From Cyanophora paradoxa CCMP329 (Eukaryota; Plantae; Glaucophyta), in contig QPMI01000584.1 of assembly GCA_004431415.1 (NCBI GenBank), forward strand, positions 1 through 64,000: a stretch of 64,000 bases of DNA, in the 5' to 3' direction. Made by a program: the position numbers and the translations under genes. Under the pieces are notes generated by a model, which did no database searches, was not told where the DNA came from, and saw nothing but the letters and a program-made list of their open reading frames with translations. This document shows positions 1 to 64,000 of this stretch, piece by piece; positions within the stretch are counted from its first letter, which is position 1, and each line of letters starts with the position of its first letter.

Positions 1-2964
1 CCTACATACTCCAGGATTGCAGAACCTGGCATCTCATTTTGTATTTTACCTGGGGTCATTCTGGAATCACCTCCAAGGTCTAATGCATAGGATATATTCT
101 CTATATCTGTTTCAAGGGTCTTAGATTCGATATATAGACAAAAGGAATCAGTATCATGGAATAGGTACTTTGGCTTTGGACCATTGGACCTCACAGTATC
201 ATAGAAGAACTTGTAGTTTGCGTTTGGCAGCATCCAAAACATAAGCCCCAATTGCAACTGGCTTATCTAGCTTCACATGTTTGTGTAAAACTCAAAGGCA
301 ACTGCTCTTTCACTTATGGGACTTGTTGATTTCACTAAAAGGGAGGCAGCATATTTATAAATAGTTTCTCAGTGTTGGCAATCTTAACTACAGATCTACC
401 TCTACATGATTCAATGCATTTTCCCATAGATGAATTATTCATGAGCTTATAGAAATCAGCCTCGAAATTTATTCACTGCTTTTCCTTCTCATATTCAGTG
501 TTCAGCTCAATGTAGGGTTTCATTACAGGAGCCACAGTAAATGATAGGACCCTGTGAACCTTTTTTAGTTTCACACCTTTGTCAGAATATACTGTAGAAG
601 AGGCTCAGAAATCACATAGTTGGTCACAGAACCAAAGGTTGCAGTTAGCTTAGGGGTCTTATCAAGCTCTTCTCCTGAGAGATCCAATAGACTTTTTGAT
701 ATTGTGATAATTCTGCATATTCTACTATTTTCTTGTTAATAATTAGGGGAAATCACTGTGATCTAGAAACAGCCTAATTGGGTAATCAAGATCAACTTCT
801 AGGAAACTGGATCTGTTATCTTGTGGGTTGAATTCGGTCTCCCATCTAAAATCACCAACTGGAATTGGCTGACTCAAACAGTAGCCATACAAGTTGTTAG
901 CATCAAACAGCATTAATGGGAGTTCTCACCATCAGCCTCAGCATACCTACAGGGCATTGTTGCAAAGCCACCCCTGATTCCCCTCTCAACAAATTCGTAT
1001 TGCTCTACATCACTTATTAGCTCTATTTTTGCCTTGGTGGTCCTAACATAGCATCCCAAGATAACCCAGGGCAGATACATAATGAACTGGTCAAGTCCAT
1101 ATACTGAGTGTGAAAGCATTCTAAAAGCCTGGAATTTGTTCATTAACTCATCTACATCAGCAGCTCCAAAATCCATGAAGTTACTTGCATCAATGAACTT
1201 GTAAAGACCCCATTGCAATGAAAGGTATTGATCAAAGTTTTCGAAAGGATTTCGATTCGCTTTTTATCACCCATGCCTGCTATTTTTCTGAAAATGAATG
1301 TCCCACAGTCATCCATTTGGTCAACAACAACTGCAACTTTGGTTTGCTTTGAGATTCTCCTATGGAGATTGCAGTTTCTGCATGCAGGAGCAATATAATG
1401 ACCTGTGTGGTGATCATGATCCCTGCATTTGAAGTTCTCTTGGTGAACCTCTCACTGCAAAGGTAACAGTGTTTGTAGCCTTGTAAATTGCTTTCTGCTC
1501 ATCTGTGAGTTCATTCATGGGAATATTGGTAACAGGAAGTCAATTAGCTCTCTTGCTTTGGATTCCAAGCATTCAAACAGACCTCCCATTGGATCCTGCC
1601 CTCAAATCGAAACTCCTGAACATCTGCCCCAGTGACTATTCTTATGTTGACTGCTGAGACTTCCTCTTGATTTGATGCATCAATGGGGATGCTTCTATGT
1701 TCAATCTTGCAGTATACCACAACAGGAAGCCCACAGTTTTCCTGAGGTTTTTCAGTCCAAACTCTATGGTGGTCTCAGGTTAGGGTGATTCCCTTTGAGA
1801 GTCTCCAATCAATGCATCTGTTTGAGTCCACATGAGCAGTGAGTTTAGCCTCAGACCTGAATCGAGATAAGCATGTATCACAGTAGTGTAACTTTTGATC
1901 CTTGGTTTTATCAAGGGCAACTCTGAGAAGTCTTGAAAGGGACATGATTGTAATATAGTGACCATTCCCTTCATCATCATGAATGAGCATGAGATTAATC
2001 TTTTGCTTTCTGCCTGGGTTGCTGGATTGATGTAGGGGATATATAACATCTCGATCCATTCCAAATATGTTTATGCTGATGCCTGCATTTTGAGATTCGA
2101 ATTTATCAATGATTTCAGCATCACAGGAACAGGGAATGGGATGTTATCGAAATTGAGAGCCAAAGGATTGTATGTGGTTGGTGAGTATTTCCATTTGCGA
2201 TATTGTGTAAGCTCACTTCTCTTGTGGGAATTCACATCTTTCCTATGGATCCATGCCAAAATGCATTTTCAAAGCAAGAATCATCAATATTTCGAATATT
2301 CACTGTGGCTCTCTTGGCTGCAATTGATTCAGGTGTTTTAACATAGCAGCCACCAGTTGGGCATAACTCATAATAGCAACTCTGAGCATTTCGATTCTCT
2401 CCAATCGATAGCTATCAACAACATTCATCTGTTCCTGACACATTTGGGCTGCTTTATTCAGCTCAGTTCGAATATTTCTCGATTTGGTTAATACAAAATA
2501 ATCACTGTAAATGTATTTCGATATCCAAACCTGTGGATTGCTGACTTTAACGAACTTGCAGATAAAAGATAAGCGAACTTTGATTGCCCTGAATTGATCT
2601 AGACTGTCTCTTAAACGTTTTGGAGAGAGGTTGCAATTCTATCTAAATATTCAATCACATCTACAACAACTTCCCTTCTGGCTCTGTATGTGAGCCAGCG
2701 ATATAATTCATTCATAGCTGTTCCATCTTCCGCCTCTGGTTCTATTTGCCTCAGGCGATCCAGTTCATCAAGAGTTTCAACTTTATCATAGAGGTTATTG
2801 GCTTTTCTGGTTAATTTTGCTAAAGTGGGTCTGCCCCTTGAAATAAATCCGATTTCCCGGTCATATTCAGCCTCTGTGATTTCATGGGCTGCATACAGTG
2901 TTCCCAGTAATCCCATGAGTTCCCATTTCTTCTCTCTAATGAGTCTGTTGCTAATTCGGGGCAT
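1..2964 (-). pseudogene. Protein-primed family B DNA polymerase, frameshifted, continues past base 1
   Basis: Fragments 2611-2964, 2071-2259, 1775-2059 and 913-1218 align in order with the intact PolB at 41416-44679 (MPRISNRLIREKK vs MPRQTNRLIKEKK; GHYITIMSLSRLL; QWGLYKFIDASNFMDF; IRGGFATMP). LFHDTDSF is readable on the minus strand near 141-165. Confidence 0.9.
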
Positions 2965-2998
2965 AGTTCCTAACTTGTTCCTACTCTCAACAAATATT

Positions 2999-3316
2999 TT
3001 ATTCTGAGATGTTCTGAACGCGATTTTCTAGTTTCTTTCGCAATTTGGCTTTGTAATGCATTGGATTATGTGATCCATTTTTTGTCCATACATTTGGGTT
3101 TTTGTGATACTGTTTAAGGGCGTTAATTAAGTTTTTCTCTGTTTGTAATCGCAAACAATCAATATCTTTGGAGGAAAGCTGTGACATTTGATACCCATCA
3201 CATTTGCTTTGGCATTTGATGATTTTGTCTATAAGAGCTGGTATATCCTTCAAATCATCTTTATCGAAATGTTTGTTCTCAATCATTGAACTCATTCTGG
3301 TAGTCCAGCTTGTCAT
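2999..3316 (-). CDS. Hypothetical protein
   Basis: 105-aa ORF between the helicase cassette and polB, with an AT-rich upstream region. No recognised motif. Confidence 0.5.
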   Translation of the reverse strand: MTSWTTRMSSMIENKHFDKDDLKDIPALIDKIIKCQSKCDGYQMSQLSSKDIDCLRLQTEKNLINALKQYHKNPNVWTKNGSHNPMHYKAKLRKKLENRVQNISE

Positions 3317-3370
3317 TGTTGTACTACTACTTATTATTATAAGAATATTATAATGTATTTGTTTTAAATC

Positions 3371-3512
3371 GTCAGGCAGACTTCGATTGTCAGGCAGCTG
3401 ATTCAGCCAACATTAAGAAACTCTGTCACTTTTTCAAGTCAGTGTTTGAGAAAACTAATGAAACCATAAACTTATAAAAGTTAAATAGAAAGGTGCCTGA
3501 CAGTGCCTGACA
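3371..3512. repeat. Iteron-like inverted-repeat cassette (TGTCAGGCA family), putative origin
   Basis: GTCAGGCA at 3371 and TGTCAGGCA at 3388, an AT-rich spacer, then TGCCTGACA at 3494 and 3504. Ends 5 bp from the helicase stop codon at 3518. Confidence 0.8.
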
Positions 3513-3517
3513 GCTTT

Positions 3518-5894
3518 TTAACAATCATCATCATCCTCATCAATAAACTCTGTTGTATTTTCCGAAATCAGTTTTACACACTTGTAACCTCTATCATATA
3601 CTTTTGAAGTTGCCTTTCTCACTGCATATTTGTCATATTTGGCTCCCAACATCTCCATTACTCTCTTAACCCTGCTTGCAGACATATTGAGTTTCAAAGC
3701 TTTTAACTCCTCATCTACAGTTTTGCTTGACAGAGAATCAGAAGGATTTCCTGTAAATTCAAATCTGCTTTTTAGTATTTGAATTTCATCACCTGCATCC
3801 TCTCTGAAAGCAGCAGTATCATTTGCCACCTTGCCACATATCTGGACTTTGTGGGATTTGTATGCTTGGAATACTGACCATTGGAAGCATGAATGATTTC
3901 AGGCGTTTAAGCAGATCACTTTTAATATCTTCAGAAGCCAATCTATAGCATGGGAGCTTCATTTCATCCATTGTTTTCTGATCCACAAACTTGTGGGGAT
4001 GCTGAAGAAAACAAGAGTCTCAAGTGTACAGATGGAGAAACAGGGGCATATCATTCATGATCATCCAGAGCCTACTTTGGAGTCTTATATTTTGCTCATT
4101 TCCATATAGGATTCGAATGCATTGAATATCACCACCAGATTCTTCTTTTTAATCATATTGCCATTTATCTTGATACTTGGATCGAAACATCAAACTTCAT
4201 CTCTTGGGTAAATGTTAAACGCGAAATTCACATGGTTTCATCCATTTAGCTTTTAGCCTCATCAGAATCTGAATGTTTGTCCATCAGGAAAGATTCTCCT
4301 CCAATAGTGTTACATAACCACTCCCCAAGTGTTCTCATTAAGATTGACATAAACTCCTTTTCCACAATTGCGCTCACCTGATGATAGTCCCATTGTTTAT
4401 CCTCTACTTTGCCTGCCATTGCTCTTGCTGTAAATTCGAGAGCAGTATTAATTGCATCTGCTCCAAACACAGGTTCAAGTATGTTTCGTAGAGGATTTTA
4501 TATGCTCTTCTGACGGCTTGACTACATATCCTCGATCATCTACAAGTAAATCTCTTTCAATTCTAGTAGTGGAATAGACGTTTTGACACTCTGCCCAAGG
4601 AGTAAGCTTTTTGGTTTCGAAATCATACACACCATTTTTATAACACAATTTTCCAAGAGATGAAGACCAAAGGACATTATTCACAAACTCACTATCATTT
4701 GGCAGAAGAGCTTTTGTAGCTTTGATTACTTTTGAGCGCCTGTTATATTTGCGGTATACTCTGTTAGACCTGTCAGACCCTCATGATAGATCTTTGCTTG
4801 AAGGCACTTCTTTAAAAGCATATTTTCCACTTGATTGGTTTCCTCAGTCCAAAGATTCTCATCTGTTTTGACAAATATACGACCATTGGATTGCTTGACA
4901 TCATTTTTGATATCTTCAGCAAACAGAGTAGCAGCCTCATAGTCTGTAGAGCAAATTCGAAAATCGTTTGCTTTCAGAGAAGCTTCATCTGGAAGCTCGA
5001 AACCCTGATCCATAGGCTTAACAACTAAGCCTAATTTGTATCCTGTGGACTGCTGGATATAGTTCTCTGCATCTTTGAGAATATCAGTAAGTTTTTCCAG
5101 TGATAGATTAGGTGACTTTTCAATCATGCAGCCATCAAATACAAGAACACCAACAGTGAGTTTGATGGAGGTTAAATACTCACACAGAGCCATAAGAGCA
5201 ATATTCTCGATCTGACAAAGAACCATGTTAACAGTGGAACCTAACACATTGTAGCCCTTCTTTCGCTTGCAAATAGCAAGGAAGTTGGTATTTTCTTTTA
5301 ATTCAGCAATAGAAGCATGAATACCACCAATTTCTTGTTTAACCTTTTTAAAAGCCATTTCTTTGTGTAAATCGGGACACTCAATGCCTCCTCCTCCGTT
5401 AATCACAGATAAGAAGGCGCACTTAATTTCTTCACGAGTAAGATCACACTTTTTGCTTAAATCACTAACGATTTTATCTCGATTGGCAACAAACTCAGCA
5501 AGGAAATCACAGTTTATGTCATTTTTTTGGCAATACTGGACGAGTATCGATGGATGAGCATTTTTCATATCAATATCATAATACAAATCCCTTGCTAAGG
5601 TGTGTCTAAATTCCCGAGGCATACTCTGCATGCTTGCTTTTTTGTTTTTGATGTGTGAGAGAGTAGTGAAATATCTCCAGTATGGTGTTTGCATTGATAG
5701 TATTTAACTTGAATGGTTCCATTTGAATGCAAGTCTTTCATGTATTTCTTCAGGAGAGTCAAAGTAGCAGTAGAATCCACATCAGGTCTATAACTCAAAC
5801 CCTCGAAATTATCGATTAAATACTTAAGAGTAGGGCGAGATACTTTTTCAACAAGAGTGATATCGAGATTGTTGGGTTTCTTTGAGCTAAACAT
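3518..5894 (-). pseudogene. TVpol (PolA-like primase-polymerase) fused to a D5-like SF3 helicase, frameshifted
   Basis: Motifs YYDIDMKNAHP, KCAFLSVINGG and VLVFDGCMI in 4726-5694. D5_N-like KNGVYDFET in 4475-4684. Walker A GERNCGKG readable in an alternate frame near 4355-4385. Winged-helix-like C-terminus in 3518-3829. Confidence 0.75.
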
Positions 5895-6031
5895 CTTTCT
5901 TGAACGTTTCTATATTAAGCAGATAAAATATTTTATCTGAAAATCCTTGTCATTTTTTGTTGCCAAACCTTTAAGTCCTTTTGGGTTGGCTTCCAGTTAT
6001 ATCGATAATTGGTAGTAGTGTATCAGTTTTT

Positions 6032-6298
6032 TTATGAATTCCCCACACAAAAATAATGAACCGGCATTTCAGTATTCCGAGGACGACCTACAGGTCGACC
6101 TTCTGGGAAATTTGGGTCAAATGTGAGTTGCTTTTTATAGTAGTAATAGGCTAATGCCCTTTTGCGGCGAATTTCACGATATTCCTCATCCTCTTCATAT
6201 CTTTTATTATAATAAATTTGGTTTGAGATCTTTTTCTTCATTGCAGAAGAGATCTTTTCAAAACTTTTGCTCTCAGTTACAGTTTGATCAGTATCCAT
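6032..6298 (-). CDS. Small basic AT-hook-like protein (paralog 1)
   Basis: RYEEDEEYREIRRKRALAYYY...GRPVGRPR; homologous to 7063-7308 and 48661-48954. Confidence 0.7.
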   Translation of the reverse strand: MDTDQTVTESKSFEKISSAMKKKISNQIYYNKRYEEDEEYREIRRKRALAYYYYKKQLTFDPNFPEGRPVGRPRNTEMPVHYFCVGNS

Positions 6299-6429
6299 TT
6301 GGGTATCTCTTAACTATAACCGAGAAAAATGTTTTGTCAGATTTCAATATGCTTGATTTCCTTAAGTAGTTTATGCGTTGTCATTTTTTGGTAACAGAGA
6401 TAATTCCTATACTGTTACCATAAATGGTT

Positions 6430-6613
6430 TGTCAGGCACTTTAAAATAGTTGTCAGGCACTAATATAGTATGTCAGGCATTGTCAGGCACCTTTTTAGAA
6501 AACTTTTCTATAATGAAAATTTCATTGTTGATCCAAACAATGACATTGAAGATTTTCAATAGTGTTTTAAAATCAATGTGTTTCCTGCCTGACAAACGTT
6601 TTACTGCCTGACA
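6430..6613. repeat. Iteron-like cassette (TGTCAGGCA family), second copy
   Basis: TGTCAGGCA at 6430, 6451, 6471 and 6481; AT-rich spacer; TGCCTGACA at 6586 and 6605. Near-identical in its first ~110 bp to the copy at 23419-23601. Confidence 0.85.
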
Positions 6614-6971
6614 ACCTTTCATCAACAAAAAATGATTGTGTAAACTGACTTAAAGATTTATCAGATATATTAATAAGAAAACAACAATGGCTGCTCAAAT
6701 CGCCAAAGGAATTCTTGCCGAAAAGATTGAGAAGATACCCTCTGGAAAGATCATAAAGGATTAGTTGATGCTATTGTAGAGAGTGGTCTCCACTCAACAG
6801 GAATAAACATTAATCAGGCTGATAATAAGCGAAACAAAGAATTTCGACAGAAAGTAGAAAGAGATGTATTGGGCATGATAATTGACCCAAACTACCTTTC
6901 CACAATTAACAAAAAAAATCATTCAAACACTGCCACAAGAAAACGACTCTTTAAGAAATTAATGAGTCGTT

Positions 6972-7082
6972 CTACTTCCTCTTAAAAAAAAGAGCCAATT
7001 CCTTTGTATATATTTTTATAGCTGCCTCAGTAGCATACTGAGACCGCTTTTTCTCAATTTTCTTATAGACCTGGGGGTCCAT
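6972..7082 (-). CDS. Conserved 36-aa micro-protein
   Basis: MDPQVYKKIEKKRSQYATEAAIK... aligns with the unlisted ORF 49005-49145 of element B (PDPDLYAILYRKRAQYALEVAIK). Confidence 0.6.
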   Translation of the reverse strand: MDPQVYKKIEKKRSQYATEAAIKIYTKELALFFKRK

Positions 7083-7308
7083 TGCTACTTTCAGTTGGCA
7101 AATAATATTTAATCGGTCTTCCTCTGGGTCTCTGCTCCTCTTTTTGGGCTTTTCTGCGATAATAGGATGCCAGGGCTTGCTGCTTCTTATACTCTCTATA
7201 TTCTGGGTCCTCTCTATATCGTTTCTGCATTGCGAGTATGTGTCTAATAGAACCCTCAGTAACAGGTTCATCACTGGTAAACTCGATTAAACTAATAGTA
7301 TCCTCCAT
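7063..7308 (-). CDS. Small basic AT-hook-like protein (paralog 2)
   Basis: RYREDPEYREYKKQQALASYYRRKA...PRGRP; closely matches 48661-48954. Confidence 0.75.
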   Translation of the reverse strand: MEDTISLIEFTSDEPVTEGSIRHILAMQKRYREDPEYREYKKQQALASYYRRKAQKEEQRPRGRPIKYYLPTESSNGPPGL

Positions 7309-7563
7309 TTATATTCCAGAGAAAACGTTTTCTGCTGGCAGAGAACTTCTCCTTGGATACTCCTGTTGCTCATATGTATACTCTGTGGGGTCTGCTGGCA
7401 TTGACTCCACAGAAACTGTAGACCTCCTTCTCTCTCTTGCTTCTGAGGCATTATCCTCATTATCTGACATCTCAAACTCCACTGTTGTCTCACAACATCC
7501 ACTGTGGCAATTGCTCACCACATGCAGACTGAACATCTCGAAGAACTTTCGTATTATGTCCAT
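7309..7563 (-). CDS. Small protein with HxxSxCxSGCC motif
   Basis: EMFSLHVVSNCHSGCCETTVEFEMSD matches EMFHLHFISHCKSGCCDTTVEFDISD in element B. Start placed at the aligned Met. Confidence 0.7.
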   Translation of the reverse strand: MDIIRKFFEMFSLHVVSNCHSGCCETTVEFEMSDNEDNASEARERRRSTVSVESMPADPTEYTYEQQEYPRRSSLPAENVFSGI

Positions 7564-7585
7564 ATCTCTAATAAAACAGAGATAA

Positions 7586-8320
7586 TTAAAGCCAAACTCG
7601 TCTTTTATATACTGTTGGGGCAACTCCCTTTTCTACTTCAGCTTTGGTGGCACCAGGTTCAATGGATCCCTTTTGGGTTTTTGTTTTCATTTCATCTACT
7701 GCCTGCTCATCGATTTGGTTCTCTTTCTTAGCAATAAACTGTTTATCTGGGACACCAGTAATACCCATTTTATAAACTTCCTTTCGAAGCATCTCCTTTA
7801 GCTTGGCTCTCTCTTTCTTCTCAGTAACATACTGCTCCAAGGCACTTGATTTGGCTTCCAGATCTTTGAGTTTAGCAGTCATCTCATCCCATTGAGCTTT
7901 GGGGATTCGATGAACATTCTGAGTGGGAGCAGTCTTGTATGTGACTTCACCAGCCATAGACTGAATAACCTTGTCTGATTCCTTACTTAGACCTTCACCT
8001 TTGCGAGCCAATGACAGATCTTGCAAGCCTAAACCTTTATCATCAGCAGCACCAATAATTCGCCTGGCACCCTCAGCAACAGACTTCATCTTTGAGGCTT
8101 CTGGTGAGATGTTGAGTTGGTCAGCAGTTGAACTTTGTGGGGCTTTGTCATCGACTGATTCCTCATAGGCAGCATTTAGGGGGTCTTCTTGGGGTTGTGA
8201 GGGTTTGATTTCGTTCATACCATTGAATTTCATTGGTTCAGTGTTAATAGATCCATTGTTTCCACCACCTGAATAGCCAACAGCCCCAGCTGGGATCCCT
8301 ATCTTTCGTTTGGGAGGCAT
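7586..8320 (-). CDS. Coiled-coil protein, possibly virion core
   Basis: 244 aa with an MPPK start and helical C-half; syntenic and weakly similar to 49721-50392. Confidence 0.7.
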   Translation of the reverse strand: MPPKRKIGIPAGAVGYSGGGNNGSINTEPMKFNGMNEIKPSQPQEDPLNAAYEESVDDKAPQSSTADQLNISPEASKMKSVAEGARRIIGAADDKGLGLQDLSLARKGEGLSKESDKVIQSMAGEVTYKTAPTQNVHRIPKAQWDEMTAKLKDLEAKSSALEQYVTEKKERAKLKEMLRKEVYKMGITGVPDKQFIAKKENQIDEQAVDEMKTKTQKGSIEPGATKAEVEKGVAPTVYKRRVWL

Positions 8321-8348
8321 TGTATCTTTATTAGAATGAGAGATAATT

Positions 8349-9130
8349 TTATAAACCGCGTTTATATCGCATCAATTTATTGCTATGGACTTGGCTTTTC
8401 ACTTCTTTGGGGGCTTCCTCTTTCTCTGGTGGTTTCAGTTCATCTTCTTTCTTTTTTGGCTTTCTGTGGAAGCGAGGAAATGGGAAGTCTTTGACAAGCT
8501 CAGCTTTATCTACAAAGTATTTAACTGAGTAGCCAGCAGAGGACCAAACGATATACTGATAGGAGTGAACATACTCTTCAAACATCTTGTAGAAATCCTC
8601 TTTATTTCGCATTATATTGTATTCTTCCTCTATGGCTTCAAGTTCTTTGCGATTAGCAGCACTTAGGAAAACAGCATAATCAGAATTAACTCGAATAGTG
8701 GAAGAGACTTTTCTGAGTTTCTGTGTAATGCAGATAATGGATATTTTCGAATGGCGACCTCTGGAATACAAGGATCCGATTATTTTATCCCTTGTGAGAT
8801 CGACTATCTCATTATCAATTAAATCATCTAAAACAACACACATGTGGTTCACAGGTTCACCTTTTTCGATTTTCTCCTGCCTTTCATCCAAAAGCTTTGA
8901 AATGTAACCAGCATCCCATTTACCAAGTTCTACTGTTGCAACCTCTCTCCAGAATGATTAAAGCTGGTCCCACTCACAACTAGGACAACATCAATAACTT
9001 TGGCATCATGTAATTGCTTTAACCAATACTTTACACATTCGCTTTTTCCCGTACAACTTTTGCCTATAAAAATGGCTCTGAAAACACCTTTTATCATTTC
9101 AGAAACATTAAACTCTTCTAAATCTTGCAT
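8349..9130 (-). CDS. A32-like (FtsK-HerA) packaging ATPase, frameshifted near 8900-8950
   Basis: Walker A GKSCTGKS (8930-9130); Walker B VVLDD and the SRGRH...ICITQ motif (8349-8891). Homolog of 50416-51339. Confidence 0.85.
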
Positions 9131-9189
9131 TGTTGTAGATCTTCCTAAATAAAGACAGATAAAAATAATGCAGGGAGACTGAATATGGT

Positions 9190-10557
9190 CTATAAATTGA
9201 TTCTACGAACACCTGAACCGTCTATAATGAGGAAACTATGCATTAAAGCGCGAACTTGAACATTGATTGTCTTATCTGTGGGCATGTAGAGTGTGAGGAA
9301 TGAAGATGAGGAATTTGTCAGGTCAACAAATCCACTTTGAGCAATATTTCGAATCGCCTTCTCTCCATCAATGCAGAAACTTAAACCTGAAAGGACATAT
9401 TTATCTGCAACCTTATCCATGTTAGAGCATTTGAATGCATCAGCAATTAGCTCAGCACCTTTGAGTAGGGAAATTGGCTCAGTGGCATAAAGTCGTTGTC
9501 CATTAATTTCAACAGTGAAAGTAATATCTTTGGAGTTGGCATAGGTCTTAAGAACACTGTGGGAGCCATTGGATTTGTCAACAGTCTCATAATCACGAAC
9601 TGAAACAAGCAGAGCATAGACAAGACCTGAGATTTGAGAGAGGTTAATTCGATTGGGCTGGGCATTGCCCTTGGCAGGGAAAGCAATGGCATCTACAAAT
9701 CCAATATCAAGGGAGGGAATAGCCATGCCAGTAGTCTTTACTTTTTCAATTACAGTAGCGAAAAGCTCATCAGAAACATTAATAGCATGCATGTAAAGGC
9801 GAGGAGAAGTAATTGAAATAGCAGGGGTTGTTGCACCAAGACTGAAAGTGGTGATGTTTTGACCAACATGGGCAAGTGTAGCATTAGCAGTATCACCAAG
9901 ACCATCATCTTCTGTCTTATCAGCAGCTGTCCCACCAACAACAGGGAGAGAGCGACCACCATAGGAAGTTTCAACATAACCCTTTCCAGCATCCTTAAAC
10001 CAAACAGTAACAACCATTTCACCAGATAAAGCACCAAGGGGAAGGTAGTGATTTAGCCAAGGCACTGGGATTTCAACGAAAAATGAGCCACCAAGTCGGT
10101 TGGTTCCATGAGCAGGGATTCCATGAACCATGCCCATTGAGCGTTTCTTTTTAGCTAGTTGATCCTCCGAATAATAGACCAGGGGGAAATGAGCAAGGAA
10201 ATCAGAAGGAATGTGGTAGGTGTAAGATCCATAGGTAATTTCAAGTCGCTGAACTAAAGCACCAACTGGGCGAGTGTATCCATTGCGAACTAGATCTTCA
10301 CCAGCAAAAGTGATTTCTGGTAGGTCGAAAGCAAGTTCGAGTTTTCCACAGAAATTGTAGCGAGGTAGCTTGAAGGAAATGCGATTTCCAACATTATTCT
10401 CAAAAGTATTGCTGGGATTCACAACAACTAGAACTGGCTTAGACTTGGATTCGAGTCCAAGCATAAGGGAGTTATCCAGGAAAAAGGCTTTCGCCTCTTC
10501 TGGGGTTGTTAGGGCTTCTTTCAGCGAAAGTCTTTGAAGAGTGGAAGTGATATCCAT
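9190..10557 (-). CDS. Major capsid protein (putative double jelly-roll)
   Basis: About 455 aa, beta-rich, located between the ATPase and pentons. Shares FxLPRYN, LSQISGLVYAL and GxVDLTxSxSSFL with 51392-52840. Confidence 0.75.
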   Translation of the reverse strand: MDITSTLQRLSLKEALTTPEEAKAFFLDNSLMLGLESKSKPVLVVVNPSNTFENNVGNRISFKLPRYNFCGKLELAFDLPEITFAGEDLVRNGYTRPVGALVQRLEITYGSYTYHIPSDFLAHFPLVYYSEDQLAKKKRSMGMVHGIPAHGTNRLGGSFFVEIPVPWLNHYLPLGALSGEMVVTVWFKDAGKGYVETSYGGRSLPVVGGTAADKTEDDGLGDTANATLAHVGQNITTFSLGATTPAISITSPRLYMHAINVSDELFATVIEKVKTTGMAIPSLDIGFVDAIAFPAKGNAQPNRINLSQISGLVYALLVSVRDYETVDKSNGSHSVLKTYANSKDITFTVEINGQRLYATEPISLLKGAELIADAFKCSNMDKVADKYVLSGLSFCIDGEKAIRNIAQSGFVDLTNSSSSFLTLYMPTDKTINVQVRALMHSFLIIDGSGVRRINL

Positions 10558-10610
10558 GATTATCTCTTTTATTATACTGCAACATAAAAAATCTACCAAT
10601 GATCCTTAAT

Positions 10611-22236: not shown

Positions 22237-22509
22237 ATGGATAGTAAAACAAAAAAGTTTATTGATGCTGCTATGACAGTTCATGGTAAAGATAAATTCG
22301 ATTACAGTGAGACACATTACATCAAAGCTCAAGAGAAAGTATCTGTGAGATGTTTGCAGTGTAACAAGGTGATCCTTACATATCCCTTTAATCATGTGAA
22401 GGGATCAGGTTGCAGGGACTGTAACAAAAGAAAGAGTCAAGCACACAGGAAAAGAGCTACTTCATCAATCAGAGTAGAGTATAGGGATATTTGCATTAGG
22501 TTTGACTAG
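22237..22509 (+). CDS. Zinc-ribbon protein (DUF723-like repeat)
   Basis: FIDAAMTVHGKDKFDYS..Y...KVSVRC..C...H..GSGC..C pattern. Confidence 0.7.
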   Translation: MDSKTKKFIDAAMTVHGKDKFDYSETHYIKAQEKVSVRCLQCNKVILTYPFNHVKGSGCRDCNKRKSQAHRKRATSSIRVEYRDICIRFD

Positions 22510-22532
22510 TTAATTTTTCTAAGGTATTCTTA

Positions 22533-22931
22533 ATGGAGACTAAATACAGAGGCTTTCATGTTATGCTTGATTACAAGGCTAAATCAGCTATAGCAACAGG
22601 TTATGAGCATGTTAGCTTCCTAGGTAATTGGATTATGGGAACCCTTGAACAAGCAGTATTGAGACAAGGTATTAGGATTGTTCATAAGCATTGTGAGATA
22701 TTTGATGGCAAACTATCACCTCCTGGTTTTGCTTTGGTTCTGCTATTAGATGAAAGCCATTGTACAGCTCATTGTTATTCCAATGAAGGCATGTTAGCAA
22801 TTGATATATTCAGTTGTGGTAAAGAAGCTCAGCATAAAACACAATCAGTAGCAGATGAGATCGATAAAACAATGAATTTCTTAACATTTGAGAAGACTGA
22901 GAGACATAAACATGATAGATTCCCGTTTTGA
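22533..22931 (+). CDS. speD: S-adenosylmethionine decarboxylase proenzyme family (prokaryotic-type, pyruvoyl)
   Basis: 132 aa with LLDESHCTAHCY (ESH self-cleavage site) and AIDIFSCG. Confidence 0.85.
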   Translation: METKYRGFHVMLDYKAKSAIATGYEHVSFLGNWIMGTLEQAVLRQGIRIVHKHCEIFDGKLSPPGFALVLLLDESHCTAHCYSNEGMLAIDIFSCGKEAQHKTQSVADEIDKTMNFLTFEKTERHKHDRFPF

Positions 22932-23207
22932 TGGGTTTCTATAATGATGATCAGGGTAATTTACCTTTTTTATTACAATGGCAATCGTTAAAAAAGGATA
23001 TAATATATCCTTTCCTACAATAGCTTTCTACAATGATTTTCTTTCTACAGTAGCTTTTGTTACAATAGAATTCTACTGTATGATGTAGCCGAAATATGAA
23101 TGCACCCTACATTAAGCAATGTCAAGTATTTCGAATACTATTCGATTTCCTTACAATAACACTCAGCATCTGCCCTAGATTCCCCCTATTACCCTATTAT
23201 TTAAGTG

Positions 23208-23765
23208 GACTCAAGGTTGACTCATATTAATCGTAAAAGTAGTAAAAGTATATGGATTTTGTTACGAATTCAATGGGAGGGTTGACTAAGTGGGTTGAGT
23301 TGACTCAAATTTCACAGGAAATAACAATGAATCAGAGTATAAATGCATTTTTTGAATCAACTACACCAACTAACACTGAGAAAGTAGAAGATATCATATA
23401 GTATTACCATATATGGTTTGTCAGGCACTATAATATAGTTGTCAGGCACTTATATAGTATGTCAGGCATTGTCAGGCACCTTTTTAGAAAACTTTTCTAT
23501 AATTCAAATTTCATTGTTGATCCAAACAATGACTTAGCCAAAATAAAATACTTTATGAAAATCGATAGATTTAATGCCTGACAAATAAATGCTGCCTGAA
23601 AGATTTAACACCAACTAACACTGAGATTTTCACAATATATGAGGTCCTTACTGAATATGGTTTGTGTGACAGGTGTGACAGGTTTATCCCGTGGATTTTA
23701 AAAATCAATTTCTCACTAGGACTTTCCTTGGGATTGACCTGTCACACCTGTCACACCTGTCACAC
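23208..23765. repeat. Tandem series of different iteron cassettes separated by a 19-bp direct repeat
   Basis: Degenerate GTTGACTCA cassette (~23208-23360); ACACCAACTAACACTGAGA (23363-23381); TGTCAGGCA cassette (23419-23601); the same 19-mer (23608-23626); TGTGACAGG x2 / CCTGTCACA x3 cassette (23664-23764). Confidence 0.8.
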
Positions 23766-24007
23766 CCAAAATCCTAAGGGTCCCCCTTAGACTCAACAAA
23801 ACAATGATAAAATCATATAAGTTTCATGTATAATTACGATTGGATTCAATAAGAGATCGATTTGTTAATATAAACAAATGAATCATTTATGGATCTTAAT
23901 CGAGTTTAGCGATATATTTCCGATTAAATGAATTAAATTTAATTAAATTTAATCGAGAAAGTACATGAATATAATATCGATTAAATCAATTAACTTTTAG
24001 ACCAATC

Positions 24008-24291
24008 ACACATAGTAAAATGCGGAGTTTTAACCAGAGGCAAGATCTAATTGAGATTCAGTTATATTATTCGGAAATATATACAGATTATCGATTAACT
24101 CAGTAAGACTAATCGGAAAATAAGAGAAATTTACGATAAAATATCGAAAAGAATACAAAATAATCGAAATAAATGAATATTCGATAAGATATACACAGAT
24201 TATCGATTGATTGAAATAGAATATACGAGATATATCAACAAAATCAATTAAGATTAAGCCGAGGGTTAAAACTCCGCATTTTACTATGTGT
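24008..24291. repeat. Terminal 28-bp inverted repeat of element A
   Basis: ACACATAGTAAAATGCGGAGTTTTAACC (24008-24035) and its exact reverse complement (24264-24291). Confidence 0.95.
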
Positions 24292-24299
24292 CAGGTCGG

Positions 24300-27200
24300 C
24301 GGGCTCCAGGCCGAACGCGACCCGGAGCTCCTCGGCCTGCGCCCGCCCCGCGATGTACGCCTGCGCTCGAGATCGCCCACGTGAGCGATGCGAACCAGCC
24401 GAGCGGCCGCAGCACTAGTACTGGAAGCGCGTCGACGCCAATCGCGAGAGAGCGGAGAATGTGCAGACCTTGTGGGCCGACTGGACGAAAGAGGCCCGCT
24501 GGCTCTCGGAGAGCTCGCCCTCGCGGACCTCCGCGCTCCAAATCGCAATCCCCGCCGCCTTCTCCGCCACGTACTTGGTCGACAGCGCGTACGCCATCGT
24601 GCCGCAGTTGCTTTCCTCCTGCAGATGCTCATACAATTAGCGAGCGACACCAAGCTGCGAGCAGACGCCGACGGCCTGGGGATCACCCAGGGAAACCAGA
24701 GCGCCGTTTCGACGAGCAGCCGCGTGGTGGGGTCCCCGAGGATGCCGAGCGAGTAGACGCTTCGACCTCGACTGTGCCACGCGTTCTGGCACAGGCGGCA
24801 GTCTTGCAGGCCGCACTCCTCCCCGGCCGCAGCATTGCCGGCGGCCGCAGCCGCCTGACTGGACTTGCGCATCCGCTGGTGCTCGAGGATCTGAGCGCTG
24901 AGGGCTTCCAGCTGCTCGATGCTGAGCGCATCCTCCGCGCCATGATAAAGCCCGGAGATGGGCGAAGCCTCCGGATCTTCGTTCAGACCCGGGCTCGAGC
25001 TCACTGGCGTCTTGAAGGCGTAGTGCATCAAACAGTGGGAGGCGGCGCTCATGTCCGCGGAGCTCTGCCAGTCGACGTTCTCTGCGACCGTGCAGTCCGT
25101 GCTGCGGCGATCGCGAGGGCGCTTAGCAGCTAGAGCTGCGCGCAGCGAACGGCGGGGCCCGGTGCGCACTCGAACGGCATCATGGCCAGGTCCGCGACCT
25201 CGCACCAGCGCGCGAGGAGCATCACGACAAGCAAACACCCCTCGGGGCGTCGCGTCGTGTCCAGCCACAGCGCCGCCTCCACCTTCTTTTGCATGGGCGT
25301 GGAGCGCTCGGACAGCACGTTCTCGCGGTCACGGTCGCTGCGCAGCGGACGGACGTGAGAGCTTGCAAATTGAACCCAGTACTAGTACTCGTGTGGGGCC
25401 AGGGCCGGGCGGGGCGGGGCCCCCCGCACCATGCAAGAAGAAGGGCCCCGGCGGCTAGCACCAGGCGGGCTGTGTCCTCGCTCTCCCCGGAGATGTTCTC
25501 CTGGTCGTGCCTCGGCAACTCGAGCTCTGGCGACAGGAGGTCACGCGGAGGCGCTCAAGCTTCCAGGGTACACAAAAGTTCGAATTCGAAGTCACCTCCC
25601 GCAAAAATCAACGGCGCGTTCTCCCTCAACTCATCTAGCCTCACCTGCGCACCGCGTCGTCAAAGCCGTCCAGGGCTCGTCTGGCAGATACAGACGGCAT
25701 GCGCACCTTCAGCCACTCGCCGAAACGCGCTCCACGATCATGATCAGCACCGGCGGCTTCACCGGGCGCTGCACGCGCAGCTGCAGCTGGAGCGCTAGCG
25801 GAGAGGGCGTCGCGGATGACCCAGACGGCCTGGACGCAGGGACAGACGCCCCAGACGAGCTCCGCCAGCCGCAGCGCGTCCGCCCGCTCCTCCTCCGCCC
25901 CCGGCCCTGCCGGACGTGTGCCCGTCAGCAGCCGCAGCGCGTGCTAGGGCTGGAGGCGAATCCAAGGACGGACCCGAGGTGCCGGCCGCAGCCCGGAGGA
26001 GGACGTGGATCTCTCCGAGGATTCGCCGCCAGAGCAAGGTCGCGCTGGGGACGTAGATGCTCGACAGGTGCGAGATGGACCGCGGGCTGCTGAGGGCCGC
26101 GATGCCGATCTTCGCCGCCAGAAAGTAATCGACCAGCTCCGGCTCCTCGACCCCCCAGCCGATGGCCTTCTCCGCGAGAGGCTTGTAGAGGCCCCACAGG
26201 CTTTTGTGAACCTTCTCCACTTCTGCATTGCACAGGAACAAGCGCCGCTCCAGCACCTCGATCGGTTCGCGATCCCCGAACCGCCCGAGGAAGTGCGCGA
26301 AGAGGCGCCGCCGCAGCACCGCGGGGCCGACATCGCCGGTAGGGACGCCGCAGCGCTCCGCCAAGCGCGGGGCCACGCTGTCGATGAAGCGGACCTGCGA
26401 CCCAGCATCAGTGCGCGCGTGGGTCAAATTGTATTAATCGAGCCTCGTTAAAAAGAGTACAAGAAGGTCGCACCGCAAACTCAAAGTGAGGGCGGTTTCC
26501 GGCGCCGAGAATGGCGGAGAACACCATAGGTGCGGCGCTCTCAACGTCCTCACTCGCGTCCAGCAGAACGGCACAGCGAAGGAGCCAGTCGCACTCGTCT
26601 GCTTCGCCGCACGGATGGTTGATCGAGCGACCGACCTGGGCGAGCAGCTGCAGCGAAACGCGCGCCAAGATGGCTGTGCTCGAGCCATCGTCCTGACGGC
26701 TCGCCGCAACGAGCGTCTGAGCTGCCGCTGCAATTCGCTCATCGCTCCCGCCCCCATTTCTTATTTGCAAGCCGTCGACGCAAAACAAGGAGCCGCCATT
26801 CTCGCTGAGATGCGTTCGGAGGAGGAAGTCTGCGATGCGGGCGGAGACCGAGCTGTCCAGAGAGCGGAGGGCCCGACCCCCTGCAGCTGCTTCGGCCGTG
26901 AAGAACCGGCAGAGCTCTTCCACGCCCACAAGATCGAACTGAGAAGAAAAGCACAATCAGTCAAGAATTCTGAAATAACACAAACGAAAATGATGCAGGG
27001 GGCGCGTTCTTACAAGTGGCGATCGACGCGGTGTATTCGTGTCCTCTGTCACAAGCAGTTCAATGCAGAATCTCCGGCGAGACTTGGCGCCCTCGTGCGC
27101 AGCACTGCCCGCCATCTCCAACAAAGCGAATACCAAGCGCAGGGCTTCCAGATATTGCCGAAGATTGAGGAGGCGCAGGAGACACGCCGCCAGCAGCGTC

Positions 27201-30084
27201 TCGTACTGCTGGGGCGACGCCGGCTCGCTTTCACCAAGAACGCTGAGCCCCGCCCCTTGGCGAGCCGCGAGGAGCGACTTGGCGACGCTGAGGGCGTGCG
27301 CGGCGCTCGCCTCCGACGTGCAGTCCCCTGAAACGGGGCCGAAAATCGCGTCTCGGATCCTGCTCACGTATTTGCAGTGCAGATTCGGCTCCAAATCGTT
27401 GAAGAAGTCGTACATCAAGCAGGCGTGGTCCAGATCGGTGTTGTGAAGGTAATATCTGAAGCGATCACGCGAGGATCAATGACCGTGGCAAGGCAGCAGA
27501 TTTAGAAGACCTTCATACGCTCGATCTGGTAAAGCAAGCAGCACAAGGAAGGCACCTGGCTGCGAAGGCGCCCAGGCCGGCCTCGTGAAGGGACGCAAAC
27601 CACGCTCGTTCACGCGGCTTCTTGTTTTGTGCATCTTCATGTCCAGAGCTTGGGGCCTTGCACACATCAGCTGGAGGTGGATCCGAAGTTGCAGGGCTTT
27701 CCTCCTCTCTGGGCAGGAATCCCGTCCTCGCGCGCCGAATGAGCGCCGCCTCGAGCGCGATGTCGGGTCGCTGCGCGCAGGCGGCGAAGGCCTCCGCCAG
27801 CGGGAGCCTCGCGACCCGCAGCGCCTCCTCCGACTCGCGCTCCGGGGACGGCGCCGGCGAGGGTGCAGCCGAGTCGACGCGGAGGGCGAGGCCGGAGCGG
27901 ACTGCGGTTTGGAAGGCGTCCACCTCCTTCACGGTTGTCACCGTCTGCGAGATGTAGACGTTGATCCCGTCCCGATGGAAGGCGTCCAGCGGGAGGCGTG
28001 CGAGGCTGAGCCAGAGGACGCTGAGGTGGTCGCCGGCCGCCGCTCGCGCACTCTCCAGGAAGTCCACTGCTCTCGCCGCCATGACGATCGCGTCGTGCAG
28101 CACTGCCAGCCATCGGCGCTGCTTGCAGCTCAGAGCTCGAGGATCGGCAGAGTAGTCGAGCACCCAGCGACAGCGACAGCGGTTGTGCTGGCGGCCGTAG
28201 GCCGTCTCCTCCCCGGGGCACTTGCACCGCAGCCTGTACTCGCCGACAGACGGGGCTTCTCCGGCTTCGAAGAGATGCGGTATGTGCCTGTCGATGAGCT
28301 CGAGGACGGCGGCGACGGCCTCCGATTGCGAGGGGCGACCACCCTGGGCGTCGCGCGGCTGCCTCGAGGTCAGCGCGAAGCCACTCGCACAGTTCATGTG
28401 CACACCAATTCATGATCACGTTCACTGAGAAGTGCCGCGAGTGCCGTGGCGACGCCTCCAGCTCGAGCCAGACTCAAGCCGTCACTCGAGCGGCCTGGCC
28501 GCGCGTCAGAATTTGAAGCGTATGAAAGCGAAACCTAAACGAAAGATGGCAATGTTGCTAAACTCGCACCGCGCTCGGCCAGATAACGACAGCGCGCCTC
28601 GAGATCGCGGAGCGGCTCCAGACAGAGGAGCTCGAGGCTGGCGGAGGGGGCGTCCCAGGCCAGCGCGGCCCGCAGCGCCGGGTGCTCCCACGACGTCTCA
28701 GCCTGATCATGAGGAAGACCATGTCAACTAAAGCTTGCATTTCGCATATAAATGTGAAGAATAGATTAATGCAAAGGGAACTGACGGACCAGGCGGGCCG
28801 CTTGCACGAGAACGCGAGCTATCTTGCGCAGGACGATTGTCCTGGCGCCTTCGCCCAAGAGCGAACGCAAATCAAAGACAGCAGGGGCGCCTGCAGCGAG
28901 CGAGTTTGCATCCGCATTGTTTTCGCCCTCCCGACGGAGTCCGAAAGTGCCCACGATGTCCAGGGCTGCGGCAGACAGGAGCTTCCGCTGCTGGGCGCTG
29001 AGGCGTTCGTCCACAGCGACCACCTGCTCAACGCGATCGCAAGACGGAACGTCGGTGCGCGCACACGTGCACATCATCTTTAATTTTTAGAAGGAGTTCT
29101 CGCGGACCGAGAGGCCGCCAAGGCATTCGGCAGCGTTGCCTGCACACGTGTTCGCATGCTGCCGACGCTCCCGCACGCGCTCCGGCTCGTATTCCGCGTC
29201 GGAGTCCACGTCGGAGCCCTCGATGATTTCGTACCTCCAAAGGAGCGTCTCGTCGCCCTTGAACGCCGCCGCCGATGCTGCGAGCTGCAGCAGTACGCCG
29301 GCGGACGCCACGAGGTAGCCCCCTCTGCGGAGTATCCAGGAGAAGGAGTCGATCCGGGCGAAGAGCCTGCTTGGAGATCAAACGCGCGTGCACATTTCAT
29401 CCGAGCACCGATGCAAATGGCGGACCAACTGAAGCAGGCCGGATCGCCGCCGTCGGGGACGGCGTGGCTGGGGAAGAGCTGGTGCCCGCAGCGCTGCGAG
29501 TAGTAGAGGGGCTGCTCTGACTTCGGGGCCCCAGCGACGGGAGTGAAGTCGTACTCGCTCTCCTCCTCGTCGTACTTTGAGGTCTGCGGCCGCCGCGTCT
29601 TGACGAGCATGCGAAAGCTGCCTGGATATCGCCTCTCGTCGCGGCAGTCTTCGACAGAGCAGCGCCACATCGGCTTGCGCGTGCGACGGAAGGCTTCGAG
29701 GCCCGCCGCGATGGCCCGCCCCGCCAGCTTCTCCCCGAGCTGGTTCCCATATGCGTCCTCCCCCGGCAGAGCCGATGATGCCCATGCTGGCGGCTGCGGC
29801 GAAGAATCAGCATCACACCAAGTGTCGAAGAATGGGGTAACGAGGCAGCTAAACGCGGCGGGGGGCTAAAGAGCGGGGCCTGAATGTGAAAACGGAGGGC
29901 GGAGGCGGGGGGCGGGCGGGGCGGGGGGAGGAGGGAGGGGGTGGGGTGGGGGTGGGGAGGGGGGTGGGGGTGGGGTGGGGGAGGGGAGGCGGGGGGGCTG
30001 ACCCTGGGAAGCGGAGCGGGGGAGGAGGGGATGGGGGTGGGGTGGGTGGGTGGGTTTTTTCGGGGGAGGGTTTCGGGGGAGGGC

Positions 30085-30115
<31 letters not shown>

Positions 30116-30848
30116 TGAAACCCAGTAATCAGGTTGCCAGAGCGCAGAAGGGTAGGTGGCGAATAGATTAAGCTTAAGATAAGGGCGCACCCCGCGGGTG
30201 TTTTTGGGGAGGGGGGGGGGGGAAGGGGGGGGGTGAACGTGAATGGATCGGGGGTTCAAGCACAAGAGGCATTCGGAGCAGAGAGGGCTGCTAAAACTAT
30301 GCCGTGTTTTGTTCTATTTCAAGAGAGTGGGGAAGGGAGGGAGGCACCTGGTCATCGAGGCTGAGAAGAGCCGGCGGGGCTGCTGCGAGGTGGAGCAGGC
30401 AGGCGGCGGCGTGCGGGCAGAGGCCGAGCGAGTCCCGGCACGTCGCGCCCGTGCAGCGGATGGCAGCGCACACGCGAACGCCGTCCCCCTCGACCTCCTG
30501 CCGCGGCAGCGCGAGGCGCTGTGAGCTGATTGACAACGGACCTAGGCCGGCGAGACCGCGCCCCGCGCACACCTGTAGCGATGCATAAACGACTTCGTGA
30601 GCACCCCCGGCCTTGTCATCGCCGTCTCTGAAGCGCGCCGCCACCCGCAGCGCCCGCCCGGCCGCGACCTCGAAGCCAGCTGCGCGTACACTTGCAGCTG
30701 CGGTCGCTGCGGCCGCTGGCGCTTCGCGCTGAGTCGATATAGCTAGCTGCGCAGCTGCAAGCAGCTCCTCGCTGCGGCGAAGGACTGCGGGCTCCGTGAA
30801 CGCTCGCACACCATCGGCGCTGACGGGGACCACCGATGATGCCGCCAA
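24300..30848 (-). CDS. Probable multi-exon host gene(s) including a SWIM-like zinc finger; structure unresolved
   Basis: Series of minus-strand ORFs with protein-like composition (25795-26427, 26408-26956, 26957-27418, 27513-28403, 29080-29670). CTGATCRDSLGLCPHAAACLL in 30297-30848 resembles SWIM. Confidence 0.4.
29870..30240. repeat. Low-complexity poly-G tract
   Basis: Long G runs, including a run of about 30 G near 30086-30115. Confidence 0.85.
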
Positions 30849-31090
30849 GATCGTGCGCCATGTATCTGGCGAGAGGCCGAGTCAGCGATCGGGCCCGAGG
30901 CTTGCCACTCCCGCGCCCCGCTCTCATTTCCGAGCAAACGAAAGCAGAGCCCCGAGACGCACCTGGCGGCTGCTCGGGCTCGTCAGCAAGTCGCGCCCGC
31001 TTCGCTTCTCGCTCGCCTGCTGCGTCGGCCGGCAGCATCCGAGCTCGACGTCCCCGGCTGTACCCCTCCGGAGCCCCGTTCAATTGCAAG

Positions 31091-31145
31091 CTAGATCAAA
31101 GTAATTCGGCCGACGTCGATCTAGATCAAAGTAATTCGGCCGACG
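31091..31145. repeat. Short tandem duplication
   Basis: CTAGATCAAAGTAATTCGGCCGACG twice with a 30-bp period. Confidence 0.85.
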
Positions 31146-34100
31146 CATGCACGGCCTGGCACTGGCTGGCAGTGGCCGGGCTGGCACCCGGCCGGCGCCG
31201 GCGCCGGCGGCGCGGCCTAGCCGAGCCTGTGAAGTCGAGTTCATGTTCAACGCTTACCCTGAGGGCCTTGAGATTTAATTTGCAGATGGCCGCGGCCGTG
31301 CACGTGCACGTCCATCACCGCCGCTAATGATCGCTACGCATGCCTTGATCATGAGCTTCTTTCCCACTGCGCGCATGCGCATGCGCATGCCTTGAGCTTC
31401 ATTCCCACTGCGCATTTGCATGCCGCAGTGTGCGCTCGTCCCCCGGCCCGCGGGCCCCTCGCGATCGAGCTCAGGGCCTCATGATCATTCTCACGCATGA
31501 TCAGAGTCTCGATCTAGATATCGATCTGTTCGGCCCGGCTCGGTTAAACTAGGGGCAGCGATTGGCGAGAGCCCGAAGCATTTAACACGAGCTAGTACGC
31601 CTCTAAATGCAAATCTACTGCTCAGTCTCTCGCGGCGACGAGGAAAAAGCCAGTTTCGCGGCAAGCTAACCGAGCTAGCAGTGCGCCCGGTCGGCGTCTT
31701 ATTGCTCTAGAGTCCCGAGATCTAGAGGGCAGTTGGGGGAGTGGAGGGGCCTGGGCGGGCCTTGATCATGAGCTGCCTTGCGCTGTCGAGGGCTGAAGAG
31801 GCGGCCAGGGCGCAGCGACCTCCGAGGCCAACTTTCGCGCGGCGAGGTACTTTTATCGCCTCTGGCGGCGCTCACTTTGCGTACCCCCCCCCCCCGCCGT
31901 CCTTTGGAGTACCCAAAAACAGCATTGACGCCGATGGGCGCGGGGGTACCCATCGCCGAATGGGGGGGGGGGGGGCGGGGACCCGGAGGGCCCGCGCACG
32001 GGGACTCAGAGGACCGCGGGGACAGGGGCCGCCAAGGGGGGCCGGGGCGGGGAGAGGGGGGAGGGGTCCCCTGCGGCCCTCGTCATCAGCGGGGCCGGGG
32101 GCGGGCCCTTGTGCTGAGCGAGGCCGGGGGGGCGGCCCTTGTATACAGATCTAGAGAGGCCGGGAGGGGGCCCCTCTCGTCAGCGGGGCCGGGGTACGGC
32201 CCATCTGAGGCTTTCCGCGCTTACCCCCCCCCCCCCCGTCCGTCGTACCCATGGCCAGCGGTATTAGCGGAGTCCCTACCCCCCCTCCTAGGCCCCGGCC
32301 CTACCCCCCAGCCCCGAGCCCACCCCCTGCCGTCGCCGAAGTGCGAGAGAAGGGGCGGAAAAGGCTCTCTGAAATTCAACGCATTTACAGGCGGCGGCGG
32401 TGGAGACGGCTGCCCTCGACGGAGAGCGAGTCCGGGGTAGGGGGGGGGGAGGGGGGGGGAAGTGACGGCGGAGGGGCGCTTGACCCCGCCCCGGCCCTTC
32501 AGCGCGCTCCGGGCCGGCCGCTTGCCCTCCTTCAGCGCCTTCTTGCCAGCCTTGGCCGCCTTCCTGACCGCCTTCTCGTCCTCCGACTCGGGCTCCGAGT
32601 TCTCCGGCTCGGGCTCGGCTCGGAGGCCGGCTCCGGCGTCTCAATCTCCTTCTGCGGCGCACAAAGTCAGAGGGGAGCGCAGGGGTACGGGCAAAGGGGC
32701 TGAACTGGGGCTCCTCCGGGTCGGCGACGGGCGCGGGGGGACCTCTTCGTCTACGGCGCCCATGGAGGGGAACGAGAAACCGAGAGAGTCACTGTCTAGG
32801 TGCGCCATAAGGGTCCAGCGCCGGTCAATGCGGTCAAACAGTTGCGTGCACAAGGCGTATCGGAACATAGGATCCCAACGCCTTTATCGGATCCTAAGCC
32901 TAATCCTCTTCGAACCTCGGCGGCGGCAGGGGGTACCCCCCAAGCGCCCCGGCCCCGCTCCGGACCGCGGCTCTACCCCCGCAAAGCCACCCTACCCCCC
33001 TCCCGCCCCTCCGCGATCTCCGTGACATCCGTGATTCCGTGACGTCCGCGTCCCCTCGGTGCCTCCTCGCCGCCCATACCCATCCGCGCGGGCCAGAGGG
33101 GGTACGCGCGGGCCGGGGGGGGGGGTAAGCCGGCCTCGCTCCGGCTCTACCCCTCACCCCCGCCGCCGCTTCGCGATCGGGTCTCCGCGGGGTCCATTCG
33201 GCAGTGGGGGGGTACGGGCCATCGCGGCGAATGGGGCTCTAGCGGGGCGGGAGAGGGGCGGGGGGGTACACGCAAAGTGACCCGCCCGCGAGGGCAGAAT
33301 GGCGGGAGACCAAAAAAGCTTTTCATCTCGGCTGATCTAGAATGCGCATGCACTTCCTGCGTGCACGTGCCCGGTCTCGCGCGGATCACTTGCTGCGCTA
33401 CGTTTCCGCTTTGATTTCGGCTGGATTGGTATGGCATCTTTAATTTAAACCGCCGCGCCGCCCCGGTCCCCGGCCCGTCGTAATTCTGCTGAACTTCGTG
33501 TGCTGTCTATATTTCGGGCTATGCATGCTGAGCTCGATGCCGTCGGCTGCTCCTCTGCCCCGTGCACTCGAGCTCGCTCTCCCCCTGCCCTCCCCCCGAC
33601 CGCTCCCCCAGCCGGCGCCGGCCCTCTGGCCGCGCCCTCTCTCCCATATGCATGCATATGGCCACGTGCACTTCGGCCCGCCCTCTTCGGCCTCGCCTCC
33701 CTCTTCGGCCCGCCCCGCCCCGACGCTCCCCAGTAGCACCTTGATCGCTCCCGCCCCCTCCGGATCCCCTGGACCTCAGTCTCGGCCTCTAGTTAACCCA
33801 GTAGCATTTCTGTCGGCGCTTAGCGCCCTACCCCATCAGGCCCCCGACCATCCCTCGAGCGGTGGGGGGGGCCCCTGTTTCTACCAATAAGCATACCCTG
33901 GGGCCGCAGGCCTCACCCATACTGGAAAAACTTCGTGTGCTCGTGATTGCTGTGTCGTCTTGGAAAATAAATTTATATCTACAGATACTTTGTATTATTG
34001 CAAGTGGGGAAAGAAGACCGAAGGTCTTCCCCCCCTGGCTTCCCGTTCCCTCGCTTCAGCCAAAAGTTTTCTATGAGGCCGTTTTCGAAAAAAATGATGC

Positions 34101-34319
34101 TAGCGCTTTATTCGCGATCCGATTGGCTCGGTGGACCGGTCAGCTTTCGACTTTCGAGCGTCAAAGTCGAGGGGAAAAAGTGGTTTTCGAGGGGAAAACG
34201 AACTTCTCCTCACTCCGGTCTTCGAATTTCTTGCGCGGTTATGCATGGAACCAGTTCTCCCTATTGAGGAAGACCGGATCCTAGGCTTCCTAGCTGCGCC
34301 GCTGATTGCAGCCGAGCAC

Positions 34320-35576
34320 GCCCGGCCGTGCAGATCTAGACCGTGCTCTCTTGCTGCGCTCAGCACGTCTCCGAAATCGAGCTTATACCGCAGAACCGCG
34401 TGCGCCGCTGCCCGCAGCCGAGCACGCCGGCCGGGCCGGGCGCTTTTGTTGCGGTCGACACTCCGCTGCTCGGCTTCTCGGTTTCGCCGCGGTGCTTGCT
34501 TCGGCAGATTTCCCCGCAGCTTTATGCCCGGTAGTAGCTTCGCCAAATTACGCGCGTGAGTCTGCTGCTGTGCAAGTCCGCATCAGATGGGACGGCGAGC
34601 TGCAGCCGCTTCTGTGCCCGGAGACGTCGTCCCGGGGCGGGACTTCGTGGCGGGTGGCGCAGGCTGTACATGTACAGTGTCGTCATCATGCAACGGCGGA
34701 ATTTGCTTACATTGTCCGGACGGAGCCCGTGAACACTTAAGCTTCTGCTGGCGCCAGAACTTGTTTCGATCTTCGTCATGTCCGGCCGCGGCAGCACGTT
34801 CGCAGCAGTCGAGTTCGTTCACTTTCGATCGAGTTGCGCGCTGTCTAAAATGCAGCGGCTAACGCACGTATTCATCGCCACGCAGGGTCCTTCTGTCCCT
34901 GCCCAGCCTTCAGTTGGCGATCCGCGAAGCGCGCGGTTTCGTGTTCAAGTGAGCTCGTTTCGCTGCTTTTTAATTTCCATGTCCCGCTGTTTCGCGCCAA
35001 TTTGTCTTCGCATGCTGTTTCAATCATTAATATTGAATTGTCTTCGCTTTCTGATTTATATTCAGGACCGGCTCTCTTCAGGACCGGCGCCGCTGGCTGC
35101 CGCTTACCCCCGGTCGACTTCCGCCCCGACCCCCTCCAGAAGGCCTGGATTGCCTATGTTTACGGCGAGCCCTCTGCAGACAGCACCATCATCTTTTAGC
35201 CAGCTGTACAGGGTTAGCGGTAGGCCGTGCGAACACGGTTCATGTGCAGCGTTTTTCCGCTCCAGAACAATTTTTCATATACAGTGCGCTGAATCTGGCC
35301 TTTCATTGAGGCTTTTCTTTATTCGGTTTGATCCCAGCGTCTGCTTATCGGGCGTTTTCTATTTTTTACCATCACATATAATCTGTGTCTATCTTTACTA
35401 CTTCAACCTGGCGCTCGCGCTGGGCCGGGGTCGATCTAGAACTGCCCGGCCGTGCAGATCTAGACCGTGCTCTCTTGCTGCGCTCAGCACGTCTCCGACA
35501 TCGAGCTTATACCACAGAACCGCGTGCGCCGCTGCCCGCAGCCGAGCACGCCGGCCGGGCCGGGCGCTCTTGTTGC
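34320..35576. repeat. ~133-bp near-identical direct repeat pair (34320-34452 and 35444-35576)
   Basis: GCCCGGCCGTGCAGATCTAGACCGTGCTCTC...TTGTTGC present twice with a few substitutions. Confidence 0.85.
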
Positions 35577-35712
35577 TCGGCACTGGGCCGGGGTCGTTCT
35601 GCCGCGCGCATGTGCGTGCCACTACGACTCTTTCATTAGATCCCGGTTCCCCCCTTGCACCCCCGGCGCGAGAATCGCGGCCGGGCCCCTAGTATTATTT
35701 AAGCTATATAAT

Positions 35713-36003
35713 TATTTTTGAGAGACTACGGTGGGGCGAACGGGTACCCCCCGCGTCGTAGGTAGGAACCTTCAAGGACAACAAAGTAATCACAAATCAA
35801 AGGGATAGCAGACAATTGCAAGACACATAATCAAGAGGGATCACAATAAGGGACGCGATCGTAAGAACGCAAAGGATAAGGAGAACGAGCACGAGAAGTA
35901 GTAGAAGAGCTCAAGGACGTCGACGCAGCAGTCGCACTTAGACTGCACTCAATGGTTCGAGTTCCGAAGTTCGACCCACCGTATACGTGGTCTCTCAAAA
36001 ATA
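35713..36003. mobile_element. MITE-like element
   Basis: Imperfect TIRs TATTTTTGAGAGAC-TACGGTGGGGCGAAC and GTTCGACCCACCGTA-TACGTG-GTCTCTCAAAAATA around a purine-rich non-coding interior. Confidence 0.55.
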
Positions 36004-36088
36004 CCGCGAAGTACGTATTCTTAGAATTCGAAGTGTCAAGAAATTCGAAAAAATCCTAAATCCATCTAATAGCTAAAGGAGGCAGCGC

Positions 36089-37150
36089 CTAAAGATCGAA
36101 GTGAGGCACACGATCGACAGCCGGCACGAGGGCCTCGCTCTCGCTGGCCGATGCGGCGGACACGCGGCTCGAACGGCGGTGCGTCAGAGCGGAAATGATC
36201 GGCGATACCGCCTTCGCAAACGAGCCGCGGCGCGAGCGGGGGATCGCCGCCGCCTCGCGGGCAGGCGAGGCCGCCAATCGGAGCGCGTCGTCGGCGTCAG
36301 AGACGAGCGCGATGGGGGCGGCCTGCAGGCTGTTGCTGCGCGGCCTCGCCCTCCACGCTGACGCCTTCAGCTTCGAATTCCCATGGCCAGCGACGTCGGT
36401 GTCGCCCTCGCGAGGAGCGGGTACATGTACACCGCCGTGACCGCCGACCCCGGCGCCTCCATCCCAATGGCGCTTGTGGCGCTGCGCATGCGCCACTTGC
36501 TCTTGCAGCGCCGCCGGTGGTCGCGCCGCCCCGCCCTTCTCCGCAGTCGCCGAGCCTGCCGCCGCCTTCCATGCGAGCCGGGCCGCCGCCCGCTTCTTCG
36601 CTTCCTTCTTTCGGCGCCGCTCCTCCACCCAGCCCCCGCACGTGAACTGTGCGGGGTTAAGTTCGCGTGGGGCGAAAAGGGTCTGCGAGCGCAGCGGCCA
36701 CGCACATTGTAGATGGCCCGGATGCTGCGCATCTGGTTGACAGCAAGGATCGCCGTCGTGAGCATGTTGACCACCAGGACCCCCGTGCTCACCCGCTCCT
36801 GCACGTACAGTCGGAGACTCGCACGGAAAGAAGAGCAGGCGGCACATGTGCTGCCGGACACCTTCTGGTAATTCGCGTTCCGCATCAGCATCAAGATGAG
36901 CAGGATGCTCTGCAGCGGGTTCGCGATGAACTGGATCCAGTTCTCAATGCTGCGCATTCGAGCCCTGTGAGCTGCAAAATGTCGAGGCTCTGTGCAAGGG
37001 CAAGCAAGACGGACCGGTCGATGAAGGGGCGGCTGATACCGAGGAAAGCGACGTGCGCGAGGCTGAACGCGAGGAGGGCCGCGAGGGTGTTCGAGGGGCT
37101 GGACGATGCCCCGCGCCCCGCATGCAGGCCTGCGCATCGCGGCGATCGTC
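36089..37150 (-). CDS. Probable 3' exons of a host membrane-protein gene
   Basis: Hydrophobic exon-like segments IENWIQFIANPLQSILLILMLM and VSTGVLVVNMLTTAILAVNQM, separated by short GC-rich spacers. Confidence 0.35.
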
Positions 37151-37229
37151 ACGAGCGCTGAAGACAGTCATATATAAATTGTGAGCCTTCTTAGATTAAT
37201 ATTTCTTGTTTATGAATGCGTTTCCAGCG

Positions 37230-38690
37230 ACACATATAAAAACAAATATTATTATCCCTCGCGTTCCGCTCAGGATAATAATATTTGTTTTTATATGTGT
37301 GTTACTATAAGTTATATAAAGATATTAGCATTTTTATCATAGTGTATATCGATATGTGATATGTATTCTATCGGTAGTTCGTAAATGAATCAATAAAAAT
37401 AATATAAGTATCGTGGAATCTTTGTAAAATATGTATATATAATATGTAATCGCGATATAGCCGATATGTGTTTACGATGCGCGATGTGTATCTAAAACAA
37501 CTACAATGTGCTGCTTGGGACGCGCCTCATATAGTCATGTGTATCACCTACGTAGCTTCGATAGGGTGGGGCGGGTGGGGTGAGGTGGGGCATTTTTTGA
37601 ATTCCCTAAAATGTTTCACTCCCAAAAATTCTTGGTCAAAAAAGACCCCACCCAACCCCACTTACCCCACCCTGTATTATTCTCTTTATCTATGATTGAT
37701 TTCAATGTAATTTAAATATAAATATGTATGATTGAGTATGTTAAATTAATACTGGGTGGGGTGTGAGGGTGGGGTGTGAGTGGTATCGGTATGGTAGTCC
37801 AATCTAAGATGGCACACATAAAATCATGATGTGTTATTTTTACTTCCGGTTTGATACTTATCGGACTTCGATAACTTCGATAGGGTGGGGCGGGTGGGGT
37901 GAGGTGGGGCATTTTTTTGAATTCCCTAAAATAATTCCCCTCAAAAATTCTTGGTCAAAAAAGACCCCACCCAACCCACTTACCCACCCTGTATCTTTTA
38001 TTATATTTATGATTGATTTCAATGTAATTAATGTATAAAGTATAGAGATTATGTATGTTAAATTAATACCGGGTGGGGTGTGAGGGTGGGGTGTGAAAGT
38101 GGTATCAGCCAACCATTTAATAATTACGATATTGAACCGACGTGATACCGACGAGATATGATATATTCAGATCGTATTAGAACGGCGCGATCACTAAGAA
38201 AAACAAGTATCATGTGCTGTATATTTCGCGATCCCTGAATCGCGAATCGATAGGGTGGGGTGAGAAAGTGGGGCACCACCCTCACTGTATACACTGTGAT
38301 ATGATCGCAATCCCGATGTAGCCTACTATGATATCGTGCGGACTTCGATAGGGTGGGGTAAGTGGGGTGAGGTGGGGCATTTTTTTGAATCCCTTAAATT
38401 TTTGGGGGTCAAATATTTTTGGGCAAAAAAGACCCCACCCAACCCCACCCTCCCACCCTGTATTACTTATCGATACACCTCACTTATTTCAATGTATAAA
38501 CTCTATTAAATTAGATAGTAAATATGTATAGAAATAACGAGATTGTAGTATAGGGTGGGGTGTAGGGTGGGGGCAAAATGCAAACTGAATCAGTGCGATA
38601 TAATTTAGTGAACACAAAGTGGATATGAAGTGGATACTAAGTGGATACGAAGGGGATAAGTGCGCCCCGCCCACTATGCAAGATACATGC
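37230..38690 (+). repeat. Left TIR of element B (~1.46 kb), with terminal hairpin and three GGTGGGG cassettes
   Basis: 37554-38690 is the reverse complement of 62862-64000. Perfect 28-bp stem at 37230-37257 / 37273-37300. Cassettes at ~37556-37790, ~37875-38108 and ~38343-38574. Confidence 0.92.
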
Positions 38691-38889
38691 AAACTACATG
38701 CGAGTTCTATGAAAACAATAACGATTTAGTCATGCATATATTTCGTATATATGTCCGAACCTCTGTGTGAGTGATCCCGCACAACTTTGCATCCGCGTGC
38801 GCATAAAGTAGTTCTACACTACTACAAAGTGGCGCGGTCTGATTCGCAAAGGGCGCGATTTGGCGGCTACGAAAGCACCGCGGCGCCTA

Positions 38890-40332
38890 CTACTTTCGTG
38901 GTCTCAGAGTCGCTTTTCGATCGCCATTAGCTACCGGCGCTACCGTTGCTACTTTTCTACTACTTCTTAATGTAGCTTTGGTTTCCGGCGCTTTATAGCT
39001 CTCAGTCTGATTAGAGAACGACTTATACCATCGTTGGCTATTAACGCCGCCGGATAGCTTAGGCTCCGCGGCGGTTACTAGCCGCTGTAATTCTTTATTT
39101 ACGCGTTTCTCTTTTTGCACGCGATCCTCTAATAGAGTGCCTTGCGGCACAGTCGCGGCGGCTTCTATGCCCTCTCTACGCAATTGCGCATCGACGCGCG
39201 CCTCGTCCTTCGCCGCCTCTAATGCATCTACTGTGGGCGCCATTAGGTAATCCACAGCTTGGACAGGCAATAGCTCGTGGAAGGCAAAGCGACCCTCTAC
39301 GCGATTGCCGTCCGGATCAGTTAGCATAAACTTATAGCCCTCGCGCGCGGCGACAGTATATACGATTCGGCTCCAATTGTTACCGCCCTTAGCGAATGGC
39401 GTCTTCTCGATGCGTAGCCTTACTGACATGCCCGGCTGAATCTGATCCAAATAAGCTATCGATTTCTTGAATTTCGCATCTTCTTTTTGAACTATGAGCT
39501 TATAGTGACTCTCGTTGGTCTCGGCAGGCATATAGCCGGTCGCAGAGTGCACCGTATTATTATAGTTATATTCTAGCTCGGGCAGGACATCGATAAAACG
39601 CGCCGTATTATTAGCTATGCAGTAGCTCGTGATCAGCCGCCGCATTTGCTTGTTAAACGCCTCTATGCGCCCTTGCGCGCGATGGTCGGCTGTGTCCGCA
39701 ATCTGATGCTCTATAAACTGATTCTCGAAATATTCTCTTAACAGGCTATTAGTGAATTCTGAGCCGCGGTCGCTTTGCACTTTGAAAATTGGTCTCGGCG
39801 CCTTATTTTGCAGCTGAATAAATGCGGCTAAGGTCGACGCCGCGGACTTATCCCGCATTGGGATAATGAACCCGACCCGTAATGTGTTCTCCATAGCCGT
39901 GAGAAAAGCACTGTAATTATCGTTATACTTAGCATACGCCGGAAAGAATAGCAGATCAATTACGTAGGTATCGAGAGGCTGTCGGATCGGTATAGCAGGG
40001 TCTCGTTTGCGGGATAGGTGCGGCGCATTAATCTGAACGACCTCTTGCCGGCTATACCACGCTTGCAATTTCTTATAATTCTCGTCGGGCAGCTCTTGCC
40101 GTAGCTTAGTGATCCCTTTAAAGCCGGTTTGCGGACTGTAAAACTTCCGGGCAATTTTCGATTCCTCCGGGACAGCAAGGGCTACGGGCACGTCGCGGGG
40201 CACCAAAGCCTTTAAATCAGACCGCTTTACTATGCGGCTCTCTTTATTCTCTTTCGGCACGGGGATCGGCAATGTGCTCCCCTCTAAATCTTGCGATCGT
40301 CTTACTATGGGCGGTCTTGACATCCTTGTCAT
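38890..40332 (-). CDS. Retroviral-type (rve) DDE integrase of Polinton type
   Basis: YVIDLLF, QSDRGSEF, AQGRIEAFNKQMR (D-D-E triad); YNNTVHSATG; FAKG..NWS. Confidence 0.92.
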   Translation of the reverse strand: MTRMSRPPIVRRSQDLEGSTLPIPVPKENKESRIVKRSDLKALVPRDVPVALAVPEESKIARKFYSPQTGFKGITKLRQELPDENYKKLQAWYSRQEVVQINAPHLSRKRDPAIPIRQPLDTYVIDLLFFPAYAKYNDNYSAFLTAMENTLRVGFIIPMRDKSAASTLAAFIQLQNKAPRPIFKVQSDRGSEFTNSLLREYFENQFIEHQIADTADHRAQGRIEAFNKQMRRLITSYCIANNTARFIDVLPELEYNYNNTVHSATGYMPAETNESHYKLIVQKEDAKFKKSIAYLDQIQPGMSVRLRIEKTPFAKGGNNWSRIVYTVAAREGYKFMLTDPDGNRVEGRFAFHELLPVQAVDYLMAPTVDALEAAKDEARVDAQLRREGIEAAATVPQGTLLEDRVQKEKRVNKELQRLVTAAEPKLSGGVNSQRWYKSFSNQTESYKAPETKATLRSSRKVATVAPVANGDRKATLRPRK

Positions 40333-40395
40333 CAGACAATAAAAAAGATCAATGTAACATTTTACATGCAGGCGACAAGAAAAGGTATTGTTTGT

Positions 40396-41004
40396 TTACG
40401 GTAAATTGGGACAGAATATATTGGCAACGATTCTATTAGGATTACTAACGTCAGTATACCACATTCGGCTAACGCGACTCCATTTCGCTCCATTGTCTTT
40501 TAAGAATTTACGCAAGGTGGTGCGGCGGGTAATTTGCAGTCCATGCTCTTCAAACTTCTTATGATATGTGGACAGATTGCGTTTAACATTGAAATAGATA
40601 AGCTGTATCGACTGTGGTTCGTGCTCACGCTTTATGGCTTTGATTACATCAGTCATCTTATATTGTGTGCATCTTACGAGACGCCAGAAATCCAGAACAG
40701 GTTGATATCCTCCCTCGTCTTCATCATTTACTTTCTTGATGGTATACTTATAGGATATCTCATCGTTGGATGCTCTTACATACGCAAACACATTATTTAT
40801 TGATCGAATGACTATCTTGTGCGGTTCTTCAATAAAGAAACCAATAGATTGAATATCGGCTCTACGAAAGATTGTATTTACAAAGGTAAATGGCATGCGA
40901 TCAGTATCAAATGAAAAGAGGATATCAAATAGTTCCACGGTGCTAAATGATAGATCCGAAAGAGGATAAACGAAAATAGGTTGTCCTTTGAACAGATACG
41001 CCAT
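40396..41004 (-). CDS. Hypothetical protein
   Basis: Clean 202-aa ORF preceded by the conserved AAAATATTTTCTCAGCTTA motif. Confidence 0.7.
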   Translation of the reverse strand: MAYLFKGQPIFVYPLSDLSFSTVELFDILFSFDTDRMPFTFVNTIFRRADIQSIGFFIEEPHKIVIRSINNVFAYVRASNDEISYKYTIKKVNDEDEGGYQPVLDFWRLVRCTQYKMTDVIKAIKREHEPQSIQLIYFNVKRNLSTYHKKFEEHGLQITRRTTLRKFLKDNGAKWSRVSRMWYTDVSNPNRIVANIFCPNLP

Positions 41005-41415
41005 TTTCGCCTTCGCCTTTTACTTTAAGCTGAGAAAATATTTTCCTGTTGCCTAAATGTAGCGCGTTCTCCTTAAATCATTTTGCGTTGCCCACGGGCT
41101 TTCAATTTTTACAGCGATCGTGGTGAGACTCTCACGTTTACTGTCAATAAAATCAGGCTACCTGAGCGTTTATTGTCGAGATTTTAATAATTAATGAAAA
41201 TCCTGACAATAAACACCGCAAAACGCGCAATAAAAACGTGCAGTAAACAGTAAAATGAATGATCCGGTATGGGACGCGCACCCGATCCCCAATTACTTCC
41301 TAATCGACCCTGACGACCCCTTTTTACGGTGCATATGGCTTCTCCATATCCTAAGGCGACAGCTCCTTCAATTAGAGCGCAGACCGAGAAAAAGAACGCA
41401 CGATAAGATAGACGA

Positions 41416-44400
41416 CTAACAGCCGAATGGAAGGCTATGTATGCCGTCGCCTGATATGCAGCGCTTGCTATCGAATTGGGTCAGCGCTATCCGCTTGCTC
41501 TCCAAATCATATAAGTGGTGGCATCGCCGTTGCTTGTTTACTACTGTTACTGTTTTTGTGATCCCGTCAAATAGGCAGCGCTTAAAGTCGTCGAAATGCA
41601 CCTCTTTCGAGGCTGTCCCGCTCATTTTTACCTTGTCGTAGCTCTCGGTGCGGAAAGCATATAGCTTCGGTCGCAGCCCCACATACTCCACTATCTTGAC
41701 GTCGGGCATCTCATTTTTATATTTACCGGGAACCATCCGGTTCTCGGGGCTATAAGGGCAGTCTAAATAAGGGCTGATCGCTCGCATGCCCGCTTCCAGA
41801 TCCGCGCTCTCTATATACAGACAGAACGAGTCGGTATCGTGGAACAGCAGCTGAGCTTGCGAGAAAGTCGGTCGGATCACGTCGTAAAAGAAGCTATAAT
41901 TATGGAGCTTCGCGGCATCCAGCACATAAGCGCCAATAGCCACCGGTTTATCGAGTTTTACATGTTTACTATACATTTCGAATGCGACCGCAGTCTCGTT
42001 TAATACATTCGTCGCTTTTACCAGCGGGCTCGCGGCGTATTTCTTAAACAGCTTCGTGCTGTTCGCGATCTTTACCACGGAGCGCCCTCGACACGATTCC
42101 AGGCATTTACCGTAAATAGCATTATTCATTAATTTAAAGAAGTCGCTCTCGAATTTATTCCGGGCTTCCTTTCGCAGTTTCGTGTTCAGATCTATATAGG
42201 GCTTCATAAATGCAGCGGTTGCAAACGAGAGCACCCGGTGGATCTTAGTAACTACGATCCCCTTTTTTACCATATAGAGCAGCATCGGCTGAGAGACCAC
42301 GTAATTATATTTCGGAGTAAATGAGGCGATCAGCTTCGGATCTTTACTTAGCTTCTCGCCGCTAATCTCCAAAAGCCCACGCTGATATGCGCTCAGCATG
42401 TCCGCAGTAATTACCTCTTTACTCACGATCAGCGGGAAATCGCGATGGTCGCCCTTTAAATAGTCCGGATACGCAAGGTCGACCTCTATAAATGCACTCC
42501 GCCCTACAACCTCGGTAAAAGCTGTGCTTGTGACGTCCCAGCGATAGTCCCCGACCGGTAAAGGCTGACTGAGCCCATAGCCATATAGATTATTCGCATC
42601 CAATAGGACTATATGTTTATCCTCGCTATTAGCCTCGGCATATCGTGTGGGCATGGTCGCAAAGCCGCCCCTAATTGCCCGCTCAATAAATTCGTATTGA
42701 TCCGCATCACTGATCTGTTCTATCGCGACCCTCGTATGCTTTAACATCGCGTCCCACGATAGTCCCGGTGCGCTCACATAATGCGTGGGATCCAGTCCGT
42801 ATTGCTCATGGGCGAGCATGCTGAATTTACCGAATTTTACCATGAGATCATTAACATCGGACGCCTGAAAATCCATGAAATTCGAGGCGTCTATAAACTT
42901 GTAAAGTCCCCACTGTAAAGATAGATACTCGTCGAAATTCTTACTTAGGATCTCGACCCGCAGCTTATCGTCTTGCTGTGCGATTTTCCGGAATATAGCA
43001 TGCCCGCACTCGTCCATCCGATCAATAACCACGGCTACTTTCGTTTGCTTTGAGATCCTCCTATGTAAATTGCACTTTCGGCAAGCTTTCCCTATATAAT
43101 CGCCGCTTTGGTGACAGTGATCGCGGACAGGGAAGTTTTCGTGGGTAAACCGCTGATTGCATATGTAGCAGTGCTTGGTGATTTTATAGGCTTGCTTTTG
43201 CGCCTCTGTGAGCGGAATCATAGGTGTGTTGGTAAATAGGGTATTAAGCATCTCGCGGCACAGATCCCCTAACGTGGTAAACATCTGACCCAGCGGATCC
43301 ACCCCCTCGAATTCGTGATTTTCAACATGCGAGCCCATAACAACATTAAGTGCCACCGACTTTACCTCTCGCTTGCTTCGGTTTGGTTCATTAGGAACCG
43401 GCACCGACTCCATCTCTACTTTGCAGTAACAGACAGTGGGCAGCCACACCATTTTCCTTAGGTGTTGCAGTCCGAAAGTAATAAAGCTTCCGGGTTCCGG
43501 GCATTTACCTTTACTCATTCTCCAATCGATACAGCGATTAGATTCGGTGTGTTTATCGAGTTTGTCCTGTGATCTGAATCGGGACAAACAGGTTTCGCAG
43601 TAGAAAATGCGCCCGTCGTTTGCTTTATCAAAGGTGGTCTTTAAGAGGCGGCTCAGTGACATAATCGTAATATAGTGACCCTGTCCGTTTGCGTCCTCGA
43701 TCAGCAGCAGGTTTACCTTTGATTTACGACGCGGATTACTTGACATGTGCAGTGGATAAAAGGTTTGGGTCGCATTATCGGCGCCATATATATTAATTGA
43801 CAGCTCGGGATTATTGTCCTCGAAACGATCTATTAATGCAGCATCGCAAGCCACCGGGAAATTAATGCCTGAGAAGTCGAGTTCAGTCATCCACCGCCTA
43901 TATTGGAACGGATCATTACGTTTGTGTCTGTTTATGTCGTTTCTGTGCAGCCATGCGAGGATAGCGTAATTAAAACAGTCGTGACCATCGATATTCTTAA
44001 TATTTACTGTGGCTCGCTTTAATCCAATCCATTCGGGGGTCTCAATGTAGCAACCGCCCATCGGCGCATATGACAAAACGGCGACATGTAGCTTATCTAA
44101 TTTACTGAGCCGGTAGCTGTCGACCTGTATCATCTGTTCATTCATTTGCTGAGCTACACCCACTAACTCAGTGAGAATATTGCGCGACCTTGTGATTACG
44201 AAATAATCGCTGTAAATGTGTTTGGTGATAAAAACGTTAGGATCACTCACTTTTACGTATCGGCAGATGAAAGTAAGGCGCACCTTAATAGCTTTAAGCT
44301 CGTCCAGCCTCTCTTTCAGCCGCCCAGGCAGGTTTGCAGCGATGGTAGTGAGAAATTCCACCGGATCTAAGATTATCTGTTCATCCGCCTTATAGCTATA

Positions 44401-44679
44401 CCAGGCGTATGCTTTATTCATTGCGAAACCGTCTTCCTCATCGGGTTCTATGACGGCTAAGCGCCGCCCTTCGGTATAGAAGCGCTCCACATTTTCCAGG
44501 CGATTGTAGAGCTCGTCGGCAATATTCGCAAGGTTAGCTAAGCGGGGTTTTCGATCTAAGATCGCCGCCCTACGATCATATTCAGCTTCGGTGATCTCCC
44601 CAGTGACTAAAAGACTACCTAACAAGCCTAATATTTCGTCCTTTTTCTCTTTTATAAGGCGATTAGTTTGGCGGGGCAT
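41416..44679 (-). CDS. Protein-primed family B DNA polymerase with C2H2 finger and endonuclease VII-like insertion
   Basis: LDANNLYG, KLMNNAIYGK, HDTDS and RPKLY motifs; CYIC...RDHCHQSG...ACRKCN insertion. Confidence 0.95.
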   Translation of the reverse strand: MPRQTNRLIKEKKDEILGLLGSLLVTGEITEAEYDRRAAILDRKPRLANLANIADELYNRLENVERFYTEGRRLAVIEPDEEDGFAMNKAYAWYSYKADEQIILDPVEFLTTIAANLPGRLKERLDELKAIKVRLTFICRYVKVSDPNVFITKHIYSDYFVITRSRNILTELVGVAQQMNEQMIQVDSYRLSKLDKLHVAVLSYAPMGGCYIETPEWIGLKRATVNIKNIDGHDCFNYAILAWLHRNDINRHKRNDPFQYRRWMTELDFSGINFPVACDAALIDRFEDNNPELSINIYGADNATQTFYPLHMSSNPRRKSKVNLLLIEDANGQGHYITIMSLSRLLKTTFDKANDGRIFYCETCLSRFRSQDKLDKHTESNRCIDWRMSKGKCPEPGSFITFGLQHLRKMVWLPTVCYCKVEMESVPVPNEPNRSKREVKSVALNVVMGSHVENHEFEGVDPLGQMFTTLGDLCREMLNTLFTNTPMIPLTEAQKQAYKITKHCYICNQRFTHENFPVRDHCHQSGDYIGKACRKCNLHRRISKQTKVAVVIDRMDECGHAIFRKIAQQDDKLRVEILSKNFDEYLSLQWGLYKFIDASNFMDFQASDVNDLMVKFGKFSMLAHEQYGLDPTHYVSAPGLSWDAMLKHTRVAIEQISDADQYEFIERAIRGGFATMPTRYAEANSEDKHIVLLDANNLYGYGLSQPLPVGDYRWDVTSTAFTEVVGRSAFIEVDLAYPDYLKGDHRDFPLIVSKEVITADMLSAYQRGLLEISGEKLSKDPKLIASFTPKYNYVVSQPMLLYMVKKGIVVTKIHRVLSFATAAFMKPYIDLNTKLRKEARNKFESDFFKLMNNAIYGKCLESCRGRSVVKIANSTKLFKKYAASPLVKATNVLNETAVAFEMYSKHVKLDKPVAIGAYVLDAAKLHNYSFFYDVIRPTFSQAQLLFHDTDSFCLYIESADLEAGMRAISPYLDCPYSPENRMVPGKYKNEMPDVKIVEYVGLRPKLYAFRTESYDKVKMSGTASKEVHFDDFKRCLFDGITKTVTVVNKQRRCHHLYDLESKRIALTQFDSKRCISGDGIHSLPFGC

Positions 44680-44808
44680 CTTTTACTCTAAGGGAACATT
44701 TTAATTTCGGGAAAGGACGCGTTTACCCGATGTAGAATGTCGGAAATCATTTAAAGAGAATGCAAAAAATGACATGAAAAACGTTTTCCGTCTGTTATTG
44801 TAAAGAGC

Positions 44809-45663
44809 ATGGCGGCGAAACCGATGTCATATTTGGAGCGCTTAAAGGAAGCCTTGCGCGACCTGTGTGGCTCTGATGATTTCCATGACTATGTAAGCTT
44901 AGGAAGTAACAAAAACCTTGGGTTGCTCTCAACCAAACTGAAAAAATACGATTTAGACCTACATCATCTCCCTCGGGATTCCCCTACATGTGCATGCACG
45001 CATGATATAGTGGAGCAGTGTTATATATTGCATGTCGCCAAAAAGATCCCTGTTGTTGTTGGAAATTGCTGTATAAAACGCTTTATTCCCAAAGAGTTCC
45101 GCTGTGATGTTTGTAAGCACTGTGGGGATCGTCATAGGAACCGCAAAGACAACTACTGTAAGAAATGTCGCCCACTCATTGCACGTCAGAGGTGGATCGA
45201 AGAACAGCATGAACGAATGAAAGAAGAAGAAGCGGAGAGAGAGCAAAGAGCAGAACGCATTAGATTATTCGAGGAACACCAGAGGATGTTTGAGGAACAC
45301 CAAAGGCGCCTCAGGGACGAAAAATGGCTTGAACGCTTTCAGAAAGAAATGAATTTAAGAGCGTTCGCGATGTGGGCAACGGACTTCATTGAATCAATGG
45401 AAGAAAGCCGTGAGGACGATATTGAGAAGTTCAGAGCTGACAGAAAGCAATTCATAAATCGGTTAGCAGAGTGCAGTTCGCTCGATGGGGTTCAGGTTAC
45501 CATAGGTTTTCGAGTCCCATTGAACAGGAAGGATATACCAAAATCCCTCAATTGCAATAGGGTTAGGGTTTTCACATGGGAAACGACTACTGTCGAGCAA
45601 ACCATTGAACTACTCAAAAAACACTTCACGATGGATTATATAAACATAACCGTAGAAACGTAA
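44809..45663 (+). CDS. Cys-rich zinc-binding protein with coiled coil
   Basis: CACTH..., VVGNCCIKRF, CKHC, CKKC; charged helical middle region. Confidence 0.75.
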   Translation: MAAKPMSYLERLKEALRDLCGSDDFHDYVSLGSNKNLGLLSTKLKKYDLDLHHLPRDSPTCACTHDIVEQCYILHVAKKIPVVVGNCCIKRFIPKEFRCDVCKHCGDRHRNRKDNYCKKCRPLIARQRWIEEQHERMKEEEAEREQRAERIRLFEEHQRMFEEHQRRLRDEKWLERFQKEMNLRAFAMWATDFIESMEESREDDIEKFRADRKQFINRLAECSSLDGVQVTIGFRVPLNRKDIPKSLNCNRVRVFTWETTTVEQTIELLKKHFTMDYINITVET

Positions 45664-45705
45664 GCCGATTGTATACGTTGTAAATTACTGACGTTTTTTG
45701 TTTTT

Positions 45706-45920
45706 CGATAGGGTGGGGAGGGTGGGGTGAGGTGGGGCATTTTTTGAGTTCCAATAAAAAATTCTCCCACCCAAACATTTTGGGCAAAAAAGACCCCACC
45801 CAACCCCACCCTCCCACCCTGTATTAACAACCATGATTTACACTGAAATTCAATGTGTTTTAAGTTATAAAAATAAGATATATCAATGTTAGAATGAAAC
45901 CAGGTGGGTGTAGGGTGGGG
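45706..45920. repeat. Internal copy of the TIR GGTGGGG iteron cassette, abutting the helicase stop codon
   Basis: CGATAGGGTGGGG..GGGTGGGGTGAGGTGGGGCATTTTT...CAAAAAAGACCCCACCCAACCCCAC...GGGTGGGG, directly followed by TCA (stop on minus strand) at 45921. Confidence 0.88.
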
Positions 45921-48514
45921 TCAGGCTTCCACATCTGAATCCTCGAATTTGGTGCCCCTTTTCTTTGGTTGCGGCTGAGGAGAATCATCTTCTTTAATCG
46001 AATCATCATCGATTAGCTTCAACTTTCGGAATTCAGCCATCATCTCATTCCACAGGAAGTGATAGTTAGATTTTCCATTGGTCGTTTTCACTTGAATATA
46101 TGTAGTCGTGCGCATCTCAGTATAGAACCGCTTGCTATTATAATCGTTTTTATATTTGTTTTCAGAGATGAAGTCTTTGAACAGCTCCCATGTCGATGCA
46201 AGACCGCCCAGCTTGGTTTTCAGCTCTGTAACCCGCTCACTATCGACAAGCCACTTCGCAAACATAAGAATAATCGGTGCAGCCGCTTGCTGAACTAAGT
46301 AGTATCGGTTTGTAAGCGGTCTGTCTTGACTCCAATTGACTTTCTCGCAATTTACTTTCGTCCTGAGATACTGAACGATATTTCGAATATTTCTCATATC
46401 ATTCAGCCACTCAACAAGCGGGGCGAAATAATCCTTATTACAGCGCTGTTTGTCACTCACCTCAATGACCACAAAGCGACGATCATCAGCCTCGATCTTG
46501 ACAGGGACAGTATTGTTGCTTGTGAAAACGATTCGCGCGAAATTCTTCTTATCATACGAGTCTATTCCTTTGTGCTCAATTACAATCTTCGGGGCTGTGA
46601 CTATATCTTTGAGAAGGTCGCTATGTTCAAAGGTATCCTTTCCAGACGCTTCATTTACCACAATCATAATCTTATCCTCCCGGTTGTGAGCAAATCGCCC
46701 GAATAGATCATCCTTTGGCTTGGCTGTCGAGTATGCCAATGCATCACCGAGGATCTTCTTCTCAAAGGTATCAATGAGCATATTCTTTCCAGCGCCTTGG
46801 CGACCTAGGAAGATGAGGGACACGTTATTTAGTTCCCCCGGCTTTTGCATCATGTGGGCAAACCACTTTTTAAGATAATCGAATGTCTTATCATCTTCGC
46901 CTGACATTAAATATAGATGTGTCAGAAAAGGCTGAATCATCTCTTCTGTCACATCCTCGGGGGCGGCTCCTCGAATTCTTCATGATCAATCTTGAATCCA
47001 GGGTAGAGATTAAACACAGACTTGCATTTCGCGCTCAGCTTTGCAGGAGGCGGCAGGAAATCCATATAAGTGGATCGTGTCGCCCTTGGGTCAGTAATCC
47101 ATTCAGGTAGCGTTTTTACCCACTTTTCGGTTTGGTTCTCAGTCCCTCATTGAGAATCACCTTGTGAAACAGATGGGGAAAATGTTTGGTCGCCAATTTC
47201 GTAATATCTTTCGGTCGCCAGGATAATAGCTGTTCATCCCAATACATGACAGTGCCGATGCTCTCGATGTGATGCAGCCTCGCATTTAAATATCGCAGAT
47301 GGACTTCAAAGCTATCGACCATAGGTGGAATGGGGGCAGTCTTGTAGTCAATATCGTCGGAATCCTCAGGCTGAAACGAATATTTCTTGGGGAATAGCTT
47401 ATTATAACTGTCGCTGTTATCCTTTTTCAGCCAGTAAACAATCGAACCGAATGTGACTCGCTTCCCTTCCACCATTTTCTTGCCTTTGCAAAGGCTCATG
47501 AACTTCTCATGACAGTCATCATATTCATATTTTTCGCTCTACTTGTTGCTTGCGAGGGATATTGTTGTCTTCGCAAGTATTGATTATAGCAATACCTACG
47601 TCGATCCATGTCTTATATTCATTAGCTCGCTCGCCACTGAGGCTCATAATGACTTCTTGCAACAGTTCAAACGAAACCTTATTATCTTTGAGATCCTCCA
47701 ACACCTCCTCCTTCTTCTTCACAGGTTCTTTACAGGGCTTGTCCTTAACAGACTTGGGCGCCACCGTTTGCTTAGGTTCCTCAGGCTTTGTAGCTTCCTT
47801 TGGTTTATCGACCGCAAAGGCTGACATGGTGTCTACTTCCACCCACTTAGTGGGGCGATCGAAACATTGCACCAGGAAAAAACCATCGTGCATGCCTTCT
47901 TTCTCGCAATCAATAAACTTAGTGAACACCACATTCTTATCGACATCGTGCTTTGATTTGCTTTGAGCGTCCAAAGCTTCGCCTTTGCAGCAACGGAGGC
48001 AGATCAGGTTTTGAGTTGTTCCATAAACGCCACTATCGAATTCGACATTTTTGATGAGACCCATCGCTTTAAAAAGCTTTGGAATGTCTTCGTGGCGGCA
48101 GACCAGATCGGTAAATACGAAATGCCCGGAAATCTTGAACTTAGTGACATTCTCTTTGATTAAATGAACCCGGCGATGGCGAACAGCAACCGCAATTGTA
48201 GATCCCGACAGGGTTTGCAATTTCTTGCGCATTTCCCTGATGATCTCTTCGGCTTCCTTATAGTTGTCGGCTACATCAGGTTTCAGATCAACGAACTTGT
48301 CCAGATCCAGATAAACACGAGTCACTTGATCAGGTTGTATGCATTCCGCCCATGTAGGATAGGTCATATTGTCCCGTTTCTTTGAGTTATTGATGCGCTC
48401 AATAATTTCATCATCGGTTAACTCAACCAAATTAGACGTATTGCGAGAACCAGTCAGACATTTCAGAAAGGTGCCCTTGACATTAGAGAATGCGAATTTC
48501 GTGATAGCGTCCAT
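45921..48514 (-). pseudogene. AEP primase-polymerase + PriCT-2 + SF3 (NrS-1-like) helicase, frameshifted into three ORFs
   Basis: RVYLDLD, SGHFVF and FDSGVY (AEP); YKTWIDVGIAI and VTFGSIVYWLKKDN (PriCT-2); GRQGAGKN, VNEA, FTSNN and DDRRF (SF3). Confidence 0.85.
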
Positions 48515-48660
48515 CTTCTCTGTTTTACTCTAAGCGGAGAAAATATTTTTCAGGTTGTTCATTTTTTGCGCATTATCCTTAAATCCCTTTACAGTTTTTT
48601 CCCGATGATAAAATCGATTAGCATCGGGGCAATCGATAGTATGGTAAGGAGCTTCCCGAT

Positions 48661-48954
48661 TTACATCGGAAAGCCGCACGAAAAATAAGGAATGCGCTCA
48701 GCGGCAATCGAGAGTTTGCGTTTTCTAATACTTACGGGGCGCCCCCGCTTTCCCATATGGCTTCCCTCCTCGGCTTTGCGACGATAATACGATTCCAAAG
48801 CCATCTTCTTCTTGAATTCGCGATATTCGGGATCCTCGTTATACCGATTCCGCATTTTGATGATTTCACGGATCCGATAATTAAGTCCGTCGCCTTTCTT
48901 CATGTCCTCAGTGACAAGCTTTGCCTCAATATTTACAGCAGCGATGGTGGTCAT
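48661..48954 (-). CDS. Small basic AT-hook-like protein
   Basis: RYNEDPEYREFKKKMALESYYRRKA...KRGRP. Confidence 0.75.
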   Translation of the reverse strand: MTTIAAVNIEAKLVTEDMKKGDGLNYRIREIIKMRNRYNEDPEYREFKKKMALESYYRRKAEEGSHMGKRGRPVSIRKRKLSIAAERIPYFSCGFPM

Positions 48955-49004
48955 CTTTTCGTTCCTTACTATAAGCGGAGAAAATATTTTATCAGTCGTA
49001 TTTC

Positions 49005-49145
49005 CTATTTCTTCTTTAAATCATTTTCTGAGCTGTCATTTTTTGTGATCGAAGCGAGTTCTTCTCTACGTTTTTTAATAGCGACTTCCAATGCGTATTG
49101 CGCGCGTTTCCTGTATAGGATCGCGTAGAGATCGGGGTCGGGCAT
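49005..49145 (-). CDS. Conserved 46-aa micro-protein (not in the ORF track)
   Basis: Translates as MPDPDLYAILYRKRAQYALEVAIKKRREELASITKNDSSENDLKKK; homolog of 6972-7082. Confidence 0.6.
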   Translation of the reverse strand: MPDPDLYAILYRKRAQYALEVAIKKRREELASITKNDSSENDLKKK

Positions 49146-49172
49146 TCGATACTATTTAACGCGAAAATAGTT

Positions 49173-49520
49173 TCAGCGATCGTATTCGCCCAAATAAAGC
49201 GGATTTATTGGCGGATACGGGGAATCAACGCGAAAATGACCTTCCACGGAATTAGGGCACGAGCGGCGTCTTATATAGGATACTTGCACGTCTTCTATTG
49301 CTGTCTGTGGGACTATATTGGAGTTCGCAGGCACAGGCGAGGGCGATTGAGATCGGGGACGATCGTGATTATCACTGTGGTTGGAATATACAGATGATCG
49401 CCTACCTCCATTATCCTCGTCCGAAATGTCAAACTCTACGGTTGTGTCGCAGCATCCGGACTTACAGTGAGATATGAAATGCAGGTGAAACATCTCAATG
49501 CATTGTGTGATGAAATTCAT
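49173..49520 (-). CDS. Small protein with HxxSxCxSGCC motif
   Basis: Homolog of 7309-7563; start placed at the aligned Met (MNFITQ). Confidence 0.7.
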   Translation of the reverse strand: MNFITQCIEMFHLHFISHCKSGCCDTTVEFDISDEDNGGRRSSVYSNHSDNHDRPRSQSPSPVPANSNIVPQTAIEDVQVSYIRRRSCPNSVEGHFRVDSPYPPINPLYLGEYDR

Positions 49521-49720
49521 CGACCCTAATATTGCACAACGTATTAAATATTGGAGAAAAGAAAAGGGAATGAGGGTGTTACTTGCTCGCCTGTTCCCAT
49601 ACGAATTAGTCGACCTTATAATGGTGTTTGTGGAGCCGACCTGTCCCTTTTGCAAGGGAATTCATATTAAGACCCGCTCTAAATACGGGCGGATTCATTT
49701 ATGTTTGAACGACTTGCACA

Positions 49721-50392
49721 TTAGAAGCGACGACGCCCACCGAACATAGATGACAGATTGGCACCCGGCTGTGCATGCACACCCGATGGGTTAACGAAAC
49801 CGCCCGGCTTTGGTGCATTTTCAGCTATGACTGTCTCTTTTCTTTCGACTGTCTGAACATCGGGAACAGTTGCCCGCTTCTTTTCCATTTCCACGCGAAC
49901 AGCTTGTTTAATCAGCTTGCGCTGTTTGTATTCCTTAGTGAAATCATCAAAGGCTCGCACAGTAGTGTCGTATGTAGCTAAACGCGCTTCCAGTGCCCTA
50001 AACTTCTCCTCTAATTCCTGACCGACTTTCTCGCCCTTGGTCACATAGACAGATGCCCGCTTTTTAGGGGCTTCCATCGATGCAGGTAAAGCGGCTGTTG
50101 CTTCGGCTTTTACCACCTTATTATCGGTTAGCTTTTCGCCTGTGAGCTGTGATTCGGCGAGGGATTGATCCGCCAGCTTTCTATCAGTGGAATCGACCGG
50201 CTCCCGCTTAGCATCCACCTTTTGAGCACGCTCTGAAACCTTTGTATTCGGGTCAATCAGATCGAAATCTATTTGGTCAGAAGCGGCAGCACCGCCAGTG
50301 CGACCGGCATCCTCCGCAGGATTAATCTTGCCAGCGACAACAGCGCTTTGATCTTCCATTTGGATAGCTTTCCGCGAGTTCTTGGGTGGCAT
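49721..50392 (-). CDS. Coiled-coil protein, possibly virion core
   Basis: Syntenic homolog of 7586-8320. Confidence 0.7.
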   Translation of the reverse strand: MPPKNSRKAIQMEDQSAVVAGKINPAEDAGRTGGAAASDQIDFDLIDPNTKVSERAQKVDAKREPVDSTDRKLADQSLAESQLTGEKLTDNKVVKAEATAALPASMEAPKKRASVYVTKGEKVGQELEEKFRALEARLATYDTTVRAFDDFTKEYKQRKLIKQAVRVEMEKKRATVPDVQTVERKETVIAENAPKPGGFVNPSGVHAQPGANLSSMFGGRRRF

Positions 50393-50415
50393 TTATCATT
50401 ATGCGAGAAATTTAT

Positions 50416-51339
50416 TCAAAATTTACCCAATTTCTTTGCAAATTTTGGGCGGCGCTTTTCTTGGTATGCCAGCAATAGATTGGGGTCTTTAAGTAGGTCG
50501 GCTTCGATTATTCTTTTGGTGGATCGCTTTAAGGTGGCGACGTTTCCACTCACAGGTTTCGTTATATCGGTGGTTTGGGGTTGGTCGCCATTTACCTCTG
50601 TGGAGCTCTGTTTTACCGGCTGTTTACCAGCGGGCTTTATCTCTTCCACCGCTTTTTTAAAGAACCGCTTGAATTTATATTCGTCAGGCACCGGATCAGC
50701 CTTGCCCACAGAGAATTCCAGGCTATATTTCGAGTTGTCAATGCAGATAACCTGATAGCTGTGACTGTATTCGTTCATCACCTTCTCAAACCAATGCTTT
50801 TCGTATGGATTAAACTCGTCCTCAGCACTCTCCATCTCTTTTCTGTTGGGCAGCGAGAATAGAAAGATATATTCGGAGTTAACCCTAAGTGTCGGCGAAA
50901 TCTTAGTGAGTTTTTGTGACAGAATCCACACAGATATGAATAAATGGCGCCCCGACGTGAATAGCTGATTTAATATAGGTTCACCTCTTCCTGACATCGA
51001 AAGACTTGGATTGTCAATGAAATCATCGAGTATGATTAACAGGTTACCGACTTTCTCCTTTTTCTTGATTCGCTCCTTGCGTTTCTGTATTATATTGTCG
51101 ATCAGCTTATGATCGAAATCCTCATACAAATACGATGTGACATTGTCATATTGATGGTTCCAGATCGTGGAAGCGAATATCATCACCGAATCTATCTTGT
51201 CCTCGTTGTGGTAAAGCAGGTATTTTAAGAATACTGACTTACCTACTCCCGTTTTTCCGACAGCAAGTAAACGGCAAGGGAATGAAAGACTTGCCGGGTC
51301 GAATTCCGCAAGATCTTCTATACTCACGTTTCCAGTCAT
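50416..51339 (-). CDS. A32-like packaging ATPase
   Basis: GKTGVGKS, IILDD and TSGRH...ILSQ motifs. Confidence 0.92.
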   Translation of the reverse strand: MTGNVSIEDLAEFDPASLSFPCRLLAVGKTGVGKSVFLKYLLYHNEDKIDSVMIFASTIWNHQYDNVTSYLYEDFDHKLIDNIIQKRKERIKKKEKVGNLLIILDDFIDNPSLSMSGRGEPILNQLFTSGRHLFISVWILSQKLTKISPTLRVNSEYIFLFSLPNRKEMESAEDEFNPYEKHWFEKVMNEYSHSYQVICIDNSKYSLEFSVGKADPVPDEYKFKRFFKKAVEEIKPAGKQPVKQSSTEVNGDQPQTTDITKPVSGNVATLKRSTKRIIEADLLKDPNLLLAYQEKRRPKFAKKLGKF

Positions 51340-51391
51340 ATTTGCTTTCCCTTATAAGAAACAAAATAAAAATTACGAAACGCGACAGTCC

Positions 51392-52840
51392 TCATGCCGT
51401 CACTCTAGACAATCCATTGGCATTCATTACAAGAATATTGTGGCAGTAAGCCGAGATCTGAACACCGACCTTTGTCCAGGTGGCGAGGGGTGTGCCATTG
51501 GGTGTGAGGAGCAGGAAACTTGAAGCTGATTGTGTTAGATCGACATAGCCAGTCGCCTTCTCACCTTTGAGCGCCGCTTTACCATCGAGGGCAAAGCAGA
51601 AGCCAGTGTAAATGGGGCGCTTGTTGCTATCGATCCAGTTAGTCATCTTGAATTTATCGGCGAGCTCCATAGCCGCGGATTGCAGCGGGACACCAGTGTT
51701 GGAATATAGGTAATTGTTGTTATTTAGAACTTGCATCACGACATTATCATCGAAGGCAAGGGTGCGGACAGTAGAGTGCCCTCCGAAATTGTTGCCGAGT
51801 GCATTTTCGTCGCGAATCTTGACAACAAGTGCGTAAACAAGTCCAGAAATTTGAGATAGTGACAGGCGGAGACCGGAGCCGAGAGCTTGACCGGTATAAT
51901 CCGCAAACTGAATATCAGTGTATGGGATGGCGATGCCAGAGGTCTTAACACGAGTAATGATTTCGCCCATCGTTTCCTCATCGATGTTAACAGCATCCAT
52001 AATAAGACGAGGGGTCGTCATTTCCAGATTCGCAAGAGCAGGTGTAGGTGTGAGAGCCGCACTATCGAAAATCGCAGTGGCACCCGAGTGAGCTAAGGTC
52101 TTAATATTTCCGAAAGCAGCCGCTTGAGCAAGCGTTGTCTCGCCATCAGTAGAATTGGTCGCAGTAATTGCAGCGGCGTTATTCTGAGCGTAAACGCCAG
52201 GAACCGCCGCAGTTTCGAGAAGCGCAGGGGTTTGGAAATATACTTCGACCGCGATTTCGGATGGGAGCGCACCGATGGGCACGCCAGCATCGAGGAAACT
52301 CGGAATTCGCATGGTAAAAATGCCGCCAGCTTGGTTGCCGCCCTCTACCTTCGGTCCGAGATGCAGCCCATGCTTGCGCTTCTTTTGGTCGAATTCAGCC
52401 GGAGTGTTAGCCAGGAAAGCGTAATCTACCAGTCGCTCAGCCGGAATAATTTGCTCATACGACCCGTATTTAATGCTGACTCGCTGAACAAACGAGCCAG
52501 GAAGCCCGCGGACGAATCCAGTATTGAATAGATCAGCCGAGCAGTCAGCAGAGGTCTTGGCGATGGCAGTCAGCGCCTTTGCCGTAGGGATGGTAACTTG
52601 GAGGCTAATACCATTGCACCAATTGTAGCGAGGGAGGTAGAAGACCACACGAGTGGTAGCACCAGTAGAGGAGAACAGATTGCCGGGATCCGCAATTGGA
52701 AGCACCTCCACACGAGAAGGCTTGAATTGTTTGTCCACACCCACAATAAATCCGCGATCCAAAAGCATGCTCTTGTAATCCTCCGGGGTTTCGAGGACGG
52801 ATTTGAGCGTGAGGCGGCTAAGCGAGGTCGTGGGATCCAT
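51392..52840 (-). CDS. Major capsid protein (putative double jelly-roll)
   Basis: 482 aa, homolog of 9190-10557, in the canonical position next to the ATPase and penton. Confidence 0.75.
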   Translation of the reverse strand: MDPTTSLSRLTLKSVLETPEDYKSMLLDRGFIVGVDKQFKPSRVEVLPIADPGNLFSSTGATTRVVFYLPRYNWCNGISLQVTIPTAKALTAIAKTSADCSADLFNTGFVRGLPGSFVQRVSIKYGSYEQIIPAERLVDYAFLANTPAEFDQKKRKHGLHLGPKVEGGNQAGGIFTMRIPSFLDAGVPIGALPSEIAVEVYFQTPALLETAAVPGVYAQNNAAAITATNSTDGETTLAQAAAFGNIKTLAHSGATAIFDSAALTPTPALANLEMTTPRLIMDAVNIDEETMGEIITRVKTSGIAIPYTDIQFADYTGQALGSGLRLSLSQISGLVYALVVKIRDENALGNNFGGHSTVRTLAFDDNVVMQVLNNNNYLYSNTGVPLQSAAMELADKFKMTNWIDSNKRPIYTGFCFALDGKAALKGEKATGYVDLTQSASSFLLLTPNGTPLATWTKVGVQISAYCHNILVMNANGLSRVTA

Positions 52841-52873
52841 ATTTCGTTTTTATCTTCCGCTGAGAAATTTATT

Positions 52874-54160
52874 TTAGAAGAACGGATTATTTTTTACAGC
52901 CACCCCGCTCAACGCATTCGTTAAATTGCCGCAATGCGGGTAGTCCTCATATAGCATTTTCGCGAATCCCTTATTAACAATGCGCTGTAAATCGTCGTCG
53001 GGCTCATCCACTCCCATAGTGAGTTCCAAAATGAATGTGTGCTCGCAGCTTCCGAGGAAATACCTATAACCGCTCTCCGTGAGAATTTGAACGGTTAAAC
53101 TATCAAAGGAGAGGCGGGTGTTAAAGTATTTCGTGAAAGCATCCGCCCCATAATTAATTAGCTCAGCATCAGCATAGGCTGTGCCTTTCGAAATCGGGAT
53201 CTTAGCGAGGAATCCATTAGTAGCCTCGGTGCATGTCGTAAAAAGCGAGCAGTCCGGCTCTGTGATCTTTAAAACTATTGCATTATCCGGTGTATAATCA
53301 GGGGCAGTGCCTCCGGCTATGCCTAAGACCAGAGCCGTCGAATTATAATTGCGGAATGCATCACCAGCTGAGTAAACGACACCGCTCCCAGCGAAGGCTG
53401 TGTAGCCCGATCCGTTGTATTGATCTATCATTATATTCTCTCTGATCGATGTAAACCCGAGAAGAGTCATCGTGCGATAGGCGAGCACCTTTCTTTCATT
53501 CGCAGTAGACCCAGTGGCATTACTCGGACCATATTTAGTGAAAGCTATGTAGACATAATCACTCGAATAAAAGCATATGGCATTTAATGTGCTCTCAAAA
53601 CGACATCTCACCACCGGGTAAAAGGTTCCTCCTGTCGATGCGTAGCTTGGATTAATTTTTGTGTCGATCATATCCTTGATGTAGTTGCCAGTTCCATTTT
53701 TCGTTAAGATGTTATCGATTGCAGTTGCAAGGTCGGTTCCAGTCGAGTATGTGCCCGGAGGGATCGTAATTGCTACGTCTCTGTATCGGGTATATCTTCT
53801 GAAAGTGTTTAGGTAATCAGGCGGTATATAGTTGCCTTGGTCGCCAGCATCTATGGCTTTGTAAGCGTCATATATTGCAGTTGCCTGTGAATCTCTGATT
53901 TCCTGAGTGGCACCATTCAGCTGACCGCTCGAAAATCGGTAAGGAAATGATATGAAAATCGTATTAGCATCATCGGCTTTCGTTTCCCCGATCTCAGTAT
54001 AGAATTGAGGGCTTGGAACCGTGGGAATCGTGTTGGAAAATTCGATCTGTCGCACAGCGATGCTCTTCACATTGTGGTATTGCTTTGGAAGGGTCACCTT
54101 ATAGGAATGAGCCGAGCCCTCTGATCGATCACGGCTACTGATGCTGAGATACTCGCGCAT
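52874..54160 (-). CDS. Minor capsid (penton-like) protein 1
   Basis: MREYLSISSRDR...LPKQYHNVKSIAVRQIEFSN; C-terminal EHTFILEL. Confidence 0.75.
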   Translation of the reverse strand: MREYLSISSRDRSEGSAHSYKVTLPKQYHNVKSIAVRQIEFSNTIPTVPSPQFYTEIGETKADDANTIFISFPYRFSSGQLNGATQEIRDSQATAIYDAYKAIDAGDQGNYIPPDYLNTFRRYTRYRDVAITIPPGTYSTGTDLATAIDNILTKNGTGNYIKDMIDTKINPSYASTGGTFYPVVRCRFESTLNAICFYSSDYVYIAFTKYGPSNATGSTANERKVLAYRTMTLLGFTSIRENIMIDQYNGSGYTAFAGSGVVYSAGDAFRNYNSTALVLGIAGGTAPDYTPDNAIVLKITEPDCSLFTTCTEATNGFLAKIPISKGTAYADAELINYGADAFTKYFNTRLSFDSLTVQILTESGYRYFLGSCEHTFILELTMGVDEPDDDLQRIVNKGFAKMLYEDYPHCGNLTNALSGVAVKNNPFF

Positions 54161-54187
54161 TTTATTCTTTATTAATAGGAAATAAAA

Positions 54188-55162
54188 ATGATTCGGAAGC
54201 CAGTTAACGATTTCTATAATGGCAAGTTTACGAGGGTCAATGTTAATATCGATTCTATTGAGCGCAGTGCAGGGCACCCGGGAGAATATACAGTAAAGCT
54301 TTCTCAGCGACTTCTGAACGTAAAAGGGGTGCGCATTGCGAGCGCCGAGCTCCCAAACACGATTTATGCTGTCACCGATAATTCCAGAGGCGTGACCATA
54401 CAGGGAATGACTAACAGCATCACCTTTTCCCCTTTCCCTGACATAGGAAACTACACCCCAGCGATTTGGGGATATGGTAATAAGAACTTAGGCTATTCGG
54501 GCGGTTTTGTCGATGTAAACCCTCTCACAAGCGAAAGCGTCACAGTCTACTACAAGTGGCTCTATAATCCAGCGACAATGAAAATTACTTTTTATTCGAG
54601 CATTCCCCTCACACTGAGCTGTGCACATGACGACTTCGCAAGGTTCCATGGAATGATCAAAGGGGATATTTATCAAACAATTCCAGTTGGTGAGGGTTCA
54701 GAGCATCTCACGGTAGACTATTTACCCCTCACACCCAGCAATCCAAAATACTCATTTCTACAAGCCTATGAGGGCAAAACAAAATACCCCGCCGGAATAT
54801 CTGTGCTTCCATTCCCTCTCGAACATGCAGTGACCTTCCCGAATGCAATCAATTTAAATCCGACCCCCTATGTTTACCTACAAATTAAAGAGTTTACGCC
54901 CTTTTACGACAGGTATATGGTGGCAGCAAAGACAGATGAGGGCGGAAATGCAAACCTCGCTAAGGTTCCACTAACCAGCCCCTTGGGATCGTTTGTTTAC
55001 TACCTGACATTCCGCAGAATCGATACTGTGGAGTTCTTTAATTCCCACGATCAGGCTTATGATATAGACACCCTCACAATTAAATGGCTCGATGCCTACA
55101 ATAATGTAGTCGACTTTAATGGCGTTAATCACAGCTTTATATTAGAGGTGCTATCGGGTTAA
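54188..55162 (+). CDS. Minor capsid (penton-like) protein 2
   Basis: VNIDSIER...NVKGVRIASAELPNT; C-terminal VDFNGVNHSFILEV. Confidence 0.8.
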   Translation: MIRKPVNDFYNGKFTRVNVNIDSIERSAGHPGEYTVKLSQRLLNVKGVRIASAELPNTIYAVTDNSRGVTIQGMTNSITFSPFPDIGNYTPAIWGYGNKNLGYSGGFVDVNPLTSESVTVYYKWLYNPATMKITFYSSIPLTLSCAHDDFARFHGMIKGDIYQTIPVGEGSEHLTVDYLPLTPSNPKYSFLQAYEGKTKYPAGISVLPFPLEHAVTFPNAINLNPTPYVYLQIKEFTPFYDRYMVAAKTDEGGNANLAKVPLTSPLGSFVYYLTFRRIDTVEFFNSHDQAYDIDTLTIKWLDAYNNVVDFNGVNHSFILEVLSG

Positions 55163-55180
55163 AATAATCTTATATTACAA

Positions 55181-58100
55181 ATGAGTATCACGAATCTCCC
55201 CTTTATCACTCGGGAAACCTTGTATTTGGATGACGGTTTCGAGCTCAGCAGTAACATTACCGCTTCCAATGTGACCATATCTTCGAACCTTGTGGTAAAA
55301 GACTTTCTATTAAATCAGAGCAACCTTCAATATATTGATATCACCAGCAATCTCCCTTTTACCTATGGCACTGATAACTCAGCCCTCGTTATCTATCATG
55401 GGGGCTCGCCTGTTGCATTCTTTGGCAGCAATTTCCCCACAGTGCGAACCTTTCAGCACGAAATCAATAAAGCCCGCCCCATCCCACTGACAGCTGTCGT
55501 CGAATGGGATCCTGTTGAATATTCGCAGAGCATCACAAGCAATATCACCCTCACTCGACCGCATTTAATTGATGTCATGGGGGTCGACCTTGTAAAGGAG
55601 TTTTATAGCGAGCGATTCACAAGAAACGAGCGAGATGTAGCCCAGGATCTCGAAATTTCGGGTTTATCAATTGCTACCGCAGCAAACACGGCAGGGCTCG
55701 CTGTTTTAACAGGTGCAATCACCATCACTGATGCGATCATGTATTTATCCCGCGATTTGGTGCCTTTGCTCGATCATCAATTTAATCTCGGGCAATCTAA
55801 CACTGATGCTGTTAAGAAATGGCTGAATGTGTATGCCTATGATGGGTGGTTTGATGACTTGCACACGACCAATTTTTATAGCACGACCTCAAAAACAAGT
55901 AACATAATCTTGCCTTTCAATCACTCAGTCCGACCCAGTGATTTACCCACTGATGAGAGAGCTCTGATCAGCTATAACGACTTTAACAGCAATCTTTCCC
56001 GCTCAGTTTCGCGAACTGAGACCTACACTGTCGAGGGATACCCTCAGCAGCTCGCAAATGGGGTCTATGTCGCTTATGTAGGCAAACCTACATATACATT
56101 CACTTGGGATCAGTTGGGTGTCACAGGTTTCGAGACGACTATACCCACTGTTTCATTGGTGGATCACACTACTTATTATAATCCTATCACTAACAATAAT
56201 GAATCGAATAAAGCATTTATTCAAAATGTCACCTCCACAGGGTTTCAGGTTTCGTTTGTCATTAACGAGACATACAATTTACTTATCATCCGAAACAACT
56301 TATTGACTTCCGAAGCTACTATTAGTTTCACTCTTAACATCAATTATATCACCCCTGAATTCGATAGCAAACCCAGAGTAAAGGTTTACCGAGATTTACA
56401 AGGTAGCAATATCGTGCCCTTCTCACAGAGTTTCGATCTTGGCGCGAACTCTTTAAGGTGGAACACAGTTTATTCTTTGAGTGCAAACACCTGTAATATT
56501 GTAGTCGCAGGTTCATCGGCTACTATTGGAGATCTGACCGCCCCTTTTAAAAAGGAGTATCTTAAAGAACTGTATATTACAAAGTCTGATTTACCAGATG
56601 CTATTTCGTTGGTGCTCTCCCCGACTCCCAGCATCTCATACCACAATGTGAAAGACACAAGTAATGTAGTGCGGAGTGGAAGCAAAGTATTCCAGGCATC
56701 CGAGATATCAGCAACAACATATAGATATCTTGCAGGGGTTCCAGCGAATTTTAATTTCACATTTGAGACACCATTTGTTTCCCCTCCTACTATTGAAATA
56801 ACAGACACGAATTTGTATGTGGTCAATGATGGGTCAGCTACATCACTTCAAAATGCACCAGCCGGCTACTCCCCATTTGTTGCAACTAACATAACAACCA
56901 CCGGCTTCACACTTGTCGGAAATGCAACAGTGACATATGCTCTGTCAGGGTATCCTGTTGGGTTGTATTTTTCGAAATTTAATCTCTCTGTTATCCCAGC
57001 AGTGTCCCTTGCTCCTCCCTTTACTATCAGTTGGAAGGCAACAGGAACTATTCCGCGATTTGACCCGAAGATCGATTAAAAATAAGGTATCCTCTCGATG
57101 TGACCGACCTCCATACTACGAGGATCAATGGGCAGAATTTCGTGTTTAATGGAACCAATGCGACTTTGATCGATAATAGAGTCACAAATAATTACTTTTT
57201 CGATTCTCGATATATTAATACTTGCAACATTGTCATACAGAAAACGTTTGAGGATCGCAGTAAGACCTTAACAGTGACCTTGCCCACTCACTCGAATGTC
57301 TCAGATGGATTTTACTATTATCTGTTAAATCGCTATTACACCTCTTATATTCCATATCCTTCTGAGACTGTCAACATGAGCTATCCCAGAGTCACCCTAA
57401 CATCGACCAATGCTGACTTCTTTGGATCCACAGACTTCATGAGAGACTTCTTTTATTTTACATCCTCCACAGATGGTCTCTTAGTTTATTACTCTTACAA
57501 ATATGAGTCAATTGCTACCCAAATCGAAAGCCACCCAAACACTGATGTGATCACAGCAGGCGATAAGAAATATATAAAAACCGCTTCCCCATGGGTGTGC
57601 ACTGTCCGGCTTGATGACAGATACACTCCTAACCTAAATAACATTGGATTGCACTCGACATGCAATATTTATGTGCAAGGTGCGATTTCGGCTACCAAAT
57701 ATTTTGAGGGTGGAAATTGTGATACAGGACATAGGTTGCTATCGCGAAATGGACTCTTTGAGTCATTCAGTGGGACGGCTCTACCGCCCTTTATCAGGGA
57801 CACAGTCTATGACACTACGTGCAATATTTGGGTGTGTCGATCTGTGAGCAATCCACCTGTGACACAGGAATTATACAAGTATCTCGCAGATACCTATGGT
57901 GCAATCTCAGGATCCTCCACAGGAAATCCAGCGACGGCTCCCATCGTGTTTGCAAATGCATACACAGCGCCGACCTCATTAGCAGGGTCGACAGAGCCGC
58001 CACCAAATGATCCAAATCCGAACCAGCCTAACCCAGATCCCGATTCACAAGATCCCCCTACAACTAATCCAGATCCAAACACACCACCTAATAATCCCAC

Positions 58101-58509
58101 GAATCCTACAAATCCAGTCGGGGCACCGGGAACTAATCCAGGAACGTTAGTGCTTATGATTCTCTTGCCGATTCTCGGTGCTCTTGGGCTTGTGCTTGCA
58201 TACAAATTTCGAGCTCTTTGTTGTGCTTGCTTAGATAGAACCATTGCAGGTGCAGGAAATAAATACTCAACGCCTGAACTGAATGTGACCCAAACAGCCG
58301 AAGGAGATGTGGGGTTAGAGGTGAGATCGGCAGATGGAAACGCTCTTAGTGTTGTAAGGACTGACCGACCACCAGCAAGTAGGGCAGCACCCAAAAAATC
58401 ACGAGCACAAGAATTGGCAGAGCAAACGATGAATAATGACAGAGACTTTATGGCGGAAATGGCACAGCGAGAAGGGAGAATATATGAACATATTCCAAAT
58501 GTAATGTAA
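55181..58509 (+). CDS. Large structural/fibre protein; probably one gene with a frameshift near 57075
   Basis: 55181-57079 contains lectin/gp53-like beta domains (FTFETPFVSPPTI...NITTTGF...SWKATG). The second frame is open before 57100 (IKIRYPLDVTDL). Pro/Asn linker and hydrophobic helix LVLMILLPILGALGLVLAY near the C-terminus. Confidence 0.65.
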
Positions 58510-58547
58510 CAACCTTAATTTTTGTAGTATGCCTTAATAGAGAAATA

Positions 58548-61500
58548 ATGACGGAACCCATAGTAGAAACGACAGTAAAGAATGCTGTATTGGATAATAA
58601 ATTTTATATAACCCACGCCAATATACCCAGTGAATCCAATGACCTAATTGTTGATCTAAAAGGTTATGTGATGGGAGCTATGGCTTCTAACCTATGGAAT
58701 GACATTTTTGGTTACGAGTTTGGTCACATATATGACATAGCAAATGGGATAGGCTATGTGGATGCAATGGCAGGAACAGCCTTTCGAAATCTAAATTGCA
58801 ACTGTGTGGGAGGGTGGATGTTTCAGATCTGTTCAAATGTCGATCCTACTATTGATCCCGCCACGATTACTTTTGATTGCAATCTGTATGCCCCCAAAAC
58901 CATTTTTTCTATCACTTGCAATCTCGTTAATTCGGATGTGCCCATAGTAGCACCTGTAATAGGTGCATCAAATATGTATATCCAAAGAAATCCGGTCGTG
59001 CATACAGGAGCTGAATTTATATTGGGCGACAACACCCCAATCAGTCGAATCGAACTACCCAATTCTCACAAGCATTTGTGGGAACATATCACCAATGCCC
59101 CATTAACCTATCCACCCAGTTCTCACGAGCATTTGTGGGAGCATATCACCAATCGACCATTAACCTTCCCACCTGATCCACACACTCATGATTACTTGTC
59201 TCTCAAAGGTGGTGTTATTTCATCTAATCTTACAATTGCATCAAACCTTACAGTTACAAGTAATATTTATAGCAGTAACATTTATGCAAGTAACATTTAC
59301 AGCAGTAACCTATGGGCAAGTAATATTAATGGAAGTAATGTAATAGTCGATTATCTCACTGTGAAGATTGAAGCAAACCTACCAAATCACCCGACATCGA
59401 ATGTTGTTTTAGATTGGTTAGCAAAGCAAAAACACACAAAAGCAGATATTACAGATTTCGCCCATAAGCATTTATGGGAAGATATCACAAATCCCCATCG
59501 ACCTTCCCACCGGGAAAACACACTCATGATTATTCAGAGATTACCAATAGTAACCACAGGCACCCATGGGAGGAAATAGATGAGCAGCCAGTTTTTGCGC
59601 AATTGAATGCAATCGGAAATGTTTTTAATGGGGTCACACTTTACCAATCGATTAATACACCTGAAAGGCTATTTTTGAATGATCATTATGTTAGTCTGAA
59701 TGGGTCGTTTACAGGTGAAACAGGCACACCGATGGTGGGAACTCTTGCTGTAAGATTACCCAGGGATCCAATCGTAAACGGAGTGTATAGTGGCGATTTC
59801 AATGTAGGAGTAAATGATACTTTCCCCAGTATCTATGTTACGAATTATCACCCAGGAGAAATAGGACAAGAAGCGGATTTTTCAGCAGCAATTCAAGTAA
59901 ATGTAACGGATCAAAGCGCATATGATGGAGCAAGACCTAAGATTGTGTTCACAAGGGAGAAAGTTGTAAACTATCTTCCTGTTGTGGGACAACCCACAGA
60001 TGATCACGGAAAATGCGAGATTGCATGGATTAAAACAACAACAGGTGGCGCCTTAGAAGTCAATCAGAGAATGGCGGCGAAAAACTTACACAATACAACC
60101 CTTTCAGGTGTGGTAACAGATGATTACCTCCAAAGCAAAAACTATGTAGATGATACAGAACTTGCAGCAATTCTTGAAGATTATGTTACAGATACCGAAT
60201 TAACGTCGGCTCTTGGGAATTATCTACCTCTTACAGGTGGGACTCTTACAGGTGATGTGCACGCCCCGAATTTCTTTGTCGACACTCCACATGATCAAAC
60301 ATTTCCTGTTGTCCACCTTGGTGCTGAATATGTATTAGATCCAAACACTCCAATAAGTCGACTCGAATTACCCAATGTTCACAAGCATTTTTGGGAGCAT
60401 ATTGTTAATCCCCCATCGACCTATCCACCTGATTCACACGATCATGATTATTTACCACTAACAGGTGGAACTGTGGCAGGTGATGTGCATGCTTCTAATT
60501 TCTTTGTTACTACTCCGAATGATCAAACATTTCCTGTTGTCCACCTTGGTGCTGAATATGTATTAGATCCAAACACCCCAATCAGCCGCCTCGAATTACC
60601 CACGAATTTCACCTTTAATCTCGTGGATGAGTTCCCTAACAGTCAAAGTCTCATGTATTTCACCTCTGAAAATCGCCTTTCGGGTGCATTCTCACCAATT
60701 GAGCTGTCTATACCAAAGCAAAAGGTGAGCTACAAGGAGCTTACAGATGTGCCGACGGGATTCAGTGGGAAGTGGAGTGATATCATTCAGAAGCCGACTT
60801 GGAGTAGTGTAGCATACACAGGAAATTACTATGATCTTGTAAATCCTCCCGATTTCACAAGCTATATACCTCGTTGGATTGATCAAGGTGTAATTATATC
60901 AGAATCTACACTTCCTTTCAATGGGACATGGGATAGGTTATTTACTAAGCCGAATTTGCATGCTGTTGCCACAAGTGGAAATTATGATGATCTGATAAAC
61001 ACACCAAACCTACATGCTGTGGCTACAAGTGGAAATTATGATGATCTGATAAACACACCAAACCTACATGCTGTGGCTACAAGTGGAAATTATGATGATC
61101 TGATAAACACACCAAACCTACATGCTGTGGCTACAAGTGGAAATTATGATGATCTGATAAACACACCTACTTCGCCACCTACTCACAATCACAGCATCGA
61201 GTTGCTCACGAATTTCGGTAGCTATGTAAATGCAAATGCATATGTGCAACAGGGGACAGCGGATGTAGTTATACCTAATCAAGTTTATACAGTAGGGCAA
61301 GTGTTTACAGCATCAGGAACCGTTACGTTTTCTACCCATATTATAGTGATCCAATAGTTAATGCTACTCTCGAAAACAGTATTATTTTAACGAGTGTCGA
61401 TTTCACCAATAGCATATATATCTCCGCTGAATTTGTGAGTGGGAACCGTGTTGGTTTCAAAAATAAATTCACCTGGATTGCTATATTTACTTGTTATTCG

Positions 61501-61596
61501 GCGATCAATTATACGAATGTGCCACAAAACGAAAGAACGCTTAAACTCCATTGGATTGCTGTCGGACCTCTCCAAAACAATAATATTCTCACGTAA
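58548..61596 (+). CDS. Fibre protein, frameshifted near 59500 and 61340
   Basis: HxHxWEHI repeats, a module shared with the element A fibre, 18-aa repeats, and a terminal segment ending LHWIAVGPLQNNNILT-stop in another frame. Confidence 0.75.
60950..61168 (+). repeat. 54-bp coding tandem repeat x4 (PNLHAVATSGNYDDLINT)
   Basis: Three near-identical copies plus one slightly diverged first copy. Confidence 0.92.
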
Positions 61597-61616
61597 TAAT
61601 AAAGAACAATCAAAAG

Positions 61617-62528
61617 ATGTCGACTGTGTTCACGCCTGTGTTTTCCTTATCAGCCAGTGCTGTCCATAACGTGCAACACACTGTATATGATCTAAACGAG
61701 TCATTCCCTTCGACTGAGACAGCGAAAACCGATTCTTTTAATGAAAACACGATACTCAGAGTCAAAGAACTCAGAGCCGACAAGGCCGGTGGAATCGTTA
61801 AAGCTACTGAACTGATCGTATCGAATCGACCCGCAATATCTTCGGGGCTGGTCACCAAAGATAATCTATATGAAGGTCAAGCGGATTATAAAACAGCTTT
61901 CGATCCGGCTGATAGGAAATCAGCGGCTTTTCAAGTTTACAGTGGCGGGGCATGGATCGGGACTGGACTGAGTGTGAATGGGAATGCGACAGTAAGTGGG
62001 ACAGGCTCATTTACTGGATTACTCACAGCAAATGGTGGTGTTAGTGGAACCACTGGGACTTTCTCAGGGCTCCTTACAGCGAATGGAGGGGTTACTGGAA
62101 CCACTGGGACATTCAGTGGTAGTGTTAAAATGAACAGTCACCCAATGATGGGAAGGCGTGGAACCACAGCGCTTGGATCAGGGAGCACATTTATTAAATT
62201 TAACAGTTATACAACTGGTTTTACAAGGCTTGGGACATCAACGTTTGCTGATGGGCGTTTCACATGTCAGACAAAAGGAGTATACATTGTTCTGGGTTCT
62301 TCTTTATCAGCAAATATTTCGAGTGGCTTAGCACAGCTTGAAATAAAAATAAATAGCTCTACGGTGAGCCAATTTAGATATAACATAAATCCCGCTGGTA
62401 ACTGGATTGGTATGGAGACAGGAGGAGTAGTAGAACTTTCTCCGGGAGATTATGTAGAGCTCTGGATTCAGAATGCGTGGCAAGATGGTTGCGGGCTTTA
62501 TATAGCTATGGTAACTGCCACTGATTAA
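61617..62528 (+). CDS. Short fibre with conserved N-terminal domain and C1q-like C-terminal head
   Basis: RVKELRADKAGGIVKATELIVSN; GTFSGLLTANGG repeats; GRFTCQTKGVY...VELSPGDYVELW. Confidence 0.75.
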   Translation: MSTVFTPVFSLSASAVHNVQHTVYDLNESFPSTETAKTDSFNENTILRVKELRADKAGGIVKATELIVSNRPAISSGLVTKDNLYEGQADYKTAFDPADRKSAAFQVYSGGAWIGTGLSVNGNATVSGTGSFTGLLTANGGVSGTTGTFSGLLTANGGVTGTTGTFSGSVKMNSHPMMGRRGTTALGSGSTFIKFNSYTTGFTRLGTSTFADGRFTCQTKGVYIVLGSSLSANISSGLAQLEIKINSSTVSQFRYNINPAGNWIGMETGGVVELSPGDYVELWIQNAWQDGCGLYIAMVTATD

Positions 62529-62550
62529 TTTTGTTTCCTTAGAATAAAGA

Positions 62551-62814
62551 ATGTCGAACGTATATGAAGTGATTTTATCGAATACAGAAAAGTTGGCAAT
62601 GGAATATATTGCGTTCTCCCCTGCTGAATGGATTACAAATGTAGTGAAAAGTCGTGCAATGTCGGCAATGGATGACATTGTAGCCCAAGAGGTTCAATCG
62701 TGTATTGCCGCTGGAATTCCGATTCCACTCACAAAGGAGGCGATTGTAGAGCAAGCGTTTAATCGGGGGACTGTTCGAAAGGCAAGCGAAATTCCTGTGA
62801 GTGCTCCTATGTAA
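62551..62814 (+). CDS. Small helical protein following the C1q-like fibre, possibly an assembly factor
   Basis: Clean 87-aa ORF, last gene before the right TIR. Confidence 0.65.
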   Translation: MSNVYEVILSNTEKLAMEYIAFSPAEWITNVVKSRAMSAMDDIVAQEVQSCIAAGIPIPLTKEAIVEQAFNRGTVRKASEIPVSAPM

Positions 62815-62861
62815 AGAGAGATGGGTTTATTGTTATTTTTCATAGATCATGCATAAGAAAG

Positions 62862-64000
62862 GCATGTATCTTGCATAGTGGGCGGGGCGCACTTATCCCC
62901 TTCGTATCCACTTAGTATCCACTTCATATCCACTTTGTGTTCACTAAATTATATCGCACTGATTCAGTTTGCATTTTGCCCCCACCCTACACCCCACCCT
63001 ATACTACAATCTCGTTATTTCTATACATATTTACTATCTAATTTAATAGAGTTTATACATTGAAATAAGTGAGGTGTATCGATAAGTAATACAGGGTGGG
63101 GAGGGTGGGTTGGGTGGGGTCTTTTTTGCCCAAAAATATTTGACCCCCAAAAATTTAAGGGATTCAAAAAAATGCCCCACCTCACCCCACTTACCCCACC
63201 CTATCGAAGTCCGCACGATATCATAGTAGGCTACATCGGGATTGCGATCATATCACAGTGTATACAGTGAGGGTGGTGCCCCACTTTCTCACCCCACCCT
63301 ATCGATTCGCGATTCAGGGATCGCGAAATATACAGCACATGATACTTGTTTTTCTTAGTGATCGCGCCGTTCTAATACGATCTGAATATATCATATCTCG
63401 TCGGTATCACGTCGGTTCAATATCGTAATTATTAAATGGTTGGCTGATACCACTTTCACACCCCACCCTCACACCCCACCGGTATTAATTTAACATACAT
63501 AATCTCTATACTTTATACATTAATTACATTGAAATCAATCATAAATATAATAAAAGATACAGGGTGGGGTAAGTGGGGTTGGGTGGGGTCTTTTTTGACC
63601 AAGAATTTTTGAGGGGAATTATTTTAGGGAATTCAAAAAAATGCCCCACCTCACCCCACCCGCCCCACCCTATCGAAGTTATCGAAGTCCGATAAGTATC
63701 AAACCGGAAGTAAAAATAACACATCATGATTTTATGTGTGCCATCTTAGATTGGACTACCATACCGATACCACTCACACCCCACCCTCACACCCCACCCA
63801 GTATTAATTTAACATACTCAATCATACATATTTATATTTAAATTACATTGAAATCAATCATAGATAAAGAGAATAATACAGGGTGGGGTAAGTGGGGTTG
63901 GGTGGGGTCTTTTTTGACCAAGAATTTTTGGGAGTGAAACATTTTAGGGAATTCAAAAAAATGCCCCACCTCACCCCACCCGCCCCACCCTATCGAAGCT
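62862..64000 (-). repeat. Right TIR of element B (truncated by window end)
   Basis: Reverse complement of 37554-38690 with only small homopolymer differences. Confidence 0.95.

Follow-up and report, generated by a model that had tools for sequence, protein, structure and literature searches.

How do syntenic viral elements come to carry unrelated primase-helicases at the same locus, and does each of these enzymes bring a replication origin of its own? The question is raised by 64 000 nt of the Cyanophora paradoxa CCMP329 assembly (contig QPMI01000584.1, positions 1–64 000), hereafter the window, in which a composition scan separated two AT-rich elements, A and B, by a GC-rich eukaryotic spacer (Table 1). 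The two are syntenic for pPolB, the primase-helicase, two small homologous ORFs, an A32 ATPase, putative capsid genes and fibres, with protein identities of mostly 41–65% in pPolB segments and 33% in the capsid. Pfam searches yielded a Pox_A32 match in both elements and, in B, PF03175 (pPolB) and a weak rve match; pPolB of A was detected by tblastn, and the expected position of an integrase in A lies beyond the window. The TIRs of B were identified, and the outer ends where a target-site duplication would sit are likewise beyond the window. The putative major capsid protein (51392–52840 in B, 9190–10557 in A) gave no Pfam match, its double jelly-roll role being assigned from position and size. 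Since this protein has 2 relatives among 1.84 billion representatives and none in IMG/VR, no outside sister element was found. Judged from this nearly orphan protein, A and B probably represent an undescribed group of Polinton-like viruses (PLVs).

Several further features of the elements were recorded. Both visible ends open with ACACATA (37230–37301 in B, 24008–24291 in A) and contain palindromes; that of B can form a hairpin with a 28-bp stem (z −12.9). Terminal palindromes are reported for Halocafeteria elements in the available part of a preprint (10.64898/2026.07.28.741278). Fibre-gene segments at 16236–17292 (A) and 59242–60252 (B) are 80% identical at the DNA level, far above the remainder of A and B, so their exchange between the elements is likely recent. 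In pPolB of B, weak endonuclease VII-like and C2H2 matches fall in a region common to pPolB of A (1–2964), and what we take to be the proofreading motifs of this polymerase appear degenerate in both elements. The cargo of A comprises a patatin phospholipase with an F5/8 domain (12572–14128), a 1767-aa fibre with an S74 chaperone (14798–20101) and an AdoMet decarboxylase (22533–22931), that of B a weak C1q domain (61617–62528). The spacer (24292–37229) has 54–71% GC and long G runs, with no Pfam match for the 16 longest frames tried. A promoter-like motif of 27 bp is shared at 5908–5934, 41018–41044, 48523–48549, 48964–48990 and 52848–52874; it sits upstream of both unrelated helicase genes as well as of other genes, so that the same likely promoter would serve the swapped modules.

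Table 1. Coordinates of the elements, genes and repeat cassettes in the window
Feature	Position	Strand	Description
Element A, Polinton-like virus	1..24291	.	Left end beyond window; pPolB, primase-helicase, A32 ATPase, capsid genes, fibre; GC step at 24291
Terminal inverted arms of A	24008..24291	.	41 bp arms, 85%, 202 bp apart
Module of A, apparently exchangeable	2987..6993	.	Other host copies diverge at both borders
105-aa ORF inside A module	2999..3316	-	No family
A primase-helicase	3518..5894	-	TVpol (PolA-like) + D5_N + SF3 helicase + Pox_D5-like C-terminal domain; in pieces
C-terminal domain of A (unbroken in window)	3521..3898		
A cassette 1	3371..3512	.	2+2 facing TGTCAGGCA repeats, 97-bp spacer, 5 bp beyond helicase stop
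A cassette 2	6430..6613	.	4+2 repeats, 96-bp spacer, inverted relative to cassette 1, upstream of helicase gene
A terminal cassette	23419..23601	.	4+2 repeats, 96-bp spacer, 85% identical to cassette 2
Orphan terminal cassette	23664..23765	.	2+3 facing TGTGACAGG repeats; no cognate helicase in window
Element B	~37230 to beyond 64000		TIRs on both sides (inverted repeats 37553–38690 and 62862–64000), the right one leaving the window
Left TIR of B	37230..38690	.	Terminal palindrome 37230–37301 + three cassette units (~37557, 37876, 38344)
Right TIR of B	62862..64000	.	Three cassette units; runs beyond window
pPolB of B	41416..44679	-	PF03175
B cassette	45706..45920	.	3+3 facing GGGTGGGG repeats, 56-bp spacer, AT-rich stretch, then 2 repeats abutting stop
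B primase-helicase	45921..48514	-	AEP (C962R-like) + PriCT-2 + DUF5906 SF3 helicase + predicted winged-helix end; in pieces
C-terminal domain of B (unbroken in window)	~45924..46270		

An SF3 helicase fused to or paired with a primase is present in both elements. The initial annotation had described the primases at this shared locus as unrelated, and our searches agree. The primase of A (49 homologues; a weak DNA polymerase I match, E 0.59) carries motifs that we take to be of the PolA/TVpol type, and that of B is AEP_C962R-like (atlas score 0.97) with a weak PriCT_2 match (E 0.004). The helicase halves differ as well, B being DUF5906/NrS-1-like and A having D5_N and a Pox_D5-like end, and tblastn with the SF3 domain of B found no match in element A. 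For the primase of B we found no longer homologue and no solved structure related by sequence; a locus search with its helicase returned 10 loci, none with a B-like AEP upon inspection of six new N-termini. Indels break both helicase genes in the window, and the contigs of four independent short-read runs are gapped over the same stretches, so that the frame breaks of both genes are probably assembly errors. The pieces of the A gene align in order to intact relatives, and the fusion of primase and helicase in B was deduced from the short-read gaps and from homologues.

The structural model of the B helicase (pLDDT 88.6) ends in three helices and a hairpin. Its best match was NrS-1 (Z 24.9, rmsd 3.4, 290 aligned residues), and its residues 9–303 superimpose on SaPI5 PriRep 463–749 through the SaPI5 C-terminal region (Z 19.4, rmsd 3.5, 266 aligned); a C-terminal winged-helix domain is therefore predicted for B from the model. 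The C-terminal piece of A resembles Pox_D5-bearing atlas clusters (0.94; Pox_D5 in 30–48% of members), and its end shows a weak profile match to the family of B. Modelled alone, this piece reached a pLDDT of 43.6; in its alignment Pox_D5 was found in 1 of 22 members, and comparison of the alignment with the PDB gave no meaningful match.

A cassette of converging short repeats had been noted at each helicase stop codon, recurring in the terminal region of the same element, and the coordinates for both elements were borne out. In A, (T)GTCAGGCA at 3371 and 3388 on the plus strand opposes TGCCTGACA at 3494 and 3504 on the minus strand, and the final base of the cassette, 3512, lies 5 bp from the stop codon at 3518–3520. 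The terminal cassette of A contains four plus-strand repeats (23419–23470) opposed by one at 23575 and a one-mismatch copy at 23593. Two further cassettes had been overlooked, namely an inverted copy upstream of the helicase gene (6430–6613) and a different one at 23664–23765. The three related cassettes of A align across their spacers too and keep 96–97 bp between the inner facing repeats. Further one-way repeat arrays, suspected by eye at the end of A, remained below the threshold of the scan.

In B, GGTGGGG blocks directly adjoin the helicase stop at 45921 (0 bp). The facing pair of blocks lies 100–211 bp from the stop, and the block abutting it is a third one, pointing outward. Three homologous cassette units of ~230 bp per TIR give six terminal copies; all seven units align over ~230 bp, the match ending at the helicase stop codon, and the inner facing repeats are 55–56 bp apart. 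A one-way array of four AAGTGGA words was seen at the inner edge of the TIR of B (38617–38657), with no opposing partner found. The spacers are AT-rich in both elements, as had been claimed: 69–77% AT versus 61% for element A, and 68–73% versus 56% for element B. None of 300 dinucleotide shuffles reached the cassette score of A or B. The observation that each cassette is exclusive to its own element also held: in the opposite element the motifs occur as single chance words only (50683, 16079, 21744), never as a cassette.

The cassette copies within an element are homologous duplicates that, judged from these alignments, descend from one another. In 5 of 5 comparisons, identity is higher in the repeat columns than in the spacer columns (28/32 versus 60/108, 31/32 versus 59/108, 53/61 versus 93/148, 53/58 versus 95/148 and 55/61 versus 93/147). 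Because recurrence was the criterion for choosing the motifs, this test is partly circular; the fixed spacing is free of this circularity. The copies look selected. The side of the cassette that is turned towards the stop codon beside the gene is turned inward in the terminal copies, at the right end of A as well as at the two ends of B.

For the second terminal cassette of A, the tandem TGTGACAGG repeat had 37 matches in IMG/VR. Seven of these form opposed cassettes, and in every case a large ORF terminates there with its 3′ end. Scans of six of the ORFs gave matches to phage primase/helicase families (DnaB-like in some cases); L179, the remaining one, is nearly a duplicate of L162. From this location at the 3′ ends of primase/helicase ORFs, the orphan cassette appears to belong to the same class, its helicase being one that the window does not contain.

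We then looked at the same position in relatives. Among 80 IMG/VR loci with a relative of the TVpol protein, 70 offered a complete helicase ORF and sufficient downstream DNA; the 62 non-redundant ones span virophages and several PLV capsid types. With a strict detector, opposed repeats were found ≤420 bp from the stop in 22 of 62 helicases versus 3 of 531 other ORF ends (p 1e-20), and at starts in 4 of 60 cases. A relaxed detector gave 27 of 62 versus 11 of 531. An independent metagenome set of 80 loci, 35 of which were complete and new, yielded cassettes at 7 of 35 helicase stops versus 4 of 113. A cassette at the helicase stop is common but not universal: none was detected in 64 of the 97 related helicases, where AT-rich words would escape detection. 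Cassette-less relatives include those closest to B (L046, L011, L030) and most of those close to A (L021, L026, L027, L256, L058), and in L196, the closest relative of A, the cassette is built from another word, ACACCTT. When the repeat of A itself was used as query, 52 matches in IMG/VR contained no opposed cassette. Intact helicases accompanied by a cassette are present in, for example, L085 and L025.

One locus (L032) was excluded before the duplication and co-variation tests, as its repeat lies 258+ bp downstream and apparently in coding sequence, which left 33 cassette-bearing loci. A second cassette copy occurs in 8 of these 33 versus 2 of 64 others; control ORF ends gave 9 of 191, and four of these nine are the second copies in question. 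For half of the duplicated cassettes (4/8), a contig end, possibly an assembly break, is no more than 371 bp away. The repeats of a locus recur within it in 4 of 33 cases, with 0.06 expected from the repeats of other loci. Individual loci deviate from the simple layout: in L049 the first cassette is followed, at +645 from the stop, by another one with an unlike word, L071 has an upstream cassette (−2919) whose word resembles that of its sister L053, and the cassette of L076 is ~600 bp past the stop (+596). No pPolB was found in the fetched DNA of the 97 relatives, so that the dual system of pPolB and cassette is seen in this window only and the cassette is possibly the sole origin in the relatives. 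Conversely, eight pPolB relatives showed no helicase match and no clear cassette.

If the repeats are read by the helicase, their sequence would be expected to co-vary with it, as the initial annotation had proposed. A first test with pairwise scores at 27 loci gave r 0.33 for the primase domain (the strongest), 0.17 for the core and 0.14 for the C-terminal domain, and no C-terminal signal given the primase (r 0.04, p 0.27). The second test, a partial Mantel analysis (n = 33) of tree distances (helicase tree by FastTree) and profile similarity, with and without composition correction, gave r 0.12–0.17 (p 0.004–0.006) for the helicase core and r 0.10–0.13 (p 0.015–0.039) for the C-terminal domain, each given the primase; this positive result comes from the second method only, after the null first test, and core and C-terminal domain are inseparable in it. 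One supported primase clade divides between two helicase types, and the repeats of its five DUF5906 members resemble those of their helicase sisters (z 1.01) more than those of their primase sisters (0.15), although the clade counts as one event and the groups were picked after the trees were seen. L081 and L050, for instance, fall into the same primase clade but have unlike helicases. Capsid type had no effect on repeat similarity (3.54 versus 3.47). The repeat sequence tracks the helicase gene, probably its helicase half, weakly, and not the capsid. The proposed co-variation is thus modest (partial r 0.10–0.17), and a signal specific to the C-terminal domain did not appear in the first test.

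Short reads provide a view of other copies in the same host. In all four runs, the contigs covering 2600–7400 break off with loose ends at 2985/2987 and 6993/6995, and depth inside the module of A (2987–6993) is ~10–20 times below that of the flanks, so that other copies of the A family seem to carry other DNA in this interval. This suggests that the module of A is exchanged among copies in one host. Gene and origin had been predicted to be exchanged as one unit; the reads agree with an exchange, but the unit is larger, spanning ~2987–6993. Element B is present in 20 DNA sequencing runs, all of one organism; its helicase region is about half as deep as its pPolB. Loose ends at 46827–46865, near the start of the B SF3 domain, together with a weak joint 38572/45988 connecting a TIR unit to the helicase 3′ end, hint at variant B modules; the joint was set aside as evidence because one side consists of 29 letters. 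The terminal cassette of A exceeds the module in depth by a factor of 3–10, whereas two ends would account for a factor of 2, depth being a weak measure of copy number. The excess hints either that pairing is loose or that diverged alleles are missing from the comparison. With the orphan cassette at the end of A and this excess depth, the pairing of one helicase to one terminal cassette is not strict.

The arrangement resembles a known bacterial system. According to the available text of PMC9371898, opposed repeats directly downstream of the gene are bound by winged helices of the SaPI initiator, and the fused primase begins synthesis once the AT-rich centre has melted. SaPI5 PriRep5 combines a fused primase and SF3 helicase with a C-terminal winged helix, and the short repeats directly downstream are opposed, with at least two per side of the AT-rich centre (PMC9371898, available part); at least two opposed repeats on each side of an AT-rich centre, right after the gene, are likewise found in A and B. 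Unlike in SaPIs, the carrier here is a eukaryotic Polinton-like virus with a TVpol or C962R-like AEP primase and repeats of 7–9 bp, extra copies lie at the ends and upstream, pPolB is encoded alongside, and binding is proposed by analogy. We consider it likely that an initiator-helicase origin module of the SaPI/P4 type has been added to pPolB-bearing PLVs, with its origins duplicated at the ends.

In such a system each cassette would be a replication origin read by the primase-helicase of its own element. By analogy to SaPI Rep, the C-terminal winged helix would bind the facing repeats, the AT-rich spacer would be opened by two hexamers, and priming would fall to the fused TVpol or AEP domain. 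In A and B this helicase-origin system would have been added to an element with pPolB and TIRs, where the terminal copies could bring the helicase to the ends before pPolB or serve as starting points of synthesis themselves. Gene and origin would likely change together as one module, extra origin copies would be kept near the ends, and the ends may accumulate origins of successive or co-resident helicases, of which the orphan TGTGACAGG cassette may be an example. For the helicase-specific origin system suggested in the initial annotation, the SaPI-like layout, the enrichment at helicase stops and the homologous terminal copies speak in favour, but strict one-to-one pairing does not hold.

Other functions of the cassettes were weighed against this origin reading. 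The cassettes could be the ends of a self-mobile replicase module, that is, recombination or transposition sites, with the terminal copies as target or leftover sites. Inverted cassettes indeed bracket the gene of A, as in L042 (an inverted upstream copy, 94.7% identical), and repeats bracketing acquired replicases are described in the available text of a 2026 preprint (10.64898/2026.10.13.758929). However, the swap borders lie ~380 bp outside the two inverted cassettes on both sides, so that the exchange unit of A is not cut at the repeats. B has no cassette copy upstream of its helicase gene, Pfam gave no recombinase match in the module of A, and 25 of 33 relatives have a single cassette within the fetched DNA; a self-mobile module is thus unlikely. 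A role for the cassettes as RNA or single-strand hairpins, in 3′-end processing of the giant-virus type, or as binding sites for autoregulation, would fit their position directly after the stop, in B between converging genes, and the strands fold well (z −3.8 and −5.4). Yet cassettes are nearly absent from other gene ends (3/531), the arms of A differ in repeat spacing (1 versus ~9 bp), and terminal copies lie away from gene ends. Linker variants of the L1 and L3 units of B are uncompensated between the arms, which disfavours a hairpin despite the good folding, and we regard this role as very unlikely.

It could also be that only the helicase-adjacent cassette is an origin and that the terminal copies are neutral relics or serve helicases in trans, the coupling of gene and end being loose. 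The orphan second cassette and the excess depth at the end of A point in this direction, but in the terminal copies repeats and spacing were retained while the spacers drifted to 54–64% identity, six copies are retained in the TIRs of B, and neither element holds the cassette of the other. This leaves loose coupling a quite unlikely explanation. Under the preferred reading, that of an added helicase-origin module, a more far-reaching proposal is possible, which we put forward as tentative and rather doubtful: each interchangeable primase-helicase module would arrive with an iteron word of its own and deposit it in the terminal repeats. Origins for several helicases (own, former or acting in trans) would then pile up at the ends, so that a pPolB virus would start at helicase-selected sites and families in one host would compete or cooperate through origin specificity.

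Parts of this picture have precedents. In Vibrio PLEs, a RepA_N initiator varies together with its cognate ori, and the pair is exchanged between backbones as a single module; this initiator is no helicase, its specificity is proven experimentally, and terminal copies are absent from the description in the part available (PMC8263062). A model of end-module or replicon replacement in PLVs proposes inverted repeats as origins for PLV primase-helicases and a mobile helicase with affinity for TIRs, and reports for Gezel-14T a repeat of >300 bp common to the TIR and a site downstream of the end module; in its accessible text it defines no cassette of facing short repeats and includes no co-variation test (PMC11296320). 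There the helicase invades the TIR, whereas here the helicase is internal and the origin is duplicated at the ends. The available part of a preprint on Polisuviricotina describes swaps of PolA-SF3 and AEP-SF3 in syntenic genomes, second replicases beside pPolB and bracketing repeats; 'iteron' is absent from its main text, and the repeats are taken as signs of mobility and not as helicase-specific origins (10.64898/2026.10.13.758929). NrS-1 polymerase is alike in the fold of the B helicase and C-terminal domain, and ASFV C962R represents the family of the B primase. Whether the NrS-1 C-terminal domain binds an origin has, according to the accessible text of PMC9371898, not been addressed. The main text of a paper on cryptophyte PLVs, as far as available, contains neither 'iteron' nor 'origin of replication' (PMC12220804). 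Literature searches, in which most subscription journals were missing, found no iteron cassettes in PLVs or virophages, the matches being prokaryotic by title. Replicase swapping and TIR origins have already appeared in print as proposals.

What this locus adds are unrelated helicases with mutually exclusive repeat words, end copies that look selected, a putative orphan origin and read evidence of exchange. The cassettes are exact, element-specific candidate origins, and the two helicase ends offer a matched pair of small domains to go with them. The cassettes also suggest a cis-acting reason why replicases may be swapped so freely, namely that the origin travels with the gene. Origin copies in the TIRs of pPolB elements would then represent a concrete intermediate of the proposed replicon replacement.

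Follow-up and report, generated by a model that had tools for sequence, protein, structure and literature searches.

The window, the whole stretch of 64,000 nucleotides analysed here, contains two AT-rich virus-like elements (A and B) embedded in the GC-rich (55-70%) DNA of a single-celled eukaryote. Element A, whose left end lies beyond the window, covers everything up to 24291, and element B occupies the sequence from about 37200 onwards. According to Pfam, B encodes a pPolB (PF03175), an rve integrase, a PriCT-2/DUF5906 primase-helicase and an A32 ATPase, and terminal inverted repeats and integrase are both present. Element A is a degraded endogenous Polinton-like virus (PLV), with the region at 23010-23765 forming its non-coding right end. 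The pPolB of A persists as broken pieces that are 41-65% identical to the pPolB of B, the A32-type packaging ATPase of A (Pox_A32 match at 8349-8843) is a broken homolog of the ATPase of B, and three capsid-block ORFs of A are homologous to those of B with their order kept. The helicase slot is occupied by a PriCT-2/DUF5906 primase-helicase in B versus a broken TVpol-SF3 helicase in A.

The putative capsid ORF of A (9190-10557) was assigned by size and position and has no Pfam match. Relatives of the encoded protein are restricted to the ORF of B, P0037 and P0038, and its sole close relative, at 58% identity, is a EukProt gene model. Among 1.84 billion representatives, the putative capsid proteins of A and B (51392-52840) have two relatives, and a capsid alignment search recovered no related viral loci. 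Additional genes of A include an S-adenosylmethionine decarboxylase (AdoMetDC) gene adjoining the end region (22533-22931) and one for a patatin-like phospholipase with a fused F5/8 type C domain (12572-14128). Element A ends at the GC-rich host junction with a terminal inverted repeat pair (24008-24291, 41-nt arms) that forms a strong hairpin (z -8.9). This inverted repeat starts with ACACATA and ends with TATGTGT, as does one at or near an end of B (37230-37300, 28-nt perfect arms), and the viral locus L066 likewise terminates in a perfect hairpin. An Rfam match of the terminal inverted repeat of A to a microRNA hairpin was sub-threshold and was rejected.

Candidate origin cassettes at the end of element A

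The end region of A (23006-23766) is a succession of short-repeat clusters on the forward strand. An earlier note had described it as an array of different origin-like cassettes punctuated by a 19-bp direct repeat, and rechecking positions in the sequence located every cassette and repeat that it had named. The leftmost cluster consists of TYCTACART-like direct repeats (23006-23080). Three of the five TYCTACART matches in the window fall within 23013-23051, all of them direct. The TTCTACA cluster is thus real but weak, and it lacks an inverted block, so that its presence was confirmed while its standing as an origin-type cassette was not clear. The GTTGACTCA cassette (23205-23362) has four direct copies and one inverted copy with at most one mismatch. 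At this tolerance, 5 of the 12 window matches cluster within 157 bp (23205-23361), in agreement with the degenerate cassette proposed earlier. The window total of 12 is no excess over the 12.8 expected by chance, and the clustering alone is unusual. The GTTGACTCA cassette is degenerate in comparison with the clean two-block TGTCAGGCA and TGTGACAGG cassettes, and it is the deepest part of the end region in host read contigs.

The first copy of the 19-bp direct repeat ACACCAACTAACACTGAGA (23363-23381) is followed by an inserted TGTCAGGCA cassette (23382-23607) with a leader (23406-23417), four direct 9-mers (23419, 23440, 23460 and 23470), a 95-bp spacer and two inverted copies (23575, exact, and 23593, with a mismatch). 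The second copy of the 19-mer (23608-23626) is identical and lies exactly 245 bp from the first, as the earlier note had stated, with no further copy in the window. Across 1000 dinucleotide shuffles of 23010-23765, direct repeats reached at most 15 nt, compared with the 19 nt observed. The TGTGACAGG cassette (23650-23766) comprises a leader (23650-23661), two direct 9-mers (23665 and 23674), a 53-bp spacer and three inverted copies (23738, 23747 and 23756). Both the TGTCAGGCA and the TGTGACAGG cassette begin after ATATGGTTTGT, which starts about 30 bp past each 19-mer, again as claimed. The leader ACYRWWWATGGT precedes the TGTCAGGCA end copy, the TGTCAGGCA copy upstream of the helicase of A and the TGTGACAGG cassette, and it has seven matches at five places in the window versus 0.2 expected. 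The leader ACTGAATATGGT is also found at 9178-9189, directly behind the stop codon of the putative capsid ORF and ahead of the ATPase gene, a position at which it may serve as a promoter or terminator instead of belonging to an origin.

Direct and inverted copies number 4+2 in the TGTCAGGCA, 2+3 in the TGTGACAGG and 4+1 in the GTTGACTCA cassette. The AT content of cassette spacers is 78% (TGTCAGGCA end copy), 75% and 64% (TGTGACAGG) versus 68% in the surrounding kilobase, and the TGTGACAGG spacer is thus not AT-richer than its surroundings. The end-region cassettes adjoin no helicase gene. Judged by their short repeats, spacer and inverted repeats, the three cassettes at the end of A resemble SaPI origins and are candidate origins. 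A regular array punctuated by the 19-mer did not hold up. Repeat-spacer or integron-like arrays have at least three conserved repeats separating units, whereas the 19-mer has only two copies, and the next best look-alikes match 10 of 19 positions, which is background level. On the same grounds, degenerate 19-mers were rejected as a closing element of every unit. The two 19-mer copies more plausibly mark the edges of a single insertion than punctuate a regular array.

Helicases and their adjoining cassettes

The TVpol (PolA-like)-SF3 helicase gene of A (3518-5894, reverse strand) is broken by stops and frameshifts. A TGTCAGGCA cassette lies downstream of the gene (3371-3512, reverse strand) with its first repeat 5 nt past the stop codon, and a further copy lies upstream, on the other side of the helicase (6405-6614, forward strand). 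The claim that the TGTCAGGCA type at the end matches the cassette beside the helicase of A proved correct, and the closer match to the end copy is the upstream one (85% identical over 192 bp, 164/192). Both helicase-flanking copies lack the 19-mer. The C-terminal 126 aa of the helicase gave a structure prediction with a pLDDT of 83, whose best structural matches are RFX winged helices (Z 8.8, rmsd 2.7, 77 aligned; and Z 8.3). The phage P4 origin-binding domain matched at Z 5.3, and Foldseek returned no match for the same model at E 0.001. A profile built from full-length relatives of the helicase has SaPI5 PriRep5 (7OLA) as its best PDB match (E 3e-9). The C-terminus of the TVpol-SF3 helicase is hence predicted to be a winged helix.

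In element B, a GGGTGGGG cassette (45703-45920, reverse strand) follows directly (0 nt) on the stop of the PriCT-2/DUF5906 primase-helicase. The word is G-rich, and besides the single cassette at the helicase stop, B has three such cassettes per terminal repeat (left repeat at 37553-38690 on the forward strand, mirrored at 62862-64000). Elements A and B have pPolB, ATPase, capsid-block genes and gene order in common but differ in helicase and cassette word, and each bears the cassette word of its own helicase at the element end. Element B lacks the GTTGACTCA and TGTGACAGG words and carries only the word of its helicase in repeated end cassettes. Four direct 11-bp AGTGGATA-type repeats occupy the inner edge of the terminal repeat of B (38607-38661, mirrored near 62890-62945), placed like the TTCTACA cluster of A. 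The pPolB, of which A also has pieces, would initiate at termini without an internal origin, which counts against cassettes serving as origins in A.

Sibling copies in the host

Twenty public runs of the same organism contain this stretch. Contigs of four runs (X1, X2, X11 and X16) were compared with 22400-24500, and contigs of two runs (X1 and X2) with 2300-7400. Contig depth is a rough measure, and host depth past the junction was 66.7 (X1), 106 (X2), 23.1 (X11) and 29.5 (X16), with depth dropping to this level after about 24300. The family of A is highly multicopy, with about 82 times host depth at the AdoMetDC gene in three runs. The helicase resides in a low-copy module (2985-6990, approximate borders) delimited by a depth step and by loose ends at 2985, 2987 and 6993. 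Depth in the module is 243-360 in X1 and 383-486 in X2, or 3.6-5.4 times host depth, compared with 3,000-6,700 at single positions in its flanks (28-63 times host depth). Judging from this low depth and from the loose ends on either side, most siblings carry something else in the module slot, and the helicase module represents a swappable minority variant in a high-copy family. The loose ends at the module borders (24-30 letters) contain no GTTGACTCA or TGTGACAGG repeats.

Depth inside the TGTCAGGCA insert, relative to the depth just before it, is 9% in X1, 9% in X2, 10% in X16 and 29% in X11. One contig of X16 has a junction from 23368 to 23613 without the insert, and contigs of both X16 and X2 join 20 letters that match 23343-23362 (19/20; the right arm of GTTGACTCA) straight to 23608. 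Since these joints skip 23368-23613 and 23362-23608, element ends without the TGTCAGGCA insert exist. The arrangement is therefore variable among siblings, as the earlier note had anticipated. The TGTCAGGCA insertion between the 19-mers thus has filled and empty forms, and a target-site duplication of the MITE kind would look the same here as a crossover in a shared site. A joint skipping 23037-23166 is found in two of the four runs. The ratio of depth between the TGTCAGGCA end copy and the helicase is 2.6-3.8, versus 2 under strict linkage with both ends of helicase carriers.

The GTTGACTCA and TGTGACAGG cassettes have family-wide depth, at about 60-150 and 135-990 times host depth at single positions. 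The host also contains both cassettes in a second left context, which sets in at the shared leader or close to it (loose ends ahead of 23646 for TGTGACAGG and ahead of 23278 for GTTGACTCA). These second left contexts are as expected for helicase-flanking copies, and their letters match no identified gene. No sibling with GTTGACTCA or TGTGACAGG beside a helicase was seen among the host contigs. The earlier proposal of a collection of origins for several helicases hence gains from the origin-like build of the cassettes and the swappable module, and loses from this missing association. Loose ends near 23680 mark siblings with a variant of the TGTGACAGG cassette in which the repeat word is changed, a hint that the family may include additional cassette types.

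Cassettes beside helicases in viral datasets

Two TVpol-helicase alignment scans of IMG/VR, with the best 80 loci retained from each, yielded 117 distinct loci, among which 99 have a complete gene and the following 370 nt. A detector of two-block cassettes (7-mers, at least four copies, both strands) found a cassette within 370 nt past the stop of 31 of the 99 TVpol helicases versus 12 of 673 other ORF stops (Fisher p 1e-20). As controls, the detector returned 7 cassettes at 92 helicase starts and none in 495 shuffles. No cassette was detected at 68 of the 99 helicases, including the closest full-length relative (L008/L084). The cassette word varies between viral elements and co-varies weakly with the helicase tail (Mantel p 0.13). 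Nearest helicase-tail neighbours share a 5-mer in 7 of 25 cases against a null of 2.2 (p 0.018), with pairs that are not independent. Extra non-coding copies of the own cassette word are found in L021, L063, L066 and L078, and those of L066 lie near its hairpin end. No second case of differing two-block cassettes side by side was found among the 117 loci. L066 was considered as a second mixed array and rejected, as its other repeat is the terminal hairpin.

Pattern scans of IMG/VR, run for two words only, returned 24 GTTGACT-type and 35 TGTGACAG-type loci, of which 17 and 19 were left after 23 duplicates or near-duplicates had been removed by eye. Pfam searches covered 39 of the 51 nearby ORFs, with DUF5906, D5_N, VapE, DUF3987 and DUF927 counted as primase/helicase families. 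A gene of these families lies within 700 nt at 8 of the 19 TGTGACAG loci and at 3 of the 17 GTTGACT loci. Many GTTGACT matches fall inside genes and are likely due to chance. Because the viruses are unrelated phages, the loci show convergence only. They show that a helicase-side role is possible for the TGTGACAG and GTTGACT words, which is not evidence for such a role in the family of A. The expectation that the words stand beside other helicases was thus borne out for primase-helicase genes of unrelated viruses, with no case seen in the family of A itself. In phage loci L188 (3481-3651) and L196 (4001-4082), a TGTGACAG cassette lies just upstream of a 1,270-1,300 aa DUF5906-helicase-domain protein. 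The giant-virus-like contigs L163 (3987-4223) and L167 (3988-4451) carry GGTTGACT...AGTCAACC cassettes upstream of a C2H2 zinc-finger gene, two of them in tandem in L167. The elements with these cassettes may be related to the MIGE elements of giant viruses. Alignment with L163 and L167 is poor, and the likeness is confined to a short word. Metagenome scans gave no match for the 28-nt junction and five chance matches for the leader pattern, all without cassettes, and a viral scan for the TGTCAGGCA cassette gave none.

Comparison with known systems

In SaPIs, the iterons recognised by a winged-helix domain are located immediately downstream of the gene, on either side of an AT-rich centre, according to the available text of PMC9371898. 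As described there, SaPI5 PriRep5 and the helicase of A are alike in joining a primase and an SF3 helicase with a C-terminal winged helix, which is predicted in A, and both the SaPI origin and the cassettes of A and B have opposed short-repeat blocks around a spacer directly after the gene. Element A differs in being a eukaryotic PLV with a PolA-like TVpol instead of an AEP-type primase, and with 9-mer repeats. In contrast to the SaPIs described, A also carries copies upstream and downstream of the gene and again at the genome end, as well as several differing words adjacent to each other. TVpol-S3H and AEP-S3H are common PLV replicases (PMC12220804, available text).

Replicases of Polisuviricotina have been described as swappable modules bracketed by repeats (bioRxiv 10.64898/2026.10.13.758929), and a PLV end-module model proposes inverted repeats as origins for the primase-helicase (PMC11296320). 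Element A matches the former in a replicase swapped among related elements and bracketed by repeats, and the latter in candidate origins for a primase-helicase in repeats. The available text of these two sources contains neither the word "iteron" nor helicase-specific words, and it does not describe a mixed cassette stack or a filled/empty end polymorphism. The Vibrio phage satellite PLE resembles A in having several repeat types in one non-coding stretch, one of which in PLE represents cognate iterons. PLE differs in its RepA_N initiator and bacterial host, and its other repeats are not identified as foreign origins in the text available (PMC7145576). PgVV/Gezel-14T is, like A, a TVpol PLV, and PgVV has terminal repeats of isolate-variable units, but the available text draws no link from these units to helicases or origins (bioRxiv 10.1101/2022.07.28.501842). 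No iteron-type origins or mixed origin stacks in PLVs were found in the accessible literature, mostly from non-subscription journals.

A proposed record of helicase swaps at the element end

On balance, we lean towards the end of A being an accreting pad of replication origins that records helicase swaps, with the GTTGACTCA and TGTGACAGG cassettes stemming from present or earlier helicase modules of siblings. Start sites probably accumulate at this end in the course of helicase exchange, because the middle cassette is a copy of the helicase cassette and is missing from most siblings. Each cassette is predicted to act as an iteron origin that a primase-helicase would recognise through its winged-helix tail. 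The hexameric helicase might bind the repeats, melt the spacer and open the genome near its ends. A helicase module would arrive together with its own origin, and a copy of that origin could enter the end by recombination at, or duplication of, the 19-mer, with older origins staying behind. The GTTGACTCA and TGTGACAGG cassettes would then probably be origins of helicase modules that siblings carry now or carried earlier. A tentative and rather doubtful extension is that PLVs use SaPI-like helicase-specific iteron origins, with a stack growing at the 19-bp site and a single genome that several sibling-encoded helicases could open.

The main rival to an origin pad holds that only the middle cassette is a copy of a helicase origin, and that GTTGACTCA and TGTGACAGG act throughout the family as constant end signals for other viral proteins, such as pPolB/terminal protein, the packaging ATPase, the integrase or a transcription factor. 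Only the middle cassette would be inserted, and there would therefore be one insertion and no collection. The family-wide depth of both cassettes and the lack of either beside a helicase in host contigs would fit such constant signals, and PLE satellites combine four repeat types in one non-coding region, one being the iteron set (PMC7145576, available text). We regard constant end signals as unlikely, given that GTTGACTCA and TGTGACAGG have the two-block layout too, that TGTGACAGG has the leader ACYRWWWATGGT in common with the helicase-flanking cassette type, and that the same words follow primase-helicases in phages. Furthermore, B has the same core genes without either word, and only the word of its own helicase is at its ends.

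The direct repeat on both sides of the TGTCAGGCA insert, along with its filled and empty forms, could also point to cassettes being small selfish units that form the MITE-like ends of a mobile helicase module and insert preferentially at a 19-bp site, with the stack as neutral clutter. Repeats bracketing replicases have been taken as signs of mobility (bioRxiv 10.64898/2026.10.13.758929, available text). Selfish ends are improbable, however, as the 19-mer is absent from both helicase-flanking copies, the depth of host DNA gave no sign of spread outside the element, and the recurrence of own-word copies at the ends of B and L066 suggests selection. The use in trans or decoy role that the earlier note had considered found no supporting evidence. 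A role for foreign cassettes in decoying the helicases of rival elements or of a giant helper virus, or in serving them as borrowed origins, would be in keeping with one nucleus housing hundreds of related copies and with the cassettes before zinc-finger genes in the two giant-virus-like contigs. The resemblance to these contigs in no more than a short word, and the absence of the word of B from the end of A despite B being 13 kb away, make decoys or borrowed origins very improbable.

Replication starts of PLVs are hypothesised, with no mapping found in the accessible literature, and the cassettes at the end of A provide short candidate origins with a predicted reader domain. The comparisons of A with B and of filled with empty ends represent a natural helicase-swap experiment within one genome. 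An origin pad at the element end may explain how replicases could be exchanged frequently without a mismatch between helicase and origin, as the origin would travel with the gene and be copied to the ends.
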